Below are positions 1 to 64,000 of a stretch of 64,000 nt of DNA, piece after piece. Location: IMG/VR virus record IMGVR_UViG_3300027908_000024, positions 12,860-76,859 of that record; one strand, 5' to 3'. The notes under the pieces were generated by a model. The model searched no databases, was not told the DNA's origin, and saw only the letters and a program-made list of their open reading frames with translations. This stretch comes from a virus. Position numbers and translations under genes: made by a program. Numbering within the stretch: position 1 is the first letter of the stretch; each line of letters begins with the position of its first letter.

Positions 1-1
1 A

Positions 2-316
2 GGCTTGAAGGATCGTCTGAATGTTGAACTGACAGCCCTGACAACTCAGGGATCTCGCCTGCCAGATCGCCACGTCAAGAGCTGTGTCGGTCGGCACGGC
101 ATCGAATGGGGTCATCTTTTTCCACTTGATTGCTTGGACGATCGCGACGAGAGAAACGGCTGTGGAGAGTACGTAGAAGGTCGGACTCGCCGGAAGGTTG
201 TACAACCCGGCGATGATGTAACAGGAATTAGCCACGAGCGGCAGGTTCTTCATATCCGAAGCGGCTTGGATGTCGGACAGGATTGTAGCTTGTTGGGCAG
301 TTGTAAGAGTGGCCAT
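2..316 (-). CDS. Partial hypothetical phage protein (runs off the left edge; not in the supplied ORF track)
   Basis: Manual translation from ATG at 316 (GAGG RBS upstream) gives MATLTTAQQATILSDIQAASDMKNLPLVANSCYIIAGLYNLPASPTFYV..., open to the window edge and co-oriented with the neighbouring genes. Confidence 0.65.
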   Translation of the reverse strand, partial: MATLTTAQQATILSDIQAASDMKNLPLVANSCYIIAGLYNLPASPTFYVLSTAVSLVAIVQAIKWKKMTPFDAVPTDTALDVAIWQARSLSCQGCQFNIQTILQA

Positions 317-433
317 CGCGTTGACCTCATGGTGTCTTGTGTAGTTGGTCGCAAAGAATAATTTCTATGAGCGATTATGCCCAAACGATGAGCAACAGAG
401 CAACTTGCGAGAGCAGTTATTCCATCAACTCTG

Positions 434-3094
434 TCACGGGAACAAATACCCGTTCACCACTATCTGATTTACCGTGCCACCCGATGTTCCAATCGTGTAT
501 CCCAGCCCCACCGTGGCACCGGCCGGAATATCCTGAATCCCCACCCCGCATGCCGAGAAATAAACCCCCGCCGTGTAGGCACCAGCGCCAACCGCCATCA
601 CAATGGGCACCGTGCTCGTCCAGGTCGGCGCTGCCGTGCTCTGGCAGATAAACAGCTGATGAAATACCGGGCTGGTCGTGACACTGTTCTGTACCACCAT
701 CGCGGCGCTAAGAACCCGGAAGGTTTTGTTAGCCGGAACCACGTATCCGGTCGTCCCTGCCACGTTCTGCGTCTGCCCCTGATAGGCCGTGAACAGCATC
801 ATCGTACCAGAAATTCCCACGCTGGAAGAGGTCATGATCAGCATGACCTGTGTTCTTCCCACATCCAGCGCCGTGACGCTCGCACCTGTAGCGATTGTAA
901 CGCCAACGGTTCCAAGAACGGTCGCCACCGTGCTCACAAGCGCCATTGTCTGTGTCGGTGCCAGCCAGATCGGTTGCCCGGTGATGTTTGATTGTGTCGT
1001 GACGACACTAAAACCGCCAACCGTGACGGTTCCGGAAACCACAGCGGAAACCGACAGGCCGGGCACCACGGAAACCAATCCGGTTCCTGCCAACGTCACA
1101 TTGACCGTGCCAAGAAGTGTCGCCAGTGTTGCGCCCGTGGCGAGCGTGACAATGGCCGTCCCGGCGACCGTTACTGAACCGGCCACCACATTGACTGCCA
1201 CGGTTCCCAGAACGGTTCCAACAGTCTGAATGGTGGCGAGCGTTTGCCCGACACCAAGCCAGGCCACGATGCCGGTAACGCCAGATGTTGCAGTTGTTGT
1301 CCCGACGATGGTTGCCAGCGAGCCGAGACTAACACTCACGCCAGGAACAATACTGACGATTTGCGTCCCGAGTATCGTCGAAATGGAGGCAATATTCTGG
1401 ATCGTACCGGTCACAGGAACTGTGCCGAGAAGCGTGGCGATGGTGCCGCCAGTCGCAAGCGTGACCACGGCCGTACCAACCGCCGTGGCGTTAATGGTGC
1501 CCAGCAGCGTCGCGAGCGTGCCGCCCGTTGCCAAACTGACGACAGCCGTGCCAGAAACCGAAACATACACCGGATTACCGATGGCGGATTGACCACCAGC
1601 GATCCACATTACTTGACCGGTGGCACTAACCGAAGGACCGGCGGTCGTGACCGATCCACCACCGGCACCGCCAGCCACCACATTGACCGCCACGGTGCCA
1701 AGAACCGTGCCAACCGTCTGTATGGTTGCCAGCGTTTGGCCAACACCAAGCCATGCCAAAATTCCAGTAGCCCCAGAGGTTCCGGTCGTGGTCCCGACAA
1801 CGGTCGCCAGACTGCCAAGATTGACACTCACGCCTGGCACAACGGATACCACACCGGTTCCGGCCAGTGTTACATTCACAGTGCCAAGAAGCGTTGCGAC
1901 CGTCGCACCCGTTGCCAGCGTGACAACGGCGGTACTGAGCACCGTCACGTTCATGGTCTGCGTCGGTGCCATCCAGACAACAGCACCCGTGACGGCTGCT
2001 TGTGTCGTTGTTGCAAGCGCGGTTGTGCTGAACGCCGCACTGACGCTCACACTCACGCCACTGACAATGATCGTCTGGCTTGGACCCAGCCACACCACGG
2101 CACCAGTCACCAGCGCCTGGGTCGTGGTTGCAATTGCTGTCGTGGCATTACTGACAGCAACAATGACCGTTTGAGAAGCCGCCAACCAGACTATCGGCCC
2201 CGTGACGCCCGATGCCTGCGCGGTCGTCATGATGTAACCGCTGACCGTCACGGTGCCGGACACATCCGCCGTCACGGACAGACCTGGAACCACACTGACG
2301 ACCTGAGTGCCAAGTTGCGTCACGACCGTAACCGAAACACCAGGAACCACGCTCACCAGCGCGGTGCCTGAGATCGATACCGCGCCGCTCACCACCGTGG
2401 TAAAATTACTGACACTCACGGTGCCGGAAACTTGCGCGCTGACGCTCAAGCCAGGCACGACGGTCACGACAGCCGTTCCAGCAACCGCGACGTTGACAGT
2501 GCCAAGAACTGTGCCGACCGCAGCAAGCGACTGAGAAGCTCCCAACCAAACAATCGGACCCGTAACCCCCGATGTTCCGGTCGTCGTATAAACACCCGTC
2601 GCCTGTGAGCCGATGTTTACACTGACACCGGGAACCATGCTCGCGACAACAGTTCCTGAGACACTCACCGTGCCGCTGATGTTGCTGGTATACCCCGAGA
2701 CAGAAACCGTGCCCGAGACAAGCGCACTGCCGGAAAGCGATACTGTTCCACTGATAGCTGGGAGGGTCGAAAGTGAGACGGTTCCCGACACCTGAGCGAC
2801 CACGCTCACGCCTGGGAACACCGTCACGGTTCCCGAGACACCAACCGCACCCGATACCGAAACCGTACCCGACACCTGCGCGCTGACGCTCTGGCCGGGA
2901 ACGTTCTGCACCACGAGCCCAGCCGCGTTCAGCGCCGGCACGCCCGTCGTGGCAATGATCGGCGTCGTATCACCGATTCCGCCGCCAGCGAGTTTTACGA
3001 TCTGGTATGCCAGCGAACTGGAGCCGGCAACGTCCACCGCTACCGGGATTGTGGCCCCGGTAGTGGCTTGAGTCACGTCAGCGGCGCTGGCCAT
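434..3094 (-). CDS. Val/Thr/Ser/Gly-rich repetitive protein, putative tail fibre or virion fibre
   Basis: 886 aa with almost no charged residues. Repeats include VSGTVSVSG, ATLLGTVNV and TTxxSGVTGPIVWLxxxQT, followed by a non-repetitive C-terminal domain of about 130 aa. Lies at the distal end of the tail module. Confidence 0.6.
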   Translation of the reverse strand: MASAADVTQATTGATIPVAVDVAGSSSLAYQIVKLAGGGIGDTTPIIATTGVPALNAAGLVVQNVPGQSVSAQVSGTVSVSGAVGVSGTVTVFPGVSVVAQVSGTVSLSTLPAISGTVSLSGSALVSGTVSVSGYTSNISGTVSVSGTVVASMVPGVSVNIGSQATGVYTTTGTSGVTGPIVWLGASQSLAAVGTVLGTVNVAVAGTAVVTVVPGLSVSAQVSGTVSVSNFTTVVSGAVSISGTALVSVVPGVSVTVVTQLGTQVVSVVPGLSVTADVSGTVTVSGYIMTTAQASGVTGPIVWLAASQTVIVAVSNATTAIATTTQALVTGAVVWLGPSQTIIVSGVSVSVSAAFSTTALATTTQAAVTGAVVWMAPTQTMNVTVLSTAVVTLATGATVATLLGTVNVTLAGTGVVSVVPGVSVNLGSLATVVGTTTGTSGATGILAWLGVGQTLATIQTVGTVLGTVAVNVVAGGAGGGSVTTAGPSVSATGQVMWIAGGQSAIGNPVYVSVSGTAVVSLATGGTLATLLGTINATAVGTAVVTLATGGTIATLLGTVPVTGTIQNIASISTILGTQIVSIVPGVSVSLGSLATIVGTTTATSGVTGIVAWLGVGQTLATIQTVGTVLGTVAVNVVAGSVTVAGTAIVTLATGATLATLLGTVNVTLAGTGLVSVVPGLSVSAVVSGTVTVGGFSVVTTQSNITGQPIWLAPTQTMALVSTVATVLGTVGVTIATGASVTALDVGRTQVMLIMTSSSVGISGTMMLFTAYQGQTQNVAGTTGYVVPANKTFRVLSAAMVVQNSVTTSPVFHQLFICQSTAAPTWTSTVPIVMAVGAGAYTAGVYFSACGVGIQDIPAGATVGLGYTIGTSGGTVNQIVVNGYLFP

Positions 3095-3097
3095 TGG

Positions 3098-3592
3098 TTA
3101 GCTCCCAGCGCCCATGCGCTTGAGGATCTCACTGGTGTGCTGCTCGGGGCCGTTGGTGAATCGAAGCATCCCGCCGACTTCGCGGATCGCATCAAGCTCT
3201 GCCGTCAGTGCCAGGGTGGGCTTGTCGCGGTATTCATTGCCCTTGACATAGATACTTGGGCGCAGAAGCTTGATGGTTTCAACTGCCGTGGGCCATTCGT
3301 TGATCGCGGCGTAGTCAACGCACTTGAGAGCAGCGACCATCTCAGCTCTGTCCTGTTCTGAGAATACCGGCCGGTTCGGCCCTTTGCAAACGTGTTGATC
3401 CTGGGAGACGGTGACGATCAGGATGTCGCCCATCTGGCGGGCGGCTTCCAGGTGGCGGACGTGGGAGATGCTGCATACGTCGAAACAGCCATGCGCAAGA
3501 ACAACCTTGCGCGGTTTGGAGCCGGCGAGGCGCAGGAGATGGGACTCGCGGTCGAGGGCGGCGCGGATTTCGGCGAGGGTGTAGACAGGCAT
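3098..3592 (-). CDS. Cytidylyltransferase/adenylyltransferase (RfaE domain II-like, HIGH superfamily)
   Basis: VVLAHGCFD...SHVRHLEAARQMGDILIVTVSQDQHVCKGPNRPVF...ERAEMVAALKCVDY-like and YVKGNEY motifs. Start taken at ATG 3592 (track start 3607 is TTG). Confidence 0.85.
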   Translation of the reverse strand: MPVYTLAEIRAALDRESHLLRLAGSKPRKVVLAHGCFDVCSISHVRHLEAARQMGDILIVTVSQDQHVCKGPNRPVFSEQDRAEMVAALKCVDYAAINEWPTAVETIKLLRPSIYVKGNEYRDKPTLALTAELDAIREVGGMLRFTNGPEQHTSEILKRMGAGS

Positions 3593-3599
3593 GGGAGTC

Positions 3600-4457
3600 T
3601 CAAGCAACGAAGGTGAAGGGGAGGATGTCGGGGGCAGAGGGTGGTAAATCGGCCTTCGGTTCGATCTTCTGCTCCGCCTTTTTTGTCATGTTGGCGACGA
3701 TGGCCTTTGCTATCTCGAATATCTCAACATCGGTCCATTTCCCCTTGAACGTGTTGATGGAATAGCAGATCAGACGGACGTTATCTTTCGTGTACCCTTT
3801 GTCCGAATTTATCCGATCAATCGAAATCGAAGTAGGACTGTACCATCCCTGTCCCCATGTCATGGCCAATCCAGAGACGGCGCATTTGCCATCCTGATCA
3901 TGCCACATCTGAATGAGTTGCTCAGCGGTGATGGGGTTATTGGTAGGACGACGAACCAGGGCTCGCATCAGACTTTTCTTGAGAGAATGCATGGGCGACT
4001 CAGTCTGATAACGGCGCACCCTGGCAACATGCGCAGCCTTTTTCTCAGATGATAGTTTGGCGTAACTTCCAGCCATACGCTCGCGGACGCGAGCCTTGAC
4101 TTCCGGACGCGAAGTATACTCATCCATGATGACCTTCATGCAGTCTTTGCAGCGTGCCGCGCGCCCACATTTGCCATTGCGCGCGATGTGGAATTCGTCA
4201 AGAGGCTTATCGGTTCCACACATCTTGCAAGGTTTTGATGTCGCGGATGCCGTTCGGTCTTGTATAGATGGCCATGATGGGCGGCCATCCTTGCGGTATT
4301 TTGACCGACATGGCTTACAGTATGTGCAAAACCCTGTCCTTGTCTTTCTGCTCTTATGGAAATTATCGGAAGATTTCTTTTGCTGACAGCCAAAACAAAT
4401 CAGCATCACAGGAGAGGCGACACCTTCCGCAAGATTGACATTTCTTTCATCTGACAT
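3600..4457 (-). CDS. Free-standing HNH-type (His-Me finger) endonuclease with Zn-ribbon repeats
   Basis: Two CxxC...CxxCxxC modules, then CAVSG...SIDRINSDKGYTKDNVRLIC...NTFKG. Start taken at MSDERN (GGAG RBS). Confidence 0.75.
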   Translation of the reverse strand: MSDERNVNLAEGVASPVMLICFGCQQKKSSDNFHKSRKTRTGFCTYCKPCRSKYRKDGRPSWPSIQDRTASATSKPCKMCGTDKPLDEFHIARNGKCGRAARCKDCMKVIMDEYTSRPEVKARVRERMAGSYAKLSSEKKAAHVARVRRYQTESPMHSLKKSLMRALVRRPTNNPITAEQLIQMWHDQDGKCAVSGLAMTWGQGWYSPTSISIDRINSDKGYTKDNVRLICYSINTFKGKWTDVEIFEIAKAIVANMTKKAEQKIEPKADLPPSAPDILPFTFVA

Positions 4458-4503
4458 TGCATCTCTCCATATGATGGACTTTTTTTTGCGAAGATGGTTC
4501 GGC

Positions 4504-5631
4504 TCAAATGAACTCAAGATGCTCCGGAGGTGGCGCGGTAGGCAAAGCCACCCTCCCATTGACATATTCAAACAGGAATGCGTTGGTCGGGTCTTGTAAA
4601 CATCCAGGTGAACACCTGTACCGTGGATCAAATTGATCACTTGCCAGGTAGCTCATAACCTCCATGTATCGGTCGCTTGCCCAAATATCACGGAAGCGAG
4701 TTCGGCAGAGGTTTCCCAAATGCAGGGCAGCGAATTTGCTGTTGAATTTTAGGCCGCACGGAGCTACAAGGCCATTGCCCGACACCTGCATCTGGAAGGC
4801 CGGACCATAACAGCGAGAATAGGTGCGCCCGCATTTGCTCTTGATGCGATTCCATTTGATCTTGATGTTCACGCCGGCGCGCTCGCCGATTCTTTCTGCT
4901 TCCATCAGCGCATCATCGACGTAATTGTATTTGCTGTAATCAACTCCCAACTGGCCTTCATCGCCATCCGAGCAATGTTTTATTAGCGCATAAGTCGGGG
5001 CCAACTCAGCAGCGAGTTTGGCAAATGGAATAATCTGGTCAACATCGTCGGGATGCAAAACCAGGAGCATGTTGAGAGTGCAGGCGAGGTTGTGCTTCTT
5101 GATGACCGCCATTCCATCGCGGATATTCTGAACCACAACATCAAACATGGATTGACTGAGGCCCATTATCTGGGCAAAGCGTTGGCGCTCGCCACCGCTA
5201 AAGTTGAATCGCAAGAACGACAAAAGCGGAAGAATCCTTTCGAGGATTGGCTTCTTGAGGACAATACCATTGCTTCCAGCTCCGATCTTTAGGCCGACCT
5301 TGACGGCGTGTTCGATGCTCTCTGCATAGTATGGCACCAAAGTGCTCTCGCCATCACTAATCAGACTAATTCCTTTTATCCCGATTTCGGCAGCATCAGA
5401 GAGAAAATCAAAGGCGATATCCTTTGTGATTACTCCACCCTCATCTGATGCCTGCAAACTCGCGAAACAAAAATGGCAGGCTGCTTGACATTTTCTGGTC
5501 CAGGCTGCGTCGCAATGGACCGGGCTGATCCTCTCTCCGCGCCGCCACGCCGCGATGCGTTCCGGATACCAACCGACCTTCGTTCCATCTAGGATCAGCT
5601 TGTCCACGAACTCCGGCAACTGACTGCTCAT
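4504..5631 (-). CDS. Radical SAM protein with SPASM/twitch-like C-terminus
   Basis: CQAACHFC (CxxxCxxC), SDGESTL (GGE-like), C-terminal RCYGP...GLVAPC...CSPGC. Start taken at MSSQLPE. Confidence 0.85.
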   Translation of the reverse strand: MSSQLPEFVDKLILDGTKVGWYPERIAAWRRGERISPVHCDAAWTRKCQAACHFCFASLQASDEGGVITKDIAFDFLSDAAEIGIKGISLISDGESTLVPYYAESIEHAVKVGLKIGAGSNGIVLKKPILERILPLLSFLRFNFSGGERQRFAQIMGLSQSMFDVVVQNIRDGMAVIKKHNLACTLNMLLVLHPDDVDQIIPFAKLAAELAPTYALIKHCSDGDEGQLGVDYSKYNYVDDALMEAERIGERAGVNIKIKWNRIKSKCGRTYSRCYGPAFQMQVSGNGLVAPCGLKFNSKFAALHLGNLCRTRFRDIWASDRYMEVMSYLASDQFDPRYRCSPGCLQDPTNAFLFEYVNGRVALPTAPPPEHLEFI

Positions 5632-5852
5632 GATCCTTGCTCCTTCACGATCGCGACCACTTCGGGGCTTTCTCGCAGTTTCGGCCACGGGCAGAATTGG
5701 TCGTGCTCTTCCATCTTGGAGGAGACATAACCGGAACACCACGGACAACACATGCTCTCGGATCTGCATGCCGCATGAGCATCAATGACCATCTTCAATA
5801 GCGCGGATCGTCCCGGAATCATTCCAAGCATCCAAGAGAATAACTTCTTCAT
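5628..5852 (-). CDS. Hypothetical protein
   Basis: 74 aa with CPWC motif; 4-nt overlaps with both neighbours. Confidence 0.55.
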   Translation of the reverse strand: MKKLFSWMLGMIPGRSALLKMVIDAHAACRSESMCCPWCSGYVSSKMEEHDQFCPWPKLRESPEVVAIVKEQGS

Positions 5853-6073
5853 AGCTTGGCTCGTTGTTCCGGCGTCATGTTACGACGCAGTTTCGAGTCG
5901 TCCTGCATGGTTCGCTTGAAGACTTCTACCGGCACGCCCGCCTCGCGCATGAATTTCTCGAACGCCAATAACGCGCGCCCCTGAAGATCGCTCGGGATCG
6001 CCACCCCAAAATCCACCAGCACATGATAAGGCGGCAACTCCGATTTTTCGCAAACTTGTGGCAGGCCGGTCAT
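5849..6073 (-). CDS. Hypothetical protein
   Basis: 74 aa, RBS (GGAG) and translational coupling. Confidence 0.6.
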   Translation of the reverse strand: MTGLPQVCEKSELPPYHVLVDFGVAIPSDLQGRALLAFEKFMREAGVPVEVFKRTMQDDSKLRRNMTPEQRAKL

Positions 6074-6210
6074 GACGTTCTCCGCAGGCGACTCCTATTC
6101 CCGGCCATCCTACCCAACCCATTCGCCAAACGCCAACCCGAACCCAAACCGACCATGTAACCGTCATCCGCGACGGCCAGAATAACCGCTACAGCCACGC
6201 CATCTTGCCG

Positions 6211-6399
6211 TCACGCTTGTTCTTTCTGCTTCCTCCAACCGATCCTCACGGCTATCCTGAAGCCTTCTACTAAGCTTGGAATCCTCTGGTGTCTGTTGCG
6301 GAATCGGTCAATCTCCTTCAGGAATTCAATCTCTTCTTCTGTGTAGATTCTCCGCTTATCGCAGCCACCGTTCCAGAGATGTTTGTTCGTGGCCGTCAT
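6211..6399 (-). CDS. Small hypothetical protein, resembles a Planctomycete-type family
   Basis: YTEEEIEFLKEIDRFRNRHQRIPSLVEGFRIAVRIGWRK; recalled similarity only. Confidence 0.6.
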   Translation of the reverse strand: MTATNKHLWNGGCDKRRIYTEEEIEFLKEIDRFRNRHQRIPSLVEGFRIAVRIGWRKQKEQA

Positions 6400-6405
6400 G
6401 TTGAT

Positions 6406-6771
6406 TCAGCGCACTTCAAGCGCCAATGTTTTCGGCGATAGGTGGCGAATCTCGTTAGTGTATTCACGACTATCATCGATGCACAGATCGATTCCATGTT
6501 GTCGGCAATACTCCGCCTTCTGCCAGGCCACCTGTAACGTGGTTCGGCCGGCGCAAACCACGATCTCATCAAATGCCGCGCCGAACGGTTCCACCTGGCG
6601 CTGCCGGCCGCGCAGCATTCCGGCGCGGTCGGCCTTCTCGGGATCGGGATGCAGCGCACCGGTCAGGAGTACAACTGACCAACCGTCCTTCTTGAGTGCC
6701 CGGCTCAGCGCACCGAGAATCATTGGCCACTTGGCGAGCGTTCCGTCAATGTCGATGGCGGCTTTCATCAT
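6406..6771 (-). CDS. HAD-superfamily hydrolase/phosphatase
   Basis: N-terminal AAIDIDGTL (DxD motif I), VVLLTG (motif II), K...LCIDDS (motifs III/IV). Confidence 0.75.
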   Translation of the reverse strand: MMKAAIDIDGTLAKWPMILGALSRALKKDGWSVVLLTGALHPDPEKADRAGMLRGRQRQVEPFGAAFDEIVVCAGRTTLQVAWQKAEYCRQHGIDLCIDDSREYTNEIRHLSPKTLALEVR

Positions 6772-6849
6772 GGTTCCTCATCGGCTGGTGGATTGAGCGT
6801 CTTGACCGTGCCATCGATCATCAGCACAGCCCAATCAATACCCTCTTGT

Positions 6850-9789
6850 TCAAATAACAAAGGCAGATTCTTCAGTTCCGTGACCTGTATCATGTCCGCA
6901 TTCACTCAAGGGTCTGGGGACTTCCACCACACAGAGCGTATCGACCAGTTTAACACGTTGATCGAACACCCTGTCAACGGCGATCTTGACACCAGGACAG
7001 TTTTCTTCTCCGTAATCATGCAGCGCCATCATGCCACCGGCAGAAACCAACCTCTCTGACAACTCAATGTCGCTCATGACTGCCTCCAGAGAATGATCAG
7101 CGTCGATGAACACCAGATCGAACTTCTCTGTCAGTGCGGGCAGGATCTGTACAGACTCGCCGACCAGCACTTTCACCTTGTCCGTCACGCCATACTCTTC
7201 CAGGTTCTTGCGAAGCTTCTCCAAACTGTCTGGGTGATCGCGATGATGGTCGATGCTCACCACCCGGCGTGCCACCAGCGCCATCGCGATAGTTGAATAA
7301 CCGAACGCTGAGCCGATTTCTAGGACGGTCTTGCCGGCTGTCAGTTCTTGGAGAGTCTCTGTCTCTCGCACTGTCAGCGAGGTCGAGATGGCACCCTTGC
7401 CCAGCGACACATCACGCCAGGGCAGCAGCACCAGCGATTCCGCCGCCAGGCGATTCGCCTCAGCGGCTTCCAGGTCGCCAGCCGCGCGAAACATGGATTC
7501 CTGTGAGCGCCAAGCGTTGACGACCGTGGCCTGAAACGCATCCCACTTCACCGGAGCATAGCGATCGACAATCCTGCCCATGCGCAGCGTATCGCGCCAA
7601 TTCTCGCCCGTGAGTTGGAGCCGACTGGAGTGATTGGCCGGGTGCATGCGGTAGCAGGCCAGCGGCTTATCAATGGCTACCCCGCCGCCAAGCGTCACCA
7701 TTCTGACCCAGGTTTCCCAATCGCTTACATGGATCAATTCTTCGTTCCAGCCGCCATGATTTTCATAAGCACTCCGGCGCACCACAACGGCAGGAACTCT
7801 CAATGGGTTTCCTTCATGGATGGGCTGGAACATCTTCTCCCCGCGCAGCCAGTCAGCGCTCGTGACACCGTTCGGTTGCCCGTCATGGCTCATCAAGATC
7901 GCACGAGTTGCGCACAGCGCAACTTCTGGATGATCGCGCATGGTTTGGCGCACGGCATCGTAGAAGCCAGGCAGCACGGTGTCGTCTGGGTGAATAAGGT
8001 GGACCAACTCCCGCTTGGCTTCCCGGATGGCGATGTTGTGTGATTTCACCCCGCCTTGTTCCGTCTCGTTGCGCAGATACCTGGCACCGTACCGTTCGCT
8101 CAACTCTCGGATCGCCTCACCGTTGCTTGAGCAGTCATCGACCACCACGATCTCATCTCTGATAGGATCGAGTTGCTCATGGATGGATCTTAGCGTCTGT
8201 TCCATCCATGTAAGATTCGGGTTATAACACGGAACCAGCACACTGACGCTCTCGCTCCAGTCCGTCTTCTCATGTGCGTGCATGCCCCGCCACAACTCCA
8301 GCGATGGCTTTACGGTGGCGTTGAGGTAGTTGACATCATAGAGGTTGACATGCGGCCCGCCGCCATGAAAGACCGTGCCACCCTCATGCTCCTGAAAATG
8401 CACGCCGGGCCAAGACTCTGCACCGCCCCAGATTTTGTCCACTTGCTTCCAGTTGCGCGAGAAGACGTTCTTGCTGCGTGCCCAGAAGAACGCACCGCTG
8501 TAGTGCCAGCGGCTTTCTGAGCCGTCGAAGCCTCTACCAGACTTCTTGAACGTCCCGGCGAGCGGGTGGTGTTTCAACTCCCACTCCACCACCGGCCAGT
8601 AGTCCAATAGTGTCTCATAGAGAATGTCGGTCCACTCATGAAGGTGCGATCCGTGGGAGCTTGGCCGCGAAGTTCCCTTGGCATGACAGTAGAGGAATAC
8701 TCTGTCTGGATCTTGGCTCTCGATCTTCTCCAGAAGCAGCGGGAAACTTGTTACCTCACCGAGGTTTGGATTGTTGGGCACTCTGATAAATTCAAAACCG
8801 TGCGGCCGGAGCACAGCCTCCACACTCTCGGGTGAATCCAGCTTCGCCATCGAGCCGCGTGAGTCGAGGTAGGGGAATTGCTCTCTCACAGCCGTGGGCA
8901 GGCCGATGCCAGGCCGGGTGGTCGCGATGGCGCATATGCGCTTCCCGTTGAACAGGTGGATTCTCTTGAGAATATGCCCGATATTCCTCTGCCAGGCCCC
9001 GTTGCCCTCCACGGGGTAGACGTGCATGATCAGGTCTCTTACGGGAGTGATGAGTTTAGAGTGATGAGTGATGAGTGAAGCAGCCGCTGGCATTGCCGGC
9101 GCTGGCAAGGCGGGCGTCGGCGCAAGACGCAGACCGTTGAGCAATGTCCCCGCCTCGCGGTTGAGTTTCTCTTTCTCCAGCAGCGCCATAGCTTTCTTTC
9201 TCAGCGGATGATCCTGGCAGGTCTTGCACCACTTCACATCGGGATCTCTGGCCTTGTAGTCCGTGGTGCATTTCTTGTGGACCTTGCAGGTAATCACGGG
9301 CAATGGTCTGCCGCGCAAGACTCCCTGCTCGTCGCTGCCGCAACTCTCACAGAGGCTCGTCTCATCGGTGATCAGGCCAAGGTGGCTGCACTCCGTCGTC
9401 AGCGCCTGGTTGAGGAGTTTCCGCACTTCCTCCTGAACCGGAGAGGATGCTGGCGCAGGCAGCGCCGGGGCATGCCCGTTGCCGTTGCCGTTCTTGGCAG
9501 CAAGCAGTTTCTTGATCTGCTCCGTCTGCCCGTCGCGCCAGAGATCCTCAATCACCTGACGATGCGCCGGCGACGGCTCGGGGGTGATCTTGAGCGGCTG
9601 GCGCAACTCATAGCCCGGTGGGGGCCAGTCGCGCGATTGCGGAACGATACCGTTGTCGCGGCCATCCTCGGCACGGTGGTAGCGCCGATGGCAGAGATGG
9701 CAGGCGCCGGGAATGTGGTACTGTGCCTCCCAGGACTCGCCGGGGAGGTAATGGCCGCAATCATTACACGTTGATACCAGAGTCGCCAT
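6850..9789 (-). CDS. Multidomain protein: Cys-rich N-terminus, GT-like domain, GT2 glycosyltransferase, class I SAM methyltransferase (Methyltransf_24-like)
   Basis: VSVLVPCYNP...EIVVVDDCSS...IHPDD (GT2); VLEIGSAFGYST and DLVFIDADH...GGMMALHDY (MTase); LYCHAKG segment. Start at MATLVST (9789); the upstream track extension just translates a repeat element. Confidence 0.85.
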   Translation of the reverse strand: MATLVSTCNDCGHYLPGESWEAQYHIPGACHLCHRRYHRAEDGRDNGIVPQSRDWPPPGYELRQPLKITPEPSPAHRQVIEDLWRDGQTEQIKKLLAAKNGNGNGHAPALPAPASSPVQEEVRKLLNQALTTECSHLGLITDETSLCESCGSDEQGVLRGRPLPVITCKVHKKCTTDYKARDPDVKWCKTCQDHPLRKKAMALLEKEKLNREAGTLLNGLRLAPTPALPAPAMPAAASLITHHSKLITPVRDLIMHVYPVEGNGAWQRNIGHILKRIHLFNGKRICAIATTRPGIGLPTAVREQFPYLDSRGSMAKLDSPESVEAVLRPHGFEFIRVPNNPNLGEVTSFPLLLEKIESQDPDRVFLYCHAKGTSRPSSHGSHLHEWTDILYETLLDYWPVVEWELKHHPLAGTFKKSGRGFDGSESRWHYSGAFFWARSKNVFSRNWKQVDKIWGGAESWPGVHFQEHEGGTVFHGGGPHVNLYDVNYLNATVKPSLELWRGMHAHEKTDWSESVSVLVPCYNPNLTWMEQTLRSIHEQLDPIRDEIVVVDDCSSNGEAIRELSERYGARYLRNETEQGGVKSHNIAIREAKRELVHLIHPDDTVLPGFYDAVRQTMRDHPEVALCATRAILMSHDGQPNGVTSADWLRGEKMFQPIHEGNPLRVPAVVVRRSAYENHGGWNEELIHVSDWETWVRMVTLGGGVAIDKPLACYRMHPANHSSRLQLTGENWRDTLRMGRIVDRYAPVKWDAFQATVVNAWRSQESMFRAAGDLEAAEANRLAAESLVLLPWRDVSLGKGAISTSLTVRETETLQELTAGKTVLEIGSAFGYSTIAMALVARRVVSIDHHRDHPDSLEKLRKNLEEYGVTDKVKVLVGESVQILPALTEKFDLVFIDADHSLEAVMSDIELSERLVSAGGMMALHDYGEENCPGVKIAVDRVFDQRVKLVDTLCVVEVPRPLSECGHDTGHGTEESAFVI
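9045..9079. repeat. Five heptamer units (GAGTGAT-like) inside a coding region
   Basis: gagtgat gagttta gagtgat gagtgat gagtgaa, encoding SLITHHSKLIT on the minus strand. Confidence 0.75.
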
Positions 9790-9798
9790 GTCTTTCTT

Positions 9799-9914
9799 GC
9801 TCGCTTCGCTCGCGTGTTTTGTGTTTAGTGTTCGGTGTTCAGTGTTTCGTGCGGATATTTGTATGGTGCTGAACACGGAACACGAAACACGAAACACGAA
9901 ACACGAATTTCACG
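9799..9914. repeat. Heptamer-armed inverted repeat element (GTGTTTC / GAAACAC)
   Basis: tcgcttcgctc, then 5 GTGTTNN units, a spacer, and about 6 inverted (G/A)AACACG units; fills the intergenic gap. Confidence 0.85.
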
Positions 9915-11214
9915 TCACGTTGATGCCCACCAGCGCATCACTGCCGTTGCCCGATCCGCTGTAGCAGTCCACGCCGTTGCTGACGCCGCTATGCACGATT
10001 GTCCCCACGCTGGCCCAATTGAACTGAGGCGCCGCGCAGTTGGCGATCAGCGGAGCGCCGCTCGTCTGGAAGATGAGCGAAGAGAGCGCACCGCCAGAAA
10101 CGGACGAAAACGCAGCCTTGGCCGTCCAGGTGCCGTCGGAATTGCAGGAGAACTGCCCGTAGACGGTGCCGCCGCAAGCCTTCGTGGTGCCGGAGTAGGT
10201 CGCGTTGCCGAATCCGCCAACGCCACCAGTCTGGGTGAGCGGGATGTTGATGCCGCCGCCAAGCCCGGTCATGTTGCCGGCGTTGCCGACGAACATGTTG
10301 TTGGGTGGCGTCAGGCCGTTGGGGCAGCCGGGGCAGTTGTTGGTGCCGCCACCGCCTCCGCCTCCGCCAGAGCACGCTCCATTCGTGACCGTGCCGGTGA
10401 ATCCAAGGAGGCCGCTGCTGTTGATCGGGAAAACGGCGGTGCCGTTGCCGCAAGAGGTTGACGTGCCGGCGTAGAGGATTTCTACCTGTCCTCCACCCAA
10501 GATGTAATAGACGACCAACGATGATTGGTTTGTGCCGGCGGCGAATGCGACATATACAGGATTGCCACCACCCTGTGCGATCTGTGGGCAAAGTTGCTGT
10601 AGAGTTATGCCTGCCCCGTAATTCCAGCACGATATAAACGGCAGCGTAATGCTGAACGTGCAGGTAACATATGGATGGGGTGGATCGTATTGCTGGTAGG
10701 TGCCGTTCAGGCATACCGAGTCACCCAACTGCCCCATGCAAGAGATCGCGCAGGTGCCGCTTCCACCGCCTCCTTCACCGCCTCCTCCACCGCCCTGACC
10801 ACCACTTCCGCCCTGCGATCCCGTATAGACGCCAATGCCGCCACAGCAATTGTTCGGCTCAACGCAGAACGGCCCTTCCGGCAACCCCGTCGCCAGGTTC
10901 CACACCGTCACTTCCTGTGTCAACGGTCCTTCCACGGCGCTGAAAATATCACCGAAGATGTTCTGGGTGGGCTGAAGACCGACAGAGCAGAGTTTGCCGA
11001 ACAGGGCGATGAGGTTAGGGGACAGGTCCGCTTCGAGGTTGTCCTCGTTGATCGAGATGATGACGCCACCGGCATCCTCGTCCACCTGCATGGGCGGGAT
11101 GCCCTGAAAGCCACCCACGAGCCGCGACAGGTCGGACGCCACTTCGTTGAGCGTCTCGGCATCACGCCCTGATAGCGGACCTGAATTGATCGGGTGGTAG
11201 TGACGTTTCGGCAT
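9910..11214 (-). CDS. Gly/Cys/Asn-rich putative tail-associated structural protein
   Basis: 434 aa, poly-Gly linkers, many Cys, located downstream of the tape measure gene. Confidence 0.6.
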   Translation of the reverse strand: MPKRHYHPINSGPLSGRDAETLNEVASDLSRLVGGFQGIPPMQVDEDAGGVIISINEDNLEADLSPNLIALFGKLCSVGLQPTQNIFGDIFSAVEGPLTQEVTVWNLATGLPEGPFCVEPNNCCGGIGVYTGSQGGSGGQGGGGGGEGGGGSGTCAISCMGQLGDSVCLNGTYQQYDPPHPYVTCTFSITLPFISCWNYGAGITLQQLCPQIAQGGGNPVYVAFAAGTNQSSLVVYYILGGGQVEILYAGTSTSCGNGTAVFPINSSGLLGFTGTVTNGACSGGGGGGGGTNNCPGCPNGLTPPNNMFVGNAGNMTGLGGGINIPLTQTGGVGGFGNATYSGTTKACGGTVYGQFSCNSDGTWTAKAAFSSVSGGALSSLIFQTSGAPLIANCAAPQFNWASVGTIVHSGVSNGVDCYSGSGNGSDALVGINVT

Positions 11215-11303
11215 TGCTGAACTTTTGTACGCTTGCGGGAATCGTCAAAATCGGCAATCATTGCCATTGGCGGCCCATATCGGGCCGATACGGAGACAAA
11301 GCG

Positions 11304-11756
11304 ATGCGAGCAGCGATGGTTGTGATTCTGGCGATTCTGATGTCTGGTTGCGGCGAGACAGCGATCCAGAAGGCGTTGAACGGCACGCCTTCCACCAACG
11401 GAACATCGGCCGGCAAACCAGCCGAGCCTGTCAAGCCGGTGGTTCCTGTCGATCCTGAGAAGGAGCAGTTCCTCGCCATCGTGCGCGAGAACGCAGAGAA
11501 CCCGTCCGGTCTGGAAATCGTCACCTGGGGCGAGGCCAAGACCTGCACGCCGGCAGAGGGACGATACACACACAACGGCAAAATAGAGATCAGCGCCAGA
11601 TACCGGAGCGCCACGTTCCGCTGCGCCCGCTTCGGCATCGCGCGAAGCGGCGAACCGGTCATGTTGGAGCGCGCGCAAATCTCGTACCGGAAGGATGGCA
11701 GTATTCTCCTCATCTTGTTCGGGAGGGTGGACCGTATTTTACACCCTGTCAAGTAG
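11304..11756 (+). CDS. Putative lipoprotein on the opposite strand (moron-like)
   Basis: GGAG RBS, then MRAAMVVILAILMSGC (signal peptide with lipobox LMSG/C). Confidence 0.7.
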   Translation: MRAAMVVILAILMSGCGETAIQKALNGTPSTNGTSAGKPAEPVKPVVPVDPEKEQFLAIVRENAENPSGLEIVTWGEAKTCTPAEGRYTHNGKIEISARYRSATFRCARFGIARSGEPVMLERAQISYRKDGSILLILFGRVDRILHPVK

Positions 11757-11760
11757 ATAA

Positions 11761-12831
11761 TCATGGGTTCATCTTGAAGATGTTCGGGAAACTGCTGTTC
11801 TGGATCAGCACGTAACTATTTCCAGAAGCGCCTCCTATATTGGAAAATGGTAAGGTTCCATCGGATGTTGCCAGATAGCGGAAAGGAACTCCTCCGGGTG
11901 CCGGGAGAAGGTTCCAGCCATGGTAGGTGGTGAAGCCACCTTTCGTATCAAGCGGCCCATCGAGCCAGCCGAATATCATCTCCACGTCGTAGAGCAAACC
12001 TGGAGAAGCGCCGAGGTTGACGCCAAGCAGCGTCGGATTGATGGCGCTCTCCAGTTCGATCAACTTGTATGACTTGAAGAGTAGCGTCCCTGTATCGAAT
12101 CCAAGGAACGGAGCATCGTTGACTGTCAGGAGCGCTATATCCTGGTTGGTTGGTGGTCCAGCGCCGAAGTTAGAGTTCCACCCAGCTTGCGGCACGCGCC
12201 GCCAGGTCAGGTGGATCTCCTTCTCGCGCTGGGGCTGATTGACCGCCGTTGGGATTGGCTGTCCCTTGATAGCAGGAGTTGTTGGTCCATCGGCATACTT
12301 GTACGAGTCCGCCTTCCTCTGAAGCACACTCGATACCGGCTCTGCCATGTTGCTGATAAACCGTTGCCATTCCTGCCGTGGCGTGGTGCCATAGAAGGAG
12401 TCGAGGCTAGTATCGCTGATCATGAGCCAGCGCGGCTGCGTGAAGACGATGGTTATCTTGCTGAACACGTACTGGCTCACCCACTGAGGCTGGTTGATCG
12501 GCGGGACGAACAAAGACCCTTTCGCATTAAACCTAACCTCCTCGATCGACGAGATGGCCGAAGCGTAGAGCCAGGTGTAGATAGGATGCTGCACGGGCAG
12601 AACACGATCCAGATTTCCCGTGCCGCGATTGAAGCTGTTCGTGCCCAGGATAGCCGATACGGCATTATCAGTGTCGTTCCAGTTGACCCAGATCGTGCGT
12701 GAGACGTTGTTGCCCTGACCGTAGGAGAAGTTGGCGCGACTAATAGAACCGCTAGGGCCGGGCGTGACCTCGGCCCAGGGTATCCCATAGAGCCAACCAT
12801 TGACCTGCAACTGATTAGGCAGCAACGGCAT
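11761..12831 (-). CDS. Tail protein immediately downstream of the tape measure gene (distal tail/hub position)
   Basis: Position after the TMP; about 356 aa, beta-rich. Start at MPLLPNQ. Confidence 0.55.
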   Translation of the reverse strand: MPLLPNQLQVNGWLYGIPWAEVTPGPSGSISRANFSYGQGNNVSRTIWVNWNDTDNAVSAILGTNSFNRGTGNLDRVLPVQHPIYTWLYASAISSIEEVRFNAKGSLFVPPINQPQWVSQYVFSKITIVFTQPRWLMISDTSLDSFYGTTPRQEWQRFISNMAEPVSSVLQRKADSYKYADGPTTPAIKGQPIPTAVNQPQREKEIHLTWRRVPQAGWNSNFGAGPPTNQDIALLTVNDAPFLGFDTGTLLFKSYKLIELESAINPTLLGVNLGASPGLLYDVEMIFGWLDGPLDTKGGFTTYHGWNLLPAPGGVPFRYLATSDGTLPFSNIGGASGNSYVLIQNSSFPNIFKMNP

Positions 12832-12832
12832 A

Positions 12833-14869
12833 TCAGCGTCCCCCACCGTTTACGGGTCCCATGCCAAGGAACCCGGCGATATCACCCCAGACATCCTGAG
12901 ACTTGCTCTGGTCGTTCTTGTCGCGTGGACCCAGGATGCTCACGAACGGATTTCTGAACCATTCCCCAGCAATCTTGAAGAACGCTTGCAAGATTTCCGA
13001 CACGCTGTCCAGTGACGCACCTTTACCCTCCGCTCCCATGCTAGCCGCCTTCTCATAGCTCTGTTTCAGATAGCCGCTGATGTCCATAAATGATGCAGGT
13101 TGTTGCGAGGCACCCAGGCTCTTCCCCTTCATGGCAGCGCCGCCACCCTCATCGATGAGGCCCAACGCCTTGGCCAGCATGATCGGAAAGGTCGTTATCC
13201 ACACCTGAATCTTCAACAGCCAACCAGAGAGCGTCACGAAGCCGCTGATCATTCCCTTGAGGACCGGCAGCAACGGAGCCAGCGTATCGCCGAGATCCTT
13301 GAACGCATCCTTGAACGGCAGCAATGCCGTCCGCATCTCATCCGCCGATGGCAAGATGCTGGCGAGCGTGTCGCCGATCATCCGCACGCCATCGGTGGCC
13401 AACTCAAGGACAGGGACGAACATGCGGCCGATGACGGCTTGCGTGTCGTCCAGAGCCAACTGGAAGCGCTCCATCTGCGCTGGCGATGCCTTGCCGGCCA
13501 GATCCAGCATGGCCTTGCCGACCATCGCGATCGCGGCGACGGCCGCCGCCGCCGGACCGGCGATGGCAGCGGCACCAACCAGACCAGCACCCTCTGCTCC
13601 GGCCGCTGCCGCTGCGCCGCCCTCCGCGCCTCCGGCCGCAGCCGTGATACCGGGGATCGGTGGTTTGCCAGCACCACCGGCCGCCGCGCTAACAATCGGT
13701 CTTGCGGTTGCCTCCATCGCGACGGCCGGCGCTGGACCCTTCCAGGGCAGCGCGGATGGTAGCGCGCCGGCAACATCGCCGGCACTCAAGGCTCGCTCTC
13801 TTTTACCAATGCCTTGCGCGACATCGGCGGACTGCTGGTCCCTGCCACCTATCATCGCAGCAGCGTTGCGCTGGAGGAAACTGGCGCCTGTCTGGATGGC
13901 ACCAACCACATTGCCGCGCAGGAGTTGCGAGAATGCTGTCCCGATGCCACGAATGTTGTCACTGAGTCCTGCGCTCGCACCCAGAGTTGCCTTCATTGCC
14001 CGCGTCGTGGCATCGAAGGATGCAATCCGCTCCTTGTCGAGACTCAACTGTGTAGCAACCATCTCCTTTTCGGCATCAGCGCGTTGCTTCGCCAGGGATG
14101 CTGCTGCCTCCTCAGCATCCTCGATATTCTTCATAGCTATGAGGATGGCGGCTTCTTGGGCATCGGAAATTCTCTTAATTTCCTCCGCTGCCTTCTCTTT
14201 CTTGAAAACGAGATAGTCTTCGCGGTTTTTCTGTGCCTCAAGGAACATCTCTGCCCGCTTGGCAGCCTCAGCATCCCATGAAGCATCGATCTGTTTCTGC
14301 AAGGCAGCGTCTTTGGCCGCCTTTGCCGCATTGGCGATAGCATCCTGATAGGCTTGTTCTGCCACCACGGCCGTCTGGAACGTACCGGCCGTTTCCGTGG
14401 CTGCCTTTTGTGCTTTTGCTTGCGCTTCTGTCTGAGCATCACGATGCTCAGCGACGGCGGAATCCGCTCGACGTTCAGATTTCGCCACTCCTCTTTCTGA
14501 TTGCTTGTTGCGATAATCGGCCAGCGTCTGTGTGTTGGTAAGCGATTCTTGAGCCTTGTCGGTTCTTGCCGTCAGCACTTGCATTCTGGCAGGACTGGCA
14601 CCGGCCGTAACTGCTGCTAATTCGGCATCTCGTGCCTCTTGAAAGCGCTTCAGCGCCTGATCGATTTTGCGCTGTTCTTGTTGCTGCGTGTTGGCGCGCT
14701 GATCCAGCATCCTGGCGTATGCAGCCCTGGCTTCAACGAGTCGCGCAAAGGCTTGTTCGGTCTTGGCCAGTTCTGCTTGCTCGGACGCAACTTCTTGCTC
14801 GGCAGCCTTACGATGAGCCTCAAGAGCCTTGGCGGCTCTGCGCTGTGCCAGGTCTGACGGGGTCGCCAT
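12833..14869 (-). CDS. Tape measure protein
   Basis: 678 aa, Ala-rich coiled-coil N-terminal half and Gly/Ala-rich hydrophobic middle; follows the tail chaperones. Confidence 0.8.
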   Translation of the reverse strand: MATPSDLAQRRAAKALEAHRKAAEQEVASEQAELAKTEQAFARLVEARAAYARMLDQRANTQQQEQRKIDQALKRFQEARDAELAAVTAGASPARMQVLTARTDKAQESLTNTQTLADYRNKQSERGVAKSERRADSAVAEHRDAQTEAQAKAQKAATETAGTFQTAVVAEQAYQDAIANAAKAAKDAALQKQIDASWDAEAAKRAEMFLEAQKNREDYLVFKKEKAAEEIKRISDAQEAAILIAMKNIEDAEEAAASLAKQRADAEKEMVATQLSLDKERIASFDATTRAMKATLGASAGLSDNIRGIGTAFSQLLRGNVVGAIQTGASFLQRNAAAMIGGRDQQSADVAQGIGKRERALSAGDVAGALPSALPWKGPAPAVAMEATARPIVSAAAGGAGKPPIPGITAAAGGAEGGAAAAAGAEGAGLVGAAAIAGPAAAAVAAIAMVGKAMLDLAGKASPAQMERFQLALDDTQAVIGRMFVPVLELATDGVRMIGDTLASILPSADEMRTALLPFKDAFKDLGDTLAPLLPVLKGMISGFVTLSGWLLKIQVWITTFPIMLAKALGLIDEGGGAAMKGKSLGASQQPASFMDISGYLKQSYEKAASMGAEGKGASLDSVSEILQAFFKIAGEWFRNPFVSILGPRDKNDQSKSQDVWGDIAGFLGMGPVNGGGR

Positions 14870-14882
14870 GCTTCAACCTCCG

Positions 14883-15347
14883 TCAAGAAACCGACGCGGC
14901 CGGCGCATCAGTCGTATCTGCTCCCATCGGTGGCGGAGCATCTTCAGCGACATACCCCAGAGCCTTTGCCATCGCCATCGCGACCGCGTCAGGATCGCCG
15001 ACAAACAAATCGAGGACCTGCTGTTCGCTCACATGAGGATGATTTTTCGCCAACAACATTTCAAGCAACATCATCTGACCGTCCTGCGCGTCCATTATTA
15101 TCCGCAGCGCTGATCCCAATCGGTCAGGCTGAATCACCGTGCCCCACGTATAGTGCCCGGCCGCAATTGCGGCCGTGAGATGGTTTTGGCTCTCGATGTA
15201 ACTGTCTTCGCTGAGAGAGCGCTTTTGTGCCGTGATCTGATTGCGCGCCGTCGCCTGAGCCCAGGCGGAGAATCTCTTTCGGAGGTTCGCATTGATGCCC
15301 GTCAGCGTCCAGGTCTTGCCGTTGACTGATAGCAAAATATCTCTCAT
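14883..15347 (-). CDS. Tail assembly chaperone paralog
   Basis: Aligns by eye with 15761..16285 (WTL...RxRFxAWxQAxARxxIxxQ...AIAxGxYxW...DGQxxLxxxLL). Confidence 0.65.
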   Translation of the reverse strand: MRDILLSVNGKTWTLTGINANLRKRFSAWAQATARNQITAQKRSLSEDSYIESQNHLTAAIAAGHYTWGTVIQPDRLGSALRIIMDAQDGQMMLLEMLLAKNHPHVSEQQVLDLFVGDPDAVAMAMAKALGYVAEDAPPPMGADTTDAPAASVS

Positions 15348-15365
15348 CGAATCTCCATGATTAAA

Positions 15366-15740
15366 TCATCGCAACTTGCTGCCGTATTTGGCCTGCTCGT
15401 CCTTCCAGATTTCGTAGGTTTCTTCCGGCGTCTTGCCGCGATTTGCCCAGCACTGAAAAAACATAATTACGAAACCGGTCGGGATGCCGTTACCCGATGA
15501 GTTGACCCAGCGGAATGCCTCTGGAGGAATACCGAGTTCTTCTCGGCTCGGCAACTCCCAGCGAGCATCCTTGACCTTGCCACTCTCCCGGCGCTTCTTC
15601 CGTGCCAGGTCGCATTCCGTGACGACGTGCCCATGTTCGTCGCGCTCCGCGCCAAGCAGGATCAGGATATATTCGTCGCTGAACTCCGTATAGACCGCCG
15701 GGGTAATCCCCGTAGGCCCCATCGGACCGGCCGCGAGCAA
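15366..15740 (-). CDS. Tail assembly chaperone frameshift extension (gpT-like)
   Basis: Open in the -1 frame continuously from the slippery heptamer at 15848-15854; no convincing RBS/start of its own. Confidence 0.7.
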   Translation of the reverse strand: MLAAGPMGPTGITPAVYTEFSDEYILILLGAERDEHGHVVTECDLARKKRRESGKVKDARWELPSREELGIPPEAFRWVNSSGNGIPTGFVIMFFQCWANRGKTPEETYEIWKDEQAKYGSKLR

Positions 15741-15760
15741 GAGCAGAATATCAGCATCGG

Positions 15761-16285
15761 TCAGGTAGTCGTAGTCGTCGGATTCTTGTTCCCCTTGCTC
15801 TGGCTTTCCTCCGCCCCCGTGCGCTTCACGCTCGGGGGCATTTCGACGTTTGGGTCGAGGGTCCCCATCGCGCCGGCCACCGCATAGAGCATACCCTCGT
15901 CGTTACTGTCGAACAACTCGCGGATCTGCTCCTCCGTCACGTCCTTGTGGTGCGCCTCAAGGAGCAACTGCATCAGCCGAACCTGACCGTCCTCACTGGT
16001 CATGATCGTCTTGACCGATCTGCCCATTCGTCGCGGATCGGGAGAGCGCCAGGAATAAGCGCCGGACGCAATAGCATCCGTCAGCGCATTGTGAGCATCG
16101 CCGTAGCCGTCCGTGCCGACAACTGAGCGCTGACTGATAATGGCTTGCCTCGCTATGGCCTGACACCATGCCGCGAAGCGCGCGCGCATCAGTGGGCCAA
16201 TTGGGGACAAGGTCCACCACTTGCCGGCAACCTCGAACATGTGTCCGACAGCGGTGCCCAGCAGGTTGATTCCCGGTTCGGTCAT
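15761..16285 (-). CDS. Tail assembly chaperone (gpG-like)
   Basis: Lies between the tail tube and TMP genes; contains an in-frame C CCA AAC slippery site. Confidence 0.75.
   Translation of the reverse strand: MTEPGINLLGTAVGHMFEVAGKWWTLSPIGPLMRARFAAWCQAIARQAIISQRSVVGTDGYGDAHNALTDAIASGAYSWRSPDPRRMGRSVKTIMTSEDGQVRLMQLLLEAHHKDVTEEQIRELFDSNDEGMLYAVAGAMGTLDPNVEMPPSVKRTGAEESQSKGNKNPTTTTT
15848..15854 (-). promoter_or_regulatory. -1 programmed ribosomal frameshift site C CCA AAC
   Basis: X XXY YYZ pattern in the correct frame (gac cca aac); the -1 frame reads PKRRNAPERE...DYLTDADILLLLAAGPMG into the 15366 ORF with no stop. Confidence 0.8.
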
Positions 16286-16803
16286 TGCGGTCTCGCCAGA
16301 ATGATATTTGCCTCAGATTCCACGCCGCGCTCGTTCTTCACGGTAGGCAAGCGATAATGTTTCGAGCAGAAATTCCTAACCCGCGTCATGCCACGACGCT
16401 CTTGCAAGATTCCATCTGGCAATCGTATCGGTGAAAGCATCTGCGTCTCAGCCACCGTCCAACCGGCAAGCTGGTTGCAGCCGCGAACCTCGCAATAGTC
16501 TCCGGCGATCAGCAGACGTGGATTGACGGCGCGGCGAAAGTCGATGACTTCCTCCGTTGCAGCCCTGGCATCCACGGCGGAAGGTTGGAGCAGTTTCACG
16601 CCAGAGCGCTTTGCCACAAATGACAAACGTGCCCTGCCACCGCGCTGCCGTCTCGGTGTGGCGATCCTCTCCCCGTCAGGCGTCGTGACCCATGCCAGGT
16701 ATTCGCCGGTTTCCGTATTGGCCCAGAAGGCAAAGCGAATTGGCCGGTTGGTGTCCAGGTCTATCAGATCACCGGCGATACCGGAGTTAGAGTGGATGAT
16801 CAT
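16282..16803 (-). CDS. Hypothetical protein in the tail module
   Basis: 173 aa, CxxxxC...CxxH motif, 4-nt overlap with the next gene. Confidence 0.6.
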   Translation of the reverse strand: MIIHSNSGIAGDLIDLDTNRPIRFAFWANTETGEYLAWVTTPDGERIATPRRQRGGRARLSFVAKRSGVKLLQPSAVDARAATEEVIDFRRAVNPRLLIAGDYCEVRGCNQLAGWTVAETQMLSPIRLPDGILQERRGMTRVRNFCSKHYRLPTVKNERGVESEANIILARPQ

Positions 16804-16804
16804 G

Positions 16805-16913
16805 GTTCGCTGCGCTCACTTCGTGGGGCGTTCGGAAATCGTGAGGCGTGGTTCGTGTGGCGAGAAGAGGCGAACGGCGCTTTCCTCCACGAACCACGCC
16901 TCACGATTTCACG
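16805..16913. repeat. Heptamer-armed inverted repeat element (CGTGAGG/CGTGGTT type)
   Basis: gttcgctgcgctc plus a perfect 18-bp inverted repeat cgtgaggcgtggttcgtg (16840-57) / cacgaaccacgcctcacg (16888-905). Confidence 0.85.
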
Positions 16914-17322
16914 CTGGCCTCGCCCATCCGGGCTGCGCGCGGCCAGCGAAATTATAGATGACCTTCTGCCTGACGTTCGCGCTGTTCTGCGCCGACAGAA
17001 TACACATGTACGGCACGTTCCAGAACGTGGCATCGGCGATGTTCTCGTAGAGTGCCGTGTTGGGGAACAGGTCTTGCGGGTAAATGCCCGGCGGGCTCAC
17101 GGACTGATTGGTTCCAGCATTCCAGTCGCTCTTGATGTCGATGCCGAGCCCCTCGATGCCGGTCAAGAGTTGCTCTTGCCCGTTCGTCTCGAATGAGGTC
17201 GTATCGAGCTTGTCGGCCTCGTCCTGGACGGCCCACTCGTTGGCGAAGAGGATGGCGGATGCCGGACCGCAGATAATACGTCCCGATTTACCGGCTCTGA
17301 ATGTCGCAACGGGTCCCGCCAT
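16909..17322 (-). CDS. Tail tube (major tail) protein
   Basis: 137 aa with EWAVQDEADKLDTTSFETNG...GLGIDIKSDW...VIYNFAGRA, a typical tube-protein pattern; position before the chaperones. Confidence 0.75.
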   Translation of the reverse strand: MAGPVATFRAGKSGRIICGPASAILFANEWAVQDEADKLDTTSFETNGQEQLLTGIEGLGIDIKSDWNAGTNQSVSPPGIYPQDLFPNTALYENIADATFWNVPYMCILSAQNSANVRQKVIYNFAGRAQPGWARPA

Positions 17323-17352
17323 CGTTCACTCATCCTTTCAATCTTCAATCAA

Positions 17353-17964
17353 TTACGCTGCCAGGAAGCTGACATATACGTCAGCGGCAAAGGTGGCGTC
17401 ATTGTTGGTGATCTTGACCGTCTTGACCGTAGAACTGACGACCGTGATGCCAGCCGCCGTGGCGTCCGCGTAGGCTTGCTGACCACCGTTGTTGATCGTC
17501 AGCGTCGGCGTCGTGCCGGCAAGATTGAGCAGGCACGGATTGCTGGAGCCACCGCCGATCGTTATGGAACTGCACTGCGTGCCGTTGACGCTGTCCTGCG
17601 TGGCGTTCAGCAGAGCAAACTCGTATGCCTTCACCTTGGCGATCGTCGTCACCGTATTGCCGAGGACATCGACGATGGAGGTAAGATCCAGCGTAACGGA
17701 ACTGGACGCCGAGACGCTCTGAGTGTTCTGGATGACGAATTGAACCTGGCCGGCACCGGCCCCCAGCGCATAGGTGGATCTCAGCGTAATGGTCGCCCCG
17801 CCGGACGGTGCCGACAGGCCGATCCCGCTGGAATTGGCCGGCCCCTGAACCTGCACCGAGTTGACAACCGCCTGGTAGGATGTCAGTGCAGAATAGGCCA
17901 TTGTTCCAACAACGAGCAGGAAAAATACGACCGCAACACCAATGCTGATCGCGAGAAAAAGCAT
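17353..17964 (-). CDS. Putative virion structural protein
   Basis: 203 aa, Thr/Ser/Val-rich and beta-like; TAATG overlap with the upstream gene. Confidence 0.6.
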   Translation of the reverse strand: MLFLAISIGVAVVFFLLVVGTMAYSALTSYQAVVNSVQVQGPANSSGIGLSAPSGGATITLRSTYALGAGAGQVQFVIQNTQSVSASSSVTLDLTSIVDVLGNTVTTIAKVKAYEFALLNATQDSVNGTQCSSITIGGGSSNPCLLNLAGTTPTLTINNGGQQAYADATAAGITVVSSTVKTVKITNNDATFAADVYVSFLAA

Positions 17965-18470
17965 TATTTAGCCTCCCTCAAATGGAACGAATGCGGTGTC
18001 TTGCCGGAGGCATCGAACGGAACACCTTTGACATTCAGGTGCGGCTTGTATGGTTCGACCGGTTTGCCGGCGTCGTCCTGATAGCGAACATGATGCCGGT
18101 CCGGGATGAGATGGATCATCGCCGGCCGATCCGCCGCGAAGGTGGCCGCCTCGGAAGGATGGAAGGATGACGGATCGATGGCAGCAATGTCCACGGACCC
18201 ATCGGGGTTGACGCCAGCGATCCACGCCGGCCAGCGACTGATCGGCTCCCCGAGTTTAATCGCCTGACCGTTGCCGGCCACCAGTTCGCCGCCGTGACGG
18301 CGGAACTTGCCGTGTTTCTTGTGGTTAGCGCGCGCCCCGGCGCGTTCACCGTTTGATACATCCTTCACAAAGTGGAAGGCGTACTGCATCTCACCATCCA
18401 GGCCGATGAGCTGGGCATGTTCTGGGCCGGGGACAAAGTACACCGGAGCGCCGACTGTAAATTCTGGCAT
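17964..18470 (-). CDS. Hypothetical protein
   Basis: 168 aa, coupled within the head-tail operon. Confidence 0.6.
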   Translation of the reverse strand: MPEFTVGAPVYFVPGPEHAQLIGLDGEMQYAFHFVKDVSNGERAGARANHKKHGKFRRHGGELVAGNGQAIKLGEPISRWPAWIAGVNPDGSVDIAAIDPSSFHPSEAATFAADRPAMIHLIPDRHHVRYQDDAGKPVEPYKPHLNVKGVPFDASGKTPHSFHLREAK

Positions 18471-18481
18471 CGCCTGATCTC

Positions 18482-18943
18482 CTACGGTCGTCCCCTCAAC
18501 ATCTCGACACTGTATGTGAACCTTTGGGCGCTCGGCAAAAGTGGTGGTGCCACGCCAGAAAGGTCAACGCCGCTCGGCGCTGGATCGTATTCGCAATCGT
18601 ACACGGCCGTTCCTGCCAGCGTGGTGGCAAACAGTGCCTGCATGGCCTGTTCGCGGAAATCAAGTTGCCAGAACAGCGACGTTTGGTCAAATGCGTTGTC
18701 GATCACGGCCGTGAGGATCACAGGGAACTTGAACTCTGTGTTGCTTTCAAAAGCCAGTTCGCCAACGTCTTCCCATGTGTGGCGATCCGGCGAGACGATC
18801 ACGAGTGGAAACGTGTCGCCGTCACCAGAATTGCCGCGCTTTACGGTCGGCGATGAACGAAGAACTACTTTGGCTGAAGCCGTGACGGCGAGATTGGATA
18901 CTACGCCAAGAACTGCTTCAAGTACGCCACTGTAGACGCTCAT
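18482..18943 (-). CDS. Tail terminator/completion-like protein
   Basis: FPLVIVSP...FPVILTAVID...QRFTYSV pattern, size and position. Start at MSVYSG. Confidence 0.6.
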   Translation of the reverse strand: MSVYSGVLEAVLGVVSNLAVTASAKVVLRSSPTVKRGNSGDGDTFPLVIVSPDRHTWEDVGELAFESNTEFKFPVILTAVIDNAFDQTSLFWQLDFREQAMQALFATTLAGTAVYDCEYDPAPSGVDLSGVAPPLLPSAQRFTYSVEMLRGRP

Positions 18944-19329
18944 GAAATCCTCTGCGTCGGCAAAATATAAACCGACCCCATCAGATTCTTGTCGAACTTC
19001 TGCACCTGCCAGACCGCTCCTGCCAGATCGACGATGCGATCCCCCTCCTTGGGAGCCGGCGCGCCGGTCGGTTGACCGGTGCTGATCAGCACCGCCGCGT
19101 CGAGCCAGTCTTGCCAGATTTCCCAATTCCTTGTTGGCAAAGAGTCGATGACGATGCCGGATTGCTTGTCTTCCGCGCCACTGTAGGGCCGGCTCTTGGC
19201 GACAAACAGCTTGTAGCTGATGAAGGTTTGCGTCACATCGTTGGCAAGAACCAGGCTCTGAAACGTCACGGAAGTGCGTCCCGGGACGGTCGTTTTCCAG
19301 CGTCCACGAAGAAAGTATTGGTTGATCAT
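18940..19329 (-). CDS. Head closure/head-tail adaptor-like protein
   Basis: PKEGDRIVDLAGAVWQVQKFD pattern; position after the connector. Confidence 0.6.
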   Translation of the reverse strand: MINQYFLRGRWKTTVPGRTSVTFQSLVLANDVTQTFISYKLFVAKSRPYSGAEDKQSGIVIDSLPTRNWEIWQDWLDAAVLISTGQPTGAPAPKEGDRIVDLAGAVWQVQKFDKNLMGSVYILPTQRIS

Positions 19330-19337
19330 GATTGGCT

Positions 19338-20315
19338 CTAGCCGACAGAAACCTCGATGTACGTCGTCAATTTCGAGCGCAAGGACCCGAGTTCAGGGCT
19401 CTGGCCAGTCGCCAGCAAATTATAGCTATACCCCTCATACGACTCACTGGCCGGCAACCTCCCGCCAAACGGCGTATTGGTATACAGCAGCACGGCAAAC
19501 TCCGTCGCGCACTGCTGAAGATCCGCCGGTATGGTCGGATAGCCGTTCGTATACAACACCTTCGTCTCGCCAAAAACTCCCTGGGGCCAGCACGGAGCCC
19601 TACCGGCCGTCAGCGTTGACCTGGCACCGCCGGTCATGGACCAACCACCATCGCCCCAGAAGCCAGATCCCGGACCGGAACCCAGAATCGGCCCACCGCC
19701 AAGTCTGACCAGCATGCCGGAGTGGCCCAACTGATCCTGACCATCGAGCTTCGGAGAGAAGCTCCGACCACAGCGCAACTCGGTTGGCGCTGCATAAGGT
19801 CCACCCGGAGAATTCCCCACGCCGAAACCGAAGTTTCCCTGAGTGTCGATCCACACCGCGATGCCGAACACCAGTTGGACGTTGGTGCCGGATGCCGTGA
19901 CGGGAACATTTCCCGACGGATTCGTGAGCGTAACCGTGTTGGGGCTGGTTGTGATCGACAGGATGGTACTCTGCGTGAGGAGAGGAGTCTGTCCGGACCA
20001 ACTGGCACCTATGGTGCATGGCATGCCGACGACAAGGTTCGCCGTGCTGGACAGATTGGTGATCGTCGCACTGCCGGAAGTCAGTGTGCCCGTGTAGGTG
20101 AATACGTTCAACGGCCGCTGGCGCAGGACCATGTTGGGCTGAATGCTGCCCTTCGGATACTCCACAATCGTCTGTTGTTCGAGGAATCTGTGCGTGTAGT
20201 GCTTCAGTGCTGCGATGGCGGCGCTTACATAGTATCCGACCACGATGTCTTGGCTTTCATCGTTGATACCGATGACGGCCTTGACGATCTCAAGAGAAGT
20301 AAGTGGCTGGCCCAT
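19338..20315 (-). CDS. Head-tail connector (gp6/gp15-like) with a large beta-rich insertion
   Basis: N-term LTSLEIVKAVIGI...AAIAALKHYTHRFLEQQT and C-term YTNGYPTIPADLQQCATEFA, separated by about 200 aa of Thr/Gly-rich sequence. Confidence 0.75.
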   Translation of the reverse strand: MGQPLTSLEIVKAVIGINDESQDIVVGYYVSAAIAALKHYTHRFLEQQTIVEYPKGSIQPNMVLRQRPLNVFTYTGTLTSGSATITNLSSTANLVVGMPCTIGASWSGQTPLLTQSTILSITTSPNTVTLTNPSGNVPVTASGTNVQLVFGIAVWIDTQGNFGFGVGNSPGGPYAAPTELRCGRSFSPKLDGQDQLGHSGMLVRLGGGPILGSGPGSGFWGDGGWSMTGGARSTLTAGRAPCWPQGVFGETKVLYTNGYPTIPADLQQCATEFAVLLYTNTPFGGRLPASESYEGYSYNLLATGQSPELGSLRSKLTTYIEVSVG

Positions 20316-20320
20316 CTATG

Positions 20321-20439
20321 GTTCGCTGCGCTCGTAGTGTTCAGTGTTTCGTGTTTGGTGCGGAGCAATACTCCGCACGAACAGGGCGATGATACGAAAC
20401 ACGGAACACGGAACACAAAACACTACGAGCGCAGCGAAC
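20321..20439. repeat. Heptamer-armed palindromic element with an internal hairpin
   Basis: Terminal inverted repeat gttcgctgcgctcgtagtgtt / aacactacgagcgcagcgaac; internal stem gtgcggag-caata-ctccgcac (20358-78). Confidence 0.85.
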
Positions 20440-20690
20440 TAGGTTGGTTCGCTCATGACGTAATCTGCCTGTCCGTGCAACTTGATCCAGCGTTCCGCTT
20501 CGCGCAGGGCTTCTTCGTGCGCCAATCCGAGCGCGGCGAAGATCCAGTCCTTGCCGTCGCCGGTCGTGAGTCGGCGCTGCTTGCGAGCGTTGCCGATCTC
20601 TTCGTTGAGCCGGTACACGTAGGCGATCCACACGAAATGGTCGCGATGGGTGACGTGACGACTGGATCTTACATGAACGCTGAACCGCAT
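20439..20690 (-). CDS. Hypothetical protein sandwiched between two repeat elements
   Basis: 83 aa from MRFSVHV; the track's longer N-terminus translates repeat DNA. Confidence 0.5.
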   Translation of the reverse strand: MRFSVHVRSSRHVTHRDHFVWIAYVYRLNEEIGNARKQRRLTTGDGKDWIFAALGLAHEEALREAERWIKLHGQADYVMSEPT

Positions 20691-20694
20691 CGGA

Positions 20695-20795
20695 ATCTCG
20701 TGTTTTGTGTTTAGTGTTCCGTGTTTCGTGGCGTCGCTTACTACGATCGGAAGGTTGCTCGGTACTGAACACGAAACACGAAACACTGAATACTA
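20695..20795. repeat. Heptamer-armed inverted repeat element
   Basis: (GTGTTNN)x4 ... (AACACGA)x3, same family as the elements at 9799 and 20321. Confidence 0.8.
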
Positions 20796-21143
20796 TGCCG
20801 TAAAGATGACGCCCTCGACGTTGCTTTCATCCACGAGCAGCAACTTCGGCCAGTCGCGGTTTGGCATCGGCACTTCGACGGCACCATAGATATTGAACGC
20901 CACGACTTCTCCTGGCGCGACCTGGATCGGCACCAGCGTACCCGCTTCGTCGGATTCCATCAAACGTCCAGGTCCGACAGCAAGCACGGTGCCACGATGT
21001 TGATAATGGCGGTCGAACTGGTTCTTTGGCGGCGGCAGATAGAAACCCGATGGCGTCTGGTCCTTGGGCTTGTGCTGCTCGATCAACAGGCGTGAGCCCG
21101 TGGGGTGGATCGTGGAGGCGAAAGCGTCAAAGGCTTTGGTCAT
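20793..21143 (-). CDS. groES: GroES/Cpn10-like co-chaperonin
   Basis: IHPTGSRLLIE...QTPSGFYLP...RGTVLAVGPGR...VAPGEVVAF...LLLVDESNVEGVI matches the GroES consensus. Confidence 0.85.
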   Translation of the reverse strand: MTKAFDAFASTIHPTGSRLLIEQHKPKDQTPSGFYLPPPKNQFDRHYQHRGTVLAVGPGRLMESDEAGTLVPIQVAPGEVVAFNIYGAVEVPMPNRDWPKLLLVDESNVEGVIFTA

Positions 21144-21256
21144 GTTTTTTCCTGAATGTTGTAGGCGATCACTAAATTCACCAGAAGCGCTGATGGTTCC
21201 GACACTAATAACGTATTCAGCCTCTTTACCTGGCATAAGAGGAATTCCTCGATTGC

Positions 21257-21937
21257 TCACGACTTCTTCTCGTCCGGGTTGGGCAGGAAGCCGCAAGCAA
21301 TCGCCGCCTCGATCAGCAGCTGCGCTGGCGATTTGTCTTCGCGCTTGGCGCGCTTCGTCAGCGACTCAGCCTGCTCGCATGTCACCGGCACATCGATCTT
21401 GATCCCGCCCGTGAATCCATTGGAGCGCTTGCGCTCCAGGTAGATGATCTGCTGCTGTTCGGTACGGATCTCGCTACCAGAGAAAATCTGGTTGATCTCC
21501 TGCGCCTTGAGGTCAAGCGGATCGCTGACAAGACGATTCGTATAGCCACCATCGGGCGAGAAAACAACGAGCAACAGTGGCTCGCCATCAATGACCTTGC
21601 GCTGAAGCGCCAGCGGCAACCGAGTCACACGGTCCAGCAGAACCAGATTGCGGTTGTACATCACGACCGCTTCAGGACTGGCCTCATGGTGCGCCACCCG
21701 GAGCAGATAACGAGCCAGCGGGAAGTTCGCCAGCGACTCCAAACTGATCTCGCGTCTCTCCAGCTCATAGAGGCAGCGGCTTGCGAGCACGACCGATTCA
21801 ACGACCGTGATCAGGAAGCCTTCCAGTCGGTCAAGAACCTCTTCTGTGGTCAGAGCGGCGAGTTCTTGATCAACCCGTTCCGTTGAGGTCAGCAGGTCGC
21901 TGGCCTTATTTTTTCGCGGACTGAGTGTCGTGGTCAT
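21257..21937 (-). CDS. Hypothetical protein, possible C-terminal ribbon-helix-helix
   Basis: 226 aa; C-term IDVPVTCEQAESLTKRAKREDKSPAQLLIEA. Confidence 0.6.
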   Translation of the reverse strand: MTTTLSPRKNKASDLLTSTERVDQELAALTTEEVLDRLEGFLITVVESVVLASRCLYELERREISLESLANFPLARYLLRVAHHEASPEAVVMYNRNLVLLDRVTRLPLALQRKVIDGEPLLLVVFSPDGGYTNRLVSDPLDLKAQEINQIFSGSEIRTEQQQIIYLERKRSNGFTGGIKIDVPVTCEQAESLTKRAKREDKSPAQLLIEAAIACGFLPNPDEKKS

Positions 21938-22610
21938 GGATTAACTCCTTGGCTTTGGCGATGATGGCCGCGATGTCTGTGTGATTTTGAAGTTCGCGTT
22001 GATCGCGATGCAGTTTGCGAAGACGTTGTTGCGACTTCTCCCTGTACCCAGGCTGTTGCTGCCGCATCTGTTGGCGTTCTTGCTCTTTCGCCTTTATTTC
22101 TGGCCGCTGGAGCCGTTGTCTTGCTTTTTCCTTCACATCGGGTCGTCGGCTCCTCCTGAGACCACTCTCCCGTTTCTTTTCCTTAACCTCTGGCCGCTGC
22201 CTGTATTCCTGTTCTCGCGCCTTAACTCCAGGTTGCAGTTTCTGCTTCTGTCGATATTGGCGCTCCTTTTCTTTGATCTCTGGACGCTGCCTTTGACGGC
22301 GCGATGATTCGTTCTTCCTCGCCTTTACCTCTGGACGTTGCCTTCGCTGGCGCTCATAGTCAAGTATTTTCTTCCTCTTCTCTGGGTCCAGGTAGCGATT
22401 GCGTTGATATTCTTGTTGCTTTTGTCTGATTTCTGGTCGTTGATAATTCTTTCGACCGCGCTCGCGTGCTTTTTCAACAACTTCTGGCCTCTGCCAATAC
22501 GCATCACGCGCCATTCTCGCTCCGATTATTTTGCAATCGTCCGAACAGAACTTTCTCCGTCTCCCCTTCTCAAACTCCTTCCCACACACCGCACAATTCG
22601 CCTTGCTCAT
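21906..22610 (-). CDS. Zn-finger plus (R/Q)RPE(V/I)K repeat basic protein
   Basis: CAVCGKEF...FCSDDC followed by about 9 QRPE-like helical repeats. Confidence 0.65.
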   Translation of the reverse strand: MSKANCAVCGKEFEKGRRRKFCSDDCKIIGARMARDAYWQRPEVVEKARERGRKNYQRPEIRQKQQEYQRNRYLDPEKRKKILDYERQRRQRPEVKARKNESSRRQRQRPEIKEKERQYRQKQKLQPGVKAREQEYRQRPEVKEKKRESGLRRSRRPDVKEKARQRLQRPEIKAKEQERQQMRQQQPGYREKSQQRLRKLHRDQRELQNHTDIAAIIAKAKELIHDHDTQSAKK

Positions 22611-22640
22611 GGCGCACCTCCACGCTGAATCTTGGCAAGA

Positions 22641-22988
22641 TCATGTCCATGACTCGTCGTCTGTGAAACCGGAATCATTCATAAAATCTCCGATTTCATC
22701 AATAACAGCTTGATGCTCAAAAGGATCGTCGTCAACCAAGAGCACAAGCATCGCCCTTATCAGGAGATGGACAGCGCGTTCGCTGGTCGGTTCGGCGATC
22801 CATTGTGGTGTTGTCATCGTTTGGACTCCTGCTGGTTGTGTGCCGACAGTATCCTGCACTTTCCGCCGGATTTCGACAAGACGATTTTCGACGATTCGAC
22901 ATTCCTCATCGGTAAGGCCGAGAAAATCTCCGGGATTTCCCATACGGAATCCCGCCGCTTCCAGGGCATCACGCTTGCCCTTCGTCAT
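22641..22988 (-). CDS. Hypothetical protein with an N-terminus resembling XRE antitoxin leaders
   Basis: KRDALEAAGFRMGNPGDFLGLTDEE; no HTH follows. Confidence 0.5.
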   Translation of the reverse strand: MTKGKRDALEAAGFRMGNPGDFLGLTDEECRIVENRLVEIRRKVQDTVGTQPAGVQTMTTPQWIAEPTSERAVHLLIRAMLVLLVDDDPFEHQAVIDEIGDFMNDSGFTDDESWT

Positions 22989-22992
22989 CGTG

Positions 22993-25047
22993 TTATCCGG
23001 TGGTTAGCGCTAGTTGACACGGATAGCGCTTTTGCGCGAGCGGGATGAACTTGGTGCCAGGCGTGCCGGGAAGCTCCATCTTGCCGTCCTGGTTAACCCA
23101 GAAGCCGAGAGTCTCGCCCTCCCAGACGATCGGTTCGTCGATGCCGTCTCTGGCAGCTCGTGACTCTTCAGTTTCCTCATCGATGCGACACAGAATCGGC
23201 CCACCGTTGGTCGGGCACCACGAGTACCACTTGTACGAATCGCTCGGGTTGGGCAGCGGATAGAACCACAGATCGTGATCGCAATGACAGCGGGCACAGT
23301 TACGGATTGGCAGCCTCTGGCACGGTGATGCTTCCTGATGTGACATGCTCGGTTCGCCGGTGCCGACGAATCGTTCGTACCACTTCTTGCGGAAGCGCTC
23401 CACTTCCTCATCGGTGGGATTGTCGAGGATCTCTTGGAAGGTGCGTGTGGGTGGCTCTTGCTTATCTGGCCCATTGGTTGGCGCTGGATCTTTCCGGGGA
23501 AAATCGCCGCGCACCAGTCGGATAATCTTGTTGTAATATCGCTCCAAGACCTCATCCGTCGGATCACCAAATCCGCCATTCTTCATCTGATCCATGATGA
23601 AATGAACGGCAACCAGTTGGCTCCGCGTCATGTCTTCCTTGACGCCGATAACACCGAATTTTGTCGCGGCATCGCCTTCGGTCGTCTTGAGCGTGACGGA
23701 CGGAGACGATTCCTTCGGACGTGCCGAAGCGTGCCGCCTGAGTAGGAATTGCAGCAATTTGTCAGAATGCTTCTGGGGAGTCTCTTGCTCCTCCTGCTTA
23801 TTGAGAACCTGTAAGACCCTGGCGAAGACGCGATCCGCGATGGCCTTTTCGCTCTCATCCATCACATCACGCAGTGCATCCTTGAAGTCGATCCCCTTGA
23901 TGGTTGGCTTCTGTTCCTCTGCTTCCTCTGCTTCCTCATGCATGGTCAGTTGCTCCTCTGGTTTTGGCGATGCGCCAGCCACATCAGCCGCTTTGTCTTC
24001 CCTGATCTTGGCCATATACTCCCGAGACAGTTTCTGGCGATGTTTCTCATGTTCATGTTCGCCGCTGACCAGCAAAGCAATCTTCTCCTTGTCGCCGGAG
24101 GCCAATGTTTCAACGACCATCTTGATGTCGCGGAAGCTATCGACCGTGATGCAGGGAACCGGCAAGAGATCCTGACCAATATCGTTCTTGAAGCTAGTAC
24201 AGTAACAGCCACCAACCATCGCTTCCGGACACCATTGGACCCAGATGCATTGATGGTTGCTAATCCGGATGAACAAAACAGTCTCACGCCTCTTGTCGGT
24301 GTGTTGACTGGTCGGCAGACTGCCGGATTGGATAGTGGCACCTTCCGGCAGAAGCAAGGCATTACTCTTGGCCTTCTCTTCCACCAGCAACTTCTCGCGA
24401 TCCTTGATATTCTGCACAATCACCTCCAGCTCTTTCTCTTTGCCGTTTGCCAACGATTCCACGATCAACCGAATGTCGTGTCGCCAGCGGGTGCGGATCG
24501 GCGCGCGATAGTTCGTTGGATCGGGATGCTGCATCGTGATCGAGAACTCGCCCGGCTCGAACATGCCAGGTTCCCAGACGACGTTGATGACACGGTGGTC
24601 CTGAAGAACCACGTTAAGCCAGCAGTGGCGAAACTTCTCGTTGGTATCCAGCTCAGGGATGCTGCCCCAGACCTTGGAACCGGCAGGAAGTATGAGGCCG
24701 GACGGAGCGAATGTTTGCAGTTTCGCGGTGCGCTCTTCGATGCTCCGGAGGATGTTCTTGAGATCCTCTTCGTGGCCGTTGGCGAGCGCTTCGACGATCA
24801 TGAGAGCGTCATGGGTGGTGTCGGCGAAGAGGTCAGGACGAGCCATGTTGCCATTGCTAGTCGTTTCAATCAGCCAGCAAATGCAACCCGATGGGCCTTT
24901 GTCCGCAAACGCCCTGACCATTGAGACGACCGGCCGCTCTGGGAGAATGACCGTCAGATGAGGAGCTAAGTTTCGGCTGTCCGGCACCGTCTCCGGAAGC
25001 GAGCCATAAACCTTGCATCCCTCACGCAGATTCAACGTCGTCTTCAT
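22993..25047 (-). CDS. Hypothetical protein with three tandem ~100-aa repeats
   Basis: Repeats L(R/P)xGxK/T(V/I)xGS(L/I)P ... DxxxxVExLAxGxxE three times. Start at MKTTLNL (GAGGA RBS). Confidence 0.7.
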   Translation of the reverse strand: MKTTLNLREGCKVYGSLPETVPDSRNLAPHLTVILPERPVVSMVRAFADKGPSGCICWLIETTSNGNMARPDLFADTTHDALMIVEALANGHEEDLKNILRSIEERTAKLQTFAPSGLILPAGSKVWGSIPELDTNEKFRHCWLNVVLQDHRVINVVWEPGMFEPGEFSITMQHPDPTNYRAPIRTRWRHDIRLIVESLANGKEKELEVIVQNIKDREKLLVEEKAKSNALLLPEGATIQSGSLPTSQHTDKRRETVLFIRISNHQCIWVQWCPEAMVGGCYCTSFKNDIGQDLLPVPCITVDSFRDIKMVVETLASGDKEKIALLVSGEHEHEKHRQKLSREYMAKIREDKAADVAGASPKPEEQLTMHEEAEEAEEQKPTIKGIDFKDALRDVMDESEKAIADRVFARVLQVLNKQEEQETPQKHSDKLLQFLLRRHASARPKESSPSVTLKTTEGDAATKFGVIGVKEDMTRSQLVAVHFIMDQMKNGGFGDPTDEVLERYYNKIIRLVRGDFPRKDPAPTNGPDKQEPPTRTFQEILDNPTDEEVERFRKKWYERFVGTGEPSMSHQEASPCQRLPIRNCARCHCDHDLWFYPLPNPSDSYKWYSWCPTNGGPILCRIDEETEESRAARDGIDEPIVWEGETLGFWVNQDGKMELPGTPGTKFIPLAQKRYPCQLALTTG

Positions 25048-25070
25048 CGTCAGTCCTCTTGTGTTTCGGT

Positions 25071-26768
25071 TCAACCACCCCGACACCACGTTCGCCAGCA
25101 TTCACGATACCGTGCCTCAACAGCCCTTACATAATCCCGGCACACCGGGCTGTCGAGCAATTCTCGGCGCAGTGTCTTGCGCGGCAGCGCCAATGAACTT
25201 GGATTGCAAGCCATCGCGATGGCCGTGTCCACAAAATCTCCCCATGAACACCGCGTAACCCACTCTTTTCTGCCCATTGCGGTCAACGCCGTACTGGCCA
25301 ATCTCCCACAGATATTGCGTCCGTAGCGCGTCAGGACCGGCACCCCCATGTACAGCGCCTCCATCGCCACCACGCCGGCGCCATGAGGCCAGCAGTCAAG
25401 ACACAAATCCACTTGCTGTATCGCCAGTAAGTGTTCTGGCCTGGTGGACACCAGGCCGAACATCACTCTATCCGGCGCAATGCCTTCCATGAAGGATAGC
25501 ACACGCCGCTGACAATCCGGCTTGGCAAACGCTTCGTCCTTGAAGAGCATCTTGCTGGTCGGCACGCGCTTGAGTATTTCCGCATAGGCGCGCAAGCATT
25601 CACCGCCCATCTTTTCATGCCGCCAGAAAGCGCCAAACGTCACATAGCCGTTGCGCCTCTTTGGTGCCATCGTATCACCCTTGAGATGGTACTCGCTCAT
25701 GTCTTCAAGAGTCATGACACAGGGAAGATCGATCACCTTTTCGGCAAACCACTTCCGCTCCTCTGGTGGAACCACCACCGGATCGGCAAAGAAGTAATCG
25801 ATCTCCGGACAGCCCGTGCCCGTGACATATCCCCAGGCCGTCACCTGTACGGGCGCTGGCTTTCTGGTGAACAACGCCAAGCGATGACCGTTCGTGTGTC
25901 CCGAGAGGTCCACCAGAATATCAATCTTATCCGCGCGGATGAGTTCATCGGCGCGTTCATCGGAGAGTTTGTCGATGTCGCGCCAACGCTTGTTGGCATA
26001 CTTGCGAAAGTTCTCCGCCTTGGCATCCTTGGCAGGGTCCACGTACATGGTTGAGTAGAAGTATGCCTCAAATTCTGAGCTATGACCCGTCACAACAGGC
26101 CCAAAGACGCTGCTCGCGCTATGGTGTTTGAAATCACCCGAGACATAGCCGACTCGTAATGGGCGCTCGGGATCGCGACTGTTCGTGTGAGGTTGTTTCT
26201 CTCCCTTGAAGCCATGCTTCGCGTGCCAGCGCTGGCGTGACTCCAGCAACACGTCAGGCGTCACGTCAAGCAATGATTTCACAAAACAGAGACTTGTGGC
26301 CGCGCCAACATGATCTGGTTGAAAATCGATGGCCTGTTGATACATGGCGGCTGACTCGTTCACCTTGGCGTCCGCGTTGAGTGCCACGGCCAATGACAGC
26401 CTCGCTGGGTTGCCATCCGCATTCAGTGGTGCCAACTTCAGCGCCTCGCGGCCCATCGCGACGGCCTGAGTTAATTGCCCAGCTTCCAGGAGCAACAAGC
26501 AATGGTTGGCCATCATGATGTGATTGTTCGGATCGATGATCAGCGCGCGTTCGATGGCAAGCAGAGACTCTGCCACTTTTCCACCCTGCGCCAACAGACA
26601 CGCCAGATTCTGTGTCGCCACGGCATGGCGTGGTTCCAGACTCAGCGCCTGGAGATAGCGGTTGTGCGACAACCCCAGATCACCGGACATCTGCGCCTCA
26701 ATGGCACCGCGAACCCATTCGTCGGCCATCGACGTGCCGCCGGCCTGGATCAAGACATAGGGTTGCAT
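25071..26768 (-). CDS. TPR-containing O-GlcNAc transferase-like protein (SPINDLY/GT41 family)
   Basis: N-terminal TPRs; LRVGYVSGDFKHHS, DILVDLSGHT, KPAPVQVTAWGY, DLCLDCWPHG...EALYMGVPVLT. Confidence 0.9.
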   Translation of the reverse strand: MQPYVLIQAGGTSMADEWVRGAIEAQMSGDLGLSHNRYLQALSLEPRHAVATQNLACLLAQGGKVAESLLAIERALIIDPNNHIMMANHCLLLLEAGQLTQAVAMGREALKLAPLNADGNPARLSLAVALNADAKVNESAAMYQQAIDFQPDHVGAATSLCFVKSLLDVTPDVLLESRQRWHAKHGFKGEKQPHTNSRDPERPLRVGYVSGDFKHHSASSVFGPVVTGHSSEFEAYFYSTMYVDPAKDAKAENFRKYANKRWRDIDKLSDERADELIRADKIDILVDLSGHTNGHRLALFTRKPAPVQVTAWGYVTGTGCPEIDYFFADPVVVPPEERKWFAEKVIDLPCVMTLEDMSEYHLKGDTMAPKRRNGYVTFGAFWRHEKMGGECLRAYAEILKRVPTSKMLFKDEAFAKPDCQRRVLSFMEGIAPDRVMFGLVSTRPEHLLAIQQVDLCLDCWPHGAGVVAMEALYMGVPVLTRYGRNICGRLASTALTAMGRKEWVTRCSWGDFVDTAIAMACNPSSLALPRKTLRRELLDSPVCRDYVRAVEARYRECWRTWCRGG

Positions 26769-26774
26769 GTATCC

Positions 26775-27611
26775 TTATCCTTCCTGCCACGACAACTCGT
26801 CAACCAATGCCTGGCTGCATCGCGCCGCTTCCAGGTCTCCATCCTCGCGAAACAACTGCGCCTGCCGCTGACACCAACTCATCACGGCCGCGCTGAACTT
26901 CGGCCAATCGACCGGACAGTATTCCTCCACGACCTTGCCCATGCGCAGGTAGTCCCTCATGTTCTCGGCAGTCCTGGCAAGCCTTCCGGTATGGTTGCTC
27001 GCATGATCTCGGTAGCAGGCCAGCGGCCGGCGCACCCAGACAGCGCCGCCCATGTAGCGCATGCGCAACCAGCATTCCCAATCGGAGCAGTGAATCAACC
27101 GCTCATCCCACAGGCCATGCTTCTCATAGGCTGCGTGCCTGACCACGACGCTCGGCACGTAGAGCGGGTTGCGAAAGTGGATGTCCTGGATCTTGTGCGT
27201 CTCCGTCCAGTCATGGGTAGCCAATCCTATCGGAACGCCGTCCTCGCGAACCAGGATGGTTTCACACGCTGACAGTGCCACGTTGGGATTGCGCTCCATC
27301 GTGGCACGCATGAGATCGTAGAAGCCGGGCAGGACAAAATCGTCTGGGTGGACGACAGCGATTAAATCTTTTGTCGCGGCACGGATGGCCATATTGTGTG
27401 ATTTAACGCCACCCTGTTCGCTATCGTTGCGCAGGTAGCTGGCATGATACTTTTCGGCCAGTGCCTGGATCTCCGAACCGTTGTTCGAGCAGTCATCGAC
27501 AACGATAATCTCGTCGCGGAGAAAATCCAGCTGAAGCATACTGTAATGGAGCGCATGCTCCAGCCAGTCGGCGCGCGGATTATGGCAGGGGATCAGGACG
27601 GAGAACGTCAT
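26775..27611 (-). CDS. GT2-family glycosyltransferase
   Basis: FSVLIPCHNP...EIIVVDDCS...VHPDD...DWECWLR; close paralog of the GT2 domain in 6850..9789. Confidence 0.9.
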   Translation of the reverse strand: MTFSVLIPCHNPRADWLEHALHYSMLQLDFLRDEIIVVDDCSNNGSEIQALAEKYHASYLRNDSEQGGVKSHNMAIRAATKDLIAVVHPDDFVLPGFYDLMRATMERNPNVALSACETILVREDGVPIGLATHDWTETHKIQDIHFRNPLYVPSVVVRHAAYEKHGLWDERLIHCSDWECWLRMRYMGGAVWVRRPLACYRDHASNHTGRLARTAENMRDYLRMGKVVEEYCPVDWPKFSAAVMSWCQRQAQLFREDGDLEAARCSQALVDELSWQEG

Positions 27612-28195
27612 GCGCGCGACCTCTTCTTTTTCTGGTTCGGCGCTGGCGCGTTGGCCAGAAAGAGCACCTTGAAGGGCCGCTTCACACCCGCACTACCAGC
27701 CTCAGCCGCCTCCAGCGCAATCCGGATGGCTTTTGCCGGCTCGATGCCCGTCATCTTGTGGATGGCGAACAGGGCACCGACAGCAATATCCTCGCCACAG
27801 CCAACCGATGAATAGGCGCGGCACTCCTCGCCAACCTGAAAATCACCGTAAATAGTGAAAAGTCTACCCATGTAGGCGACCATGAAGCAGCCACCCTCCT
27901 CCCGCTCATTGTCCTTGGCCATGTAACCAGTGTTTCGGAAACGGTTGCGCACTGCATCGATAAACTCTGTCACCATGTATTCGTAAACATCCAACCCCTG
28001 ATGATGCTTCGGAGGCGAGAAACCGTAGCGCAGCACCTGACCCATGCGAAATGAGTTGGTAAAACCAAACAGGAAGCCGCTGTTGAGGAACACCTTCTCA
28101 TCGGCGCGCACCGACAGATGATAACCGGCCACGCCAGCACTGTCACCGCCCATCCACACACCCTGTTTGGTTACAAGGCCGACAATACAGGTCAT
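27608..28195 (-). CDS. hslV: HslV/proteasome-beta-like Ntn peptidase
   Basis: MTCIVG (N-terminal Thr after Met removal), GGDSA, DEKVF, SVGCGEDIAVGAL, ALEAAEA. Confidence 0.75.
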   Translation of the reverse strand: MTCIVGLVTKQGVWMGGDSAGVAGYHLSVRADEKVFLNSGFLFGFTNSFRMGQVLRYGFSPPKHHQGLDVYEYMVTEFIDAVRNRFRNTGYMAKDNEREEGGCFMVAYMGRLFTIYGDFQVGEECRAYSSVGCGEDIAVGALFAIHKMTGIEPAKAIRIALEAAEAGSAGVKRPFKVLFLANAPAPNQKKKRSRA

Positions 28196-28220
28196 GATAA
28201 GATTGCTCCGCGCCGCACCG

Positions 28221-28643
28221 TCATTTCTCCAGCGTATCTCTCACCGTCGCCTCAACGGCCAACTTGAGTAACCCCGGATAATCACTGGACGTGAACAGGT
28301 TCCACGGTGCCATCTGGGCCACACAGAACTCCCAGCCCTTGGCCTTGTCCCATCGCGCCAGGTAGGCGACATTGAGCATGTTATGATCGGGGTCCAGGAA
28401 CGGCTCGCCGAAGTCCTTGCGATAGTTGAATTCCAGCGTGGGTTCTTCCGTGGTTCCCGACACCACGACCCTGACCTGATCCTTGTGCTCGGGTCTGTTA
28501 AGGTAGACGAGCATCGTTTGATCGCCCACTTGCTGTCGGCCGTAGGCGCGGATGCGCAGCCAGGCCGCGTATTCCCACTGGCCTTGACGATCCATGTGCT
28601 CAGCGAACAGGAGATACTTCAGGGTTTCGCGGTGAGGGAGCAT
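28221..28643 (-). CDS. Hypothetical protein
   Basis: 140 aa, co-oriented, with RBS. Confidence 0.6.
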   Translation of the reverse strand: MLPHRETLKYLLFAEHMDRQGQWEYAAWLRIRAYGRQQVGDQTMLVYLNRPEHKDQVRVVVSGTTEEPTLEFNYRKDFGEPFLDPDHNMLNVAYLARWDKAKGWEFCVAQMAPWNLFTSSDYPGLLKLAVEATVRDTLEK

Positions 28644-28654
28644 TGGTGATCTCG

Positions 28655-28945
28655 TCAGACCAGTTTGACCGACCTTACCATCTCATCGGCGGCGATTTCT
28701 GCCGTCTTGCCAGTTCCGATGTTAACACAGAGAAACGTATTATTGTCAGGCGGTTTTTTGTAAACCATGTCCGTCCTGATCCACCTGTCAAGTGAACCGG
28801 CTCTCTCGAACCACGAACCGCTTCCTAGTTGCTCCATCTTGACATTGTAAGAGCGGCGATGAAGGAGAAGACGCTCAGCAACTTCATCAAAATCAGGAAG
28901 ATCGGCCAGTTTCTCAAGGATGATCCCCGTGTCAACATACGCCAT
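28655..28945 (-). CDS. Hypothetical protein
   Basis: 96 aa, GAGG RBS. Confidence 0.6.
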   Translation of the reverse strand: MAYVDTGIILEKLADLPDFDEVAERLLLHRRSYNVKMEQLGSGSWFERAGSLDRWIRTDMVYKKPPDNNTFLCVNIGTGKTAEIAADEMVRSVKLV

Positions 28946-28963
28946 CGTAACCTCAATTCTCTG

Positions 28964-31336
28964 TCACCCTTTCACAAACCACAACTGCCCGGGACCTTCC
29001 CGCACAGTCATCTTCCCGGCGAAGCACTTATCGAGTACGGCCGAAACAATCGGATCGGAGCGATTCGTGCCGCACAACAACCCTTCCGGTTTCATCTTGG
29101 AAAGCCAGGATTCGATTTCCTTGAGGAGTCCAAGTGGATCACCAACGCTGTCGAGAAGCGCCATGTCGAAAGAAACCGTTTCCAGTTGCTTTGCATACAC
29201 GGACGATTCGATTTCCATGAAGGTTGTCGCAATGCGAGGCCGTAAGCGGGTGAGAGCCTTGAGAACACGGTCGCGCTCCACCGGCCAGTCAAGATCCGCC
29301 ATTTGAAACGGAACAGAATCATTGACGGCCGTGTCGCAAACCATGACGTAGCAATGCGTCGGTATCGCGAGCGTGATCGCGGACGCGGGGCGATAAGGCC
29401 AGCGGCCGACGACAAGACAGCTTCCACCCCGGCCTATTTCACCGGCGCGATCCGCCAACCACGCCAATTCAATTGCGTGAAAGCAACCGGGAACACTTGC
29501 GGACCAGTTGACCGCTTCATCGGTCTTGAACGGCCGGGGCTGATCGATAAAATCAGGCCGCTTCCATGCCGTTACGCGACCGAGCAAAACATCCGTCAGT
29601 GATCGCTTCCCTTCAGAAAACAGCGCATCATTGCGGAACAGTTGAATCAGCTTGTCTTCAGTCTTCGCTGACGTTTCAGTAATCAGTGATGGTGCCGCTG
29701 GCTGATCCATAACAACCTCAGATCCTCGCTCGCCATTCGTCTCAGCGCGCCTGGAAAACCAGATACTGTTATATACCGCCCTGCTCCACGGCCAACCCGC
29801 TGGCACAAGTACCTCATCAAGCGCTCGGGCAACCTCTGGCTCCTGCGCATCGTGCCCGCAGATCATACCGTTTTTCTTGAGCTTTGGGAGCCAGGCCGCC
29901 ACGTCTTCCTTGACACTCTCAAAGTCGTGTTTGCCATCGATAAACACAACGTCCAGGCCGCCATCCTCTGTGTGCGCCGCTTCCTCTACGGACGATGAGC
30001 GAATAAATCCTGCCTGGAGCCAGGGACGTATTTCCTTGATGGCGCACTGCGTCTTGAGCCACTCATGGAGTGCAACTTCGGGATCGAGCATGCCGCGCCC
30101 GGCGTTGCCACGGTCCTCAACCATAGAGAGCCAATTATCGACACCGGCCACCGCTGCGCCGGCCGTGGCGGCCAGTGCGACAGCTGCAAAGCTGCGCCCG
30201 CTCCAGATCCCGACATCGAGCCAACTGCCACCGTTGGGGAGTTTGGCCGCCTGTTCGGCGAGCCAGAGGAGTTCTGCTGGATGCATCCAGCCGGGAACAC
30301 TTGCGGCCCATCGCACGGCCTCCAGTGGAGTCAATGGCTCGATCTGTGGCTTGTGTGAGGGTCTGTCGTAGACGGCGCGCAGTGAGAAAGCGTAATCACC
30401 ACGCTTGAGATCAGACTCATCCAGGAAGCGCGCGATGCGGAACGGATCGGGAGGCAGGTCGGGCTTTGGTTTGCTGGTCAGGGGGGCGACGTGGCTCACG
30501 GATGGCGAGTCGAGTTGGTCTTTGATCGCGGGTCCGGAGATGGCGTCTGGTTCGGGAGGGCCGTCGCCTTTGTCGCTCTGCCATTGACCCCAAGGTGAAT
30601 CGTTGTAGAAGTGCGCAGGCCCTTCGTGTCCAAGCCGTACACACCGACTGGCAAACACGCGAACATCCCTGCGCTCGGCGAGCCAAGCCGACCAGTTCCA
30701 GTCCTCACTTAATACGCTGGCATGTGCCATACCATTTTTGTCGCGCCATAATCCGTCACGAATGGTGAATCCACGAAATTCATCTACCCACGGATGATCC
30801 AGCCGTGCGATCCACAATCCGGTATTGATCATCAGCATATCTTTTGGATGACCGCAACCGGCCGCATCAAAGGTGACGGGCAGGCGCATGATTTCCGTCA
30901 TGGTGAAGCGCGTGGTGTCGAGGCTGCCGAATGGTCGCCAGCCTGTTGATACAAGACCTCTTGGATCTTTTAACGCTGCGATAATGCTCAGAACGTCAGC
31001 GTTAACTCGCTGCATCTCATCGAGCATTGTGTCTACATACCACGGGTCCGGAACCATGTCGCTGTGAAGCATCATGAAGTAATTGATGCCTAATGTTTTC
31101 CTGGCATTCAGTGCCTCGGCAAAAATTCGGTTGAAGTTGTAGCATAGCAGTGATGCCGGTTCGTCACAGACATGCGGGATGATGCGCTGGCTGGCGGTCA
31201 ACACCGCCATCAAGACGCCGCGCTTGAGGTCGCCGTAGTGCGGGATGCCGAGAAAGACTTTTGGCGCTGTTGTGGCGACAGACTGCAAGTCTCTCGTTTG
31301 TTCCAAGACCGGCTCGGTGAGTATGTCGGCAGACAT
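28964..31336 (-). CDS. GT-A-fold glycosyltransferase-like domain fused to two methyltransferase (Methyltransf_24-like) domains, the second degenerate
   Basis: VFLGIP...MMLHSDM (DxD-like), NTGLWIA, SEDWNWS; WLDVGIWSGRS, VVFIDGKHD...KNGMICGHD; second copy DMALLDS...GLLCGTN. Start at MSADIL. Confidence 0.8.
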   Translation of the reverse strand: MSADILTEPVLEQTRDLQSVATTAPKVFLGIPHYGDLKRGVLMAVLTASQRIIPHVCDEPASLLCYNFNRIFAEALNARKTLGINYFMMLHSDMVPDPWYVDTMLDEMQRVNADVLSIIAALKDPRGLVSTGWRPFGSLDTTRFTMTEIMRLPVTFDAAGCGHPKDMLMINTGLWIARLDHPWVDEFRGFTIRDGLWRDKNGMAHASVLSEDWNWSAWLAERRDVRVFASRCVRLGHEGPAHFYNDSPWGQWQSDKGDGPPEPDAISGPAIKDQLDSPSVSHVAPLTSKPKPDLPPDPFRIARFLDESDLKRGDYAFSLRAVYDRPSHKPQIEPLTPLEAVRWAASVPGWMHPAELLWLAEQAAKLPNGGSWLDVGIWSGRSFAAVALAATAGAAVAGVDNWLSMVEDRGNAGRGMLDPEVALHEWLKTQCAIKEIRPWLQAGFIRSSSVEEAAHTEDGGLDVVFIDGKHDFESVKEDVAAWLPKLKKNGMICGHDAQEPEVARALDEVLVPAGWPWSRAVYNSIWFSRRAETNGERGSEVVMDQPAAPSLITETSAKTEDKLIQLFRNDALFSEGKRSLTDVLLGRVTAWKRPDFIDQPRPFKTDEAVNWSASVPGCFHAIELAWLADRAGEIGRGGSCLVVGRWPYRPASAITLAIPTHCYVMVCDTAVNDSVPFQMADLDWPVERDRVLKALTRLRPRIATTFMEIESSVYAKQLETVSFDMALLDSVGDPLGLLKEIESWLSKMKPEGLLCGTNRSDPIVSAVLDKCFAGKMTVREGPGQLWFVKG

Positions 31337-31482
31337 GAACGATCTCTGCTGGGATGGACGACCGAAGTATTCAACCACCGACCACGATGGAACACAAGAG
31401 AAGGGCGAGTGCAAAGGCGATGCCAACAGCGAAACGTGCCGGATAATCGGAAAAATTCACCCAAATTTACTCGCAACTGACG

Positions 31483-31549
31483 TGGACAGAATGTCGGTAG
31501 TAGGGTAGAATAAGCGAGCCGGGCTGACGGTGGAACGTCAGCCCGGCTC
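31483..31549 (+). promoter_or_regulatory. Sigma70-like promoter plus a perfect 14-bp hairpin upstream of the endonuclease gene
   Basis: TGGACA (31483-88), 17 nt, TAGAAT (31506-11); stem gagccgggctgacg / cgtcagcccggctc (31516-49); AGGAGG RBS downstream. Confidence 0.65.
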
Positions 31550-31586
31550 TGAACACCGAGCACCCTAATCACAGGAGGGCACGTCA

Positions 31587-32417
31587 ATGTCTAGGGACCA
31601 TCATATCAAGAATCCGATCCCGAAATTCCCTGACAACATCGACAGGGAGGCGTTTGGGAATTATCTCAGCGGCCTGACAGATGGCGAAGGACACTTTGGC
31701 CTTCACATGAGCAGAGTTAGCCCTTACACCGGGAATATTTTCCCGACGGCTCGCTTTGCGATGACCCTTCGAGCTGATGATGGCGAAATCTTTTCGCTAA
31801 TTCGATCTTTTTGGCAGTGTGGCGACATTAGCCGCTCTGACCCGGTGTCGAAGCGAATGATCAATGGCAAGCCGCAGTTGCACTATCAGGTCCAAAGGGT
31901 CGGTGAGCTTGCCAAAATTATCATCCCTCATTTTGACCGTTTCCAGCTGCATGCCAAAAAGGCCAGGGACTTTCTTATTTGGAAAGAAGCTGTCTTGCTT
32001 TCTCATGCCGTTTCCGAGAGGCCGGTTATGATGCGCCCTGGCTTTGGGCATGGCCGTCTTGCGAAATGGACAGCAAACGAGAAGGAGTTTTATTCAAGGC
32101 TTGCGACCGCACTCAAGAACCAGCGGAAATATCAAGAGCCGCTTGCTGACCTTCCTGATTTTGACGAAGAAAAGCGTATTTTATCCATGCCAAATGATCT
32201 TGAATCTGCTGTGGCGGTATGCGATTGGCAGTCCTTGACATTGCCGATTCTCTTGCCGCTCTATCGTCGATTGGGTTCCTGGAGACAGGTAGCATTTGAA
32301 CTCAACGTCTCAAATGCCACCCTTTGCACCCATCTGCGCATGTTGATTGGCTGCTCGTGGACCGAGTTGGCTGAGTTGATGAAGGTCGCTAATAAAAGTG
32401 ACGGACCGGTAGCATGA
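31587..32417 (+). CDS. Free-standing LAGLIDADG homing endonuclease with a C-terminal HTH-like tail
   Basis: YLSGLTDGEGHF, IIPHFDRFQLHAKKARDFLIWKEA; C-term SWRQVAFELNVSNATL; opposite strand to the operon. Confidence 0.85.
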   Translation: MSRDHHIKNPIPKFPDNIDREAFGNYLSGLTDGEGHFGLHMSRVSPYTGNIFPTARFAMTLRADDGEIFSLIRSFWQCGDISRSDPVSKRMINGKPQLHYQVQRVGELAKIIIPHFDRFQLHAKKARDFLIWKEAVLLSHAVSERPVMMRPGFGHGRLAKWTANEKEFYSRLATALKNQRKYQEPLADLPDFDEEKRILSMPNDLESAVAVCDWQSLTLPILLPLYRRLGSWRQVAFELNVSNATLCTHLRMLIGCSWTELAELMKVANKSDGPVA

Positions 32418-32451
32418 TGCCATCGGTCCGGTTGGAGGCTGGCGGAAATTA

Positions 32452-32850
32452 CTACAAAACAGATCGATAGTGTCCCATCAAGGTGAGGCTCGCGTTCGTG
32501 TTGCCTGTTCCCAGCGCCGGCAGTGTTCCCACGATGGCGGTATTCTTGGCTGACGCCTGGATTTCATTCTGGAAGGTTACGGTGATCTGTCCCTGACTGG
32601 CGACAATTGGAGCCGTGATTCCAGTCGCCACCGGGATCTCGAAATGCAGTGTCGCGCTGCCGGCCGTGCCGGTAATCGTCATGTCTACCAATCCACCGGC
32701 CGTCGCCCCGCCGCCAGCAATCGTGAAGCCTGTCAGTACCGCATACTGATCGACCACGGCCGGGATGGTTGCGACAGCGTTGTTGTTCGAGAGGTTGCCT
32801 GAACTCCACGCCTGATCGGCAAAAGTTGCAATGTATGCATGAGTCGCCAT
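32452..32850 (-). CDS. Putative capsid decoration/minor structural protein (paralog 1)
   Basis: 132 aa, beta-rich; shares FADQAWSSGNLSN...ATIPAVVDQY with the next gene. Confidence 0.6.
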   Translation of the reverse strand: MATHAYIATFADQAWSSGNLSNNNAVATIPAVVDQYAVLTGFTIAGGGATAGGLVDMTITGTAGSATLHFEIPVATGITAPIVASQGQITVTFQNEIQASAKNTAIVGTLPALGTGNTNASLTLMGHYRSVL

Positions 32851-32904
32851 TTCAGTTCTCCTATGCCGGCTCCCGGAACGACAGACAAAAAGGATTTTCT
32901 CTGA

Positions 32905-33300
32905 TCAATTCTGGCCACGGTAGTGACCCAACGCCACGACAGCGGAGTTCGTCGAACCGGTTCCCAGGGTGGGCAACGTGACCGTGATTGCAGTGTTGAC
33001 CGCACTGCCGACGAGTTCGTTGGGCGGCGTCCAGATGATCATGCCGTTGGAGGAAACCATCGGTGCTGTGACGCCGGAAGCGACCGGGATCGGCAGAGTT
33101 ATCGTGCCGGCCTTGAGGCCAGCGATCGTCATGTTTACCAGGCTCGCAGCGCTGGCCCCGCCACCAGTGATGATGACGCTCGTCAACACGCCGTATTGAT
33201 CGACGACGGCCGGGATGGTTGCGACAGCCGAGGCATTCGACAGGTTGCCGGAACTCCACGCCTGATCGGCAAAGGGTGCCACTTCTTGAATGGTCGCCAT
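32905..33300 (-). CDS. Putative capsid decoration/minor structural protein (paralog 2)
   Basis: 131 aa tandem paralog. Confidence 0.6.
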   Translation of the reverse strand: MATIQEVAPFADQAWSSGNLSNASAVATIPAVVDQYGVLTSVIITGGGASAASLVNMTIAGLKAGTITLPIPVASGVTAPMVSSNGMIIWTPPNELVGSAVNTAITVTLPTLGTGSTNSAVVALGHYRGQN

Positions 33301-33349
33301 GATGTTCTCTCCTCACAGGTTGCTCAGATGCCAATTCAGATCGTGCTAC

Positions 33350-34156
33350 TCAGACCGGACGACCGGCCACCTGCATTCGCGGTTTTTCTTCTTCGACGCT
33401 GACCTGCCGTGGCATATTGATCACGTCGGTCTTCCATTCTCCCCAGACGCGATCATTAGGATAGCCATAAGATCCGAAATGTTCTGTTTTAACTTTTCTG
33501 GTCGCAACAACTCTGCGCTTCTTGGCTGCCAGCCATGCCGAGAAGTTCCAGTCCTCCGTCAGCACCGATGCCGTATAGGTGCCGTCATCGGAGCGTGTGA
33601 TCCGGTCGAGAGTGCAAAAACCGGGGAAATCTTCCATCCACTCGCCGAGCCTCATCACCCACAACCCGGTGTTGATGGCGAGATAGTTCCAGCGTGGCTC
33701 CTGGTCAAAGATCCTGACATCATCGAGGTCAAATGTCTCGGGAAGTTTCATGATCTCTGTCATGGTCAGACGGCGCACGCCTTGACGATGTGGGCCGCTA
33801 ACGCCGGTCGTAGTCGCGCCGCGCGCGTCTTTTATGCAACAAACCGCTGAGCACACAAACGCCTCTTCGCGCTCCATTTCCTCCAGCATGATGTCGAGCC
33901 AACCAGGCTGCGTACCAATGTCGGCATGGATCATCGCCATCGCCGTCCAGTTCTTCTGCTCCCTGGTGTTCATGCATTCGCAGAAAGCGGAATTGAAGTT
34001 GTTGCACAGCGCCGACGACTGTTTGGGATGCGTCTCCACCACAACCCCATAGTCCCGCCTCTGCGTGGCATGCAGCCACCCGGTCAGGCAACTCGGGTCG
34101 ATGTTGCCGTAGAACGGCGCTGCCAGAAAGACGCGATGAATACCGTCACTCGCCAT
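33350..34156 (-). CDS. GT-A-fold glycosyltransferase-like protein
   Basis: VFLAAPFYG...MIHADI...INTGLWVM...TEDWNFS; paralog of the N-terminal domain of 28964..31336. Confidence 0.75.
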   Translation of the reverse strand: MASDGIHRVFLAAPFYGNIDPSCLTGWLHATQRRDYGVVVETHPKQSSALCNNFNSAFCECMNTREQKNWTAMAMIHADIGTQPGWLDIMLEEMEREEAFVCSAVCCIKDARGATTTGVSGPHRQGVRRLTMTEIMKLPETFDLDDVRIFDQEPRWNYLAINTGLWVMRLGEWMEDFPGFCTLDRITRSDDGTYTASVLTEDWNFSAWLAAKKRRVVATRKVKTEHFGSYGYPNDRVWGEWKTDVINMPRQVSVEEEKPRMQVAGRPV

Positions 34157-34230
34157 TGATCCGTCTCACACTGTAGAAAGCCGACAACGAAAGAAAACGC
34201 TGGGCGATGAGAGAGAGTGAGGCAAGCCAC

Positions 34231-34698
34231 TCACGATCCCAGCACGACCGTCTGACCCACGACCGCCGTGCTCTCGTACTGCGAGGCCGGACTCTGCATG
34301 GTCTGGCCGAGCAGGCCAATGGCCCCGTAGATCACCGCCGTGGTGCCGACCGTGGTGTTGAGCCGGACATAGCGCGCCAGGTTGCCGGAGATGACCGGCA
34401 TGTTGTCGGCCTGGATTTCGAGCTTGGCCTGGATGTTGCTGGCCGTGATCTGCGTCAGGTTCGTGTTGGCGATGTTGCTCGCACCAGCGAAGTTCGAGTT
34501 GACGCTGGCCTGGAGCCGGCCGTCAAGCGTGCCGGTGGCCGTAACGGCACCAACAGAGATCAAATAAAGAGCCCTTTTCCCTTTCGACAGGTCAATGCCT
34601 GGCGACGTGTTGAAGCTGCCAGCGGCAGCATTCGTTGGGAGCGTCTGATCGATGAGCGCCAGTTGCTCGCTCATCCGTTCGCTGTAACCGTAGGCCAT
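34231..34698 (-). CDS. Capsid-associated decoration/cement-like protein
   Basis: 155 aa directly after an MCP gene; IDLS...LYLISVG...RYVRLNTTVG jelly-roll-like pattern. Confidence 0.6.
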   Translation of the reverse strand: MAYGYSERMSEQLALIDQTLPTNAAAGSFNTSPGIDLSKGKRALYLISVGAVTATGTLDGRLQASVNSNFAGASNIANTNLTQITASNIQAKLEIQADNMPVISGNLARYVRLNTTVGTTAVIYGAIGLLGQTMQSPASQYESTAVVGQTVVLGS

Positions 34699-34734
34699 GA
34701 TTCACTCTCCTGTAGACGGATTGACGAGTAACTG

Positions 34735-35898
34735 TTAAACGAGCACTACTGAGCTTCCGACCGTATTGGTTCCCACGCCATCCGGTATCGTGATGGCGTT
34801 GTTCAAAAGCGGCTGGCCGTCAATCCTTTGAACGAATCTCCAGACGTTCTGCCATTTGAGCCCCGCCGTCGGTTCATCGAACGTGAGATCGATCTCGATG
34901 TCGTCGCGCTTGCCGATGACATACAGCGTCGGATCAAGCAGGATCACGTCGCCCTTGGTTCCCAGCGCTGGTTGCTTCATGGTCGGGACTATGTCAGCGC
35001 CCTGAAGCACCAGCGGCCCGTTGGGGAACCAGCCCGTAATGTTGGTGAGCTGAGGAAGAACCGTTCGGCTCATCAACCAATAAGGCTGAGAGAGGTTATA
35101 AACGCTCCCGACCATTGTTTGCGAATCTTGCGCCGTGAAGTGAGCCCCCGTCGTCTGCCGGGTCACCAACACGCTCGCGCCGGCGTTGATGATTCCCAGC
35201 GGCTGCCCGACGCCGTTGCCCTGGAGGAAATACCAGTCATCGTACCATGCGATGCTCCGGGCAAACAGGATTCTGAGCCACTTCTCCAACCCGCTGCCGC
35301 CGTCCTGGAGCATCTGGTTAGAGCACAACGCATACGCCGCCAGCGTCCAGGCGTTGAGTTCCAGTTTGCGGAACTTGGGTTCACTCTCGGATAGTGCCGT
35401 GTTCTCCGTGGCAAACTTCACCTGAAGGCCGCCCCAGAACGGCGCCACACCGTTGGCGCTCGGTACGGTTGTCGCATCGCTGACGGGAAGTTGTTTGTTG
35501 AGCGAGCGCATCTCCTCAACGTGTGCGAGCGGCCAGAAGAAGGACTCATCGCTGATGTCCTGCATGAGTTCTTGCGAGAAGTCTTCGGGAACCAGATAGC
35601 CGCCAAGGGTGCCCTGAGTTTCACTCATCGCGCTCTTGCGCTGATACGTGCTGTGAAGCCGCTTGCTCGCATCGGAGGATTTTTCTTTCTTGGCCAGATA
35701 GACATTGGCCATGAAATCCGCAAAGCAATAGCCAGGATCAACCTCTTCTCCAAGAATCTCCTTGTGAAACTTCCGGGCGTTGCTCCGGCCGTTGAGCCAG
35801 CGAAAGATGCCACGGGTCAGCGCATCGGAGCCGCGTCGGATTTCCTTTGGGGAAACCAATGGGCCTTCAGCAGTGGGTGACTCCAGCGCTGCGATCAT
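34735..35898 (-). CDS. Second HK97-fold major capsid-like protein
   Basis: AMSETQGTLGGYLVPEDF...SESEPKFRKLELNAWTL...FLQGNGVGQPLGII...RIDGQP. Start at MIAALES. Confidence 0.85.
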   Translation of the reverse strand: MIAALESPTAEGPLVSPKEIRRGSDALTRGIFRWLNGRSNARKFHKEILGEEVDPGYCFADFMANVYLAKKEKSSDASKRLHSTYQRKSAMSETQGTLGGYLVPEDFSQELMQDISDESFFWPLAHVEEMRSLNKQLPVSDATTVPSANGVAPFWGGLQVKFATENTALSESEPKFRKLELNAWTLAAYALCSNQMLQDGGSGLEKWLRILFARSIAWYDDWYFLQGNGVGQPLGIINAGASVLVTRQTTGAHFTAQDSQTMVGSVYNLSQPYWLMSRTVLPQLTNITGWFPNGPLVLQGADIVPTMKQPALGTKGDVILLDPTLYVIGKRDDIEIDLTFDEPTAGLKWQNVWRFVQRIDGQPLLNNAITIPDGVGTNTVGSSVVLV

Positions 35899-35906
35899 GG
35901 ATCTGC

Positions 35907-36284
35907 TTACTCGCTTTGCTTCTCTCGTGCCAATTGAATTTCCAGTGCCTCTTGAGTCGTCACGGGCTTGCTCTTGAAGGTCTTCTGCACCTGATACACG
36001 GGTTGAAGATCCTTGTGAGGCTGCCTGCCAGCATCGCGCAACAGCGGCACCACGTTTCCTTCCCGGTCGCGATATGTAACGGGTATTTTCTCCTCGCTGT
36101 TTCGCGATGGTGCCTGTGGATCGAGCCAACGACATTCCGGCCACACCGGGTTTCCTTGTGGCTTCCAATCACGAGCGAGAAGAAACTCACCCGAGGTTGC
36201 GAAGTCGTAGACGCTGGAATCTTCGCCAGGCGCAACGGCTATCCCAGAATTCTCCGCGACGGTTGCCGTTCGCTTGCGTGCCAC
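35907..36284 (-). CDS. Hypothetical protein between the two capsid genes
   Basis: 125 aa, GTG start after a repeat element. Confidence 0.6.
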   Translation of the reverse strand: MARKRTATVAENSGIAVAPGEDSSVYDFATSGEFLLARDWKPQGNPVWPECRWLDPQAPSRNSEEKIPVTYRDREGNVVPLLRDAGRQPHKDLQPVYQVQKTFKSKPVTTQEALEIQLAREKQSE

Positions 36285-36295
36285 GTTAACTCCCG

Positions 36296-36396
36296 CTCCC
36301 TTCGGTCGCTTCGCTCACCGTGAGGCGTGGGGCGTGTGGCGAAAATGCCCAGGCCCCTCTTCTCGCCTCACGAACCACGCCTCACGCCCCACGACT
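36296..36396. repeat. Heptamer-armed inverted repeat element (same subtype as 16805)
   Basis: tcgcttcgctc, cgtgaggcgtggggcgtg ... cacgaaccacgcctcacgccccacg. Confidence 0.8.
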
Positions 36397-36397
36397 T

Positions 36398-36865
36398 TCA
36401 GGCTGCCGCCCCGGCCTTCTTGGCTTGCTTGGCCTGTTTGGCGCGCTCCGCCTTGTGCGCCACGCGCTCCAGATGGAGACAGACCTTGATGGCCTCGCTG
36501 AGCGGCATCGGCTCGCCGGCCGGCGTACAGACACTGCGGAACTTCGGCGTGTCGGAGCCGCCCAGATGCTTGGGAATCCCGTTGTGCATCACCAATTGCC
36601 GGACTTCCCATTCCTTCTCGCCAGGCCGGCCACCTTCCTTGTTCTTCTCGACCGTGATCATGATGGGTTCTTGTGTCCACTGATCCTCGGTCGGCTTCGT
36701 CGGATCTTCCCAGAGCGTGCTGGGATGGTTCTCGAATCCCAACGGTCGCCAACCGTTGAACTTCAAAAACCCAACCGGGTCCGTGTAGGGATCGGGCCGG
36801 CTGGTCGGAACCGGCTTGTTGTTCATCGTACTCTGCACCGGGGTCGTGCTCGGATCAGCGGCCAT
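36398..36865 (-). CDS. Hypothetical protein
   Basis: About 155 aa from MAADPST (GGAG RBS). Confidence 0.6.
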   Translation of the reverse strand: MAADPSTTPVQSTMNNKPVPTSRPDPYTDPVGFLKFNGWRPLGFENHPSTLWEDPTKPTEDQWTQEPIMITVEKNKEGGRPGEKEWEVRQLVMHNGIPKHLGGSDTPKFRSVCTPAGEPMPLSEAIKVCLHLERVAHKAERAKQAKQAKKAGAAA

Positions 36866-36884
36866 CTTGCACTCCAAAAAGGAT

Positions 36885-37009
36885 AGTCATTAGTCACTGG
36901 TCATTGGTCATTGGTCACTGGTCATTAGTTTGGCAGGACACTCGCATGGTCGTGGCCTATTTGTCGGCAGGGCGACAACTAATGACGAATGACCAGGGAC
37001 CAAGGACTA
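36885..37009. repeat. GGTCATT heptamer tandem repeat with a partial inverted arm
   Basis: (agtcatt/ggtcact/ggtcatt)x6 ... aactaatgacgaatgaccagggaccaaggacta, directly after the MCP stop codon. Confidence 0.8.
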
Positions 37010-38371
37010 TTTGAGAGCCACGAACGGCGACACCTGATAGGTGCCGTCAGCGAGCGTGATCGGGTTGTTGAGCCACGGCTGGCCGTCGAGGCGCAGAGCG
37101 ACTCGCCAGACCATCTGGTAGTTGAGGAACCGGACTGACGGGTTGAGTTCCATCTCGTATTCCTGGCGTTCGCCGACAACGTAGAGGGCGCGGTTGACGA
37201 GCAGCAGATCGCCCTGAGTGCCGAGCGCCGGCAGTTTTTCCGTCAGGTACAAATCCTTGCCGTACAGCTTACCGAAGGTATTGTTCTTGGTATCGAGAGC
37301 CTTCGTCACACCGGCGTCGCGCGGGATAAACACTGGATTTCCAGCGTTGTCCACCATGCCGGCAATCTGCGGGACGATGCTCTGGTGGCCGATCCACACG
37401 CATGGATCAGACATCATGCCAGCCCACATTTTGCTGAACATGTTGTTCACATCGGCCCACTTGATCGCGCCCGGAACGGTGCGCGTCACGGCGATCGTGG
37501 CCGGGCAGTTTACGATGCCCAAAGGCTGGCCCACTCCATTTCCCTGGAGGAAGGCGTAATCCTTGGCCCACACGGCCGCGAGGCGGAACAACTCGGTCAA
37601 GAGACCTTCAAGGCCGACCGCGTTGTCGCGGAGGAGTTGAATCGAGGCGATGGCATAAAGGCCCAGGAAGTGCGCCGTCAGTTCCGTGCTGCGGAACTGC
37701 GGTTCCGATTCGTTGATCGTTCCTTCCGGAGACCAGCTGGCCTTGATGCCACCGAGGATGTTGGACTGACCGGGCGCGTTGTTGGTCGTCATGTCCAAGG
37801 ATGGGATCGTCAACGTCAGCGAGTCCAGCGGCAAGACCTCTGCGCCTGGTTCGATGATGGCATCCTCACCCTGGATTCTCTGGAGGATGTCCAGGAACAT
37901 GGGCGGCACCGTGTAGCCGCCCGCGACGCCCTGACCTTCGTTGAGTAGCGCCTTCTTGAAGTAGTTGTTGTCGATCTGCTGAATGCCGACGCCATACTGC
38001 TTGAGCCGGCTCAGGGCATTCAGGTCGGCCTGGCCTTTGTGGACCGACAGCGACCACTTGTAGAAGTCGTTGAAGTATTCGCCGAGCGTGGCCTCGAAGC
38101 CGTTATCCGGGTTGGTGCATTTGCCGAAACCCGTGCCCTTGCGACGGCGCTTGGAGACGGGATGGAAACTGCCGTCCGGCATGTAGAGGCCCGGGATCGC
38201 GCCACCGCCCGTATGGCCCAGCATCATCTTCTGGACGTTGACGCCCGGGTTGGTCTTTTCGAGTTGCTTCGTCAGCGTATCGACCGCGCCAAGCATCATC
38301 TGCTGGCCGTCGGCCCATAGCTTCTTCGTTTGCTGAAGATCGCTGGCAACCTCTTCGATTGTGGTCGGCAT
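37007..38371 (-). CDS. Major capsid protein (HK97 fold)
   Basis: KALLNEGQGVAGGYTVPP...INESEPQFRSTELTAH...FLQGNGVGQPLGIV...LRLDGQPW; strong AGGAG RBS; N-terminal delta-like domain. Confidence 0.92.
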   Translation of the reverse strand: MPTTIEEVASDLQQTKKLWADGQQMMLGAVDTLTKQLEKTNPGVNVQKMMLGHTGGGAIPGLYMPDGSFHPVSKRRRKGTGFGKCTNPDNGFEATLGEYFNDFYKWSLSVHKGQADLNALSRLKQYGVGIQQIDNNYFKKALLNEGQGVAGGYTVPPMFLDILQRIQGEDAIIEPGAEVLPLDSLTLTIPSLDMTTNNAPGQSNILGGIKASWSPEGTINESEPQFRSTELTAHFLGLYAIASIQLLRDNAVGLEGLLTELFRLAAVWAKDYAFLQGNGVGQPLGIVNCPATIAVTRTVPGAIKWADVNNMFSKMWAGMMSDPCVWIGHQSIVPQIAGMVDNAGNPVFIPRDAGVTKALDTKNNTFGKLYGKDLYLTEKLPALGTQGDLLLVNRALYVVGERQEYEMELNPSVRFLNYQMVWRVALRLDGQPWLNNPITLADGTYQVSPFVALK

Positions 38372-38467
38372 TGGAAATCTCCTGTATGCTCGGCAAAGGT
38401 TGCCGGATCGCGAAGGTAATTGTTGAGACGGTCTTGGACAAAGAGCAAATTTGCGGTGAGGATTCTG

Positions 38468-38752
38468 TCAAGAAAACTTCTTTTTGGCATCCTGGCGCTG
38501 GTTTTTTGGCAGCATTCTGCGATCCTGATAACCCTGTTGAGCGGCCTCACGCGGTGGCGTTTCGCCGACTTCAAGAACAAGAAAAGCCGACTGATCCTGC
38601 GCATCGACGCCAAGGATCTTGCTCATCAGCTTGTTGAAGCACTCGCCGGATTTGTCCGAGAGTGTATCTGGTTGGACGGCCCAGAGGCCCTTGGGCGTCT
38701 TGAGCCAGCCAACGTACTTCACGTCTTTCTTCTTGGGTCGCAGATCGAACAT
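38468..38752 (-). CDS. Hypothetical protein
   Basis: 94 aa between the protease and MCP genes. Confidence 0.5.
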   Translation of the reverse strand: MFDLRPKKKDVKYVGWLKTPKGLWAVQPDTLSDKSGECFNKLMSKILGVDAQDQSAFLVLEVGETPPREAAQQGYQDRRMLPKNQRQDAKKKFS

Positions 38753-38786
38753 GAATCTCTCTCGTTGCCATCTTCCATTCTGCCTT

Positions 38787-41700
38787 TTAGCCCTTATAGC
38801 CGTCCGGCATCCGCCCCGTGGCGCTGATCAGCAGGTTGTCGAGCCGGGTTTTCAGTTCCTGCGCGCCGGTTTCCTGCATGGTGCGAAATTCTTTCGTTTC
38901 GGCCTGAAGACTCTTGAGGCTCTTCTCGTCAAGCTCGCGCTGTGCCTCTTTGCCTTCCTTGTCGGCATCCTTCTTTGGCTCGTCGGTCTTCTCCTCTGGC
39001 TTCTTTTCCGGCTCAGTCTTCTTGCCAGCCGTCGGAACCTCGGGTCCTTCCTCATGGGCGCCACCGCTGTCGATCTCCTCCAGCGAACTGGTCATGTCCT
39101 TGTGATGCATCGCGCAGGCAGACTTATGCAGGCGCGTGAACTCGTCGCCGGGGTCCATTGCGGCCATGTCGCCCATGTGGTCCGTGGCGGCCTTGAAGAC
39201 TCCCAGGTGTCGCTTGGCCAGGCGCTTGGTTTGCCGAGGCGGCTTGCTCTTGTTGTTGGGCACCTTGCCGTTCTTGGCCGTATCGATGGTCGGTTTGCGG
39301 TAAGGAGCCAACTTGTCTTCGGCGATGCCGGATTGGCTGGCATTGCCGGATTCGCTCTCGGTTTCACCACCGAAGTCGATCTCTGGATACCTGGACTTGT
39401 ACATCTCCTTGGCTTCGTTCATGACATCTTCCCAGAAGGTGCGCTGCATCTCGTCGTCGCAGAGCCCCAGGAAGGTTTCAATGTCTTCGAGCATGCGCTG
39501 ACCGAACTCGGCACCGTGAGGAAGCTCCGGTTGATCGGTGAGTTGCTTGTCGATGTCCTGGGCTTCTTCCGCACCGCCAACCGATTCGGGGCCGGCATCG
39601 GCGTCCTTCTTCTTGGCGGCGCACAGGCTCTTGCCTTCTCCGCACATCGAGTATGCGATAGCCTGACTTTGGGTTTCCGGATAGCCTTCGTCGATGAGTT
39701 TCGGGATCTTCTTGCTCACGCATTCCTGAAGCGCCGGGTCCTTGGAAGCCTTCAGGTGCATGACCTTGAGGTATTCCTTGAGCATTCTGGCCGGCATGCG
39801 GGCAAACACCCTCGCCGTGGCTTGCTTTTCGATGACCAGTTGCTTCTCAATCGCCGCTTCGTTCGGCTTGCCGGCCTCCGCGCCGTCTGGTTTCATGGGA
39901 GTCTCCGTGGGTTCCGGCGTGGTTTGTGGTTTATCGGCTGGCTCTTTCGGACCCGTCACGGTGGCGGGTGCATGCTGGAGCATTTGCTCTTTTTCATCGA
40001 TCGGGTGTGCTTCCCACCAGCCCTGTTCCTTGACGGGGCCGGACTTGGGTTGCTGGATGACTTTCTTCACGCCGTTGAGAGAGTCCAGGTCTTTCTTGAC
40101 AGCACTCAGGTGTTCCGGCTTTGCGTTGATGCCGTGGACGTGGTGAACACTGCCACTCTCGGGGTGATAGTGGAAGTGGTGCAGGCCGTCTGAGGAGTTG
40201 GGTTCATGCAACTTGGCGCATTCCCGGATGCCTTCCATGACATGACGGTGATAGGCTTTTTCTCCTTCCGGGATACCGTAGCCGCCCATCGCGCCGCCGC
40301 CTTCCATCATCGCTTTCGTGGTCATCTTCACTGCCCTCACAGGCTTTTTCGGCGCGGCTTTCACGATAGCCGGCGGCTGTTGTTTGGTGAATATGGCCGG
40401 AGTTGCTTGCGAATTGCAAACTACCAGACCAGGGATCAGGGATTTGCGCCGGCGCAGACTACCAAAGGAACTGTAGTTGCTCCCCTCCAACTGGATTTGA
40501 TCGATCAGTTCGCGTTGAGCCTTGACCTTTTCGATAGCTTCCTGAAGGGCCTTGTCAGGCGTCAGACCATCGTGCTCTGAGAGCGTCTTGGCGAACGCGG
40601 CCAACTCATAGACATGTGCCCCCGAGTAACCGTCTGAGGAAGTGACTGCGTTGTCGCGATCCGACTGAGAGACGGCCGGCAACCACTTGGCCAGCATGGC
40701 GCGGCGAACATCGGGAGTCGGCAAATCGAAATGCAGAACGTCGTGGAACCTGCCCGGCCGGTCGATCAACGCTTCGGGCAAGCGTTCCGGGAAGTTGGTA
40801 GTCAGGATGGTCAGCACGCCGCTTGAGCGCGAGATGCCGTCCATCTCCGTCTTGATCAGATCCACGGTCGTGTCGGAGAGCCAGTTGTCCACGTCTTCGA
40901 TGAAGAGCACGGAAGGGGCAAGTTCCTTGGCCATCTCGAAGCCAAGGCTGGTGCCACCGAAGGAACCTGAGTGATGGTAGTCCCTCGAACTGACCCAGAT
41001 GAATGTCGCCTTGGCGTGGTTGCGGATGATCCGCCCTGAGAGCGTCTTGCCATTTCCCGGACTTCCAGTGAGGATGCAACCCCGGTTAGCAAAGGCAACG
41101 CCTTTTTCGTTGATCAATTCCACATAGCGCTGAAGCGTCTGGCGGTTCAGATCCGGCAGAAAAACGTCGTCCCAGGTTTCCTTGGTGCGATCGAGGAACT
41201 CACCCGAGAGAGCAAAAGCCTCTCCCTTGAGGAAATTGTGCGTCCGCGCCCAATCCCAGGCTTTTTCAAGGATCGTATCGCCGATGGAGTGGTTGACATT
41301 GCTGGTTAAGATGGTCAGTTCAAGACCACCAAACGTCGGTTCAAAACTGGCGACGAACCGAACCGTGCCACGGCCTGGTTCGTTGCCTTTGTAGAACGCG
41401 GCACCGTCGATCAGAAAGTCATCGCGCTTCGTCGAGTTCAACTCGATGGTCGCAAATTGCGGCGGTGATTCCTTGCCGTCGCGGTGGATGTTCCGCGTAT
41501 CGTCCAGGTGATACTGCGCCAGGATGCCCTTCAACCCGGTCAGGAAAGATCCCATGCGCGGTGCGGGAATGAAGGTCGGATTGCGCCAAAGGTTCTTGAT
41601 CTCACAACCGACGTAACGGCAGATCCAGTCATAGGATACGCTGGACGGACGAGAAGGGACGTTCTCGATCGGGAACGGGCTGGGTTCATCGTAGGAGGCT

Positions 41701-42614
41701 TCAGCGGTTGGGCCGTTGAAGGCTTCCGGGAAGGACTTGTTCCATCTTGTGGGACCATGATCGCTGGAGGGGGCGCGGAGGATCTTGGCTTCGCTCATGA
41801 AACCTCCGATGACCTGTTGGGGACGGGGTTCGGCAAGAGGGGCGAGAGCCTTCACGATCATCGGGCTCAATCGCTCGTCGCCGACGCGACCTTTTTCAAG
41901 CGTTTTTCTGATCAGCGAAGAGGCACGCTTGGCGGCATCGCGGTACTGAGGCGGCAGATAGCCGGGTTTCATGTCGTCGGCAGTTTCGCTGCCGATGATG
42001 TTTTGCCGGCCGGTTGATGGAGATATTTTCGACCTGTCAAGTCCTGCATGCGCGTTGCACGGAATGCCGACGATCGACCATTCCAACAGTTTCCATTTCG
42101 TGAATCGTTGTCCGGCATAGGGATGCCCATGCAAGGCCGGCAAAGGTATCGGTTCGTCGATAAAATCGAATCCGATACTGCATCCCGGCAGCATTCCTTC
42201 GGCCACAAGTGCAAATATCTGACGGGCTTCCGGCAACGACTGAGTGAAATAACACCGCGCCGTGATGCGGTCTTCATGGAGCTTTACGGTCAGTTCGCCT
42301 TCCGGCGTTGCCGATCTGCCTATCGGAAGTGGGATATCTTGATGAAGACCAAAAACGACCGGGTTTGACTTATATTCATCCAGTACGCAACCCATCGGTT
42401 CGACAACATCGCCAACGCGATCTCTTGCATTGCTGCTGATCACAAAATCGGCGTAAAACTCTTCCTGGTTGACCGGCAGATTGTCGGTGCGAAGAGTCGT
42501 CAGTTGAAGCGCCAGGCTGGACTGGTGAGGCTGAACATAGCCAAAAACAGGCTGACGTTGCCTGTCGGCCAGGTCTTTTTTGAATTGCGGCGAGTAGTGT
42601 GCTGGTGAAGACAT
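38787..42614 (-). CDS. HK97-type prohead protease fused to a AAA+ ATPase and an acidic scaffold-like C-terminus
   Basis: Protease: DRVGDVV...PVVFGLH...GCSIGF...LLEWSIVGIPCN. AAA: GSPGNGKT (Walker A), LFIEDVD (Walker B), TTNFPERLPEALIDRPGRF (second region of homology). Confidence 0.88.
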   Translation of the reverse strand: MSSPAHYSPQFKKDLADRQRQPVFGYVQPHQSSLALQLTTLRTDNLPVNQEEFYADFVISSNARDRVGDVVEPMGCVLDEYKSNPVVFGLHQDIPLPIGRSATPEGELTVKLHEDRITARCYFTQSLPEARQIFALVAEGMLPGCSIGFDFIDEPIPLPALHGHPYAGQRFTKWKLLEWSIVGIPCNAHAGLDRSKISPSTGRQNIIGSETADDMKPGYLPPQYRDAAKRASSLIRKTLEKGRVGDERLSPMIVKALAPLAEPRPQQVIGGFMSEAKILRAPSSDHGPTRWNKSFPEAFNGPTAEASYDEPSPFPIENVPSRPSSVSYDWICRYVGCEIKNLWRNPTFIPAPRMGSFLTGLKGILAQYHLDDTRNIHRDGKESPPQFATIELNSTKRDDFLIDGAAFYKGNEPGRGTVRFVASFEPTFGGLELTILTSNVNHSIGDTILEKAWDWARTHNFLKGEAFALSGEFLDRTKETWDDVFLPDLNRQTLQRYVELINEKGVAFANRGCILTGSPGNGKTLSGRIIRNHAKATFIWVSSRDYHHSGSFGGTSLGFEMAKELAPSVLFIEDVDNWLSDTTVDLIKTEMDGISRSSGVLTILTTNFPERLPEALIDRPGRFHDVLHFDLPTPDVRRAMLAKWLPAVSQSDRDNAVTSSDGYSGAHVYELAAFAKTLSEHDGLTPDKALQEAIEKVKAQRELIDQIQLEGSNYSSFGSLRRRKSLIPGLVVCNSQATPAIFTKQQPPAIVKAAPKKPVRAVKMTTKAMMEGGGAMGGYGIPEGEKAYHRHVMEGIRECAKLHEPNSSDGLHHFHYHPESGSVHHVHGINAKPEHLSAVKKDLDSLNGVKKVIQQPKSGPVKEQGWWEAHPIDEKEQMLQHAPATVTGPKEPADKPQTTPEPTETPMKPDGAEAGKPNEAAIEKQLVIEKQATARVFARMPARMLKEYLKVMHLKASKDPALQECVSKKIPKLIDEGYPETQSQAIAYSMCGEGKSLCAAKKKDADAGPESVGGAEEAQDIDKQLTDQPELPHGAEFGQRMLEDIETFLGLCDDEMQRTFWEDVMNEAKEMYKSRYPEIDFGGETESESGNASQSGIAEDKLAPYRKPTIDTAKNGKVPNNKSKPPRQTKRLAKRHLGVFKAATDHMGDMAAMDPGDEFTRLHKSACAMHHKDMTSSLEEIDSGGAHEEGPEVPTAGKKTEPEKKPEEKTDEPKKDADKEGKEAQRELDEKSLKSLQAETKEFRTMQETGAQELKTRLDNLLISATGRMPDGYKG

Positions 42615-42661
42615 GCCCGCAAGAATGCCTTGCGGGACGGGGAAGGGTCAAATTGCTCTTC

Positions 42662-42988
42662 TTAGAGCTTGCTGATCGCAACCTGAAGTTGCGCCGATTG
42701 GCGCTCGGCAAACACCTGGAGTTGCCGGTAGTCGTCCGGCGTATCATCAAGTTCCTTGAGCGGTGCCAGGTAATCGCTCATCGACGCCTTGTCGGCTTCG
42801 GCTCTGGCGCGCTTGAGCCAATCGGCAAGCCACAGCTTCATCCTCCGGCCAAGCTCCGCGTGGATATTCTCCATGCTGCCGTCGTTTCGGTAGTTCATCG
42901 GCAGGCTAGCGAGATATTTCTGGACCGTCGAATCGAGTTCTCGGGAGAGTGTGGTCAAGGCGAGATGGGATAACTGTTGCTGACTCAT
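42662..42988 (-). CDS. Hypothetical protein
   Basis: 108 aa from MSQQQL. Confidence 0.55.
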   Translation of the reverse strand: MSQQQLSHLALTTLSRELDSTVQKYLASLPMNYRNDGSMENIHAELGRRMKLWLADWLKRARAEADKASMSDYLAPLKELDDTPDDYRQLQVFAERQSAQLQVAISKL

Positions 42989-43035
42989 TGTCGGCTCCGG
43001 CTGGTGGTCGCGAATGGCGGGATGATCGTAACCGG

Positions 43036-43296
43036 TCAGTCCATCACATGGCAATCCACGTCCGATTCTTCCACGACCGGCCCCAACCGTGCCACGGCCG
43101 ACAGTCCGAGCAATCGCGCCGTCCAGGAATCTCTTTCGACGATGGCCGCAAACCGCGATCCGACCGGAAGGCCGAGCAGCGCCGGTGGCAGGAGATCAAC
43201 CCTGACGCGCTCGACTCTTCCAGATTCCCAGCGAATGCGCGTCAGGAAACCTTTGGAGAGACGAGTGCCGATCTGACGTTGAATATATGTGTTCAT
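43036..43296 (-). CDS. Hypothetical protein
   Basis: 86 aa, 4-nt overlap with the upstream gene. Confidence 0.45.
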   Translation of the reverse strand: MNTYIQRQIGTRLSKGFLTRIRWESGRVERVRVDLLPPALLGLPVGSRFAAIVERDSWTARLLGLSAVARLGPVVEESDVDCHVMD

Positions 43297-43592
43297 GGTT
43301 GTGATAATCCGTAACTTCCCAGGAAACGCCGCTCGAAATCAGTCATGCTGGCCATGAGCGAGGAGTAACTCTCTCCAGGCCAGAGACGCTCTTTGGGCGT
43401 CCCCAGGCTGAGGCAGACGATCTTCTCCAGGTTCGGTGCCAACTCTCGTGAGAGCGCCAACAGATCAAGCATGTCCTGCATGGAGGCTGGATCGACGGTC
43501 AATGCCTGAAACTCCGCGCCGCGCATGTCGGCCGGATCAGGATAGTTGGTCAGGCGTTTGCCGTCAGCGGAGCGGATGCAGTTGCGACACAT
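43293..43592 (-). CDS. Hypothetical protein
   Basis: 99 aa, co-oriented. Confidence 0.5.
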   Translation of the reverse strand: MCRNCIRSADGKRLTNYPDPADMRGAEFQALTVDPASMQDMLDLLALSRELAPNLEKIVCLSLGTPKERLWPGESYSSLMASMTDFERRFLGSYGLSQP

Positions 43593-43595
43593 TGA

Positions 43596-43865
43596 TCAGC
43601 CCTCAGTCTTCGGCATCTCCAACCCGGCATCGGCATACATGGCGCGAACGAATATCCAAATATCACTATGTCCGGTGTTCGTGGTGCGGGAATAAAAACT
43701 GAGGCGGCGATTCAGTTCTTTGAGAAAGTCCACGGAAGGCGGCTCCATGGCGCGGAGAAGCGCCAATTCCGATTGGTATTCCTCGACCTTGGCTTTTTCG
43801 ATTGCCAACGCCTTTTCATAGTTTTCGATCTTGTCGGCAAGAGAACCATAGACGTGTTCACTCAT
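43596..43865 (-). CDS. Hypothetical protein, paralog of 44304..44573
   Basis: EHVYGS...PPSxxFLxELxRR...YADAGLEMPKTE shared. Confidence 0.7.
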   Translation of the reverse strand: MSEHVYGSLADKIENYEKALAIEKAKVEEYQSELALLRAMEPPSVDFLKELNRRLSFYSRTTNTGHSDIWIFVRAMYADAGLEMPKTEG

Positions 43866-43950
43866 CGCGTTCGCTCCCTTCAATCGGTTCAAGTTCCTCT
43901 TCGCTAATCGGTTAAGACACTACCCACAGTTACGGCACATGGGAGCTTCC

Positions 43951-44298
43951 TCATTCATCGTAACAAGGAGCGCAATAGCATGGCTCTGTATTGCCGCAAA
44001 GTTTGCAATAGCCATCCATGATGCGCTCATGGACATCACGCAACTCTTCACGGGTCATTTCCGCCATGAACGAACGAATCGCGGTGACGAGCAGATCGAC
44101 AGCTGAAACCGGGTTGATAGGAACCTCGCGAACCAGAGTATCACCACCATCCGCGAAGTGTGCCGATCGGCCGTTCGCAAGCCAACAACAACCGGAGTGG
44201 ACTTTGATAGCCAGGTTGCAGTTTCGCGCCAGGAAAACCGCGCCATCGCGAAGGTGGCGCAGTTTGACCCAGAGAAAATCATCATCGTTGTCTTCCAT
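43951..44298 (-). CDS. Hypothetical protein with a C-terminal Cys cluster
   Basis: GYCKLCGNTEPCYC; GGAG RBS. Confidence 0.6.
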   Translation of the reverse strand: MEDNDDDFLWVKLRHLRDGAVFLARNCNLAIKVHSGCCWLANGRSAHFADGGDTLVREVPINPVSAVDLLVTAIRSFMAEMTREELRDVHERIMDGYCKLCGNTEPCYCAPCYDE

Positions 44299-44303
44299 CG
44301 CTA

Positions 44304-44573
44304 TTACTCCGTCTTTGGCATCTCCAGGCCGGCATCTGCATAGAGTGCCTTGATAAATGTCGGGACGCCACTTACATCGGCCAGTGCCAGCGTATAGGCA
44401 TGGTAACGTCGGCGAAGTTCATCAAGGAACTCTGGTGACGGTGGCAACATGGCGAGAAGCGACTCAATTTTTGCCTGTGACTCATCAACATTGGCGCGAT
44501 GATTTGCCAGAGATTTTTCCAGAATATCCATCTGGTACGCGGCCGATCCATAGACGTGTTCGTTGAACATCAA
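44304..44573 (-). CDS. Hypothetical protein, paralog of 43596..43865
   Basis: Same conserved motifs. Confidence 0.7.
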   Translation of the reverse strand: MMFNEHVYGSAAYQMDILEKSLANHRANVDESQAKIESLLAMLPPSPEFLDELRRRYHAYTLALADVSGVPTFIKALYADAGLEMPKTE

Positions 44574-44740
44574 TATGGCTCCATCTGATCAGCCTTCAAC
44601 TCTACACCGGACTCCCGATGTAGCTCGAAGACAAAATCCATCACGGATTCGTAGATTGAATTGTAGCCGCGCCGGCGCGATCGCTCCAGCAATTCGGCGA
44701 GGAATTCCGGTGACGGTGTTTCGGGGATCGCCTCATCCAT
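44570..44740 (-). CDS. Small hypothetical protein
   Basis: MDEAIPETPSPEFLAELLERSRRR; shares PSPEFLxEL with the adjacent family. Confidence 0.5.
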   Translation of the reverse strand: MDEAIPETPSPEFLAELLERSRRRGYNSIYESVMDFVFELHRESGVELKADQMEPY

Positions 44741-44996
44741 GTTTGCTCTCCGTATCACGCAGTCGCTGACGGATCGAATCATAGATAACCCCAGGCGAAC
44801 AGATTCTCGATTCTTCATCAACCTCCAACTGCCGTATCTTGAGCGCGACCATGTAGGGTGCCAAGGTGAGCAGCTCGAACGAGAACAAGTCGCATGGCTG
44901 CTTAAGGAGCAGGTTCAACTGCTCTCTTGAGAAGTAGACCACACCGATTGGCAACTCGCGCTCTGGCTCGCAAGTGCCTTCAAGAGGACAAGGCAT
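44733..44996 (-). CDS. Hypothetical protein
   Basis: 87 aa, AGGAG RBS. Confidence 0.5.
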   Translation of the reverse strand: MPCPLEGTCEPERELPIGVVYFSREQLNLLLKQPCDLFSFELLTLAPYMVALKIRQLEVDEESRICSPGVIYDSIRQRLRDTESKHG

Positions 44997-45016
44997 CAGT
45001 AACTCCTTTGCTTGGC

Positions 45017-45739
45017 TCAGAGGAACTCGCGAAAGTTGATCTTGTGTTCTGGTTCTTGCGGAGTCGCGGCCGGCACACCGAACGGAGGCAACTCGTAGGC
45101 GGCCAACTCGACTGTCTTGGTGACGCCTGGCTCAAACGCAACCTCGATCTTGCCGTAGAGTGCCGTGCCGTCCTCGCTGATCGTCACGTCCTGCTGGCAC
45201 TGGCTCAGATCAACGCCGGTTGGGTCGATCTGATCGCCGTTGAAATCACGCTGACCATCGAAAACGATGCCACAGACGCCATCAGCGACGAGTCGCTGAG
45301 TTTGTTCAAAGGCGCGACGCACCTTTTCCTTATCCGCTGCCTCTTTGGCTTCCTCCGCGATCCGCCACGGCGTCTTGGGATCGGGCTGGCCGGGGACGCT
45401 GAAGCCGATGAACTGGCCAATGGCGCGTTCACCAAGGACGCGCAGCGCGGCTGGCATCTCTGGATGAGCATTCATGAAATCCTGGATCTCGCAACTCTGC
45501 TCCGCGCCGCAATAGACCGGCTCGATTTCGTGGATATACTCACCTTCGCCGATGATCGGGAACGATGGATGCTGGAGCCTGAAGACAAGATGGCCGCGCA
45601 GAAAAAGTTTGTCCTCGAAGACAGACTCTATGACGGTATTGCCTGGCAATTGCAACAGACTGACGAGAAACTCTCTTGCCACACGGCAAACGCCGACACG
45701 CCGATCATCTGAGGTATGAACTGCTGCTGACTCACTCAT
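45017..45739 (-). CDS. Hypothetical protein, paralog of 45736..46146 with a C-terminal extension
   Basis: RRVGVCRVAREFLVSLLQLP...QFIGFSVPGQ. Confidence 0.7.
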   Translation of the reverse strand: MSESAAVHTSDDRRVGVCRVAREFLVSLLQLPGNTVIESVFEDKLFLRGHLVFRLQHPSFPIIGEGEYIHEIEPVYCGAEQSCEIQDFMNAHPEMPAALRVLGERAIGQFIGFSVPGQPDPKTPWRIAEEAKEAADKEKVRRAFEQTQRLVADGVCGIVFDGQRDFNGDQIDPTGVDLSQCQQDVTISEDGTALYGKIEVAFEPGVTKTVELAAYELPPFGVPAATPQEPEHKINFREFL

Positions 45740-46146
45740 GGCTGTTCTCCTGCTTGTGGTTTCTCTTCCTCCGGCATCGTCGGCTCATCCTGCCCCGGCA
45801 GTTTGAAGCCGATAAACTTGCTCGCCGCCTGTGCGGCCAATCGTTTCAGGCTCTCCGGTGCATCAGGATGTCTACCCAGAAAGGCGAGGATCTCCGCCTG
45901 ATCGTCCTGACCAATATACCAGGGCTCGATAAACGGGATACGCTCACCGAACGCCACGGGTGGAAACGAGGCGTGGCACAACCGCAAAAGGAACGGTCCG
46001 TTGAGATCGTGCTGGTCGCTCCACAGGTTGTCCAGTTCCGTGAAGGTCGGAAGTTGGAGCAATTGCAGGAGCATCTGGCGGGAGACGGAGCAGATGCCGA
46101 TGCGGCGGGAGGCGCTGGGTGATTGTGGAACTATAGGGCCGCTCAT
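45736..46146 (-). CDS. Hypothetical protein, paralog of 45017..45739
   Basis: RRIGICSVSRQMLLQLLQLP...KFIGFKLPGQ. Confidence 0.7.
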   Translation of the reverse strand: MSGPIVPQSPSASRRIGICSVSRQMLLQLLQLPTFTELDNLWSDQHDLNGPFLLRLCHASFPPVAFGERIPFIEPWYIGQDDQAEILAFLGRHPDAPESLKRLAAQAASKFIGFKLPGQDEPTMPEEEKPQAGEQP

Positions 46147-46155
46147 GGATGATCC

Positions 46156-46473
46156 TCAGTCGTTTTCGTCGATGGCACGCTGGATCTCATGTTGATTTCG
46201 CGATACGTATTCCCACGCGGCGGCAAGATCAGCGCGTGTCAACTGAGGTAAGCCGTCAAGAATCCTGTCGTTCGTCCAGCCAAGCCGTCGCCAGCATTCC
46301 AGGCCAAAAACCGTGATCTCTGTGTCACGAATATGAGCATGGCCTGAGCAAAGGTCGCTGGTCTTGACAATCTCATGTGGCCGATAGGCATCCGCCAGCG
46401 CTTGCAAGATTCCTGAATGCCGCTCAAAGGTTGACTTGGCGGCAGCAAGGAACGCGGGATCGTATTCACTCAT
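46156..46473 (-). CDS. DUF433-family protein
   Basis: IVKTSDLCSGHAHIRDTEITV...GWTNDRILDGLPQLTRADLAAAWEY matches the DUF433 consensus. Start at MSEYDP. Confidence 0.8.
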   Translation of the reverse strand: MSEYDPAFLAAAKSTFERHSGILQALADAYRPHEIVKTSDLCSGHAHIRDTEITVFGLECWRRLGWTNDRILDGLPQLTRADLAAAWEYVSRNQHEIQRAIDEND

Positions 46474-46510
46474 AGAGACACCATAGTCTGGCGATCGCGC
46501 GGTTTCCAGA

Positions 46511-47101
46511 TCATTTCTCCACACCCCGGCCGTGTTCATCCCTGCTCTTGTGGTGACTCTCGGGATGGTGCGGTTTTTTCGGTTCGACGACGCCTTCGAC
46601 ATCGGGCACGTCCTCGACCTCGGTGGGGTTTTCTTCGTCACGCTTGCGCTTGTCGTCGTCTTGTTCGTCCTTGGGCTTGGCGAAACAATGGCCGTGTTCG
46701 TCACGCGAGCAATCGGAGAGGTTGTCGCCCCGGCGCTTGGTGATGGGTGCGAAAATGCCCTTGGCTTCGTCGGGTTCGTTGCTGGATTCTTCGCTCTCTT
46801 CGCCCTCGTCGGCCATGATCTCAGCAGCGCCGGCGCGGGCGGCTTCTTCATCCACGTAGTTGCCGTCCTCATCGCGCGGCATCTCCAGCAAGAACAGCGC
46901 GGCGGCAAGTTCCTGATCGGTCATGGAGTCGCGATCAGGCTTGGCCAGTTCCTTGCCATGCTCGTCGCGCGGGAGATCCTTCTTCTCTTTGGCCTGTTCG
47001 GCGCGGATCTTGTCCCAGGCTTTATCCAGGTCCGCTTCCTGTTCTGGGGTCAGTTCAATCTCTTCGGGCTGGGATTCGTCTTGCTTCGGTTCTGCGCTCA
47101 T
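46511..47101 (-). CDS. Acidic RDEHG-repeat protein; N-terminus is a candidate immunity peptide for the upstream GNAT-like domain
   Basis: 196 aa, ATGA overlap with the 2191-aa gene, 3 RDEHG plus 1 RDEDG. Confidence 0.7.
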   Translation of the reverse strand: MSAEPKQDESQPEEIELTPEQEADLDKAWDKIRAEQAKEKKDLPRDEHGKELAKPDRDSMTDQELAAALFLLEMPRDEDGNYVDEEAARAGAAEIMADEGEESEESSNEPDEAKGIFAPITKRRGDNLSDCSRDEHGHCFAKPKDEQDDDKRKRDEENPTEVEDVPDVEGVVEPKKPHHPESHHKSRDEHGRGVEK

Positions 47102-50100
47102 GCTGCCCTCCTACTGCTTGCCATGTAAGCCTCCAACACCTTCCGGCTCCGCGAGCCTTCCGTGAGATCGAATTCGGCCTGCGTCATGTCGCTGCCCTCA
47201 GACAGCCACCAGTCGGAACCGAGAATCACGGTGCGGTCCTTGACGGGCTTGCCCAACTGCCGGTCCTTGTCGGCGCAGTTCTTGCGGACACGCTCAGCTT
47301 CTACATCGTTGATATAGTGCGTCACGTCTGGCATTGCCATTATATCAAGAACGCTCTTGGCGTCGGGAAATCGCTGCTTGATTTTATTCTTCGTATTGTA
47401 ATCGAACTTATCGATCTTCTGATCGTAGCCAAAGCGCGGCCAGGTATAGTAGCCGTTGAAATCACCCTTCCTGAGACTAAAACTTCCGGCTGCATGGGTC
47501 GCGATGTAATCGAAGCCGTGATCTGCTCCGTTCTTGACCTCGCCACTGAAAATCTCGAATCCCAGACCGCCAGCACGGTATTCCTCCTTGATGACCAGAA
47601 GATTGTTGTGGATGAACTTCTTGCCTTTTTTATCGACGCCCAGGAATCGCGAGCAGCCATTCAGTTTCGGATGGCTGATCTGGACACGAATCCCGTGACC
47701 ATCAAGGGAATAATCCTCGCCCTTGCGCTTGTAATCGATGCTGGCGCCTTCTGGTACACCGATGATCTTGATGACCGTCTTGTCATCCATCTGGCCGAAG
47801 ATTTCATCGGCTTCCTTTTCGGTATCTCTTCTGGCCTGTGCTGGTCGCGCGGGTACTGGTCGCTGTGCAGGCGCGGCTGGTTGCACCGGGCGGGCTGGCA
47901 TGCGGTTATCGGTTGGCGCAGGTGTGGTGCCCGCCGCTCGTGAGGCATTCGCTGGATCAATGATGTCTCGCTGTCTTGCCTGCAAGCGTTCCAGTTCTTC
48001 CTCAGCAGCCACTACAACGGCGTCACGATCCCTGTCGCCCCAATGGGCCTGCATCCTCATTCTGCCGGTATCATCGAAAACCTGCCAGCGATAGACCGGT
48101 TCGCCCTGGCTATTGTGCTCCGTTGCGATCCGAACCGTCGCCTGCATGGCGCCGGCAGCGTCCACGATGGAGCCGATGGTATCGGGATCTGGCGCAGGCG
48201 ATTCATCTTCTGGTCCCCATGAAGCCGGCGACGATGCTCCCGCCGCTTCGGGTCGTGGAATGGGGAATTCCTCCGGCGCAGGAGTTAGCGCTGGAGTTGC
48301 CTGAGCGGCCTGGCGTTGATTGGTGTACTTGGCCAGCGTTCGTTGAGCGATGCGCTCCGCGTATTCGGCCTTGCGGCCACCGGAGGCACGCACGGCAAGT
48401 TCTTTCTTGACGGCCGTGATCTGCGGCCTGGTCAGACCGTTGAAGGCTGCTGCCAGTTTGGCCGGGGTGTCGAATCTTCCCGACTGCAATTCTCTGGTGA
48501 TGCGCTGCGCCAACTGTTGCGGACTTTCAACACCGTGGATCTGCGCATCGACCGGGATCTTGCCGCAAGCGATGCGGTTATTGCTGCTGTAGCAGATCCG
48601 CCTGCCAGCGGCATCACGGTTTTCAGAGAAACCACGAACATTGCCGTGCTCGTCACGAACTGCTTCGGGTCTTGGCGCTGGTGGTTCGGCAGGCTCAGCA
48701 GCCGTGGTTCGGCGCGATGAGCCTTCTGCGGATGCGTTTGGATTGCGCGCCGGCACGACCCGGCCAGAATCATTGAGCGTAAACCATCTACCAGAGGGGC
48801 CTTGCCAGACCTCGCCTTCGCGGCGCGGCGTCGTGGCTGCCTTGCGATAGAGGATGAGCGGATCAAGAGTCTTCAGGTTGCCGTGTTCGTCTCTGTCCAT
48901 CGGATCATCCTCTGTTGCCTGCCAACCATTCTTGCGCTCACAGGATTTTGTGATCGGTCGGCCATGAGGATCACGCTCGTCGAAGCGAGCCAGGGATTTC
49001 TCTTCGGACGATGGTTCCTCATCTTCCAGAATCGCAAACTTGTCGCGAAGGCTTTCGGAAACCTTGCTGATGGTTTCAAACATGGTTTCATCATAGTCTA
49101 CGGCAGCGCTCTCGAACGCTCCAAGGGCATCCTCATAGCGCTCTCCCGCCTTGTCGTTTCGCGAATCGGCGCGCTCGAATGTCGCTTCCCATTTCGCGAA
49201 GGCACGCTCATAGTTGTCCTGTAGTTTTGTTGAATTCTTCTCCCATTTAGCATAGGTCTTGTCGAATTCCTTGCTGGCGTTTTCGTGGTCGCGGTCAAGA
49301 CGTGCGACTTCTTTCTGCCAGGATTGCCATTCGGGTGTATTTTCTTCCGGTTCATCGGGATACTCTGGCTCGTCCGGTGGCTGAGGCTCATCTGGGATGA
49401 TCGGCGCTTCTGGTTCAGCGGCGCGTACCTCATCAAGAGCCTTGCTGGCTTCCTCTTCTGAGGCGGCGCGCTCAGTGAACTTTGAAAGCGCCTGCTGCAA
49501 CGCAACCCCATACTTGGTCGATGCCTTGCCGAGCGGAGTCAATTCTGCATGCGCATCCACTTCACGGAGCTTTTCAATCGCACCGTCGTAACTGGATACC
49601 AGAGCGTCCGCATAGTTTTGTGCCGCTGCGGTTATTTCGCTGGCACTGGCCTGACTTTGGCTGTATGCGGTCTTGAGTTCGTTGAAACGCTGTGCCGCCT
49701 CGTGCCGTTTATCTTGGCCGTCTACAAGATGCTTATCGGCAGCATCGACAGCATCTAGTGTGGCGTCTGCTTTCGTGGTCTGGGTCGTTGCTGGAGCCAC
49801 CGGTTCTGGCGCTGGCTGTTGAGGCACTTCTGGTTTGATCTCTGGAGTAACCTCTGCCGGCGCGGCTGGCTTTTGCTTTCCGGCGTACTGTTCACCGTCT
49901 GCCAGCGCCTGATCCTTGCTATCGCCCCATTGCCCCTGAGCGGCAAGTTGCCCGTCGTCGTAAAATGCTGCCCAACCGTAGACCGGTTTGCCGTCAAGAT
50001 TCCCTTCAGCGAGTCGGACCGAAACATTGCCCTGCGCGCCGCCATCAACCTTGCCGATGTCCTGGACGTAGCCACCATGCTGCACCTTGGCGGGATCGAT

Positions 50101-53100
50101 CTTCTGATCGGATTCTGGAGACTCCTCTGGAGGCTTCTTTTGTTCGATCTGGCGACCGTGCTCATCGCGCTGATCGGCTGATGCTGGCGGAGTCTGGGTT
50201 GGTTGCGCTGATTGTTGGCTTGCGGCTTGTGGAGTTGCTGGCTGCGACTGTCCGTTCGGCGAACAGGGATAACCTGTTTCCGTATCGTGATAGCGGTTTT
50301 GATCACCTTGTTCGTTCCTCTCACACGATTTGCGCCAGCGCGCGAGTGTATCAATCGCCTTCTTCTCCCCGACAACCCCAACCTCTGCCCATTCGCACGC
50401 TTCCCTGCTACAGCGCCGGCCGTCACCATCGGTCATCTCAAGCGTGGCTGCGCCACAGATCGGACAAGTGGCTGGCAATATACTCTTCTGCTCCAGCACA
50501 TGCTCTTCTTCGCTGGCCTCATGGTGTTCTTCCTTATTCTCTCCCGTGGCATTCTCAATAATTGCTGGTGTCAGTGCCTCAAGTTCCTCTTTGCTGAACA
50601 CCGGCCGATGAGAAAACTCCACCGCATTGGCGAGCGCGTGGGCCTGTGCGTAGGTCTTCTGATGATGCTTCATCAACAGGTATTCAGCATACTCATGCAG
50701 CGCGATCAGCGGAATCTCATCGGGTTCCGTGTCGGCCTCGATCCAGATTTCGCCGTTGGGTTGCCAGGGATAGACGGCCGGGTTCCCCCCTTCAAGCCAA
50801 TCGGTCTTGAAACGATCTCTGACCACTTCACCATCAACCAAATATATGTTGATCGGCTTGGCCGGATTGTCAGCGGTTCCCGAGCCGTCATCCTGAAGCG
50901 TGGCATAGTGCGAGACGTAGATGTTATCCGGCACGTCCCCACCAGCATGCATCTCGATCCCGGAGGCTTTCTCTCTCTCAGCTTTCTCCTTCTTGAGTCC
51001 ACGCTCGTAGGCTTCCGGACCCGATACGCCCTTATTTTCGGCGCGCTTGCGCGTCACGGCTTTGTCGAGGACGAACGGTAGCTCTTCTTCCGGCAACCTG
51101 TCAGAAATCCAGATGGCGTTCTCCGGTATCAGGTCCGGGAAGTCAGAGCGAATCGCCTCGATGCCGAATTCCTCATCATCGATGTTGAGATCGCGGAGCG
51201 TCTTGGCATCGATGATAAAGACCCGGTAGCCGGCATAGTCCATCAGGTGGCCGACCACACCGCCGAACGCAGCATTGGCAACATCTTCTGGTTTGCGAAC
51301 TGGCTCTTCTCCACTCTGATGGCTTACCGAAATACCTTGCGGCAGGCATCTTCCATGTTCGTCGCGGTCGCAATTGGCGAAAAACGAAGATTTGGCAAGT
51401 TGGCTTGCCAGACGTTTCGTCAGCAGATCCGCCAACGCATCGCCAGAGGATTGCTCACGCGCCCGGCCATGCTCATCACGCTCCTGGTGTTCATCCTCGC
51501 CACCTTCCGCATCGCCCAGGTCAAAATCAATATCGGCTTCTGGTGAGCCAACTCCCATCTCCAGGCTCTTCTTCTTTGGTTTGATATTCGCCTTGCCGCC
51601 ACGCGCAACAAACTTCTGCGCCGCCGTATCATCCATGAGCCGGACCGCATGATAGGCTTGCTGAAATAGCTTGAGCTTCTGCTCATGCGACAGCGACTTG
51701 CCGTCCTTGCCCTTCATCGCCTTGATCTGTTCCGCGATACCTTGAAGCGCTTTCTTGTGATGCTCGCCCATGTTGGCATTGAGCTTGACCTTAACTTTGA
51801 TCGAGTTGCCGTCCTTGCGCCAGCGCAGTGTATTTGGCTTCTGCGGTTGTTTGCCGGCAGAGGCAGATTCCTTGACCAGTTCCGGCCTGGTAACTTCGAC
51901 AACAGCCTTGTTCATGTCCTCCTGGGACTTGATTTCGCCTCGGTTGACCTTCTCCTGAAGTTTGGCCTCAGCCCACTCGGGGTTCTTGTCGCTGTTGGGA
52001 ATCGGCTGACCGTTCTGCACGGCCTGGAAATAGGGGCCGGCCGTGGTCTGGACGGCCTCATCGTGAGCCGCTGTAACGGCCTCTTGGAGCGCTTCTGGAG
52101 CGACGGCGTCCATTACCTGTGCTGTGTCTTTGAGGACATCGATATGATCGTTCGTGTCTGGGCGTAGCGCTATGCGACCATCAACGGAAAAAATATCCGG
52201 TGGTTTAGTGAATCCGGCAGATTCTTCGGGTATCTCGGCTTTATCTCCTAGAATCCAGCCTTTCTGCTTGAAAAACTCAGTCGCCTTTGGGAACTCTCGC
52301 TGAACCTCATTCATGGAAATCTGCGAGCCATAGAGCAATCTGGAAAATTCGGCTAAGGCTTCGCTCGGTGATGTGTTAGCATAACTCGTGAGCGACGCAG
52401 AATATTCGCCGAGATCTTTGCTCTTGTCGATAAATTCTTCCTGAAAAATATTGCCCCATTCCTCTGATCCGCTAACTGCATGCTTGCCTTCTGAACTATC
52501 GAGTGCATGGCCAAATTCATGGGCGTAAACTTCGTCCTCCAGTGATCCGGCAAAATAGCCATAGCGGCCGTAAAAGGCTTTCTCATTGCTGCCGTCAAGA
52601 TGAAGTTTGCCATTGGAATTATTGTAGCACCCGGCGACATTAACGGCCCCTTTGGCAACGCCTTCTCGCTGCGCGGTCAATTTCTCCCGGTATTCATCTG
52701 AGATGAATGAATTCTCCAACGCACCGTCAAGAACTGCAAGGCCAAGGGTTTTGTTGTCACCATAGAACTCTGTTCCGCCGTCGTTGCCCTTCTGGATCGC
52801 ATCAAGGACGGTTTGTGGCATCCTGGCGCTGACGCGGTCAAGTGCCGCGCCATAGGCTTTCTTTTTGGCGTCAGGCAGATTGCTTGAGGCCAGAGAATCA
52901 TGAATGCGTTGCATTCCGGTGTGGCGACCATTCTGGTCGGCGGATGCGTTTTTGCCCGCCGATACCTGCTGAGCGCCACTCCTGTCAGATGGCTGTTTTT
53001 GTCGGCCATGCTCATCGCGATCAGGTGCTGGTTCTTGCTTGCCTGACGGGTCACGTTCTACCGGCGATGGCAAGGTCTGATCCGTCTTGGAAGGAGCCTT

Positions 53101-53673
53101 CGCATTACCATGCTCGTCTCTTTGAGCGTTCGGATCGGCCGCCCATGTATTGTGCAGATGACCCTGAGAATCCTCGATGTTGACGCGCCAATGGCCGGGA
53201 GATGCCTCATAGGGCTGATCGGTTGGATGCGCTGGATCAGCGGTCGCTGTGCCAGATGTTGACGAGTCCGCCTTCGGCATGCCGGTAGCAGCGCTGGCGG
53301 CCTTGCGGAACGGAACCGTAACGCCTTTGGTTTTCGGCTCAATCGGTCGGCCGTGTTCATCGCGTGGCGATTCTTTATCACCGCCTCCCTCTTCTCTGGC
53401 CTCACTGGCTCTCAGATAGGCGCTCCGATAGGTATAGCGGAGGTTTCTCAGGAACGCTTCAGGACTGTCCTGAGACCCGATGAGTTGTCTGCTCTGTTTG
53501 TCCGATATGGGGTGCGCCAGGATGTTTCGCAGCATCAACGAATCTTCCGGCTCCAGCGCGAACGCGCCATCGCTGTAACGGATCTTGCCCGCCACTTCAT
53601 CCTGCCATTCGGGACAGCGGTAGAAGGTAACTTCCAGTGTCGGAGCGCTGGTTGTGGTGGCTGCTTCGCTCAT
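47098..53673 (-). CDS. Giant polyvalent protein: ATLF-like HExxH metallopeptidase, second HE domain, helical region, C-terminal GNAT-like domain
   Basis: 2191 aa. YAHEFGHALD...YANTSPSEALAEF (about 52170-52900); LHEYAEYLLM (about 50690); NNLLVIKEEYRAGGLGFEIF...GFDYIATHA...GYYTWPRFGYD (about 47100-47800); 8 RDEHG motifs. Confidence 0.8.
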   Translation of the reverse strand: MSEAATTTSAPTLEVTFYRCPEWQDEVAGKIRYSDGAFALEPEDSLMLRNILAHPISDKQSRQLIGSQDSPEAFLRNLRYTYRSAYLRASEAREEGGGDKESPRDEHGRPIEPKTKGVTVPFRKAASAATGMPKADSSTSGTATADPAHPTDQPYEASPGHWRVNIEDSQGHLHNTWAADPNAQRDEHGNAKAPSKTDQTLPSPVERDPSGKQEPAPDRDEHGRQKQPSDRSGAQQVSAGKNASADQNGRHTGMQRIHDSLASSNLPDAKKKAYGAALDRVSARMPQTVLDAIQKGNDGGTEFYGDNKTLGLAVLDGALENSFISDEYREKLTAQREGVAKGAVNVAGCYNNSNGKLHLDGSNEKAFYGRYGYFAGSLEDEVYAHEFGHALDSSEGKHAVSGSEEWGNIFQEEFIDKSKDLGEYSASLTSYANTSPSEALAEFSRLLYGSQISMNEVQREFPKATEFFKQKGWILGDKAEIPEESAGFTKPPDIFSVDGRIALRPDTNDHIDVLKDTAQVMDAVAPEALQEAVTAAHDEAVQTTAGPYFQAVQNGQPIPNSDKNPEWAEAKLQEKVNRGEIKSQEDMNKAVVEVTRPELVKESASAGKQPQKPNTLRWRKDGNSIKVKVKLNANMGEHHKKALQGIAEQIKAMKGKDGKSLSHEQKLKLFQQAYHAVRLMDDTAAQKFVARGGKANIKPKKKSLEMGVGSPEADIDFDLGDAEGGEDEHQERDEHGRAREQSSGDALADLLTKRLASQLAKSSFFANCDRDEHGRCLPQGISVSHQSGEEPVRKPEDVANAAFGGVVGHLMDYAGYRVFIIDAKTLRDLNIDDEEFGIEAIRSDFPDLIPENAIWISDRLPEEELPFVLDKAVTRKRAENKGVSGPEAYERGLKKEKAEREKASGIEMHAGGDVPDNIYVSHYATLQDDGSGTADNPAKPINIYLVDGEVVRDRFKTDWLEGGNPAVYPWQPNGEIWIEADTEPDEIPLIALHEYAEYLLMKHHQKTYAQAHALANAVEFSHRPVFSKEELEALTPAIIENATGENKEEHHEASEEEHVLEQKSILPATCPICGAATLEMTDGDGRRCSREACEWAEVGVVGEKKAIDTLARWRKSCERNEQGDQNRYHDTETGYPCSPNGQSQPATPQAASQQSAQPTQTPPASADQRDEHGRQIEQKKPPEESPESDQKIDPAKVQHGGYVQDIGKVDGGAQGNVSVRLAEGNLDGKPVYGWAAFYDDGQLAAQGQWGDSKDQALADGEQYAGKQKPAAPAEVTPEIKPEVPQQPAPEPVAPATTQTTKADATLDAVDAADKHLVDGQDKRHEAAQRFNELKTAYSQSQASASEITAAAQNYADALVSSYDGAIEKLREVDAHAELTPLGKASTKYGVALQQALSKFTERAASEEEASKALDEVRAAEPEAPIIPDEPQPPDEPEYPDEPEENTPEWQSWQKEVARLDRDHENASKEFDKTYAKWEKNSTKLQDNYERAFAKWEATFERADSRNDKAGERYEDALGAFESAAVDYDETMFETISKVSESLRDKFAILEDEEPSSEEKSLARFDERDPHGRPITKSCERKNGWQATEDDPMDRDEHGNLKTLDPLILYRKAATTPRREGEVWQGPSGRWFTLNDSGRVVPARNPNASAEGSSRRTTAAEPAEPPAPRPEAVRDEHGNVRGFSENRDAAGRRICYSSNNRIACGKIPVDAQIHGVESPQQLAQRITRELQSGRFDTPAKLAAAFNGLTRPQITAVKKELAVRASGGRKAEYAERIAQRTLAKYTNQRQAAQATPALTPAPEEFPIPRPEAAGASSPASWGPEDESPAPDPDTIGSIVDAAGAMQATVRIATEHNSQGEPVYRWQVFDDTGRMRMQAHWGDRDRDAVVVAAEEELERLQARQRDIIDPANASRAAGTTPAPTDNRMPARPVQPAAPAQRPVPARPAQARRDTEKEADEIFGQMDDKTVIKIIGVPEGASIDYKRKGEDYSLDGHGIRVQISHPKLNGCSRFLGVDKKGKKFIHNNLLVIKEEYRAGGLGFEIFSGEVKNGADHGFDYIATHAAGSFSLRKGDFNGYYTWPRFGYDQKIDKFDYNTKNKIKQRFPDAKSVLDIMAMPDVTHYINDVEAERVRKNCADKDRQLGKPVKDRTVILGSDWWLSEGSDMTQAEFDLTEGSRSRKVLEAYMASSRRAA

Positions 53674-55154
53674 AATTTTGCCTCCGATCCCCAGACTTCA
53701 TCGAAGCCATCAGGCTCTGCCAGATCGGGCAGTTCGTTGATCTTCTTGTACTTTCCCGAAAGAGCAACGTCCCATCTCTTTTTCGTGAACGCGATGGAAG
53801 GCTCGTCAATGCCAAGACGTTTCAGTTCGCTCTCAACCTCCGGCCATTTCTCCTTCATGCCCGTGATGTCCGGCATCGGCAGGCGCTTCTTCCTGGCATG
53901 ATCGGTCAGTGCCACAGTACGGAAGTCCTTGTAATCTCCGGCACCGGAGGGGAAAGACAGGCCGTTGTCGATCAGGACCAATTTATCCTCTCCGGTCAGC
54001 ATCCAGTTGGCCCAATGGCGATCGCCGTTGCCGGTCAGGTAATCAAAAAGCGCTGCGCGAGCAAGGTCATGCTCGCCGTCGTATTCGTCGCCGACATGGA
54101 AGTGAACTGCTTCCTTGGCACCGCTGACCCATTGCTGAATACTGCCCTGTTTGCCGTCGTGCTCCCTTACAGCCGTGGCTGGCACCAGATCGGCAAAGCC
54201 AAGCAGATCGGCCACCGCGCTGCTGGCCGCTTCCCGTAGATAATAGGTGCCAGCCTTGATGCCGTCACGAAGTCCAGGATCTTCGCCATCGACTGGTTTC
54301 CAGACACCGACCGTGCCGTCCTCCAGTTGGACCTTTTCGCTCTTGTTGGCACCACCGCCCAGGTTGGTTGCCTTGGCGATCGGCGAAGTGGTCAGGCGCT
54401 CCAGAACTTCTGGCCGTGATGGCGTGCTGGCCTCAGATGGGCCAGAAGTCTTCTTGGCGGCGGCGCGTTTTTGTTCGAGGTAGTCTTTTCCTTGCTGAAG
54501 CGCTTCTGCCTTGCCAAGGCTCCAATCCGAACCATCGATTTCTTCGCCGGTTTCGTTGTCGAATGCTGCCCAGCGGAACACGGGTCCGGATTCGTGATTG
54601 CCCTTCTGGAGAATCACCTGTTCGGTGATGTCTCCCTCGGAGTTGGTGATATGACCTAACTCAGCGCCGCCGGCATAGGTGACGTTCTCAGGATCGATCT
54701 CGGGCGCAACAGCCGGTGGCGTGACGGCCGTGGGGTTTGTCTGCGAGGGCTGAACATCGACCACGGGTTGAGCGGGACCGGTTTTGTCGGGCTGCGCTTC
54801 CGCTACAGCATGCGCAGCCGGTGCCGGCTGCTGCGCCTGACCATTCGGCGAACACGGATGCCCCAACTCATCATGAAACCGGTTCGGATTGCCATGTTCG
54901 TTCCGCTCACAAGATTTCGTGACCGAACGGCCATGCTCATCACGCGCTGAAGGCTCATCACTCTTCGGCGCTTCTACCTTGGGCTTCGGCTTCTTGCGAT
55001 CACCGATCCGCCGGCCATGCTCGTCACGAACCTCCAGCGCCAGGCCGATCATCTTGGCGATGCAATCGGCCTCCAGGTCGTCGCCGATGAAGCGCTCAGC
55101 GGCGGATCGTTTCGATTTGCTCTCTTCCTTGTCGGTAGGCACAGCGGTTGCCAT
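53670..55154 (-). CDS. RDEHG-repeat protein with a C-terminal PI3/4-kinase/HipA-like kinase domain
   Basis: GVWKP, YYLREAAS...LVPAT, GSIQQWV, FDYLTGNGDRHWANW, VLIDNGLSF. Confidence 0.8.
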   Translation of the reverse strand: MATAVPTDKEESKSKRSAAERFIGDDLEADCIAKMIGLALEVRDEHGRRIGDRKKPKPKVEAPKSDEPSARDEHGRSVTKSCERNEHGNPNRFHDELGHPCSPNGQAQQPAPAAHAVAEAQPDKTGPAQPVVDVQPSQTNPTAVTPPAVAPEIDPENVTYAGGAELGHITNSEGDITEQVILQKGNHESGPVFRWAAFDNETGEEIDGSDWSLGKAEALQQGKDYLEQKRAAAKKTSGPSEASTPSRPEVLERLTTSPIAKATNLGGGANKSEKVQLEDGTVGVWKPVDGEDPGLRDGIKAGTYYLREAASSAVADLLGFADLVPATAVREHDGKQGSIQQWVSGAKEAVHFHVGDEYDGEHDLARAALFDYLTGNGDRHWANWMLTGEDKLVLIDNGLSFPSGAGDYKDFRTVALTDHARKKRLPMPDITGMKEKWPEVESELKRLGIDEPSIAFTKKRWDVALSGKYKKINELPDLAEPDGFDEVWGSEAKL

Positions 55155-55156
55155 GA

Positions 55157-58100
55157 TTAAACCTCCTCCAGAAAGACGAGCATCTTGGCACGCTTCGATC
55201 CGTAGCCATCGGAATTCTTGATCGCAATATCCTCGCGGACGCTGACGATCTTGTAGCGCGTGCCAGCCGCCTGGATAACCTCGTCCTCACCCTTGTTCTC
55301 CGAGATGGGATCGACAAACAATCCCGTCTTGGCCTTGATAGCGAAGAAGAACCGGCCGTAGCCGTTATCGGTGGAGAAAGTATCCCAGGCATACTTGGCG
55401 TTCAGGCTCGAAGAGGCGATGAAGCCCATCTCGAAATCGGCCCCGGTGTCGCGCGCCTTCTCGATAGCGCTCACCAGTGCATCATGGGACGCCTTCCTGG
55501 ATGGACCAACGCCACGAAACAGCGCGTTGACCGTATCGGGCAACGGCCCAGCTTCCCGGATGGCGCTCTGGATTGCATCAAAGGTAGCGCGATCACGGGA
55601 GTCCAGACAGTTGAACTCAGGTGGGCAACTCTTCAGTTTGTCGTTGAACTGCTTGTAATCTGATCCAGTATAGAACCGGATGGCGCTTTTCTGTTCGCTC
55701 GACAGACTGTCCAGATGGTCCTCGAAATCACGGAATACGGCAGCGATGCTGGGTTTGGCCGGCATGCGGAACACGGCAGCAGACATTTCCTCTTCGGTCC
55801 AGTGTTCCGTCTTGTCTGGTGTGTCGCCCTCGTCGTCGTAATCGGACCCGCTATAACTGATGTCGTCATCGGGCGGCTCGGGCTCAGGCTCATCGTTCTC
55901 TTCCGCATAGGATCGTCCATCCGATTTCGCCTCGCTCCTGTCATTCGTCCAACTGCCGGTTTCCAGTTCGTTTCCTGATTCATCTTCGGCAACCCAGCGG
56001 TAAACATCGATCGGTTCGGAATCCTCTCTGTCTGGGAACGGGTTATAGGTTCCATGTTCCAGATAGACAGAAAACTTTTCCGATTCATCGTATGCCTGGT
56101 AGGTCGTGTAATCGGCCAGGTAATCGCGGTCCTCGTATTCAACCTCGCTCTCGTCAATCGAGCCGTCCCATTCGCCGTTCTCCTCCTGTTCTTTCTTCTT
56201 TGCATTGGTCTTGTCGATCTCTTTCTGTTTGGCCATCAGTTGATGCAGTTTTTCCTGCGCCTGAGACAGCACGTCCGGCATGCTGACGGACCACTCGCCG
56301 TTGAGGCGCAGAGTTCCCTCATGGTCGTGGACTTCCCAGCGATGAACGGTCTGGCCGTTGACAGTGCTTGACTGAATGCTGATCGTGGCCTTGGTTTCGC
56401 CGTCGGCATCCACGACCTTGCCGGCAACACCGCCGGCTTCTTCCTTGGCTGGTTCTGGCTTGTTGGCGGCGGCCGTCTGTTTCTTCAATTCTGCCTCAAC
56501 GGCCGCGACGGCTTCTGACTTATCGGCCGTCCATTCGCCGGTTGCCAACACCTTGTCCTTCTTGTCAACCACGTCCCAACTGAATACCGACGTTCCATCA
56601 TGATCTCCGGTGATCAGCATGCCGTAGGCAAGCGAAGCGCCCTTGTCATCGAATGCCGTTGCCTGGTATTCGGAACTGGTTATCTTTACCTTCTCTGGAT
56701 CAATGACCGGAATGGCGAACGGCAGATCGCTGGGTTTTTGATTCGCCTGCTGGTTCAGTTCCTCTTCCGCGCCAGCAAAAGTGGCCAGCGCTTGCGATGG
56801 AGCCTGTCCGGCAGGATTGGCCGGAGCGGACTGTTGCGCGTTGGGATTCTTGGCCGGAACCACATGGTTCTCATCGTTGAGCGTGAACCAACGTCCGCTC
56901 GGACCCTGCCAGACCTCGCCTGGCTTTTTTGGCGCATCGTCCTTGACGCGCAGGATCAACCGCCCGTGTTCGTCTCGGGTCGGACTGGTTCCTGGCTCGG
57001 TTGCGAAGAGGCTTTCTGCTCGGCTTTTCGCCGTGCCGTTTCGGCCGTGACTTCCGGCATCAGTTCCGGCCTGGCTTCTGCCTTGTCGGTGAGTTCCTTC
57101 AGGAGCGCCTGTTGGTCGTCCGTGAGCGTCCCGCCCTGGCCAAGATGCTGCTTTATCTGGTCGAGATTGTAGGCGTCGAGCATGAATTGCTTCTCGGCCG
57201 ACAAGCCCTTCTGCGATGTCAGCGGGAATTTTTCCGGATTCATATAGTCCGACAGTTTCATCGGTCAGTTCCTTCAGAAGTGCTTCTTCATCGTGGTTCT
57301 GTGCTTCCAGATACTTGACGGCTTCTTGCCTGTCCTCGATGAGCCTTGCCTTGCCGAGTCCCTGATTGTTGTCGATCACGTTGGCCGGTAGATCGGTTCG
57401 GCGCTTCAAGAGATCGATCGCGGTCTTTCTGGCGCTGATGTTGGCCTTGACGGCTATGCGGATCGGCACCGTGCGGGCTGGCTGGCCCTGTTGTCTGGCC
57501 TGAAGCGCTCTACTCACCACGCCGCGCCAGGCTTCTCTTGGTTCTCTGTCAACGAAAGTATACTGTGCGTCGAAGCCTTCCTTAATTGCCAGGTCCAGGT
57601 CCTGCTCCACCTTCCTCGGATCAGCCCCGACCTGATCATAACGCAACGGGTAATCGGCTGCATCGAAGAACTGACCCAGCGCTGTGCCCTTCCCAGAACC
57701 GCCGCCGCCGGAAAGCACCATGACGGTGTTGTTTCCCGATCCCTTCATCTCCTTCAAAAGTTCGCTGTAGAGCTGATAGTTCGCCTCGCCGGCCGCGCTC
57801 TGAAACAACGCCGCGTTGGTGCCCTGATAACCTGGAAACAGGTCGCGCCACTGATCGGTATCAAGGCAGACGCTCTTGAGCTTGTCGCCGTCGAACGTCC
57901 CCTGGCGCCGAAGGTATTCCTGGCGCAGGTAGGGGAATTCCTGCTGGGAAATCCTCTCAGCCTCTGCCTTGATCGTGCTGTCGTCAACCTTCGGCCGGCC
58001 GTGCTCGTCGCGGTCGTGGTTTGTGGCCGACAGATCAGAAGTTCCATCCTGGGTCGCGTTTTGCTGTTCGTTGGGATTCTTGGCCGGGACAACGTGATTT

Positions 58101-58231
58101 TGATCGCTGAGCGTAAACCATCTTCCAGACGGCCCCTGCCAGACTTCTCCCTGACGTTTGGGAGTGTTGTCCTTGCGCAAACCGGCAAGAGAATCTCTCT
58201 TGGCTCTTTCTTGGATGGTTGCGCTGGTCAT
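55157..58231 (-). CDS. Polyvalent protein: zeta-toxin-like P-loop kinase plus C-terminal ADP-ribosyltransferase (VIP2/Alt-like R-S-E clade)
   Basis: VMVLSGGGGSGKGT (P-loop); AIRFYTGSDYKQFNDKL, LFRGV, FIASSS, GEDEVI. Confidence 0.85.
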   Translation of the reverse strand: MTSATIQERAKRDSLAGLRKDNTPKRQGEVWQGPSGRWFTLSDQNHVVPAKNPNEQQNATQDGTSDLSATNHDRDEHGRPKVDDSTIKAEAERISQQEFPYLRQEYLRRQGTFDGDKLKSVCLDTDQWRDLFPGYQGTNAALFQSAAGEANYQLYSELLKEMKGSGNNTVMVLSGGGGSGKGTALGQFFDAADYPLRYDQVGADPRKVEQDLDLAIKEGFDAQYTFVDREPREAWRGVVSRALQARQQGQPARTVPIRIAVKANISARKTAIDLLKRRTDLPANVIDNNQGLGKARLIEDRQEAVKYLEAQNHDEEALLKELTDETVGLYESGKIPADIAEGLVGREAIHARRLQSRPDKAASWPGRDAHGRPTGAPEGTHRQGRSQAGTDAGSHGRNGTAKSRAESLFATEPGTSPTRDEHGRLILRVKDDAPKKPGEVWQGPSGRWFTLNDENHVVPAKNPNAQQSAPANPAGQAPSQALATFAGAEEELNQQANQKPSDLPFAIPVIDPEKVKITSSEYQATAFDDKGASLAYGMLITGDHDGTSVFSWDVVDKKDKVLATGEWTADKSEAVAAVEAELKKQTAAANKPEPAKEEAGGVAGKVVDADGETKATISIQSSTVNGQTVHRWEVHDHEGTLRLNGEWSVSMPDVLSQAQEKLHQLMAKQKEIDKTNAKKKEQEENGEWDGSIDESEVEYEDRDYLADYTTYQAYDESEKFSVYLEHGTYNPFPDREDSEPIDVYRWVAEDESGNELETGSWTNDRSEAKSDGRSYAEENDEPEPEPPDDDISYSGSDYDDEGDTPDKTEHWTEEEMSAAVFRMPAKPSIAAVFRDFEDHLDSLSSEQKSAIRFYTGSDYKQFNDKLKSCPPEFNCLDSRDRATFDAIQSAIREAGPLPDTVNALFRGVGPSRKASHDALVSAIEKARDTGADFEMGFIASSSLNAKYAWDTFSTDNGYGRFFFAIKAKTGLFVDPISENKGEDEVIQAAGTRYKIVSVREDIAIKNSDGYGSKRAKMLVFLEEV
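56956..57261 (-). CDS. Nested out-of-frame ORF inside the 1024-aa gene, candidate antitoxin for the zeta-like domain
   Basis: 101 aa with a protein-like composition, AAGGA RBS 7 nt upstream, starting exactly at the end of the P-loop domain. Confidence 0.55.
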   Translation of the reverse strand: MKLSDYMNPEKFPLTSQKGLSAEKQFMLDAYNLDQIKQHLGQGGTLTDDQQALLKELTDKAEARPELMPEVTAETARRKAEQKASSQPSQEPVRPETNTGG

Positions 58232-58294
58232 CGGATGTCCTCTGCCTGATCCGGAGAACGCAGAGAATACCCGGCGTGGGGGAGAGTTCGCAAG

Positions 58295-58600
58295 TCATCC
58301 GGCCGAACCTTGCTCTTCTTCCTCCATTCCCTCCAGTGCCATCTTGCCAATGTCGCGGACGATATGCGCTGCGTCTTGATGCGGGATCTTGAGAGCAACG
58401 AGCCATGCATGTATGTCATCGCCGGGATGTTTGGCACCAGCAAAGCTGAAGATGTTCACGTAGGCGTCCGGCAAAACCTCCTTGGCGCGCTGGCGAGCAA
58501 TCCGCAACGCCTCATCACGCGGCTTGTCAGACCAGCCAAGGATGCTGACGTTCTGATCGACGACATCGACGGCCAGCATCATCCAGAAGTTTTCGGGCAT
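58295..58600 (-). CDS. Hypothetical protein
   Basis: About 101 aa from MPENFW. Confidence 0.55.
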   Translation of the reverse strand: MPENFWMMLAVDVVDQNVSILGWSDKPRDEALRIARQRAKEVLPDAYVNIFSFAGAKHPGDDIHAWLVALKIPHQDAAHIVRDIGKMALEGMEEEEQGSAG

Positions 58601-58608
58601 GGGGTTGG

Positions 58609-58827
58609 TCACAGAATATTCTCCCGTTCCGAGCATTGCCAGCGCTCAATCTCGCGGAGCGTGAAACCGTCGTGCTCAAGCTCTGAGCGGAATCTGTTGA
58701 ATGCTTCCTCGGTAAAATCCATCTCCACATGATCAGAGATCATGGCGAAGACATCGAACAGATCCTTCGAGAAACCGGCAAGATCGTGAGGCCAGACGCA
58801 GAATGAATAGGTATAGAGGTTTGTCAT
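58609..58827 (-). CDS. Hypothetical protein
   Basis: 72 aa from MTNLYTY, 4-nt overlap with the upstream gene. Confidence 0.55.
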   Translation of the reverse strand: MTNLYTYSFCVWPHDLAGFSKDLFDVFAMISDHVEMDFTEEAFNRFRSELEHDGFTLREIERWQCSERENIL

Positions 58828-59018
58828 TGTCTCGCAGCCTCCATCTCCTGCGCACGACGTTTCCATACTTCAGCCAATTCCTCGTGGAGATCCAACAGCA
58901 CTTCGCGGCCACGTCCGCGAATCGCTGGAGAGGTTGCCAAGAGATCAAGAACAAACTTCGCGCCACGAAGTTGCTCGGTTGTCAGGTCGGGTAGTGTCCT
59001 AAGATTGCTGTTCGTCAC
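58824..59018 (-). CDS. Hypothetical protein
   Basis: 64 aa, coupled overlaps. Confidence 0.5.
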   Translation of the reverse strand: MTNSNLRTLPDLTTEQLRGAKFVLDLLATSPAIRGRGREVLLDLHEELAEVWKRRAQEMEAARQ

Positions 59019-59389
59019 GGCTTGTCATCCTCCACCACACACAACAGCGCTGCCAGGCAAATATCGTCTGGCGTCATGCAGCGCAAGATGCTCGACAACT
59101 CGGCAATGCCGTTTTTCAACTCAAGGCGAATCGTAACCGCTTCTTGCAGCTTGCTAATGTAGGCCATTGCTTCTGAATAACAACGGCTACTGGCCATCTT
59201 CTGGTGGACCAACCAGGCATCTTCGATGTAAAGAGACGGTCGCCAGATGCCAACTACCAGACCAGGACTGCCGTACCAATACATGTGATCCGGCGTCTCT
59301 TTCCAGCCCATGACCAGTTCGGCCACCAGGCGAGACTTGGAGAAGGTGTCCGGGATCGGCCAGAGGGCGAGAAGTTCATTTCGCGTCAT
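59015..59389 (-). CDS. Phage ABA-sandwich-like domain protein
   Basis: WRPSLYIEDAWLVHQKM...ICLAAL pattern. Confidence 0.55.
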   Translation of the reverse strand: MTRNELLALWPIPDTFSKSRLVAELVMGWKETPDHMYWYGSPGLVVGIWRPSLYIEDAWLVHQKMASSRCYSEAMAYISKLQEAVTIRLELKNGIAELSSILRCMTPDDICLAALLCVVEDDKP

Positions 59390-59618
59390 CGGTTTTCTTC
59401 CTCTTGTTCAGTTCCACCATTGTCATGACGCCGTAGGCGAAGGCGAAGTTGAAGAGCGACCGAACGTCGCGATTCTCCGGATCAAGATGGAAGGTGTCAG
59501 AGATGGATTTCTTCACCGCCTCAATGCGTTCCGGGTCGCTTCTGAACAAGGCCCAGGCCATGTCGCAGATCACGTCCGTTGTGGTTTTTCCAGTGCCGAT
59601 ATTTTCGTCGTCATTCAT
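59376..59618 (-). CDS. Hypothetical protein
   Basis: 80 aa from MNDDEN. Confidence 0.5.
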   Translation of the reverse strand: MNDDENIGTGKTTTDVICDMAWALFRSDPERIEAVKKSISDTFHLDPENRDVRSLFNFAFAYGVMTMVELNKRKKTDDAK

Positions 59619-59829
59619 CTTCTTGCTCCAGTGCTTCTTCGATGGCCTTGATCCACTGTTTCTGTTCCTCGACGGCGTATTCAACCTTGAGGCTCAACTG
59701 CGTCTTTTCCAGATCATTGAGCGGTTCGGCACGCCATCTGGTTGTTTCTTGATGTGCCTCATAGGCGGCTTGGCCCAACTCGCCGATGCGGCCAAGCGCT
59801 AGACGGATCATTGATTTGAGGTTATTCAT
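59611..59829 (-). CDS. Hypothetical protein
   Basis: 72 aa, helical, coupled. Confidence 0.5.
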   Translation of the reverse strand: MNNLKSMIRLALGRIGELGQAAYEAHQETTRWRAEPLNDLEKTQLSLKVEYAVEEQKQWIKAIEEALEQEDE

Positions 59830-60773
59830 GCGGCATGCACCGTGGTTCTCAACCGATCCGCCAACGCGCCGATCTCTTCAGCCATGACCAGATTCATCAG
59901 CCACTCTCTCGGGATGCCATCTTCCCCGTAGTAGGCACCGGCCAGTTGCCCGACCACGGCAGCGGTGGTATCCGCATCATCGCCCAGATTGGCGGCAAGC
60001 AAGACAGCATCTCGGAAGTTGTCGGTCTTCAGGAAGCACCAGCAAGCCGCCTCCAGACAATCCACCACATAGCCGGAGCCGCTAATCTGGTCAATGGTCT
60101 TTTCCCGGTAGTCGCCCTTAAATATCCCCTGAATTTTTGGTGCGAGCGGCTTGACTTCTAGGAAGTCGAAATAGTCATCCTCGAACAGCAGATCATGCTT
60201 GCTGTTGCCCGACAGCGCGGCGAAAATCAGATCGCACAACAGCCGACAAGCATCGAGGCACAGCACGGAACCATGCGTAGTGCGCGAACTATCTTGCGCA
60301 GCCGCGATGGCGGCTGGCAAGCCCCGCCCGAGGTAGAACATCGGGATCGGTGCCAGTCGCATCAACGAACCGTTGCCCGAAGTGTTGAGATCCGTCGAAC
60401 CGCTGAACGGATTACCGTTGGCCTCGAAATGTCGAAGTGCCCGCGCCGTCGTCTGGCCGATGTCGAAGCACTTTCCTGTGCTGGAACGGAAGCCATGCCG
60501 CCACCAGTCGAGGTAGCGCTTCATCTGATCGTGGGCGCTAAAGCCGCGATGTTCGATCAGCGAATCCGCCAGACACAGCGCCATGCTGGTATCGTCCGTC
60601 CATGCCCCCACGGGCAGATGGAACGGTCCACCACCAACCATGTCAGTGAGTGGCTCAAAACTACCACGCGACATAAATTCTACCGTGGTGCCGATCGCAT
60701 CACCGACCGCCAGGCCAAGCAGACAGCCACGGAAACGCGAGGCGAGTGAGGGGCTTTTGGTTTTCATCAGCAT
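59826..60773 (-). CDS. draG: ADP-ribosylglycohydrolase (DraG/ARH family)
   Basis: GCLLGLAVGDAIG, WTDDTSMA, GNGSLMRLAP, SSRTTH, GDDADTTAAVVGQLAGA. Confidence 0.92.
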   Translation of the reverse strand: MLMKTKSPSLASRFRGCLLGLAVGDAIGTTVEFMSRGSFEPLTDMVGGGPFHLPVGAWTDDTSMALCLADSLIEHRGFSAHDQMKRYLDWWRHGFRSSTGKCFDIGQTTARALRHFEANGNPFSGSTDLNTSGNGSLMRLAPIPMFYLGRGLPAAIAAAQDSSRTTHGSVLCLDACRLLCDLIFAALSGNSKHDLLFEDDYFDFLEVKPLAPKIQGIFKGDYREKTIDQISGSGYVVDCLEAACWCFLKTDNFRDAVLLAANLGDDADTTAAVVGQLAGAYYGEDGIPREWLMNLVMAEEIGALADRLRTTVHAA

Positions 60774-61054
60774 GCTCCCATTCTGCCACCGACATAGAGT
60801 CGGAAATCATTGGTGTCCATCTGCGGCCGTGCCACCACGTACTCTTGCCAGTTGTCGATCTGATCCTTGATCATCTCATCGGCGCTGGTGTGGAGCACGA
60901 ACAAGACTTCCTCAATAGAGCGATTGCGCGAACGGGCACGCCCAAAGAAATCTTCGTCAAGATCCTTGTGCATGAGTGCCACAGCATCGGCCGCTTGCGG
61001 ATAGGCGGCACGAAGCTGTTCGGCGGTAATTTCAGGGTTGTTGAACTCAATCAT
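60767..61054 (-). CDS. Hypothetical protein
   Basis: 95 aa, coupled. Confidence 0.55.
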   Translation of the reverse strand: MIEFNNPEITAEQLRAAYPQAADAVALMHKDLDEDFFGRARSRNRSIEEVLFVLHTSADEMIKDQIDNWQEYVVARPQMDTNDFRLYVGGRMGAC

Positions 61055-61299
61055 GCCATCCAGCCTTCCTTCGGTTTTCCTTCCATTGATTCCAGGATCT
61101 CATCAATCCTCTCATAGTCCTCGATTACATCCTGGCTGCCATCGGCATTGTTGATGCGGAGACAGGCCGGATAGCCACAACTGGCACAGCAATCATGGTT
61201 GGGGAAATCCTCATTGGAGCCGGCCGGGATGATCTCGCAGTATTTGAACCGGCCACAACCAGGACAGCACCAGGAGACGGTATCGGGAGACATTGCCAC
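61051..61299 (-). CDS. Small Zn-finger-like hypothetical protein
   Basis: CCPGCG...CCASCG. Confidence 0.55.
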   Translation of the reverse strand: MAMSPDTVSWCCPGCGRFKYCEIIPAGSNEDFPNHDCCASCGYPACLRINNADGSQDVIEDYERIDEILESMEGKPKEGWMA

Positions 61300-61307
61300 T
61301 CCAATTG

Positions 61308-61535
61308 TTATTCGATCCCGAGTCCCGGATATTGCGCCTTGATGAAATCACGGTTAGCCTGCGCATCGGCGAGGATCTTGATTCGGTCTGTTCCTGATGC
61401 CTGGACGTAGAGCAGAACCGCCAATCTGGCAGCGATCATCAGTTCAGTGCCGTTGATCGATCCGTGGCTAAAATTGTGGGCTTCAACCATCGTGTCCTCA
61501 ATTCTCATGTAGTGGAGAAACTCCTTCATCGTCAT
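61308..61535 (-). CDS. Hypothetical protein
   Basis: 75 aa, GAGGA RBS. Confidence 0.5.
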   Translation of the reverse strand: MTMKEFLHYMRIEDTMVEAHNFSHGSINGTELMIAARLAVLLYVQASGTDRIKILADAQANRDFIKAQYPGLGIE

Positions 61536-61741
61536 TCCTCCCCGGTCAGATCAGCGATCCTCACGCCCAGCGCCTTGGCCAACTTCCGCAGCGTATCAAT
61601 CTTGGGATTCTTCATGTCGCGCTCCAGTCTGGAGAGATCAACCTCGGTTCCGACCAGCGCGCTGAGATCGGACTGTCGCCAGCCGCGCGCCTCGCGAAGA
61701 TGGCGCAGACGCTGGCCGAAGCTGTCTTGCATAATGGTCAT
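61532..61741 (-). CDS. XRE-family HTH transcriptional regulator
   Basis: FGQRLRHLREARGWRQSDLS...LSRLERDMKNPKIDTLRKLAKALGV. Confidence 0.88.
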   Translation of the reverse strand: MTIMQDSFGQRLRHLREARGWRQSDLSALVGTEVDLSRLERDMKNPKIDTLRKLAKALGVRIADLTGEE

Positions 61742-61775
61742 CGGTGAACCTCAATGGTCAGTGGGCGAAGTCTCA

Positions 61776-62057
61776 TCACTTCGTGAAAATCCACGCCAGG
61801 AATTCTTCCAGGCCAATCATCATCTGCTCGCCTCCACTGCCCGGTGTATTGCCGTAGCGATAATCAACGCGCAGGATGCCATCCTCGATCCCGCTGGCCC
61901 ACCAATCGTTACCGGACTGGTTGAGTGCCCACTTGTAACCCGTGGGTTGCTCCGCCACGCCGTCATCGTGGCCGATGACGACCATCGCGATGCGGCGGAT
62001 GACGGCTTCTTCACCGGCCATGAGCCAGAGCGGACGGTTGACTGTAATCATGATCAT
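61776..62057 (-). CDS. Hypothetical protein
   Basis: 93 aa, GGAG RBS. Confidence 0.55.
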   Translation of the reverse strand: MIMITVNRPLWLMAGEEAVIRRIAMVVIGHDDGVAEQPTGYKWALNQSGNDWWASGIEDGILRVDYRYGNTPGSGGEQMMIGLEEFLAWIFTK

Positions 62058-62103
62058 GTCGAATCTCCTCTACCATATTGTTCGCCACCTGTCGCTGGAC
62101 ATT

Positions 62104-62472
62104 TTAACAGGGACTAAAATTATCCACATTCTCCCGATACCAGCGATCCGCTTCCACCAGCACCGTGAACGGATCGCGAGCCTGAACCGGAATCGATCCT
62201 GCGCAGACGCGCTCTCCATTGACATCGCGCACCAGCCAGCAACCGGCATGGTGATAGAAGGCGTGCCAGCCACGTCGCATCATCACGTCAAACGCCAACC
62301 GTGCCATCACCACGAATTCAAGGTCACTCTCTTGCGCGGAGCGCTTCTCGAACAGCCAGTCGTCGTTGCCGCTGACGATGAATTCCAGGCTCGCCGTCCT
62401 GCCGGCATCCGTCTCGACATCGAACCCGGTGATGAACCACGGTGCGGCGGTCAGTTTCGCTGGATCAAACAT
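62104..62472 (-). CDS. Hypothetical protein
   Basis: From MFDPAKLT; TGATG overlap with the upstream gene. Confidence 0.55.
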   Translation of the reverse strand: MFDPAKLTAAPWFITGFDVETDAGRTASLEFIVSGNDDWLFEKRSAQESDLEFVVMARLAFDVMMRRGWHAFYHHAGCWLVRDVNGERVCAGSIPVQARDPFTVLVEADRWYRENVDNFSPC

Positions 62473-62786
62473 CACGCGCTCCTTCGTTCCGGCAACGGAA
62501 TACCTGCCCGGCACGCCGACTTGTAAATCTGCCCGACGCGCTGGCGCGTACAGCCCATCTTTAGTGCGATACTGGACATCTTCCACCCGGGCTTGAACAT
62601 CGCTGCCAGGATGGGCAACAACCTGGCGCTGCCGCGTTCTTCAGGCACGACAGCGAATTCCGCGCAGGCTCCGCGAACGGTCCAAACCTTGACGTGAAAG
62701 TCATTGGCGACTTGTGCTACTGACTGGCCATCGGCGACAGCCAGCGCCATCTGCTGTCGCCGGAGACGCTTTTCTTCTCTAGTCAT
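62472..62786 (-). CDS. Double-HTH DNA-binding protein
   Basis: GQSVAQVANDFHVKVWTVRGAC and MSSIALKMGCTRQRVGQI. Start at MTREEK. Confidence 0.6.
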   Translation of the reverse strand: MTREEKRLRRQQMALAVADGQSVAQVANDFHVKVWTVRGACAEFAVVPEERGSARLLPILAAMFKPGWKMSSIALKMGCTRQRVGQIYKSACRAGIPLPERRSA

Positions 62787-63078
62787 CGGAGCCGACCTCC
62801 CCACCGATCTCTCGCGCGGGCAGGTTGTCACCATCGACCTCGATGGTGAATAGTTGATCGCCAAGGCGCTCCGCGAGATGTTCTTCAAGCCAGCGCATAC
62901 TGACAAGAACAACCTCACGCCGATCCACGTAGACTCCCTTATCCGGACGACCACCACGGACGCCGTGAAAGCCATCCGTGAGACGCCAGCCCCATCTGGC
63001 TTCCTTGCCGGACACATAGCGGATCAGTTCGATCCAGGTGGAGAGTTTGACCTGGCGTGGTTCGGTTGGCTTGCTCAT
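62779..63078 (-). CDS. Hypothetical protein
   Basis: 99 aa, coupled. Confidence 0.5.
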   Translation of the reverse strand: MSKPTEPRQVKLSTWIELIRYVSGKEARWGWRLTDGFHGVRGGRPDKGVYVDRREVVLVSMRWLEEHLAERLGDQLFTIEVDGDNLPAREIGGEVGSDD

Positions 63079-63134
63079 CGGATGTACTCCAGAGATTCAG
63101 GTAGTGGCCTAAGATTGCGTTGGTAGCGAGCGAC

Positions 63135-63584
63135 CTAATAATAAGGCCAGTGCCAAGGATGCCTAACAAACCGAATCGACGGATCATGTCTGAAATCGTC
63201 TTCGTGGACAATCATTCTCTTCAGCCAAACGGGCTGACGCTCCTTCAATCTCGGGCGCAACTCTTCCCAGGAAAAGACGGCTGCCTCAGCGGTAAGCACG
63301 TCTGCCGCATGCTTCAACTCATCATCACCAACATGCCAACCGTACTCCTGGATGGCACAAAGCTTGGCAACAATAACCTCCAAGATGGCATCGTCCTTCA
63401 TGGAAATACCAACCACCGATTCCTCATCCAACTCATCGTTGATGTCCTCTTCATCCGCTGCTGCCATCCGGGCCAACATTTCCTCTTCAAAAATGGGTTT
63501 CAAGGGGCTTTGCACAGAAACTACCTCCTGCACAAAAACTCGGCGGTCTGCACAAAAACTCCTTCGCTGGGCTGCGACACGCAA
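63135..63584 (-). CDS. Hypothetical acidic protein (start uncertain)
   Basis: Co-oriented ORF. Confidence 0.5.
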   Translation of the reverse strand: MRVAAQRRSFCADRRVFVQEVVSVQSPLKPIFEEEMLARMAAADEEDINDELDEESVVGISMKDDAILEVIVAKLCAIQEYGWHVGDDELKHAADVLTAEAAVFSWEELRPRLKERQPVWLKRMIVHEDDFRHDPSIRFVRHPWHWPYY

Positions 63585-63610
63585 CGAATGTGGTTTGCTG
63601 CGCTACAGTT

Positions 63611-63850
63611 CTAGTTGGTTAGACGCAAACCGCAATCAAGCAACTCAATCCCGCCATCCTTCCTTGTTCTCACCTTGCCACGAACGCGAATCCACCAGCT
63701 TTTTCGCAAGCCTTTGAGAGTAGAAGCGAATCGCGGATCGAAGTGGCATATCGCCTCATCAACCGCAAATTTTGGGTTGGCGTCCTCGATTGTGGGAGCG
63801 TAGTAGAGCAGCCCTGATACTTCGATGATAGAACCTTCGTATGCAGACAT
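63611..63850 (-). CDS. Hypothetical protein, possible OB-like fold (start uncertain)
   Basis: MSAYEGSIIEVSG...WIRVRGKV...IELLDC. Confidence 0.45.
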   Translation of the reverse strand: MSAYEGSIIEVSGLLYYAPTIEDANPKFAVDEAICHFDPRFASTLKGLRKSWWIRVRGKVRTRKDGGIELLDCGLRLTN

Positions 63851-64000
63851 TTGCTTGCGGCGCTGCACCTGGCCGGAGAATGAGTCTGGCCTGGAGCCGC
63901 CGAACGCCTTAGCCGGCATCAGGCCGTCAAAGCGCTGCACAAGTTCGGTGGAAACGACACGGTACTTCACAATGTCGGGCACTAGCTCGCAGTCAACCAA

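Follow-up and report, generated by a model that had tools for sequence, protein, structure and literature searches.

How a phage selects the proteins that it loads into its head and injects is understood in molecular detail, to our knowledge, in just a handful of model phages, among them T4 and P1 (DarB). A locus on a 64,000-nucleotide stretch of viral DNA (the window, the whole stretch that was analysed) raises the question of whether a pentapeptide, RDEHG, repeated in four adjacent proteins, could mark such cargo. An earlier note on this DNA had taken the locus for a candidate new system, a packaged effector arsenal tagged by RDEHG and three further shared motifs.

The four genes lie on the minus strand and encode P0001 (55157..58231, 1024 aa), P0002 (53670..55154, 494 aa), P0003 (47098..53673, 2191 aa) and P0004 (46511..47101, 196 aa). 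As the note had stated, they form four coupled ORFs: all are open, the junctions are in order TAA-tc-ATG, ATGA and ATGA, and a GGAGG Shine-Dalgarno sequence stands at each. The head-module setting was also confirmed, with a prohead protease gene and two Phage_capsid genes located 4-12 kb downstream of the four effector genes on the same strand. The protease gene (38787..42614, minus strand) encodes a 1275-aa S78 (HK97-type) prohead serine protease/AAA ATPase fusion (Pfam Peptidase_S78 2e-5, AAA 7.4e-16; PHROG 80), with the S78 protease at about residues 45-215 (His91, Ser146), the AAA ATPase at about 476-700 and, after them, a long charged tail of scaffold-like character. This fusion is a candidate for the enzyme that does the processing. 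The major capsid protein paralogues, the first with an HK97 fold, are encoded at 37007..38371 (Pfam Phage_capsid 6.6e-28) and 34735..36168 (9.4e-30), both on the minus strand. Upstream of the effector genes, on the same strand, an ADP-ribosylglycohydrolase gene (59826..60773; PHROG 6572, 8.9e-76) may supply an antidote or reverser for the ADP-ribosyltransferase (ART) domain described below. The source phage is uncultured, and no portal gene was found on its incomplete (~65%) contig, which leaves the MuF independence put forward by the note as no more than a possibility for the phage as a whole. Searches of IMG/VR with P0002, a capsid protein or a degenerate DNA pattern of the GEVWQ module returned no close relatives, and tblastn with P0001 against GenBank phages gave no match.

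P0001, a polyvalent protein, contains in order a GEVWQ module, RDEHG, a Zeta-toxin-like P-loop kinase, RDAHG, RDEHG, a second GEVWQ module, three W-modules and an ART domain. The Zeta-like module (57197..58030, minus strand, residues 68-345; Pfam Zeta_toxin 3.6e-6) is 44-52% identical to P0005-P0007, and in the BLASTP block, which covers the same residues, the R-D-E of the motif is aligned. The ART domain (55226..55723, minus strand, residues 837-1002; Pfam ADPrib_exo_Tox 6.4e-12) also matches PHROG 21789 'virion structural protein' (1.3e-6). P0002 begins with a motif cluster (RDEHG-43, RDEHG-71 and a KSCER module with RNEHG-84 and NRFHDELGHP), followed by a W-module and a PI3/PI4-kinase-like protein kinase domain (about residues 250-480; Pfam PI3_PI4_kinase 2.5e-7); the AF2 model is confident for the kinase and gives pLDDT <50 for residues 1-245. 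The second polyvalent protein, P0003, has eight exact RDEHG copies with RNEQG and RDPHG. Besides a lethal-factor-type zincin it contains another HExxE region, a zinc ribbon, a coiled-coil region, a KSCER and a GEVWQ module, two W-modules and, at the C-terminus, a shuffled module. Its zincin metallopeptidase core (HEFGH, anthrax lethal-factor type; 52264..52536, minus strand, residues ~380-470) matched 2l0r_A (1.4e-5) and 4dv8_A (2.9e-4) in a phmmer search of PDB sequences, and weakly Pfam M90 and ATLF. The C-terminal module (47101..47826, minus strand, residues 1950-2191) matches residues 319-525 of P0007 (BLASTP 4e-26), an otherwise unrelated polyvalent protein with a different module order; judged by this match, modules are clearly shuffled among polyvalent proteins. 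P0004 is very acidic (pI 4.5, 31% D+E) and carries three RDEHG copies and RDEDG; it has no recognisable domain, and no homologue was found among 5.8 billion proteins. At least five toxin-like enzymes had been claimed for the locus: four have statistical support (Zeta_toxin, ADPrib_exo_Tox, PI3_PI4_kinase and the zincin), and the fifth, a GNAT-like C-terminal module in P0003 whose Atlas feature neighbours are partly Acetyltransf_1, is a lead only. Pfam searches of ten protein sub-segments at E up to 1 added nothing reliable. As the note had observed, no MuF domain was recognised in the four proteins with Pfam (Phage_Mu_F at E up to 0.1) or PHROGs, and none of them has a portal domain.

The four genes encode phage-type polyvalent proteins, a known class (Iyer, Burroughs, Anand, de Souza and Aravind 2017, J Bacteriol; PMC5512222). 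The architecture, the domain repertoire and the predicted packaging and injection of that class match those of the present locus, and the idea of a new system was therefore abandoned. As in that class, unrelated conflict enzymes are joined in one polypeptide (zincin, ART, divergent kinase, Zeta-like and possibly GNAT), the genes lie beside head genes, and packaging and injection are predicted; two unrelated effector domains are found in P0001 (Zeta_toxin and ADPrib_exo_Tox), and P0003 combines the lethal-factor-type zincin with the module shared with P0007. The same authors unified the zincin MPTase of polyvalent proteins with lethal factor. In the searchable text of the paper we found no description of a short repeated junction or leader peptide, and unlike the class as described there, the present locus has about 20 pentapeptide copies, three other modules specific to the lineage and, as its fourth product, an acidic protein without a recognisable domain. 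The MuF-fused polymorphic toxins (Jamet et al. 2017, BMC Biol; PMC5576092) likewise have toxin domains in the head module, with virion delivery presumed, but the N-terminal MuF (SPP1 gp7 / Mu F) of those toxins is missing in all four proteins; the words motif, linker, junction and cleavage are absent from the text of Jamet et al.

The reported abundance of RDEHG was reproduced. The four proteins contain 15 exact copies (2+2+8+3), where 0.003 are expected from composition and the maximum in 2000 shuffles was one, and five variants (RDAHG, RDPHG, RDEDG, RNEHG and RNEQG). All 20 sites keep R and G, D is present in 18 and R follows G in 12. The sites are situated in hydrophilic low-confidence inter-domain linkers and bracket the conserved Zeta block of P0001, RDEHG-74 lying at its N-terminal edge and RDAHG-367 just beyond its C-terminal edge. 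The Arg, Asp, Glu, His and Gly codons vary from one copy to another, and since the variation is synonymous the motif is under selection at the peptide level. This bears on the idea that the repeats are DNA-level recombination joints for the shuffling of effector cassettes. Conserved pre-toxin motifs in polymorphic toxin loci are thought to serve as such joints, and the motif here does mark module boundaries, while the C-terminal module of P0003 recurs in a different order in P0007. However, codon use within the 15-nt motif is freely variable and DNA identity between the GEVWQ modules is just 58-73%, so that no stretch of identity within the genome is long enough for homologous recombination; we rejected this explanation on the codon variability and regard it as highly improbable.

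By sequence comparison, a longer motif, [W/F]-D-[E/P]-S-x-H-P-R-D-x-x-G-R-[F/W], has RDEHG(R) as its consensus core. When the DNA of viral contigs was scanned with the pattern D-x3-H-P-R-D-x2-G-R-F, at least 120 contigs matched, against 4 for the reversed-peptide control. The matches were all in frame (123/123), in open frames with a median of 617 aa. E (44/113) and H (21/113) were the commonest residues at the two variable positions, which makes RDEHGR the consensus core, and RDEHG is thus not special to this locus as a kind. The wider motif is widespread and apparently undescribed, no paper describing it or RDEHG having been found in a literature search. Among the proteins sampled, the canonical motif comes after MuF or portal domains and before Zeta and ART domains, often standing between MuF and the toxin domain. 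Proteins that are free-standing (ART, lethal-factor zincin, PI3/PI4-kinase and DarB-like helicase) carry it near the N-terminus, at residues 7-25. In P0029, a relative of the kinase, YDPSQPRSSDGRF lies 45 residues upstream of the kinase domain. The motif occurs in none of the portal H, MuF, G, I and T proteins of phage Mu. It probably marks proteins that phages carry in their heads and inject.

The local form shares with the canonical class the R-D-x-x-G-R core, the place ahead of Zeta, ART, kinase and zincin modules and the head-module context, but not the flanks. The canonical form almost always has the H-P prefix and the trailing aromatic, and both are lost locally: P stands at -1 in 3 of the 20 sites and H at -2 in one, no site has an aromatic after G-R (P, Q, L, A or C is found there instead), and the aromatic-D-E/P-S-x-H-P prefix survives only in vestiges (WAADPNAQ-RD, SDEPSA-RD, DKESP-RD and RFDE-RD). 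E-H is fixed, and about 20 copies are spread over four proteins, unlike the one to four copies per protein of the canonical class. Because the near-invariant flanks are lost, the partner or role of the motif may have changed locally. In a search of 1.84 billion representatives with a profile built from the 20 local sites, a single unrelated phage protein, P0015, had several copies (three of FDPSQP-RDEHG-RW and one of SEHP-RDEHG-RW), and its gene adjoins a capsid gene. The flank-less, multiplied form was seen in no phage among these representatives other than the present one.

The same profile also matched beta-hairpin turns, among them VRDEHGNPV in Big-like repeats and RDENGRC in TIL-like repeats. 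These matches in unrelated repeat domains suggest an intrinsic turn-forming propensity. The motif could have a role outside head assembly, as a beta-turn or metal-binding staple of the linkers or as a short linear motif acting in the host after injection. Some copies are flanked by Cys, two of them on both sides (C-x-RDEHG-x-C), there are two Cys and three His in the KSCER module, and metal ligands include Asp, Glu and His. Most copies are without Cys, however, conservation across unrelated enzyme modules is not expected of a purely structural element, and in many unrelated phages the canonical form goes with head-module proteins (MuF, portal, capsid neighbours). We consider such a role distinctly improbable.

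A further possibility is that RDEHG has no docking role and is a protease cleavage site, cut for example after Glu (RDE|HG), at which S78 or the zincin in cis would dice the polyproteins into single enzymes. The sites fall at module boundaries on both sides of the Zeta block, the pieces left if every site were cut would be domain-sized (293, 408, 513, 349, 398, 516 and 603 aa), with short spacers, and the locus encodes two proteases, S78 and the lethal-factor-type zincin; autoprocessing by polyvalent zincins is proposed by Iyer et al. (PMC5512222). A structural model of the protease also engages a linker that contains the motif. In this ESMFold2 complex of protease residues 25-215 with P0003 88-124, the score was 0.72 and that of the best of three controls 0.01; the mark applied to this score is attained by 51 of 78 solved complexes and by 2 of 108 mismatched pairs. 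Contacts agreed by at least 84% between runs, with a partner pLDDT of at least 57. The modelled peptide pairs with protease strand 146-151, which bears Ser146, and the model thus supports binding of the protease to one P0003 linker. The confident contacts, however, are made by P0003 residues 118-124 (VTVPFRK) and not by RDEHG, whose H107 and R109 make contact only at 5-7 A expected error. The predicted docking site belongs to the element VTVPFRKAAS (53293..53322, minus strand, P0003 residues 118-127), 14 residues downstream of RDEHG-104. A second copy, LILYRKAAT, is found at P0003 residues 1606-1614, and the [F/Y]-R-K-A-A-[S/T] element lies downstream of only 2 of the 20 RDEHG sites. Other observations also speak against cleavage at the motif itself. 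A scan found no RDEHG-like maturation site in either capsid protein or in the protease fusion, conservation of the canonical motif extends across about 14 residues, more than is usual for a cleavage site, and the zincin is absent from many canonical-motif proteins. A cut at residues 7-25 of the free-standing proteins would release nothing, and the last copy in P0004 is only 5 residues from the C-terminus. On this evidence we judge it unlikely that RDEHG is the site of cleavage.

The explanation that we prefer, and to which we give an even chance, is that RDEHG is a docking tag for incorporation into the head, the linkers being processed by the prohead protease. The four polyvalent effectors would be made late with the head genes, taken into the procapsid and injected together with the DNA. 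The enzyme modules in them (Zeta-like, ADP-ribosyltransferase, PI3/PI4-kinase-like, lethal-factor zincin and others) are strung on disordered acidic linkers, and RDEHG(R) is a lineage-specific form of the junction or leader motif, pared to its core and multiplied to about 20 copies. It would act as a short linear element that a conserved component of head assembly recognises, and would recruit each module to the procapsid. Packaging in the virion has indirect support only from the protease-linker model and from the match of the ART domain to a PHROG of virion structural proteins. The S78 prohead protease could then process the linkers, at least at the two [F/Y]-R-K-A-A-[S/T] elements after RDEHG sites, and free the modules for ejection. 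The presence of the wider motif at the N-terminus of free-standing effectors of the same enzyme families, as read from their sequences, fits a targeting tag. Points against docking are that the canonical motif is also found behind MuF and portal anchors, which would make a targeting tag superfluous, that neither the capsid proteins nor the protease fusion carry the motif, that the confident contacts of the protease model lie downstream of it, and that the local form has lost its flanks.

Such recruitment would resemble the capsid-targeting sequences of the T4 internal proteins and Alt and of P1 DarB, itself a polyvalent protein (PMC9024508), in that a short peptide is proposed to bring varied cargo into the procapsid; the prohead protease of T4 afterwards removes the signal (PMC9024508). 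The T4 and P1 signals are single and N-terminal, whereas the motif here is internal and repeated, and the protease is S78 (HK97 type) and not gp21 cutting at L/I-x-E as in T4. The T4 and P1 signals are unrelated to the motif in sequence, and the N-terminal capsid-targeting signal of P1 DarB lacks it. We also propose, tentatively and as a possibility that we would not call likely, that HPRDxxGRF/RDEHG is a general cargo-loading signal of tailed phages, read by a conserved component of the procapsid, for which the prohead protease is the simplest candidate. Encapsulin cargo-loading peptides are short, conserved and sometimes repeated in disordered regions, and dock enzymes inside an HK97-fold shell. 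They are hydrophobic (GSL-type) and usually C-terminal, unlike RDEHG. If the general signal is real, one procapsid component would read a peptide across thousands of unrelated phages, much as encapsulin shells do, the present phage would be an extreme multivalent form that loads a whole MuF-free arsenal, and arbitrary proteins could be packaged into phage heads with the peptide as a portable tag. A short peptide common to hundreds of unrelated head-module effectors would make the question of head loading testable in many systems and would give a rule for predicting injected effectors from sequence, possibly also a tag for loading foreign proteins. The present locus is an informative extreme, with a five-residue motif repeated about 20 times, also on an enzyme-less protein, and with a prohead protease that is docked onto one linker in a structure model.

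The three further motifs described by the note were found again. The GEVWQ module (GEVWQGPSGRWFTL...VVPAxNPN) is present three times, and about half of its identical residues differ in codon. P0005, P0007, P0022 and P0027, which are relatives, carry a junction motif '...G-G-[Q/R]-F-I-P' with a common G-R/Q-aromatic core in a similar place before the Zeta module; homology with GEVWQ was not demonstrable, and 0 of 118 canonical-motif proteins carry either module. KSCERNExG...R(Y/F)HD...PCSPNGQ occurs twice, as reported, with an additional partial KSCERK. The W-module has six copies as claimed, but is a domain of 80-90 residues and not of about 45, with a confident fold of four strands and a helix (pLDDT 87). 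An assignment to YegP/DUF1508 was dropped, the fold matches being non-significant (3bid, probability 0.63; DUF1508 phage proteins, E ~0.1). The PDB and BFVD fold libraries gave no match for it at E <= 0.001, and its ESM Atlas neighbours are unnamed small viral proteins. The statement that the motifs occur nowhere else in the window is correct for these three, which are absent from the rest of the whole contig, but not for RDEHG, a 16th copy of which is found at ~15644 on the minus strand, inside a 124-aa ORF.

The four effector ORFs (1024, 494, 2191, and 196 aa; products P0001 to P0004) lie on the minus strand at 46511-58231 of a linear 79.2 kb contig, viral in IMG/VR and estimated to be about 65% complete, of which the window covers bases 12860-76859. 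The ORFs meet at TAA-tc-ATG, ATGA, and ATGA junctions with GGAGG ahead of each, making translational coupling of the four plausible. Each of the four products is acidic (pI 4.5-5.2), and the smallest, P0004, in which Asp and Glu account for 31% of residues, has no recognisable domain. Pfam assigned Zeta_toxin and ADPrib_exo_Tox domains to P0001 and a PI3_PI4_kinase domain to P0002. In P0003, residues ~380-470 (HEFGH) match anthrax lethal factor in its catalytic domain (PDB sequences, 1.4e-5), and Iyer et al. 2017 unified polyvalent-protein metallopeptidases with the lethal factor structure (PMC5512222). P0003 shares its last 240 residues, as a module, with the unrelated polyvalent protein P0007 (4e-26); the module is possibly GNAT-like, a lead taken only from the Atlas. 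The Zeta and kinase modules have relatives that are likewise large multi-domain proteins adjoining portal, MuF, or capsid genes. The earlier note had proposed a candidate new system; by their repertoire and by these multi-domain relatives beside head genes, the proteins belong instead to the phage-type polyvalent class, already described, with head packaging and injection predicted, in that paper (PMC5512222), and the claim of novelty is not upheld. What the note had seen of the motifs and of the lack of a recognisable MuF domain did stand, and its interpretation is supported in part. The motifs are real, and Pfam and PHROGs gave neither a MuF nor a portal domain in the four proteins, and none was found elsewhere on the ~65%-complete contig. 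The locus encodes polyvalent head-module effectors that carry a widespread motif in an unusual, pared-down, and multiplied form. That the four proteins are packaged, docked, cleaved, and injected is at each step something that we infer.

The motif RDEHG occurs in 15 exact copies (2, 2, 8, and 3 across P0001 to P0004) and five one-residue variants, against 0.003 copies expected from the amino-acid composition of the four proteins and a maximum of one in 2000 shuffles. The codons differ among copies (Arg is CGC, CGT, CGA, AGA, or AGG, and Asp, Glu, His, and Gly vary too), so the motif is maintained as a peptide and is not the relic of a recent DNA duplication. The same codon variability contradicts a reading of the sites as DNA-level recombination joints, which we regard as very improbable. 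The three GEVWQGPSGRWFTL...VVPAxNPN modules use different codons at about half of their identical residues, pointing likewise to maintenance at the peptide level. The KSCER module is found twice in the four genes and the W-module six times, each copy being a domain of 80-90 residues rather than the ~45 aa first described. The W-module was confidently predicted to fold as four strands and a helix (pLDDT 87, pTM 0.71; six copies as alignment), and a structure search returned no significant structural match. Over the whole contig, these other motifs are confined to the four genes, as had been claimed for all of them within the window. The claim fails for RDEHG, a 16th exact copy of which (…GAERDEHGHVV…) lies at ~15644 in an unrelated 124-aa ORF (15366-15740, minus strand), well away from the genes of the head module; by a rough estimate, a six-frame translation would give about 0.04 matches by chance, and this copy may or may not be meaningful. 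A near-identical truncated copy of P0003 from another assembly (P0009) carries a few substitutions and has all eight motif sites of the shared part intact; the phage has thus been sampled at least twice.

A profile of the 20 local sites was run against 1.84 billion representative proteins and matched just 16 at E <= 0.001. The sole phage-like match outside the phage's own products was P0015, a 1745-aa polyvalent protein whose gene directly follows a capsid gene and in which the pentapeptide stands in the contexts FDPSQP-RDEHG-RW (three times) and SEHP-RDEHG-RW (once); P0015 and P0003 share no domain beyond the HExxH helix. The other matches were beta-hairpin turns in unrelated repeat proteins. 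IMG/VR DNA was then scanned for sequences encoding D-x3-H-P-R-D-x2-G-R-F, and at least 120 contigs were found, whereas the reversed peptide gave 4. All 123 matches listed were in frame, with open frames of median 617 aa, 31 of them of at least 1000 aa. Among the matches listed, the residue preceding the first Asp was W (63) or F (40), and E (44 of 113) and H (21 of 113) were commonest at the two free positions, so a widespread motif, [W/F]-D-[E/P]-S-x-H-P-R-D-x-x-G-R-[F/W], has RDEHGR as its consensus core. No Pfam family covers this canonical motif and we found no description of it in the literature; as a junction or leader motif it is apparently undescribed. In the local version the prefix is gone bar vestiges such as WAADPNAQ-RD and SDEPSA-RD, the trailing aromatic is missing in all 20 copies, E-H is fixed, and the copies are multiplied. 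No other phage with this aromatic-less, multiplied form appeared in the profile search of 1.84 billion representatives. A second apparent relic of the canonical motif is NR[F/Y]HDxxG within the KSCER module.

In ten sampled proteins, the canonical motif came after a MuF domain in three cases and after a portal domain in one, and it preceded Zeta-toxin or ART domains. In seven others it lay at residues 7-26 of free-standing proteins with ART, lethal-factor-type zincin, PI3/PI4-kinase, SNF2/ResIII (DarB-like), or Rho_N/SAP domains. In a relative of the P0002 kinase, YDPSQPRSSDGRF stands 45 residues ahead of the kinase domain. The P0002 motif cluster itself precedes a confidently folded kinase, and its region, which the alignment used did not cover, was modelled with pLDDT < 50. 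The Zeta block of P0001 (residues 68-345) has RDEHG-74 at its extreme N-terminal edge and RDAHG-367 shortly past its end, and residues flanking the RDEHG sites exceed the average in hydrophilicity. Relatives of the Zeta or kinase module (P0007, P0005, P0022, and P0027) have a different junction peptide, A-P-x-G-G-V-x-V-x-G-K-x-F-x-G-G-Q-F-I-P, which follows portal domains and precedes effector modules; the GEVWQGPSGRWF module of the window, at the same place ahead of a Zeta domain, may be its local counterpart.

A conserved peptide at the boundaries between modules of head cargo could serve in either of two ways, as a docking signal or as a protease site. We give an even chance to a combination in which the motif would be a recognition or docking element and the S78 protease would cut linker sites nearby. 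Docking is favoured by the conservation of the canonical motif across ~14 residues, by its frequent position at the head of free-standing effectors, where cleavage would free nothing, and by the RDEHG copy that P0004 carries just 5 residues before its C-terminus. Capsid-targeting peptides have been proven experimentally for T4 and P1 DarB (PMC9024508), although the DarB signal is unrelated in sequence to this motif. A serious rival, if a rather unlikely one, is that the motif itself is cut: RDEHG sites bracket domains and the locus encodes two proteases, but RDEHG-like sites are absent from both capsid paralogues and from the protease fusion, and the confidently modelled protease contacts fall downstream of the motif. 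That model paired the S78 domain (residues 25-215 of the protease fusion) with P0003 residues 88-124 and passed the test for a complex, scoring 0.72 against 0.01 for the best of three controls, a mark that 51 of 78 solved complexes attained, as did 2 of 108 mismatched pairs (contact agreement between runs at least 84%; partner pLDDT at least 57). The peptide pairs with the strand bearing the putative catalytic Ser146 through residues 118-124 (VTVPFRK), 14 residues downstream of RDEHG, whereas contacts of the motif residues H107 and R109 carry 5-7 Å of expected error. A mini-motif, hydrophobic-[F/Y]-R-K-A-A-[S/T], spans residues 118-127 of P0003 (53293-53322, minus strand), and [F/Y]RKAA[S/T] recurs just once, at residues 1606-1614 (48832-48858, minus strand); both follow RDEHG sites at about the same spacing, ~18 residues past the motif. 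A structural or metal-binding role for RDEHG is less likely, and we allow it a small chance.

The prohead protease is a 1275-aa fusion encoded downstream on the same strand (38787-42614, minus), in which an S78 (HK97-type) protease, a classic AAA ATPase domain, and a ~575-residue charged, scaffold-like tail form a single polypeptide. An unfoldase joined to a head maturation protease is unusual and could bear on the handling of giant cargo proteins. Further downstream are two tandem Phage_capsid paralogues, HK97-fold major capsid genes (37007-38371 and 34735-36168, minus strand), each with an N-terminal extension of 150-190 residues. Upstream of the ART-bearing P0001, an ADP-ribosylglycohydrolase is encoded at 59826-60773 on the minus strand (PHROG 6572, 8.9e-76); with the ART it may form a writer-eraser pair protecting the producing cell. 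Between P0004 and the protease, 42662-46146 (minus) holds about ten small ORFs, possibly immunity or antidote proteins against the effectors. They include two paralogous pairs on the minus strand, 43596-43892 with 44304-44573, both terminating in ...YADAGLEMPKTE, and 45017-45739 with 45736-46146. Two TPR and GT41 (O-GlcNAc-transferase-like) proteins and two very large methyltransferase or glycosyltransferase fusions, encoded at 25071-26768, 6850-9897, and 28964-31426 of the window (all minus strand) and at contig bases 8488-10188 outside it, suggest extensive DNA or protein modification by the phage.

Follow-up and report, generated by a model that had tools for sequence, protein, structure and literature searches.

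The locus consists of four genes on the minus strand (58231-46511) of the window, by which we mean the whole 64,000-nucleotide stretch of viral DNA analyzed here. The source record (IMG/VR IMGVR_UViG_3300027908_000024) is an incomplete phage record of 79 kb and about 65% complete. The genes are co-directional and translationally coupled, and they encode the polyvalent effector proteins P0001 to P0004 (Table 1). The N-terminal segments of P0002, P0003 and P0004 are referred to as hA, YLRA and hG, respectively.

Table 1. Genes, domains and segments of the four-gene chain and its surroundings. Positions are those of the window.
Feature	Position	Strand	Remarks
P0001, first carrier, 1024 aa	55157..58231	-	GRWF motif, RDEHG motifs, internal zeta-like P-loop domain, three small beta domains, C-terminal R-S-E ART
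Zeta-toxin-like P-loop domain, internal in P0001	~57949-57197	-	Pfam Zeta_toxin, E 2.5e-8, above cutoff; Walker A GGGGSGKGT
Nested ORF P0128, 101 aa	56956..57261	-	alternative frame of P0001, just downstream of the zeta-like domain
ART, end of P0001	55744-55160	-	Pfam ADPrib_exo_Tox, E 6e-12, residues 837-1002 of 1024; terminus FLEEV, then stop
P0002, second carrier, 494 aa	53670..55154	-	hA, three RDEHG-type motifs, beta domain, C-terminal PI3/4-like kinase
hA segment, first 42 aa of P0002	55029..55154	-	contains ..ESKSKRSAAERFIGDDLEADCIAKMI..; begins 2 nt past the ART stop codon
Kinase, end of P0002	54371-53673	-	Pfam PI3_PI4_kinase, E 2.5e-7
P0003, third carrier, 2191 aa	47098..53673	-	YLRA, ten RDEHG-type motifs, internal HEFGH metallopeptidase-like domain, Zn ribbon, beta domains, C-terminal GNAT-like domain
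YLRA domain, first ~95 aa of P0003	53389..53673	-	ends PEAFLRNLRYTYRSAYLRA; start overlaps the kinase stop codon (ATGA)
HEFGH metallopeptidase-like domain, internal in P0003	~52566-52264	-	Peptidase_M90/ATLF-like, E 3.6e-4 when scanned as a piece, below the Pfam cutoff
GNAT-like domain, end of P0003	47826-47101	-	
P0004, last link, 196 aa	46511..47101	-	hG and four RDEHG-type motifs
hG segment, first ~44 aa of P0004	46970..47101	-	acidic Trp helix ELTPEQEADLDKAWDKI; start overlaps the GNAT gene stop codon (ATGA)
Prohead protease (S78) fused to AAA ATPase	38787..42614	-	places the chain in the head module
Two capsid genes, after the S78 protease-AAA gene	38371-37007 and 36168-34735	-	head module
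ADP-ribosylglycohydrolase gene	59826..60773	-	Pfam ADP_ribosyl_GH, E 5.9e-82; PHROG 6572

The junctions P0001/P0002, P0002/P0003 and P0003/P0004 are a 2-nt gap, an ATGA and a second ATGA, and a GGAGG-type ribosome-binding site is present at each. This is the layout described in the original prediction, which was made from the letters of the DNA. The same prediction held that every enzyme domain ends its ORF; this applies to the ART, the PI3/4-like kinase and the GNAT-like domain but not to the zeta-like domain of P0001 and the metallopeptidase-like domain of P0003, which are both internal. It was right, on the other hand, that unique N-terminal segments stand ahead of the RDEHG repeats; the first RDEHG-type motif lies at residue 43 in P0002, 104 in P0003 and 45 in P0004. 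The four ORFs contain 19 RDEHG-like motifs; the window translated in all six frames has just one more exact RDEHG. P0004 consists of hG and RDEHG-type motifs, and no enzyme domain was detected in it. The idea that the ORF breaks are sequencing errors in one giant gene was rejected: a separate ribosome-binding site and start codon are present at every junction, and unrelated contigs have gene boundaries at the corresponding places.

The S78 protease-AAA gene and the two capsid genes lie directly downstream of the chain, and the ADP-ribosylglycohydrolase gene is located 1.6 kb upstream of it. No portal family was recognised in the phage's own record, which is about 65% complete. Searches with P0002 and with residues 1-110 of P0003 found no close relatives in phage GenBank records or IMG/VR. 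P0015 was rejected as a separate relative; it is a near-identical, truncated copy of P0003.

We compared the chain with the polyvalent proteins (Iyer, Burroughs, Anand, de Souza, Aravind 2017, PMC5512222), which the parts of that account used here describe as giant multi-enzyme proteins that are encoded among head genes and are presumed to reach the host together with the DNA. The same parts list ART, protein kinase, GNAT and zincin peptidase domains in a head-gene setting, as found here. Two or more unrelated effector-type domains on one polypeptide occur in P0001 (zeta-like and ART) and in P0003 (metallopeptidase-like and GNAT-like), and virion or packaging genes are neighbors, namely the S78 protease-AAA and capsid genes in the window and a portal gene in the relatives of the kinase. 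There are also differences. The kinase is of the PI3_PI4/SCO1664 type, whereas these parts of the paper describe a truncated Ser/Thr kinase clade; furthermore, they do not report partner modules after the terminal enzymes or the fusion of such modules to the next protein.

The original prediction had assumed a polymorphic-toxin setting. The locus is instead a phage head-cargo (polyvalent protein) array and not a secreted toxin locus. The position of a module directly after the terminal enzyme is shared with the MuF polymorphic toxins known from temperate phages (Jamet et al. 2017, PMC5576092), in which a portal-adjacent, head-associated carrier ends in a C-terminal toxin, ARTs included, and a small downstream ORF is proposed as immunity; as described below, the modules of our locus also have stand-alone small ORFs as relatives. 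Unlike the MuF systems, the window contains several carriers in series with the putative immunity modules fused to the next carrier, and no MuF domain (PF04233/PF06152) was among the Pfam matches of P0001-P0004 at E ≤ 0.01.

The kinase and the YLRA domain provided the most detailed data. The kinase of P0002 has an intact G-loop (GGGANK), the Lys, DRHxxN and IDNG, and it is assigned to PI3_PI4_kinase in Pfam and to the SCO1664 family in NCBIfam. A PDB profile search with it returned PI4K type 2, Fam20 and mTOR; HipA_C was not matched in Pfam or NCBIfam. The YLRA domain itself comprises about 85 aa. An exhaustive search (alignment A1) yielded a family of 102 members, of which about 80% are stand-alone proteins of 74-160 aa, mostly 80-90; in 100 of the 102, YLRA is stand-alone or at the extreme N-terminus. 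A DNA-pattern scan based on a tighter alignment retrieved a single locus from GTDB genomes and another from JGI metagenomes; IMG/VR yielded none. Searches of Pfam, NCBIfam, PADLOC and PDB sequence profiles gave no match to the YLRA sequence, and no sequence link to HipS or Couple_hipA was found. An Atlas feature search with YLRA gave no usable match.

YLRA adjoins the kinase in all 13 kinase copies, which are distributed over 12 distinct loci (the window, L003, L004, L005, L006, L007, L008, L009/L010, L011, L012, L030/L031 and L032, the latter with two copies). In most of these it is downstream and co-directional; L004 and L005 have it on the opposite strand in convergent orientation, and L007 is the only locus with YLRA ahead of the kinase. 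In none of the 13 copies are kinase and YLRA joined in cis. In L004, L005, L011, L012 and L032 this kinase comes directly after the portal or forms one protein with it. On the bacterial contigs L030/L031, which have no nearby phage genes, YLRA is found beside a stand-alone kinase.

The YLRA domain was modeled with a pLDDT of 92.6, and the complex with the kinase was predicted with an ipSAE of 0.87 as compared to 0.04 for the best control. Of 80 solved complexes, 58 attain the mark used for complex scores, as do 2 of 110 mismatched pairs; these counts are only approximate here because the analysis used its own alignments. Three runs had at least 92% of contacts in common, with a partner pLDDT of at least 84. 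In the predicted complex, YLRA residues 79-91 contact the G-loop, V45, Q101/W103/V104, the DRHxxN loop and the Asp of IDNG. The model thus predicts that the conserved tail of YLRA (Y-x-S-A-Y-L-R-A) plugs the ATP cleft of the kinase. The predicted pair structure that the original prediction had proposed as a check was therefore obtained for the kinase, and the structural support for neutralisation, itself from modeling, is confined to this pair.

A fold search of 48,161 chains (VIA) with the YLRA model returned HipS as the top two hits, both weak, namely 7vkb_B from Legionella (Z 4.0, rmsd 3.3, 65 aligned) and 7ab3_B from E. coli (Z 3.8, rmsd 3.8, 71 aligned). A search of the ESM Atlas led to Couple_hipA clusters with TM 0.47 and 0.52. 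Foldseek gave no match below E 0.3 against the PDB, and the AlphaFold DB clusters returned only uncharacterised proteins of about 90 aa. The modeled likeness of YLRA to HipS is hence weak, with Z about 4 and TM about 0.5.

Couple_hipA is the N-subdomain of HipA, and in HipA this subdomain belongs to the active enzyme. Its appearance among the weak fold matches suggests an alternative, in which YLRA is the required, activating subunit of a split kinase, equivalent to the HipA N-subdomain, and the ART and GNAT peptides are substrate-targeting or activating tails. The strict one-to-one pairing in all 13 copies would suit an obligate subunit. However, the predicted tail fills the G-loop, the hinge-side residues and the catalytic loop, which is where ATP is expected to bind, and the lack of a single cis fusion would be surprising for a plain subunit, given that nearly all other parts of these proteins are found fused. 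Moreover, where HipBST is split, HipS as a free piece is the antitoxin (PMC9325769, PMC10627512). We therefore regard an activating role of the modules as unlikely, even though the hG helix described below is mostly found in cis, like an integral part of its domain.

HipS blocks ATP binding in HipT (PMC9325769), and the pair in the window resembles HipBST (PMC9325769, PMC10627512) in that a protein of about 100 aa lies beside a kinase of the wider HipA/PI3-4-kinase-like fold class and, according to the prediction, blocks the ATP site. It differs in the lack of sequence similarity, in the mostly kinase-first gene order and in the phage-cargo context. No HipB-like HTH gene was adjacent in the loci that were read, and the HipBST gene order B-S-T does not occur there. 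The predicted YLRA plug is the C-terminal tail, which differs from the HipS contacts described in PMC9325769 and PMC10627512. With these differences in mind, we infer that YLRA probably inhibits the kinase, and the chain of enzymes and antidotes in the original prediction would then be largely correct.

The predicted interface between kinase and YLRA is large, with about 100 contacts, and all three modules of the window sit on carriers with the same RDEHG motifs; fused forms occur again in L003, L009, L011, L012, L028 and L032. These findings would also fit a train of docked proteins, in which each C-terminal enzyme binds the N-terminal module of the next carrier non-covalently for ordered co-packaging and co-ejection. 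The predicted contacts, however, center on the catalytic cleft and not on a neutral surface. Most YLRA proteins, and the hA and hG peptides that occur as ORFs of 40-56 aa, have nothing to tether, and the opposite-strand copies of YLRA in L004 and L005 as well as the pair on L030/L031 also speak against docking. Docking as the explanation of the modules is in our opinion improbable, but docking and inhibition are not mutually exclusive in this phage.

The second pair is formed by the ART of P0001 and the hA segment. The Arg, Ser and E-x-E residues are invariant among the ARTs (alignment A4), and by its sequence the ART is of the R-S-E type with the catalytic residues of an active enzyme. A word-based search with the ART region returned only the query itself. 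In one family, all five ART copies end in [FY]LEEV directly before the stop codon, and all five are followed by a KFxGD.EA..[FI]..W/M peptide. There are three stand-alone cases of 40-49 aa, with ORFs of 47 or 49 aa in L009 and a 40-aa ORF in L013; in P0120 of L009 and in P0002 of the window the peptide forms the start of the next carrier. Alignment of the hA segment of the window with the post-ART peptides of L009 (three copies) and L013 gave local scores of 42, 37, 24 and 37 (shuffle p 0.0004-0.09), and none of 5000 shuffles reached the summed score. No other N-terminus among the genome's 86 ORFs scores as high as this segment. It was missed by an HMM of the three L009 peptides, so the link rests on pairwise scores, shuffles and position, and the match to L009 and L013 is marginal, with a shuffle p of about 1e-3. 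A separate observation concerns L003, which encodes a NUDIX-ART protein.

By position and motif, hA is a candidate small binder of the ART, and the upstream ADP-ribosylglycohydrolase is a candidate enzymatic eraser of its modification. A similar set is known from the Bxa-Bsi-BAH system (Alexei et al. 2024, PMC11699363), in which the prophage ART Bxa is neutralised by the small binder Bsi and by the ADP-ribosylhydrolase BAH. Both have a phage-borne ART, a nearby ADP-ribosylhydrolase gene and a small non-enzymatic neighbor. In our locus, in contrast, the candidate binder, with just some 40 aa, forms the N-terminus of the next carrier, and the hydrolase gene lies upstream.

The third terminal enzyme is the GNAT-like domain of P0003. 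Its best fold matches in the PDB are all acetyltransferases, albeit weak, and a homologue (P0123) carries PF00583. The hG helix follows 12 of the 18 GNAT-like copies examined. It lies in cis with the GNAT-like domain in P0014 (twice), L016, L017, L021, L022, L023, L024 and L026. L014 and L025 encode it as a stand-alone ORF of 48 or 56 aa, and in L028 the next carrier starts with it; it is absent from L015, L018, L019, L020, L027 and P0123. In a model of the cis form, the helix has a pLDDT of 83-93 and lies beyond a disordered linker; in the window, the stop and start fall in the linker between GNAT and hG. Because the helix is mostly in cis and absent from 6 of the 18 copies, a regulatory or structural tail is favored, and to judge from these sequences hG looks more like a tethered regulatory helix that was split off in this phage than like a separate immunity protein.

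The position of this break, in a linker between parts that form one polypeptide in most relatives, could mean that the whole layout is without functional meaning. In this case an ancestral polyprotein gene would have been cut at arbitrary linkers by stop and restart, and the segments would be ordinary linkers or domain tails; the carriers are indeed fused and split differently in every lineage. This explanation appears very improbable. The ART ends at the same LEEV residue in five copies, the modules occur as independent small genes, and the boundary of kinase and YLRA is a gene boundary in each of the 13 copies, with YLRA sometimes upstream or on the other strand.

Together, these comparisons bear out two expectations of the original prediction, namely that the N-terminal segments should have stand-alone homologues beside the same enzyme type and that they should co-occur with the cognate enzyme in unrelated contigs. 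The former are about 80% of the YLRA family and the hA and hG ORFs of 40-49 and 48/56 aa; the latter holds for 13 of 13 kinases, five ARTs and 12 of 18 GNAT-like copies. Judged from sequence, this recurrence of all three segments is beyond chance. The further claim, that a cognate module has become fused to the next carrier, agrees with the stand-alone homologues, but it fits hG less well, since hG is mostly in cis with its enzyme in relatives.

The two internal enzymes deserve separate mention. The orthologue of P0001 in L009, P0129, has 49% identity in the zeta-like domain and 35% in the ART. The nested ORF P0128 matches an alternative-frame sequence of L009 (L009:1900-2154) with 42% identity over 88 aa (E 4e-17), and over the same DNA the alternative-frame alignment between window and L009 scores 175 versus 89 for the main frame. 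Both copies of the nested ORF are preceded by a ribosome-binding site. P0128 gave no Pfam match at E ≤ 1 and no usable Atlas match; known from its ORF, it is a candidate partner of the zeta-like enzyme. As in epsilon/zeta systems, a zeta-type P-loop kinase domain would thus lie beside a small, separately translated protein. Epsilon is a normal gene encoded upstream of zeta, whereas the small ORF here is overprinted within the carrier gene, on the downstream side of the zeta-like domain, and matches no Pfam family. For the internal metallopeptidase-like domain of P0003 no partner was identified, and this counts against the explanation preferred below.

The explanation that we prefer, and consider probable, is that the segments are cognate inhibitory binding modules encoded after each terminal enzyme and fused here to the next carrier of a head-cargo train. 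The four genes would then encode a train of phage head-cargo proteins bearing host-modifying enzymes, i.e., a zeta-like kinase, an Arg-type ART, a PI3/4-like protein kinase, a zincin peptidase and a GNAT. A dedicated binding module would be encoded right behind every enzyme that terminates a polypeptide, with coupled translation. Many relatives have such a module as a tiny gene of its own, and the fusion of all three to the N-terminus of the next carrier would have created the daisy chain. Most likely the modules would keep the enzymes inactive during synthesis and packing in the producing cell; in the case of the kinase, the HipS-like YLRA domain would do so by laying its conserved tail into the ATP cleft. 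After ejection, the inhibition could be lifted by dilution, by unfolding in the tail channel or by proteolysis.

Two considerations count against a role as inhibitors. Enzymes made late in the lytic cycle may need no antidote, and a module fused to RDEHG-bearing carriers would be co-packaged and co-ejected with its enzyme, which would defeat the inhibition unless the two are separated. A more speculative form of the preferred explanation, which is possible but rather doubtful, would turn this fusion to use. The same N-terminal module would both silence the enzyme and hook it to the next carrier, so that a fixed series of effectors is packed inactive and armed when ejection unfolds, dilutes or clips it; the zeta-like domain would be locked by the overprinted gene. 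If this were true, kinase and YLRA would represent an undescribed HipS-like kinase-inhibitor pair that is widely distributed among phages and occurs, as a module of two genes, on bacterial contigs too.

Enzymes in the phage particle act in the first seconds of infection, which raises the question of how they stay harmless during synthesis and packing. The locus offers four candidate enzyme-partner pairs for this question: the kinase with its HipS-like plug, the ART with a 40-aa peptide and a nearby hydrolase, the GNAT with a Trp helix and the zeta-like domain with an overprinted gene. The kinase-YLRA pair forms a family of about a hundred clusters without annotation, and many uncultured phages have it beside the portal. 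Should the modules inhibit, they would be compact and specific protein inhibitors of kinase and ART folds. They would also aid the annotation of the many small ORFs and unusual N-termini found in polyvalent-protein loci. That a partner is fused to the next carrier suggests a way to order and co-package cargo. In the best reading, the locus extends the themes of phage toxin-immunity and of polyvalent proteins by a new arrangement, in which the modules are fused to the next carrier.

The carrier series consists of the four minus-strand genes P0001-P0004 (see the table), and the claim under study concerns the last three. Their source is a linear IMG/VR virus record of 79,204 bases (completeness ~65% by CheckV), whose minus strand carries nearly all of its genes. 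The successive junctions are a 2-nt gap, an ATGA and an ATGA, with a GGAGG-type ribosome-binding site before each, which indicates that these are separate, translationally coupled genes. The possibility of one giant gene split by sequencing errors is ruled out by the junction types and by the genes' own ribosome-binding sites.

By its setting the series is not a secreted polymorphic toxin locus but belongs to the head-cargo arrays of phages known as 'polyvalent proteins' (PMC5512222). Downstream of it are the gene of an S78 prohead protease with a fused AAA ATPase and then two HK97-type capsid genes; an ADP-ribosylglycohydrolase gene (Pfam E 5.9e-82) lies 1.6 kb upstream. The S78-AAA fusion, which contains a complete AAA module (Pfam AAA, E 7e-16), is unusual for a protease of head maturation and might have a part in how the giant cargo is processed or unfolded.

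Coordinates of the features in the window and in related loci
Feature	Location	Strand	Size or remark
P0001	58231-55157	-	1024 aa
P0002	55154-53670	-	494 aa
P0003	53673-47098	-	2191 aa
P0004	47101-46511	-	196 aa
P0128, just after the internal zeta-like domain	57261-56956	-	101 aa, alternative frame of P0001
S78-AAA fusion	38787-42614	-	1275 aa, single ORF
Small ~70-aa domain	P0001 ~residues 510-780; P0002 ~150-230; P0003 ~1190-1260 and 1820-1900		
Exact RDEHG outside the carriers	15630-15644	-	within ORF 15366-15740
Cys-flanked motif, window	51346-51372; 46685-46711	-	
Cys-flanked motif, other loci	L003 (P0014 ~residue 1975); L009 (P0129); L029 (P0123 N-terminus, ORF at 7261)		two copies in P0129
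~30-aa motif	58118-58141; 56888-56911; 48784-48807	-	three copies
Portal, NUDIX and kinase, then YLRA carrier	L012:1856-6001		first three in a single 1381-aa protein
Portal / kinase / YLRA...kinase / YLRA...	L032:1-7119		two-link chain
YLRA after stand-alone kinase	L030/L031, 3001-4096		kinase of 274 aa
YLRA just upstream of kinase protein	L007, ~5800-8396		Myxococcota MAG
ART frame without stop after LEEV	L013:4001-5071		runs on for 167 low-quality codons
hA ORF	L013, 4573-4695		frame other than that of the ART

The junctions and the three N-terminal segments had been described correctly. The statement that every enzyme domain ends its ORF was wrong, since a zeta-toxin-like P-loop domain in P0001 (Pfam E 2.5e-8, scanned as a separate piece) and a HEFGH metallopeptidase-like domain in P0003 are internal. 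P0001 ends in an R-S-E ADP-ribosyltransferase (ART; E 6e-12). The terminal domain of P0002 is PI3/PI4-kinase-like (Pfam E 2.5e-7; SCO1664 family in NCBIfam, E 1.5e-13); it has an intact G-loop, Lys, DRHxxN and IDNG, and PI4K type 2 is its nearest match among solved sequences. P0003 ends in a GNAT-like domain; PF00583 is present in its homologue P0123, and the top PDB fold matches of a modelled relative are all acetyltransferases, albeit weak (E 1e-3 to 1e-2). A small domain of ~70 aa (..G.PV[YF]RW...G.W.D...A..) is present in about seven repeats, one directly before each terminal enzyme domain.

The segment after the kinase, i.e. the first ~95 aa of P0003, belongs to a family that we call YLRA. 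With residues 1-100 of P0003 as query, exhaustive searching by HMMER recovered 102 cluster representatives, ~80 of which are stand-alone proteins of 74-160 aa. Apart from two doubtful matches, the others begin with the domain; those found downstream of it include ART, S78+2H, 2H+His-phosphatase, ATLF-like peptidase, GNAT and sigma-70. Their alignment (A1) defines a clean ~82-aa domain with the C-terminal end PExFLRNLxxxYxSAYLRA.

YLRA adjoins a kinase of the same family in every locus read; these loci, 12 distinct ones including the window, hold 13 kinase copies, all of them paired and never in cis with YLRA. In L003, L009/L010, L011 and L012 YLRA is part of the giant protein that comes next. 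It stands alone just downstream of the kinase in L006 and L008, and in L004 and L005 it is a stand-alone gene that converges from the other strand on the kinase 3' end. In L007 YLRA immediately precedes the kinase protein, and on the bacterial contigs L030/L031 it comes after a stand-alone kinase (HMM E 7.9e-9); L032 contains a two-link chain. Stand-alone homologues beside the same type of enzyme, for which the original prediction had proposed a search, were found in L004, L005, L006 and L008. The kinase relatives are also associated with the portal, being fused to it in L012 and encoded directly after its gene in L004, L005, L011 and L032. On bacterial contigs (L030/L031, L007) kinase and YLRA form a plain two-gene module, which in one case has GNAT, HTH and M23 peptidase genes around it; the few kb inspected there showed no phage genes. 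This organisation recalls that of a chromosomal toxin-antitoxin pair.

YLRA was modelled with high confidence (pLDDT 92.6), and its predicted complex with the kinase has an ipSAE of 0.87, compared with 0.04 for the best of three controls. In the calibration 58 of 80 solved complexes attained this mark, as did 2 of 110 mismatched pairs; the counts are a rough guide only, as our own alignments were used. At least 92% of the contacts are common to three runs, with a partner pLDDT of at least 84. In this complex YLRA residues 79-91 (RYTYRSAYLRASE) contact the kinase G-loop (LGGGAN), V45 (which precedes the conserved Lys by two residues), Q101/W103/V104, the loop DRHWAN and the IDNG Asp; the predicted site of the tail is the nucleotide and substrate cleft.

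A Foldseek comparison of the YLRA model with the PDB gave no match. In an exhaustive VIA search of 48,161 chains the top two were HipS antitoxins, 7vkb_B (Z 4.0, rmsd 3.3, 65 aligned) and 7ab3_B (Z 3.8, rmsd 3.8, 71 aligned), with the HipA N-subdomain lower in the ranking (Z 2.8); an independent ESM Atlas shape search returned Couple_hipA clusters (TM 0.47 and 0.52). These fold matches are weak and alone prove nothing, but they point toward HipS, the only small protein known to keep ATP from binding to the kinase encoded beside it (PMC9325769; PMC10627512). YLRA has no sequence link to HipS and, unlike in HipBST, the kinase here is not a member of HipA_C. The predicted position in the cleft, the resemblance to HipS, the occurrence as independent small genes and the opposite-strand placement in two phages make inhibition the most likely, putative role of YLRA. 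Alternatively, the modules may tether carriers for co-packaging, which may also be true of the fused form alongside inhibition, or they may act as a split subunit or an activator.

The ART of P0001 is followed by hA, the first 42 aa of P0002. The ART family is tight; its five copies, of which L009 has three and L013 and the window one each, all end at [FY]LEEV. The first L009 protein is the P0001 orthologue (49% identity in the zeta-like domain, 35% in the ART). A 49-aa ORF, a 47-aa ORF and the N-terminal part of a peptidase carrier of 459 aa follow the three L009 ARTs and share the reading ..SKF[VA]GD.EEA..FL[KR]WL.. In L013 a 40-aa ORF (..DKFSGGDDEAQAISDWLDKQ..) begins 3 nt past the ART match. 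The ART frame there runs on past LEEV; the sequence may be in error at this point, or the two frames may truly overlap. Window hA (..ERFIGDDLEADCIAKMI..) fits the motif: its local alignment scores are 42/37/24/37 (shuffle p 0.0004-0.09), the summed score was reached by 0 of 5000 shuffles, and hA is the best of the genome's 86 ORF N-termini (140 vs 98 for the next). An HMM from the three L009 peptides did not detect window hA. We consider the link moderate, resting partly on synteny. In the Bxa system a prophage ART is neutralised by a small binder plus an ADP-ribosylhydrolase (PMC11699363), a direct precedent for an ART; the window likewise has an ADP-ribosylglycohydrolase gene. Inhibition is only one possibility for hA, as it is for hG, the first ~44 aa of P0004.

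The GNAT-like domain also occurs in 14 IMG/VR loci, L003, L028 and P0123. An acidic helix, [DE][DE]x[IL]xxx[IVT]W, is located 30-70 residues after it: in cis in nine copies (P0014 twice, L016, L017, L021, L022, L023, L024, L026), as an independent ORF (48 or 56 aa) in L014 and L025, and as the beginning of the following carrier in L028 and the window. It was not seen after six copies (L015, L018, L019, L020, L027, P0123). In the modelled cis form the helix (pLDDT 83-93) is preceded by a disordered linker. As the helix is mostly in cis, hG is most aptly described as a tethered accessory helix, split off in the window's lineage.

P0128, an ORF nested in P0001, is kept in L009 at the same relative position and in the alternative frame (42% identity over 88 aa, E 4e-17). 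Over the same DNA the alternative frame aligns with a score of 175 vs 89 for the main frame, which is low-complexity sequence, and both copies have a ribosome-binding site. P0128 has no Pfam match. The conservation, frame scores and ribosome-binding sites thus indicate that a small separate protein is encoded directly behind the zeta-like domain as well, the one internal enzyme for which a classical antitoxin is known as precedent (epsilon/zeta).

P0001-P0004 contain 19 RDEHG-type motifs. The only other exact RDEHG in the window's six-frame translation lies in a frameshift extension of the tail assembly chaperone (..GAERDEHGHVVTE..). Since a chance 5-mer is unlikely in 128,000 codons, the motif may bind a factor common to head cargo and tail assembly. 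A longer Cys-flanked motif, S[YF]F(A/E)xCxRDxxGxC(K/L)PxG, is kept in at least four phage lineages, and the plain repeats found here resemble a form of it that lacks Cys and has proliferated. The L009 lineage (P0120, P0129, P0121; P0023 and P0028 in A1) has a short repeated linker motif, GPSPF(L), in place of RDEHG, which hints that the modules are separated by tags or cleavage sites that differ between lineages. Three copies of a ~30-aa motif (GEVWQGPSGRWFTLND..VVPA.NPNA) are present in the window, one at the very N-terminus of P0001; a related sequence (..TETGRWYVVDPQTGHVKPTKAP..) occurs in L003.

The simplest account is that each terminal enzyme would have a cognate binding module, produced in step via translational coupling, and that in this phage the modules would be fused to the next carrier. 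The proposal of immunity modules fused to the next carrier is supported in part, by the recurrent pairing, the fusion and the predicted kinase-YLRA complex; inhibition is the most likely role only for YLRA. Caution is called for on two counts: a late lytic gene may need no antidote, and a co-packaged inhibitor would have to part from its enzyme after ejection. As pure inference, this could occur by dilution from capsid to cell, by unfolding in the tail channel, or by clipping by the protease or the internal peptidase.

Phage head toxins with small immunity ORFs, polyvalent proteins and antidotes of ARTs and kinases are already known (PMC5576092, PMC5512222, PMC11699363, PMC9325769). What is new is an unannotated YLRA family strictly paired with a phage kinase, putative mini-peptide partners of the ART and the GNAT-like domain, an overprinted candidate partner of the zeta-like domain, and the serial fusion of a partner to the next carrier.
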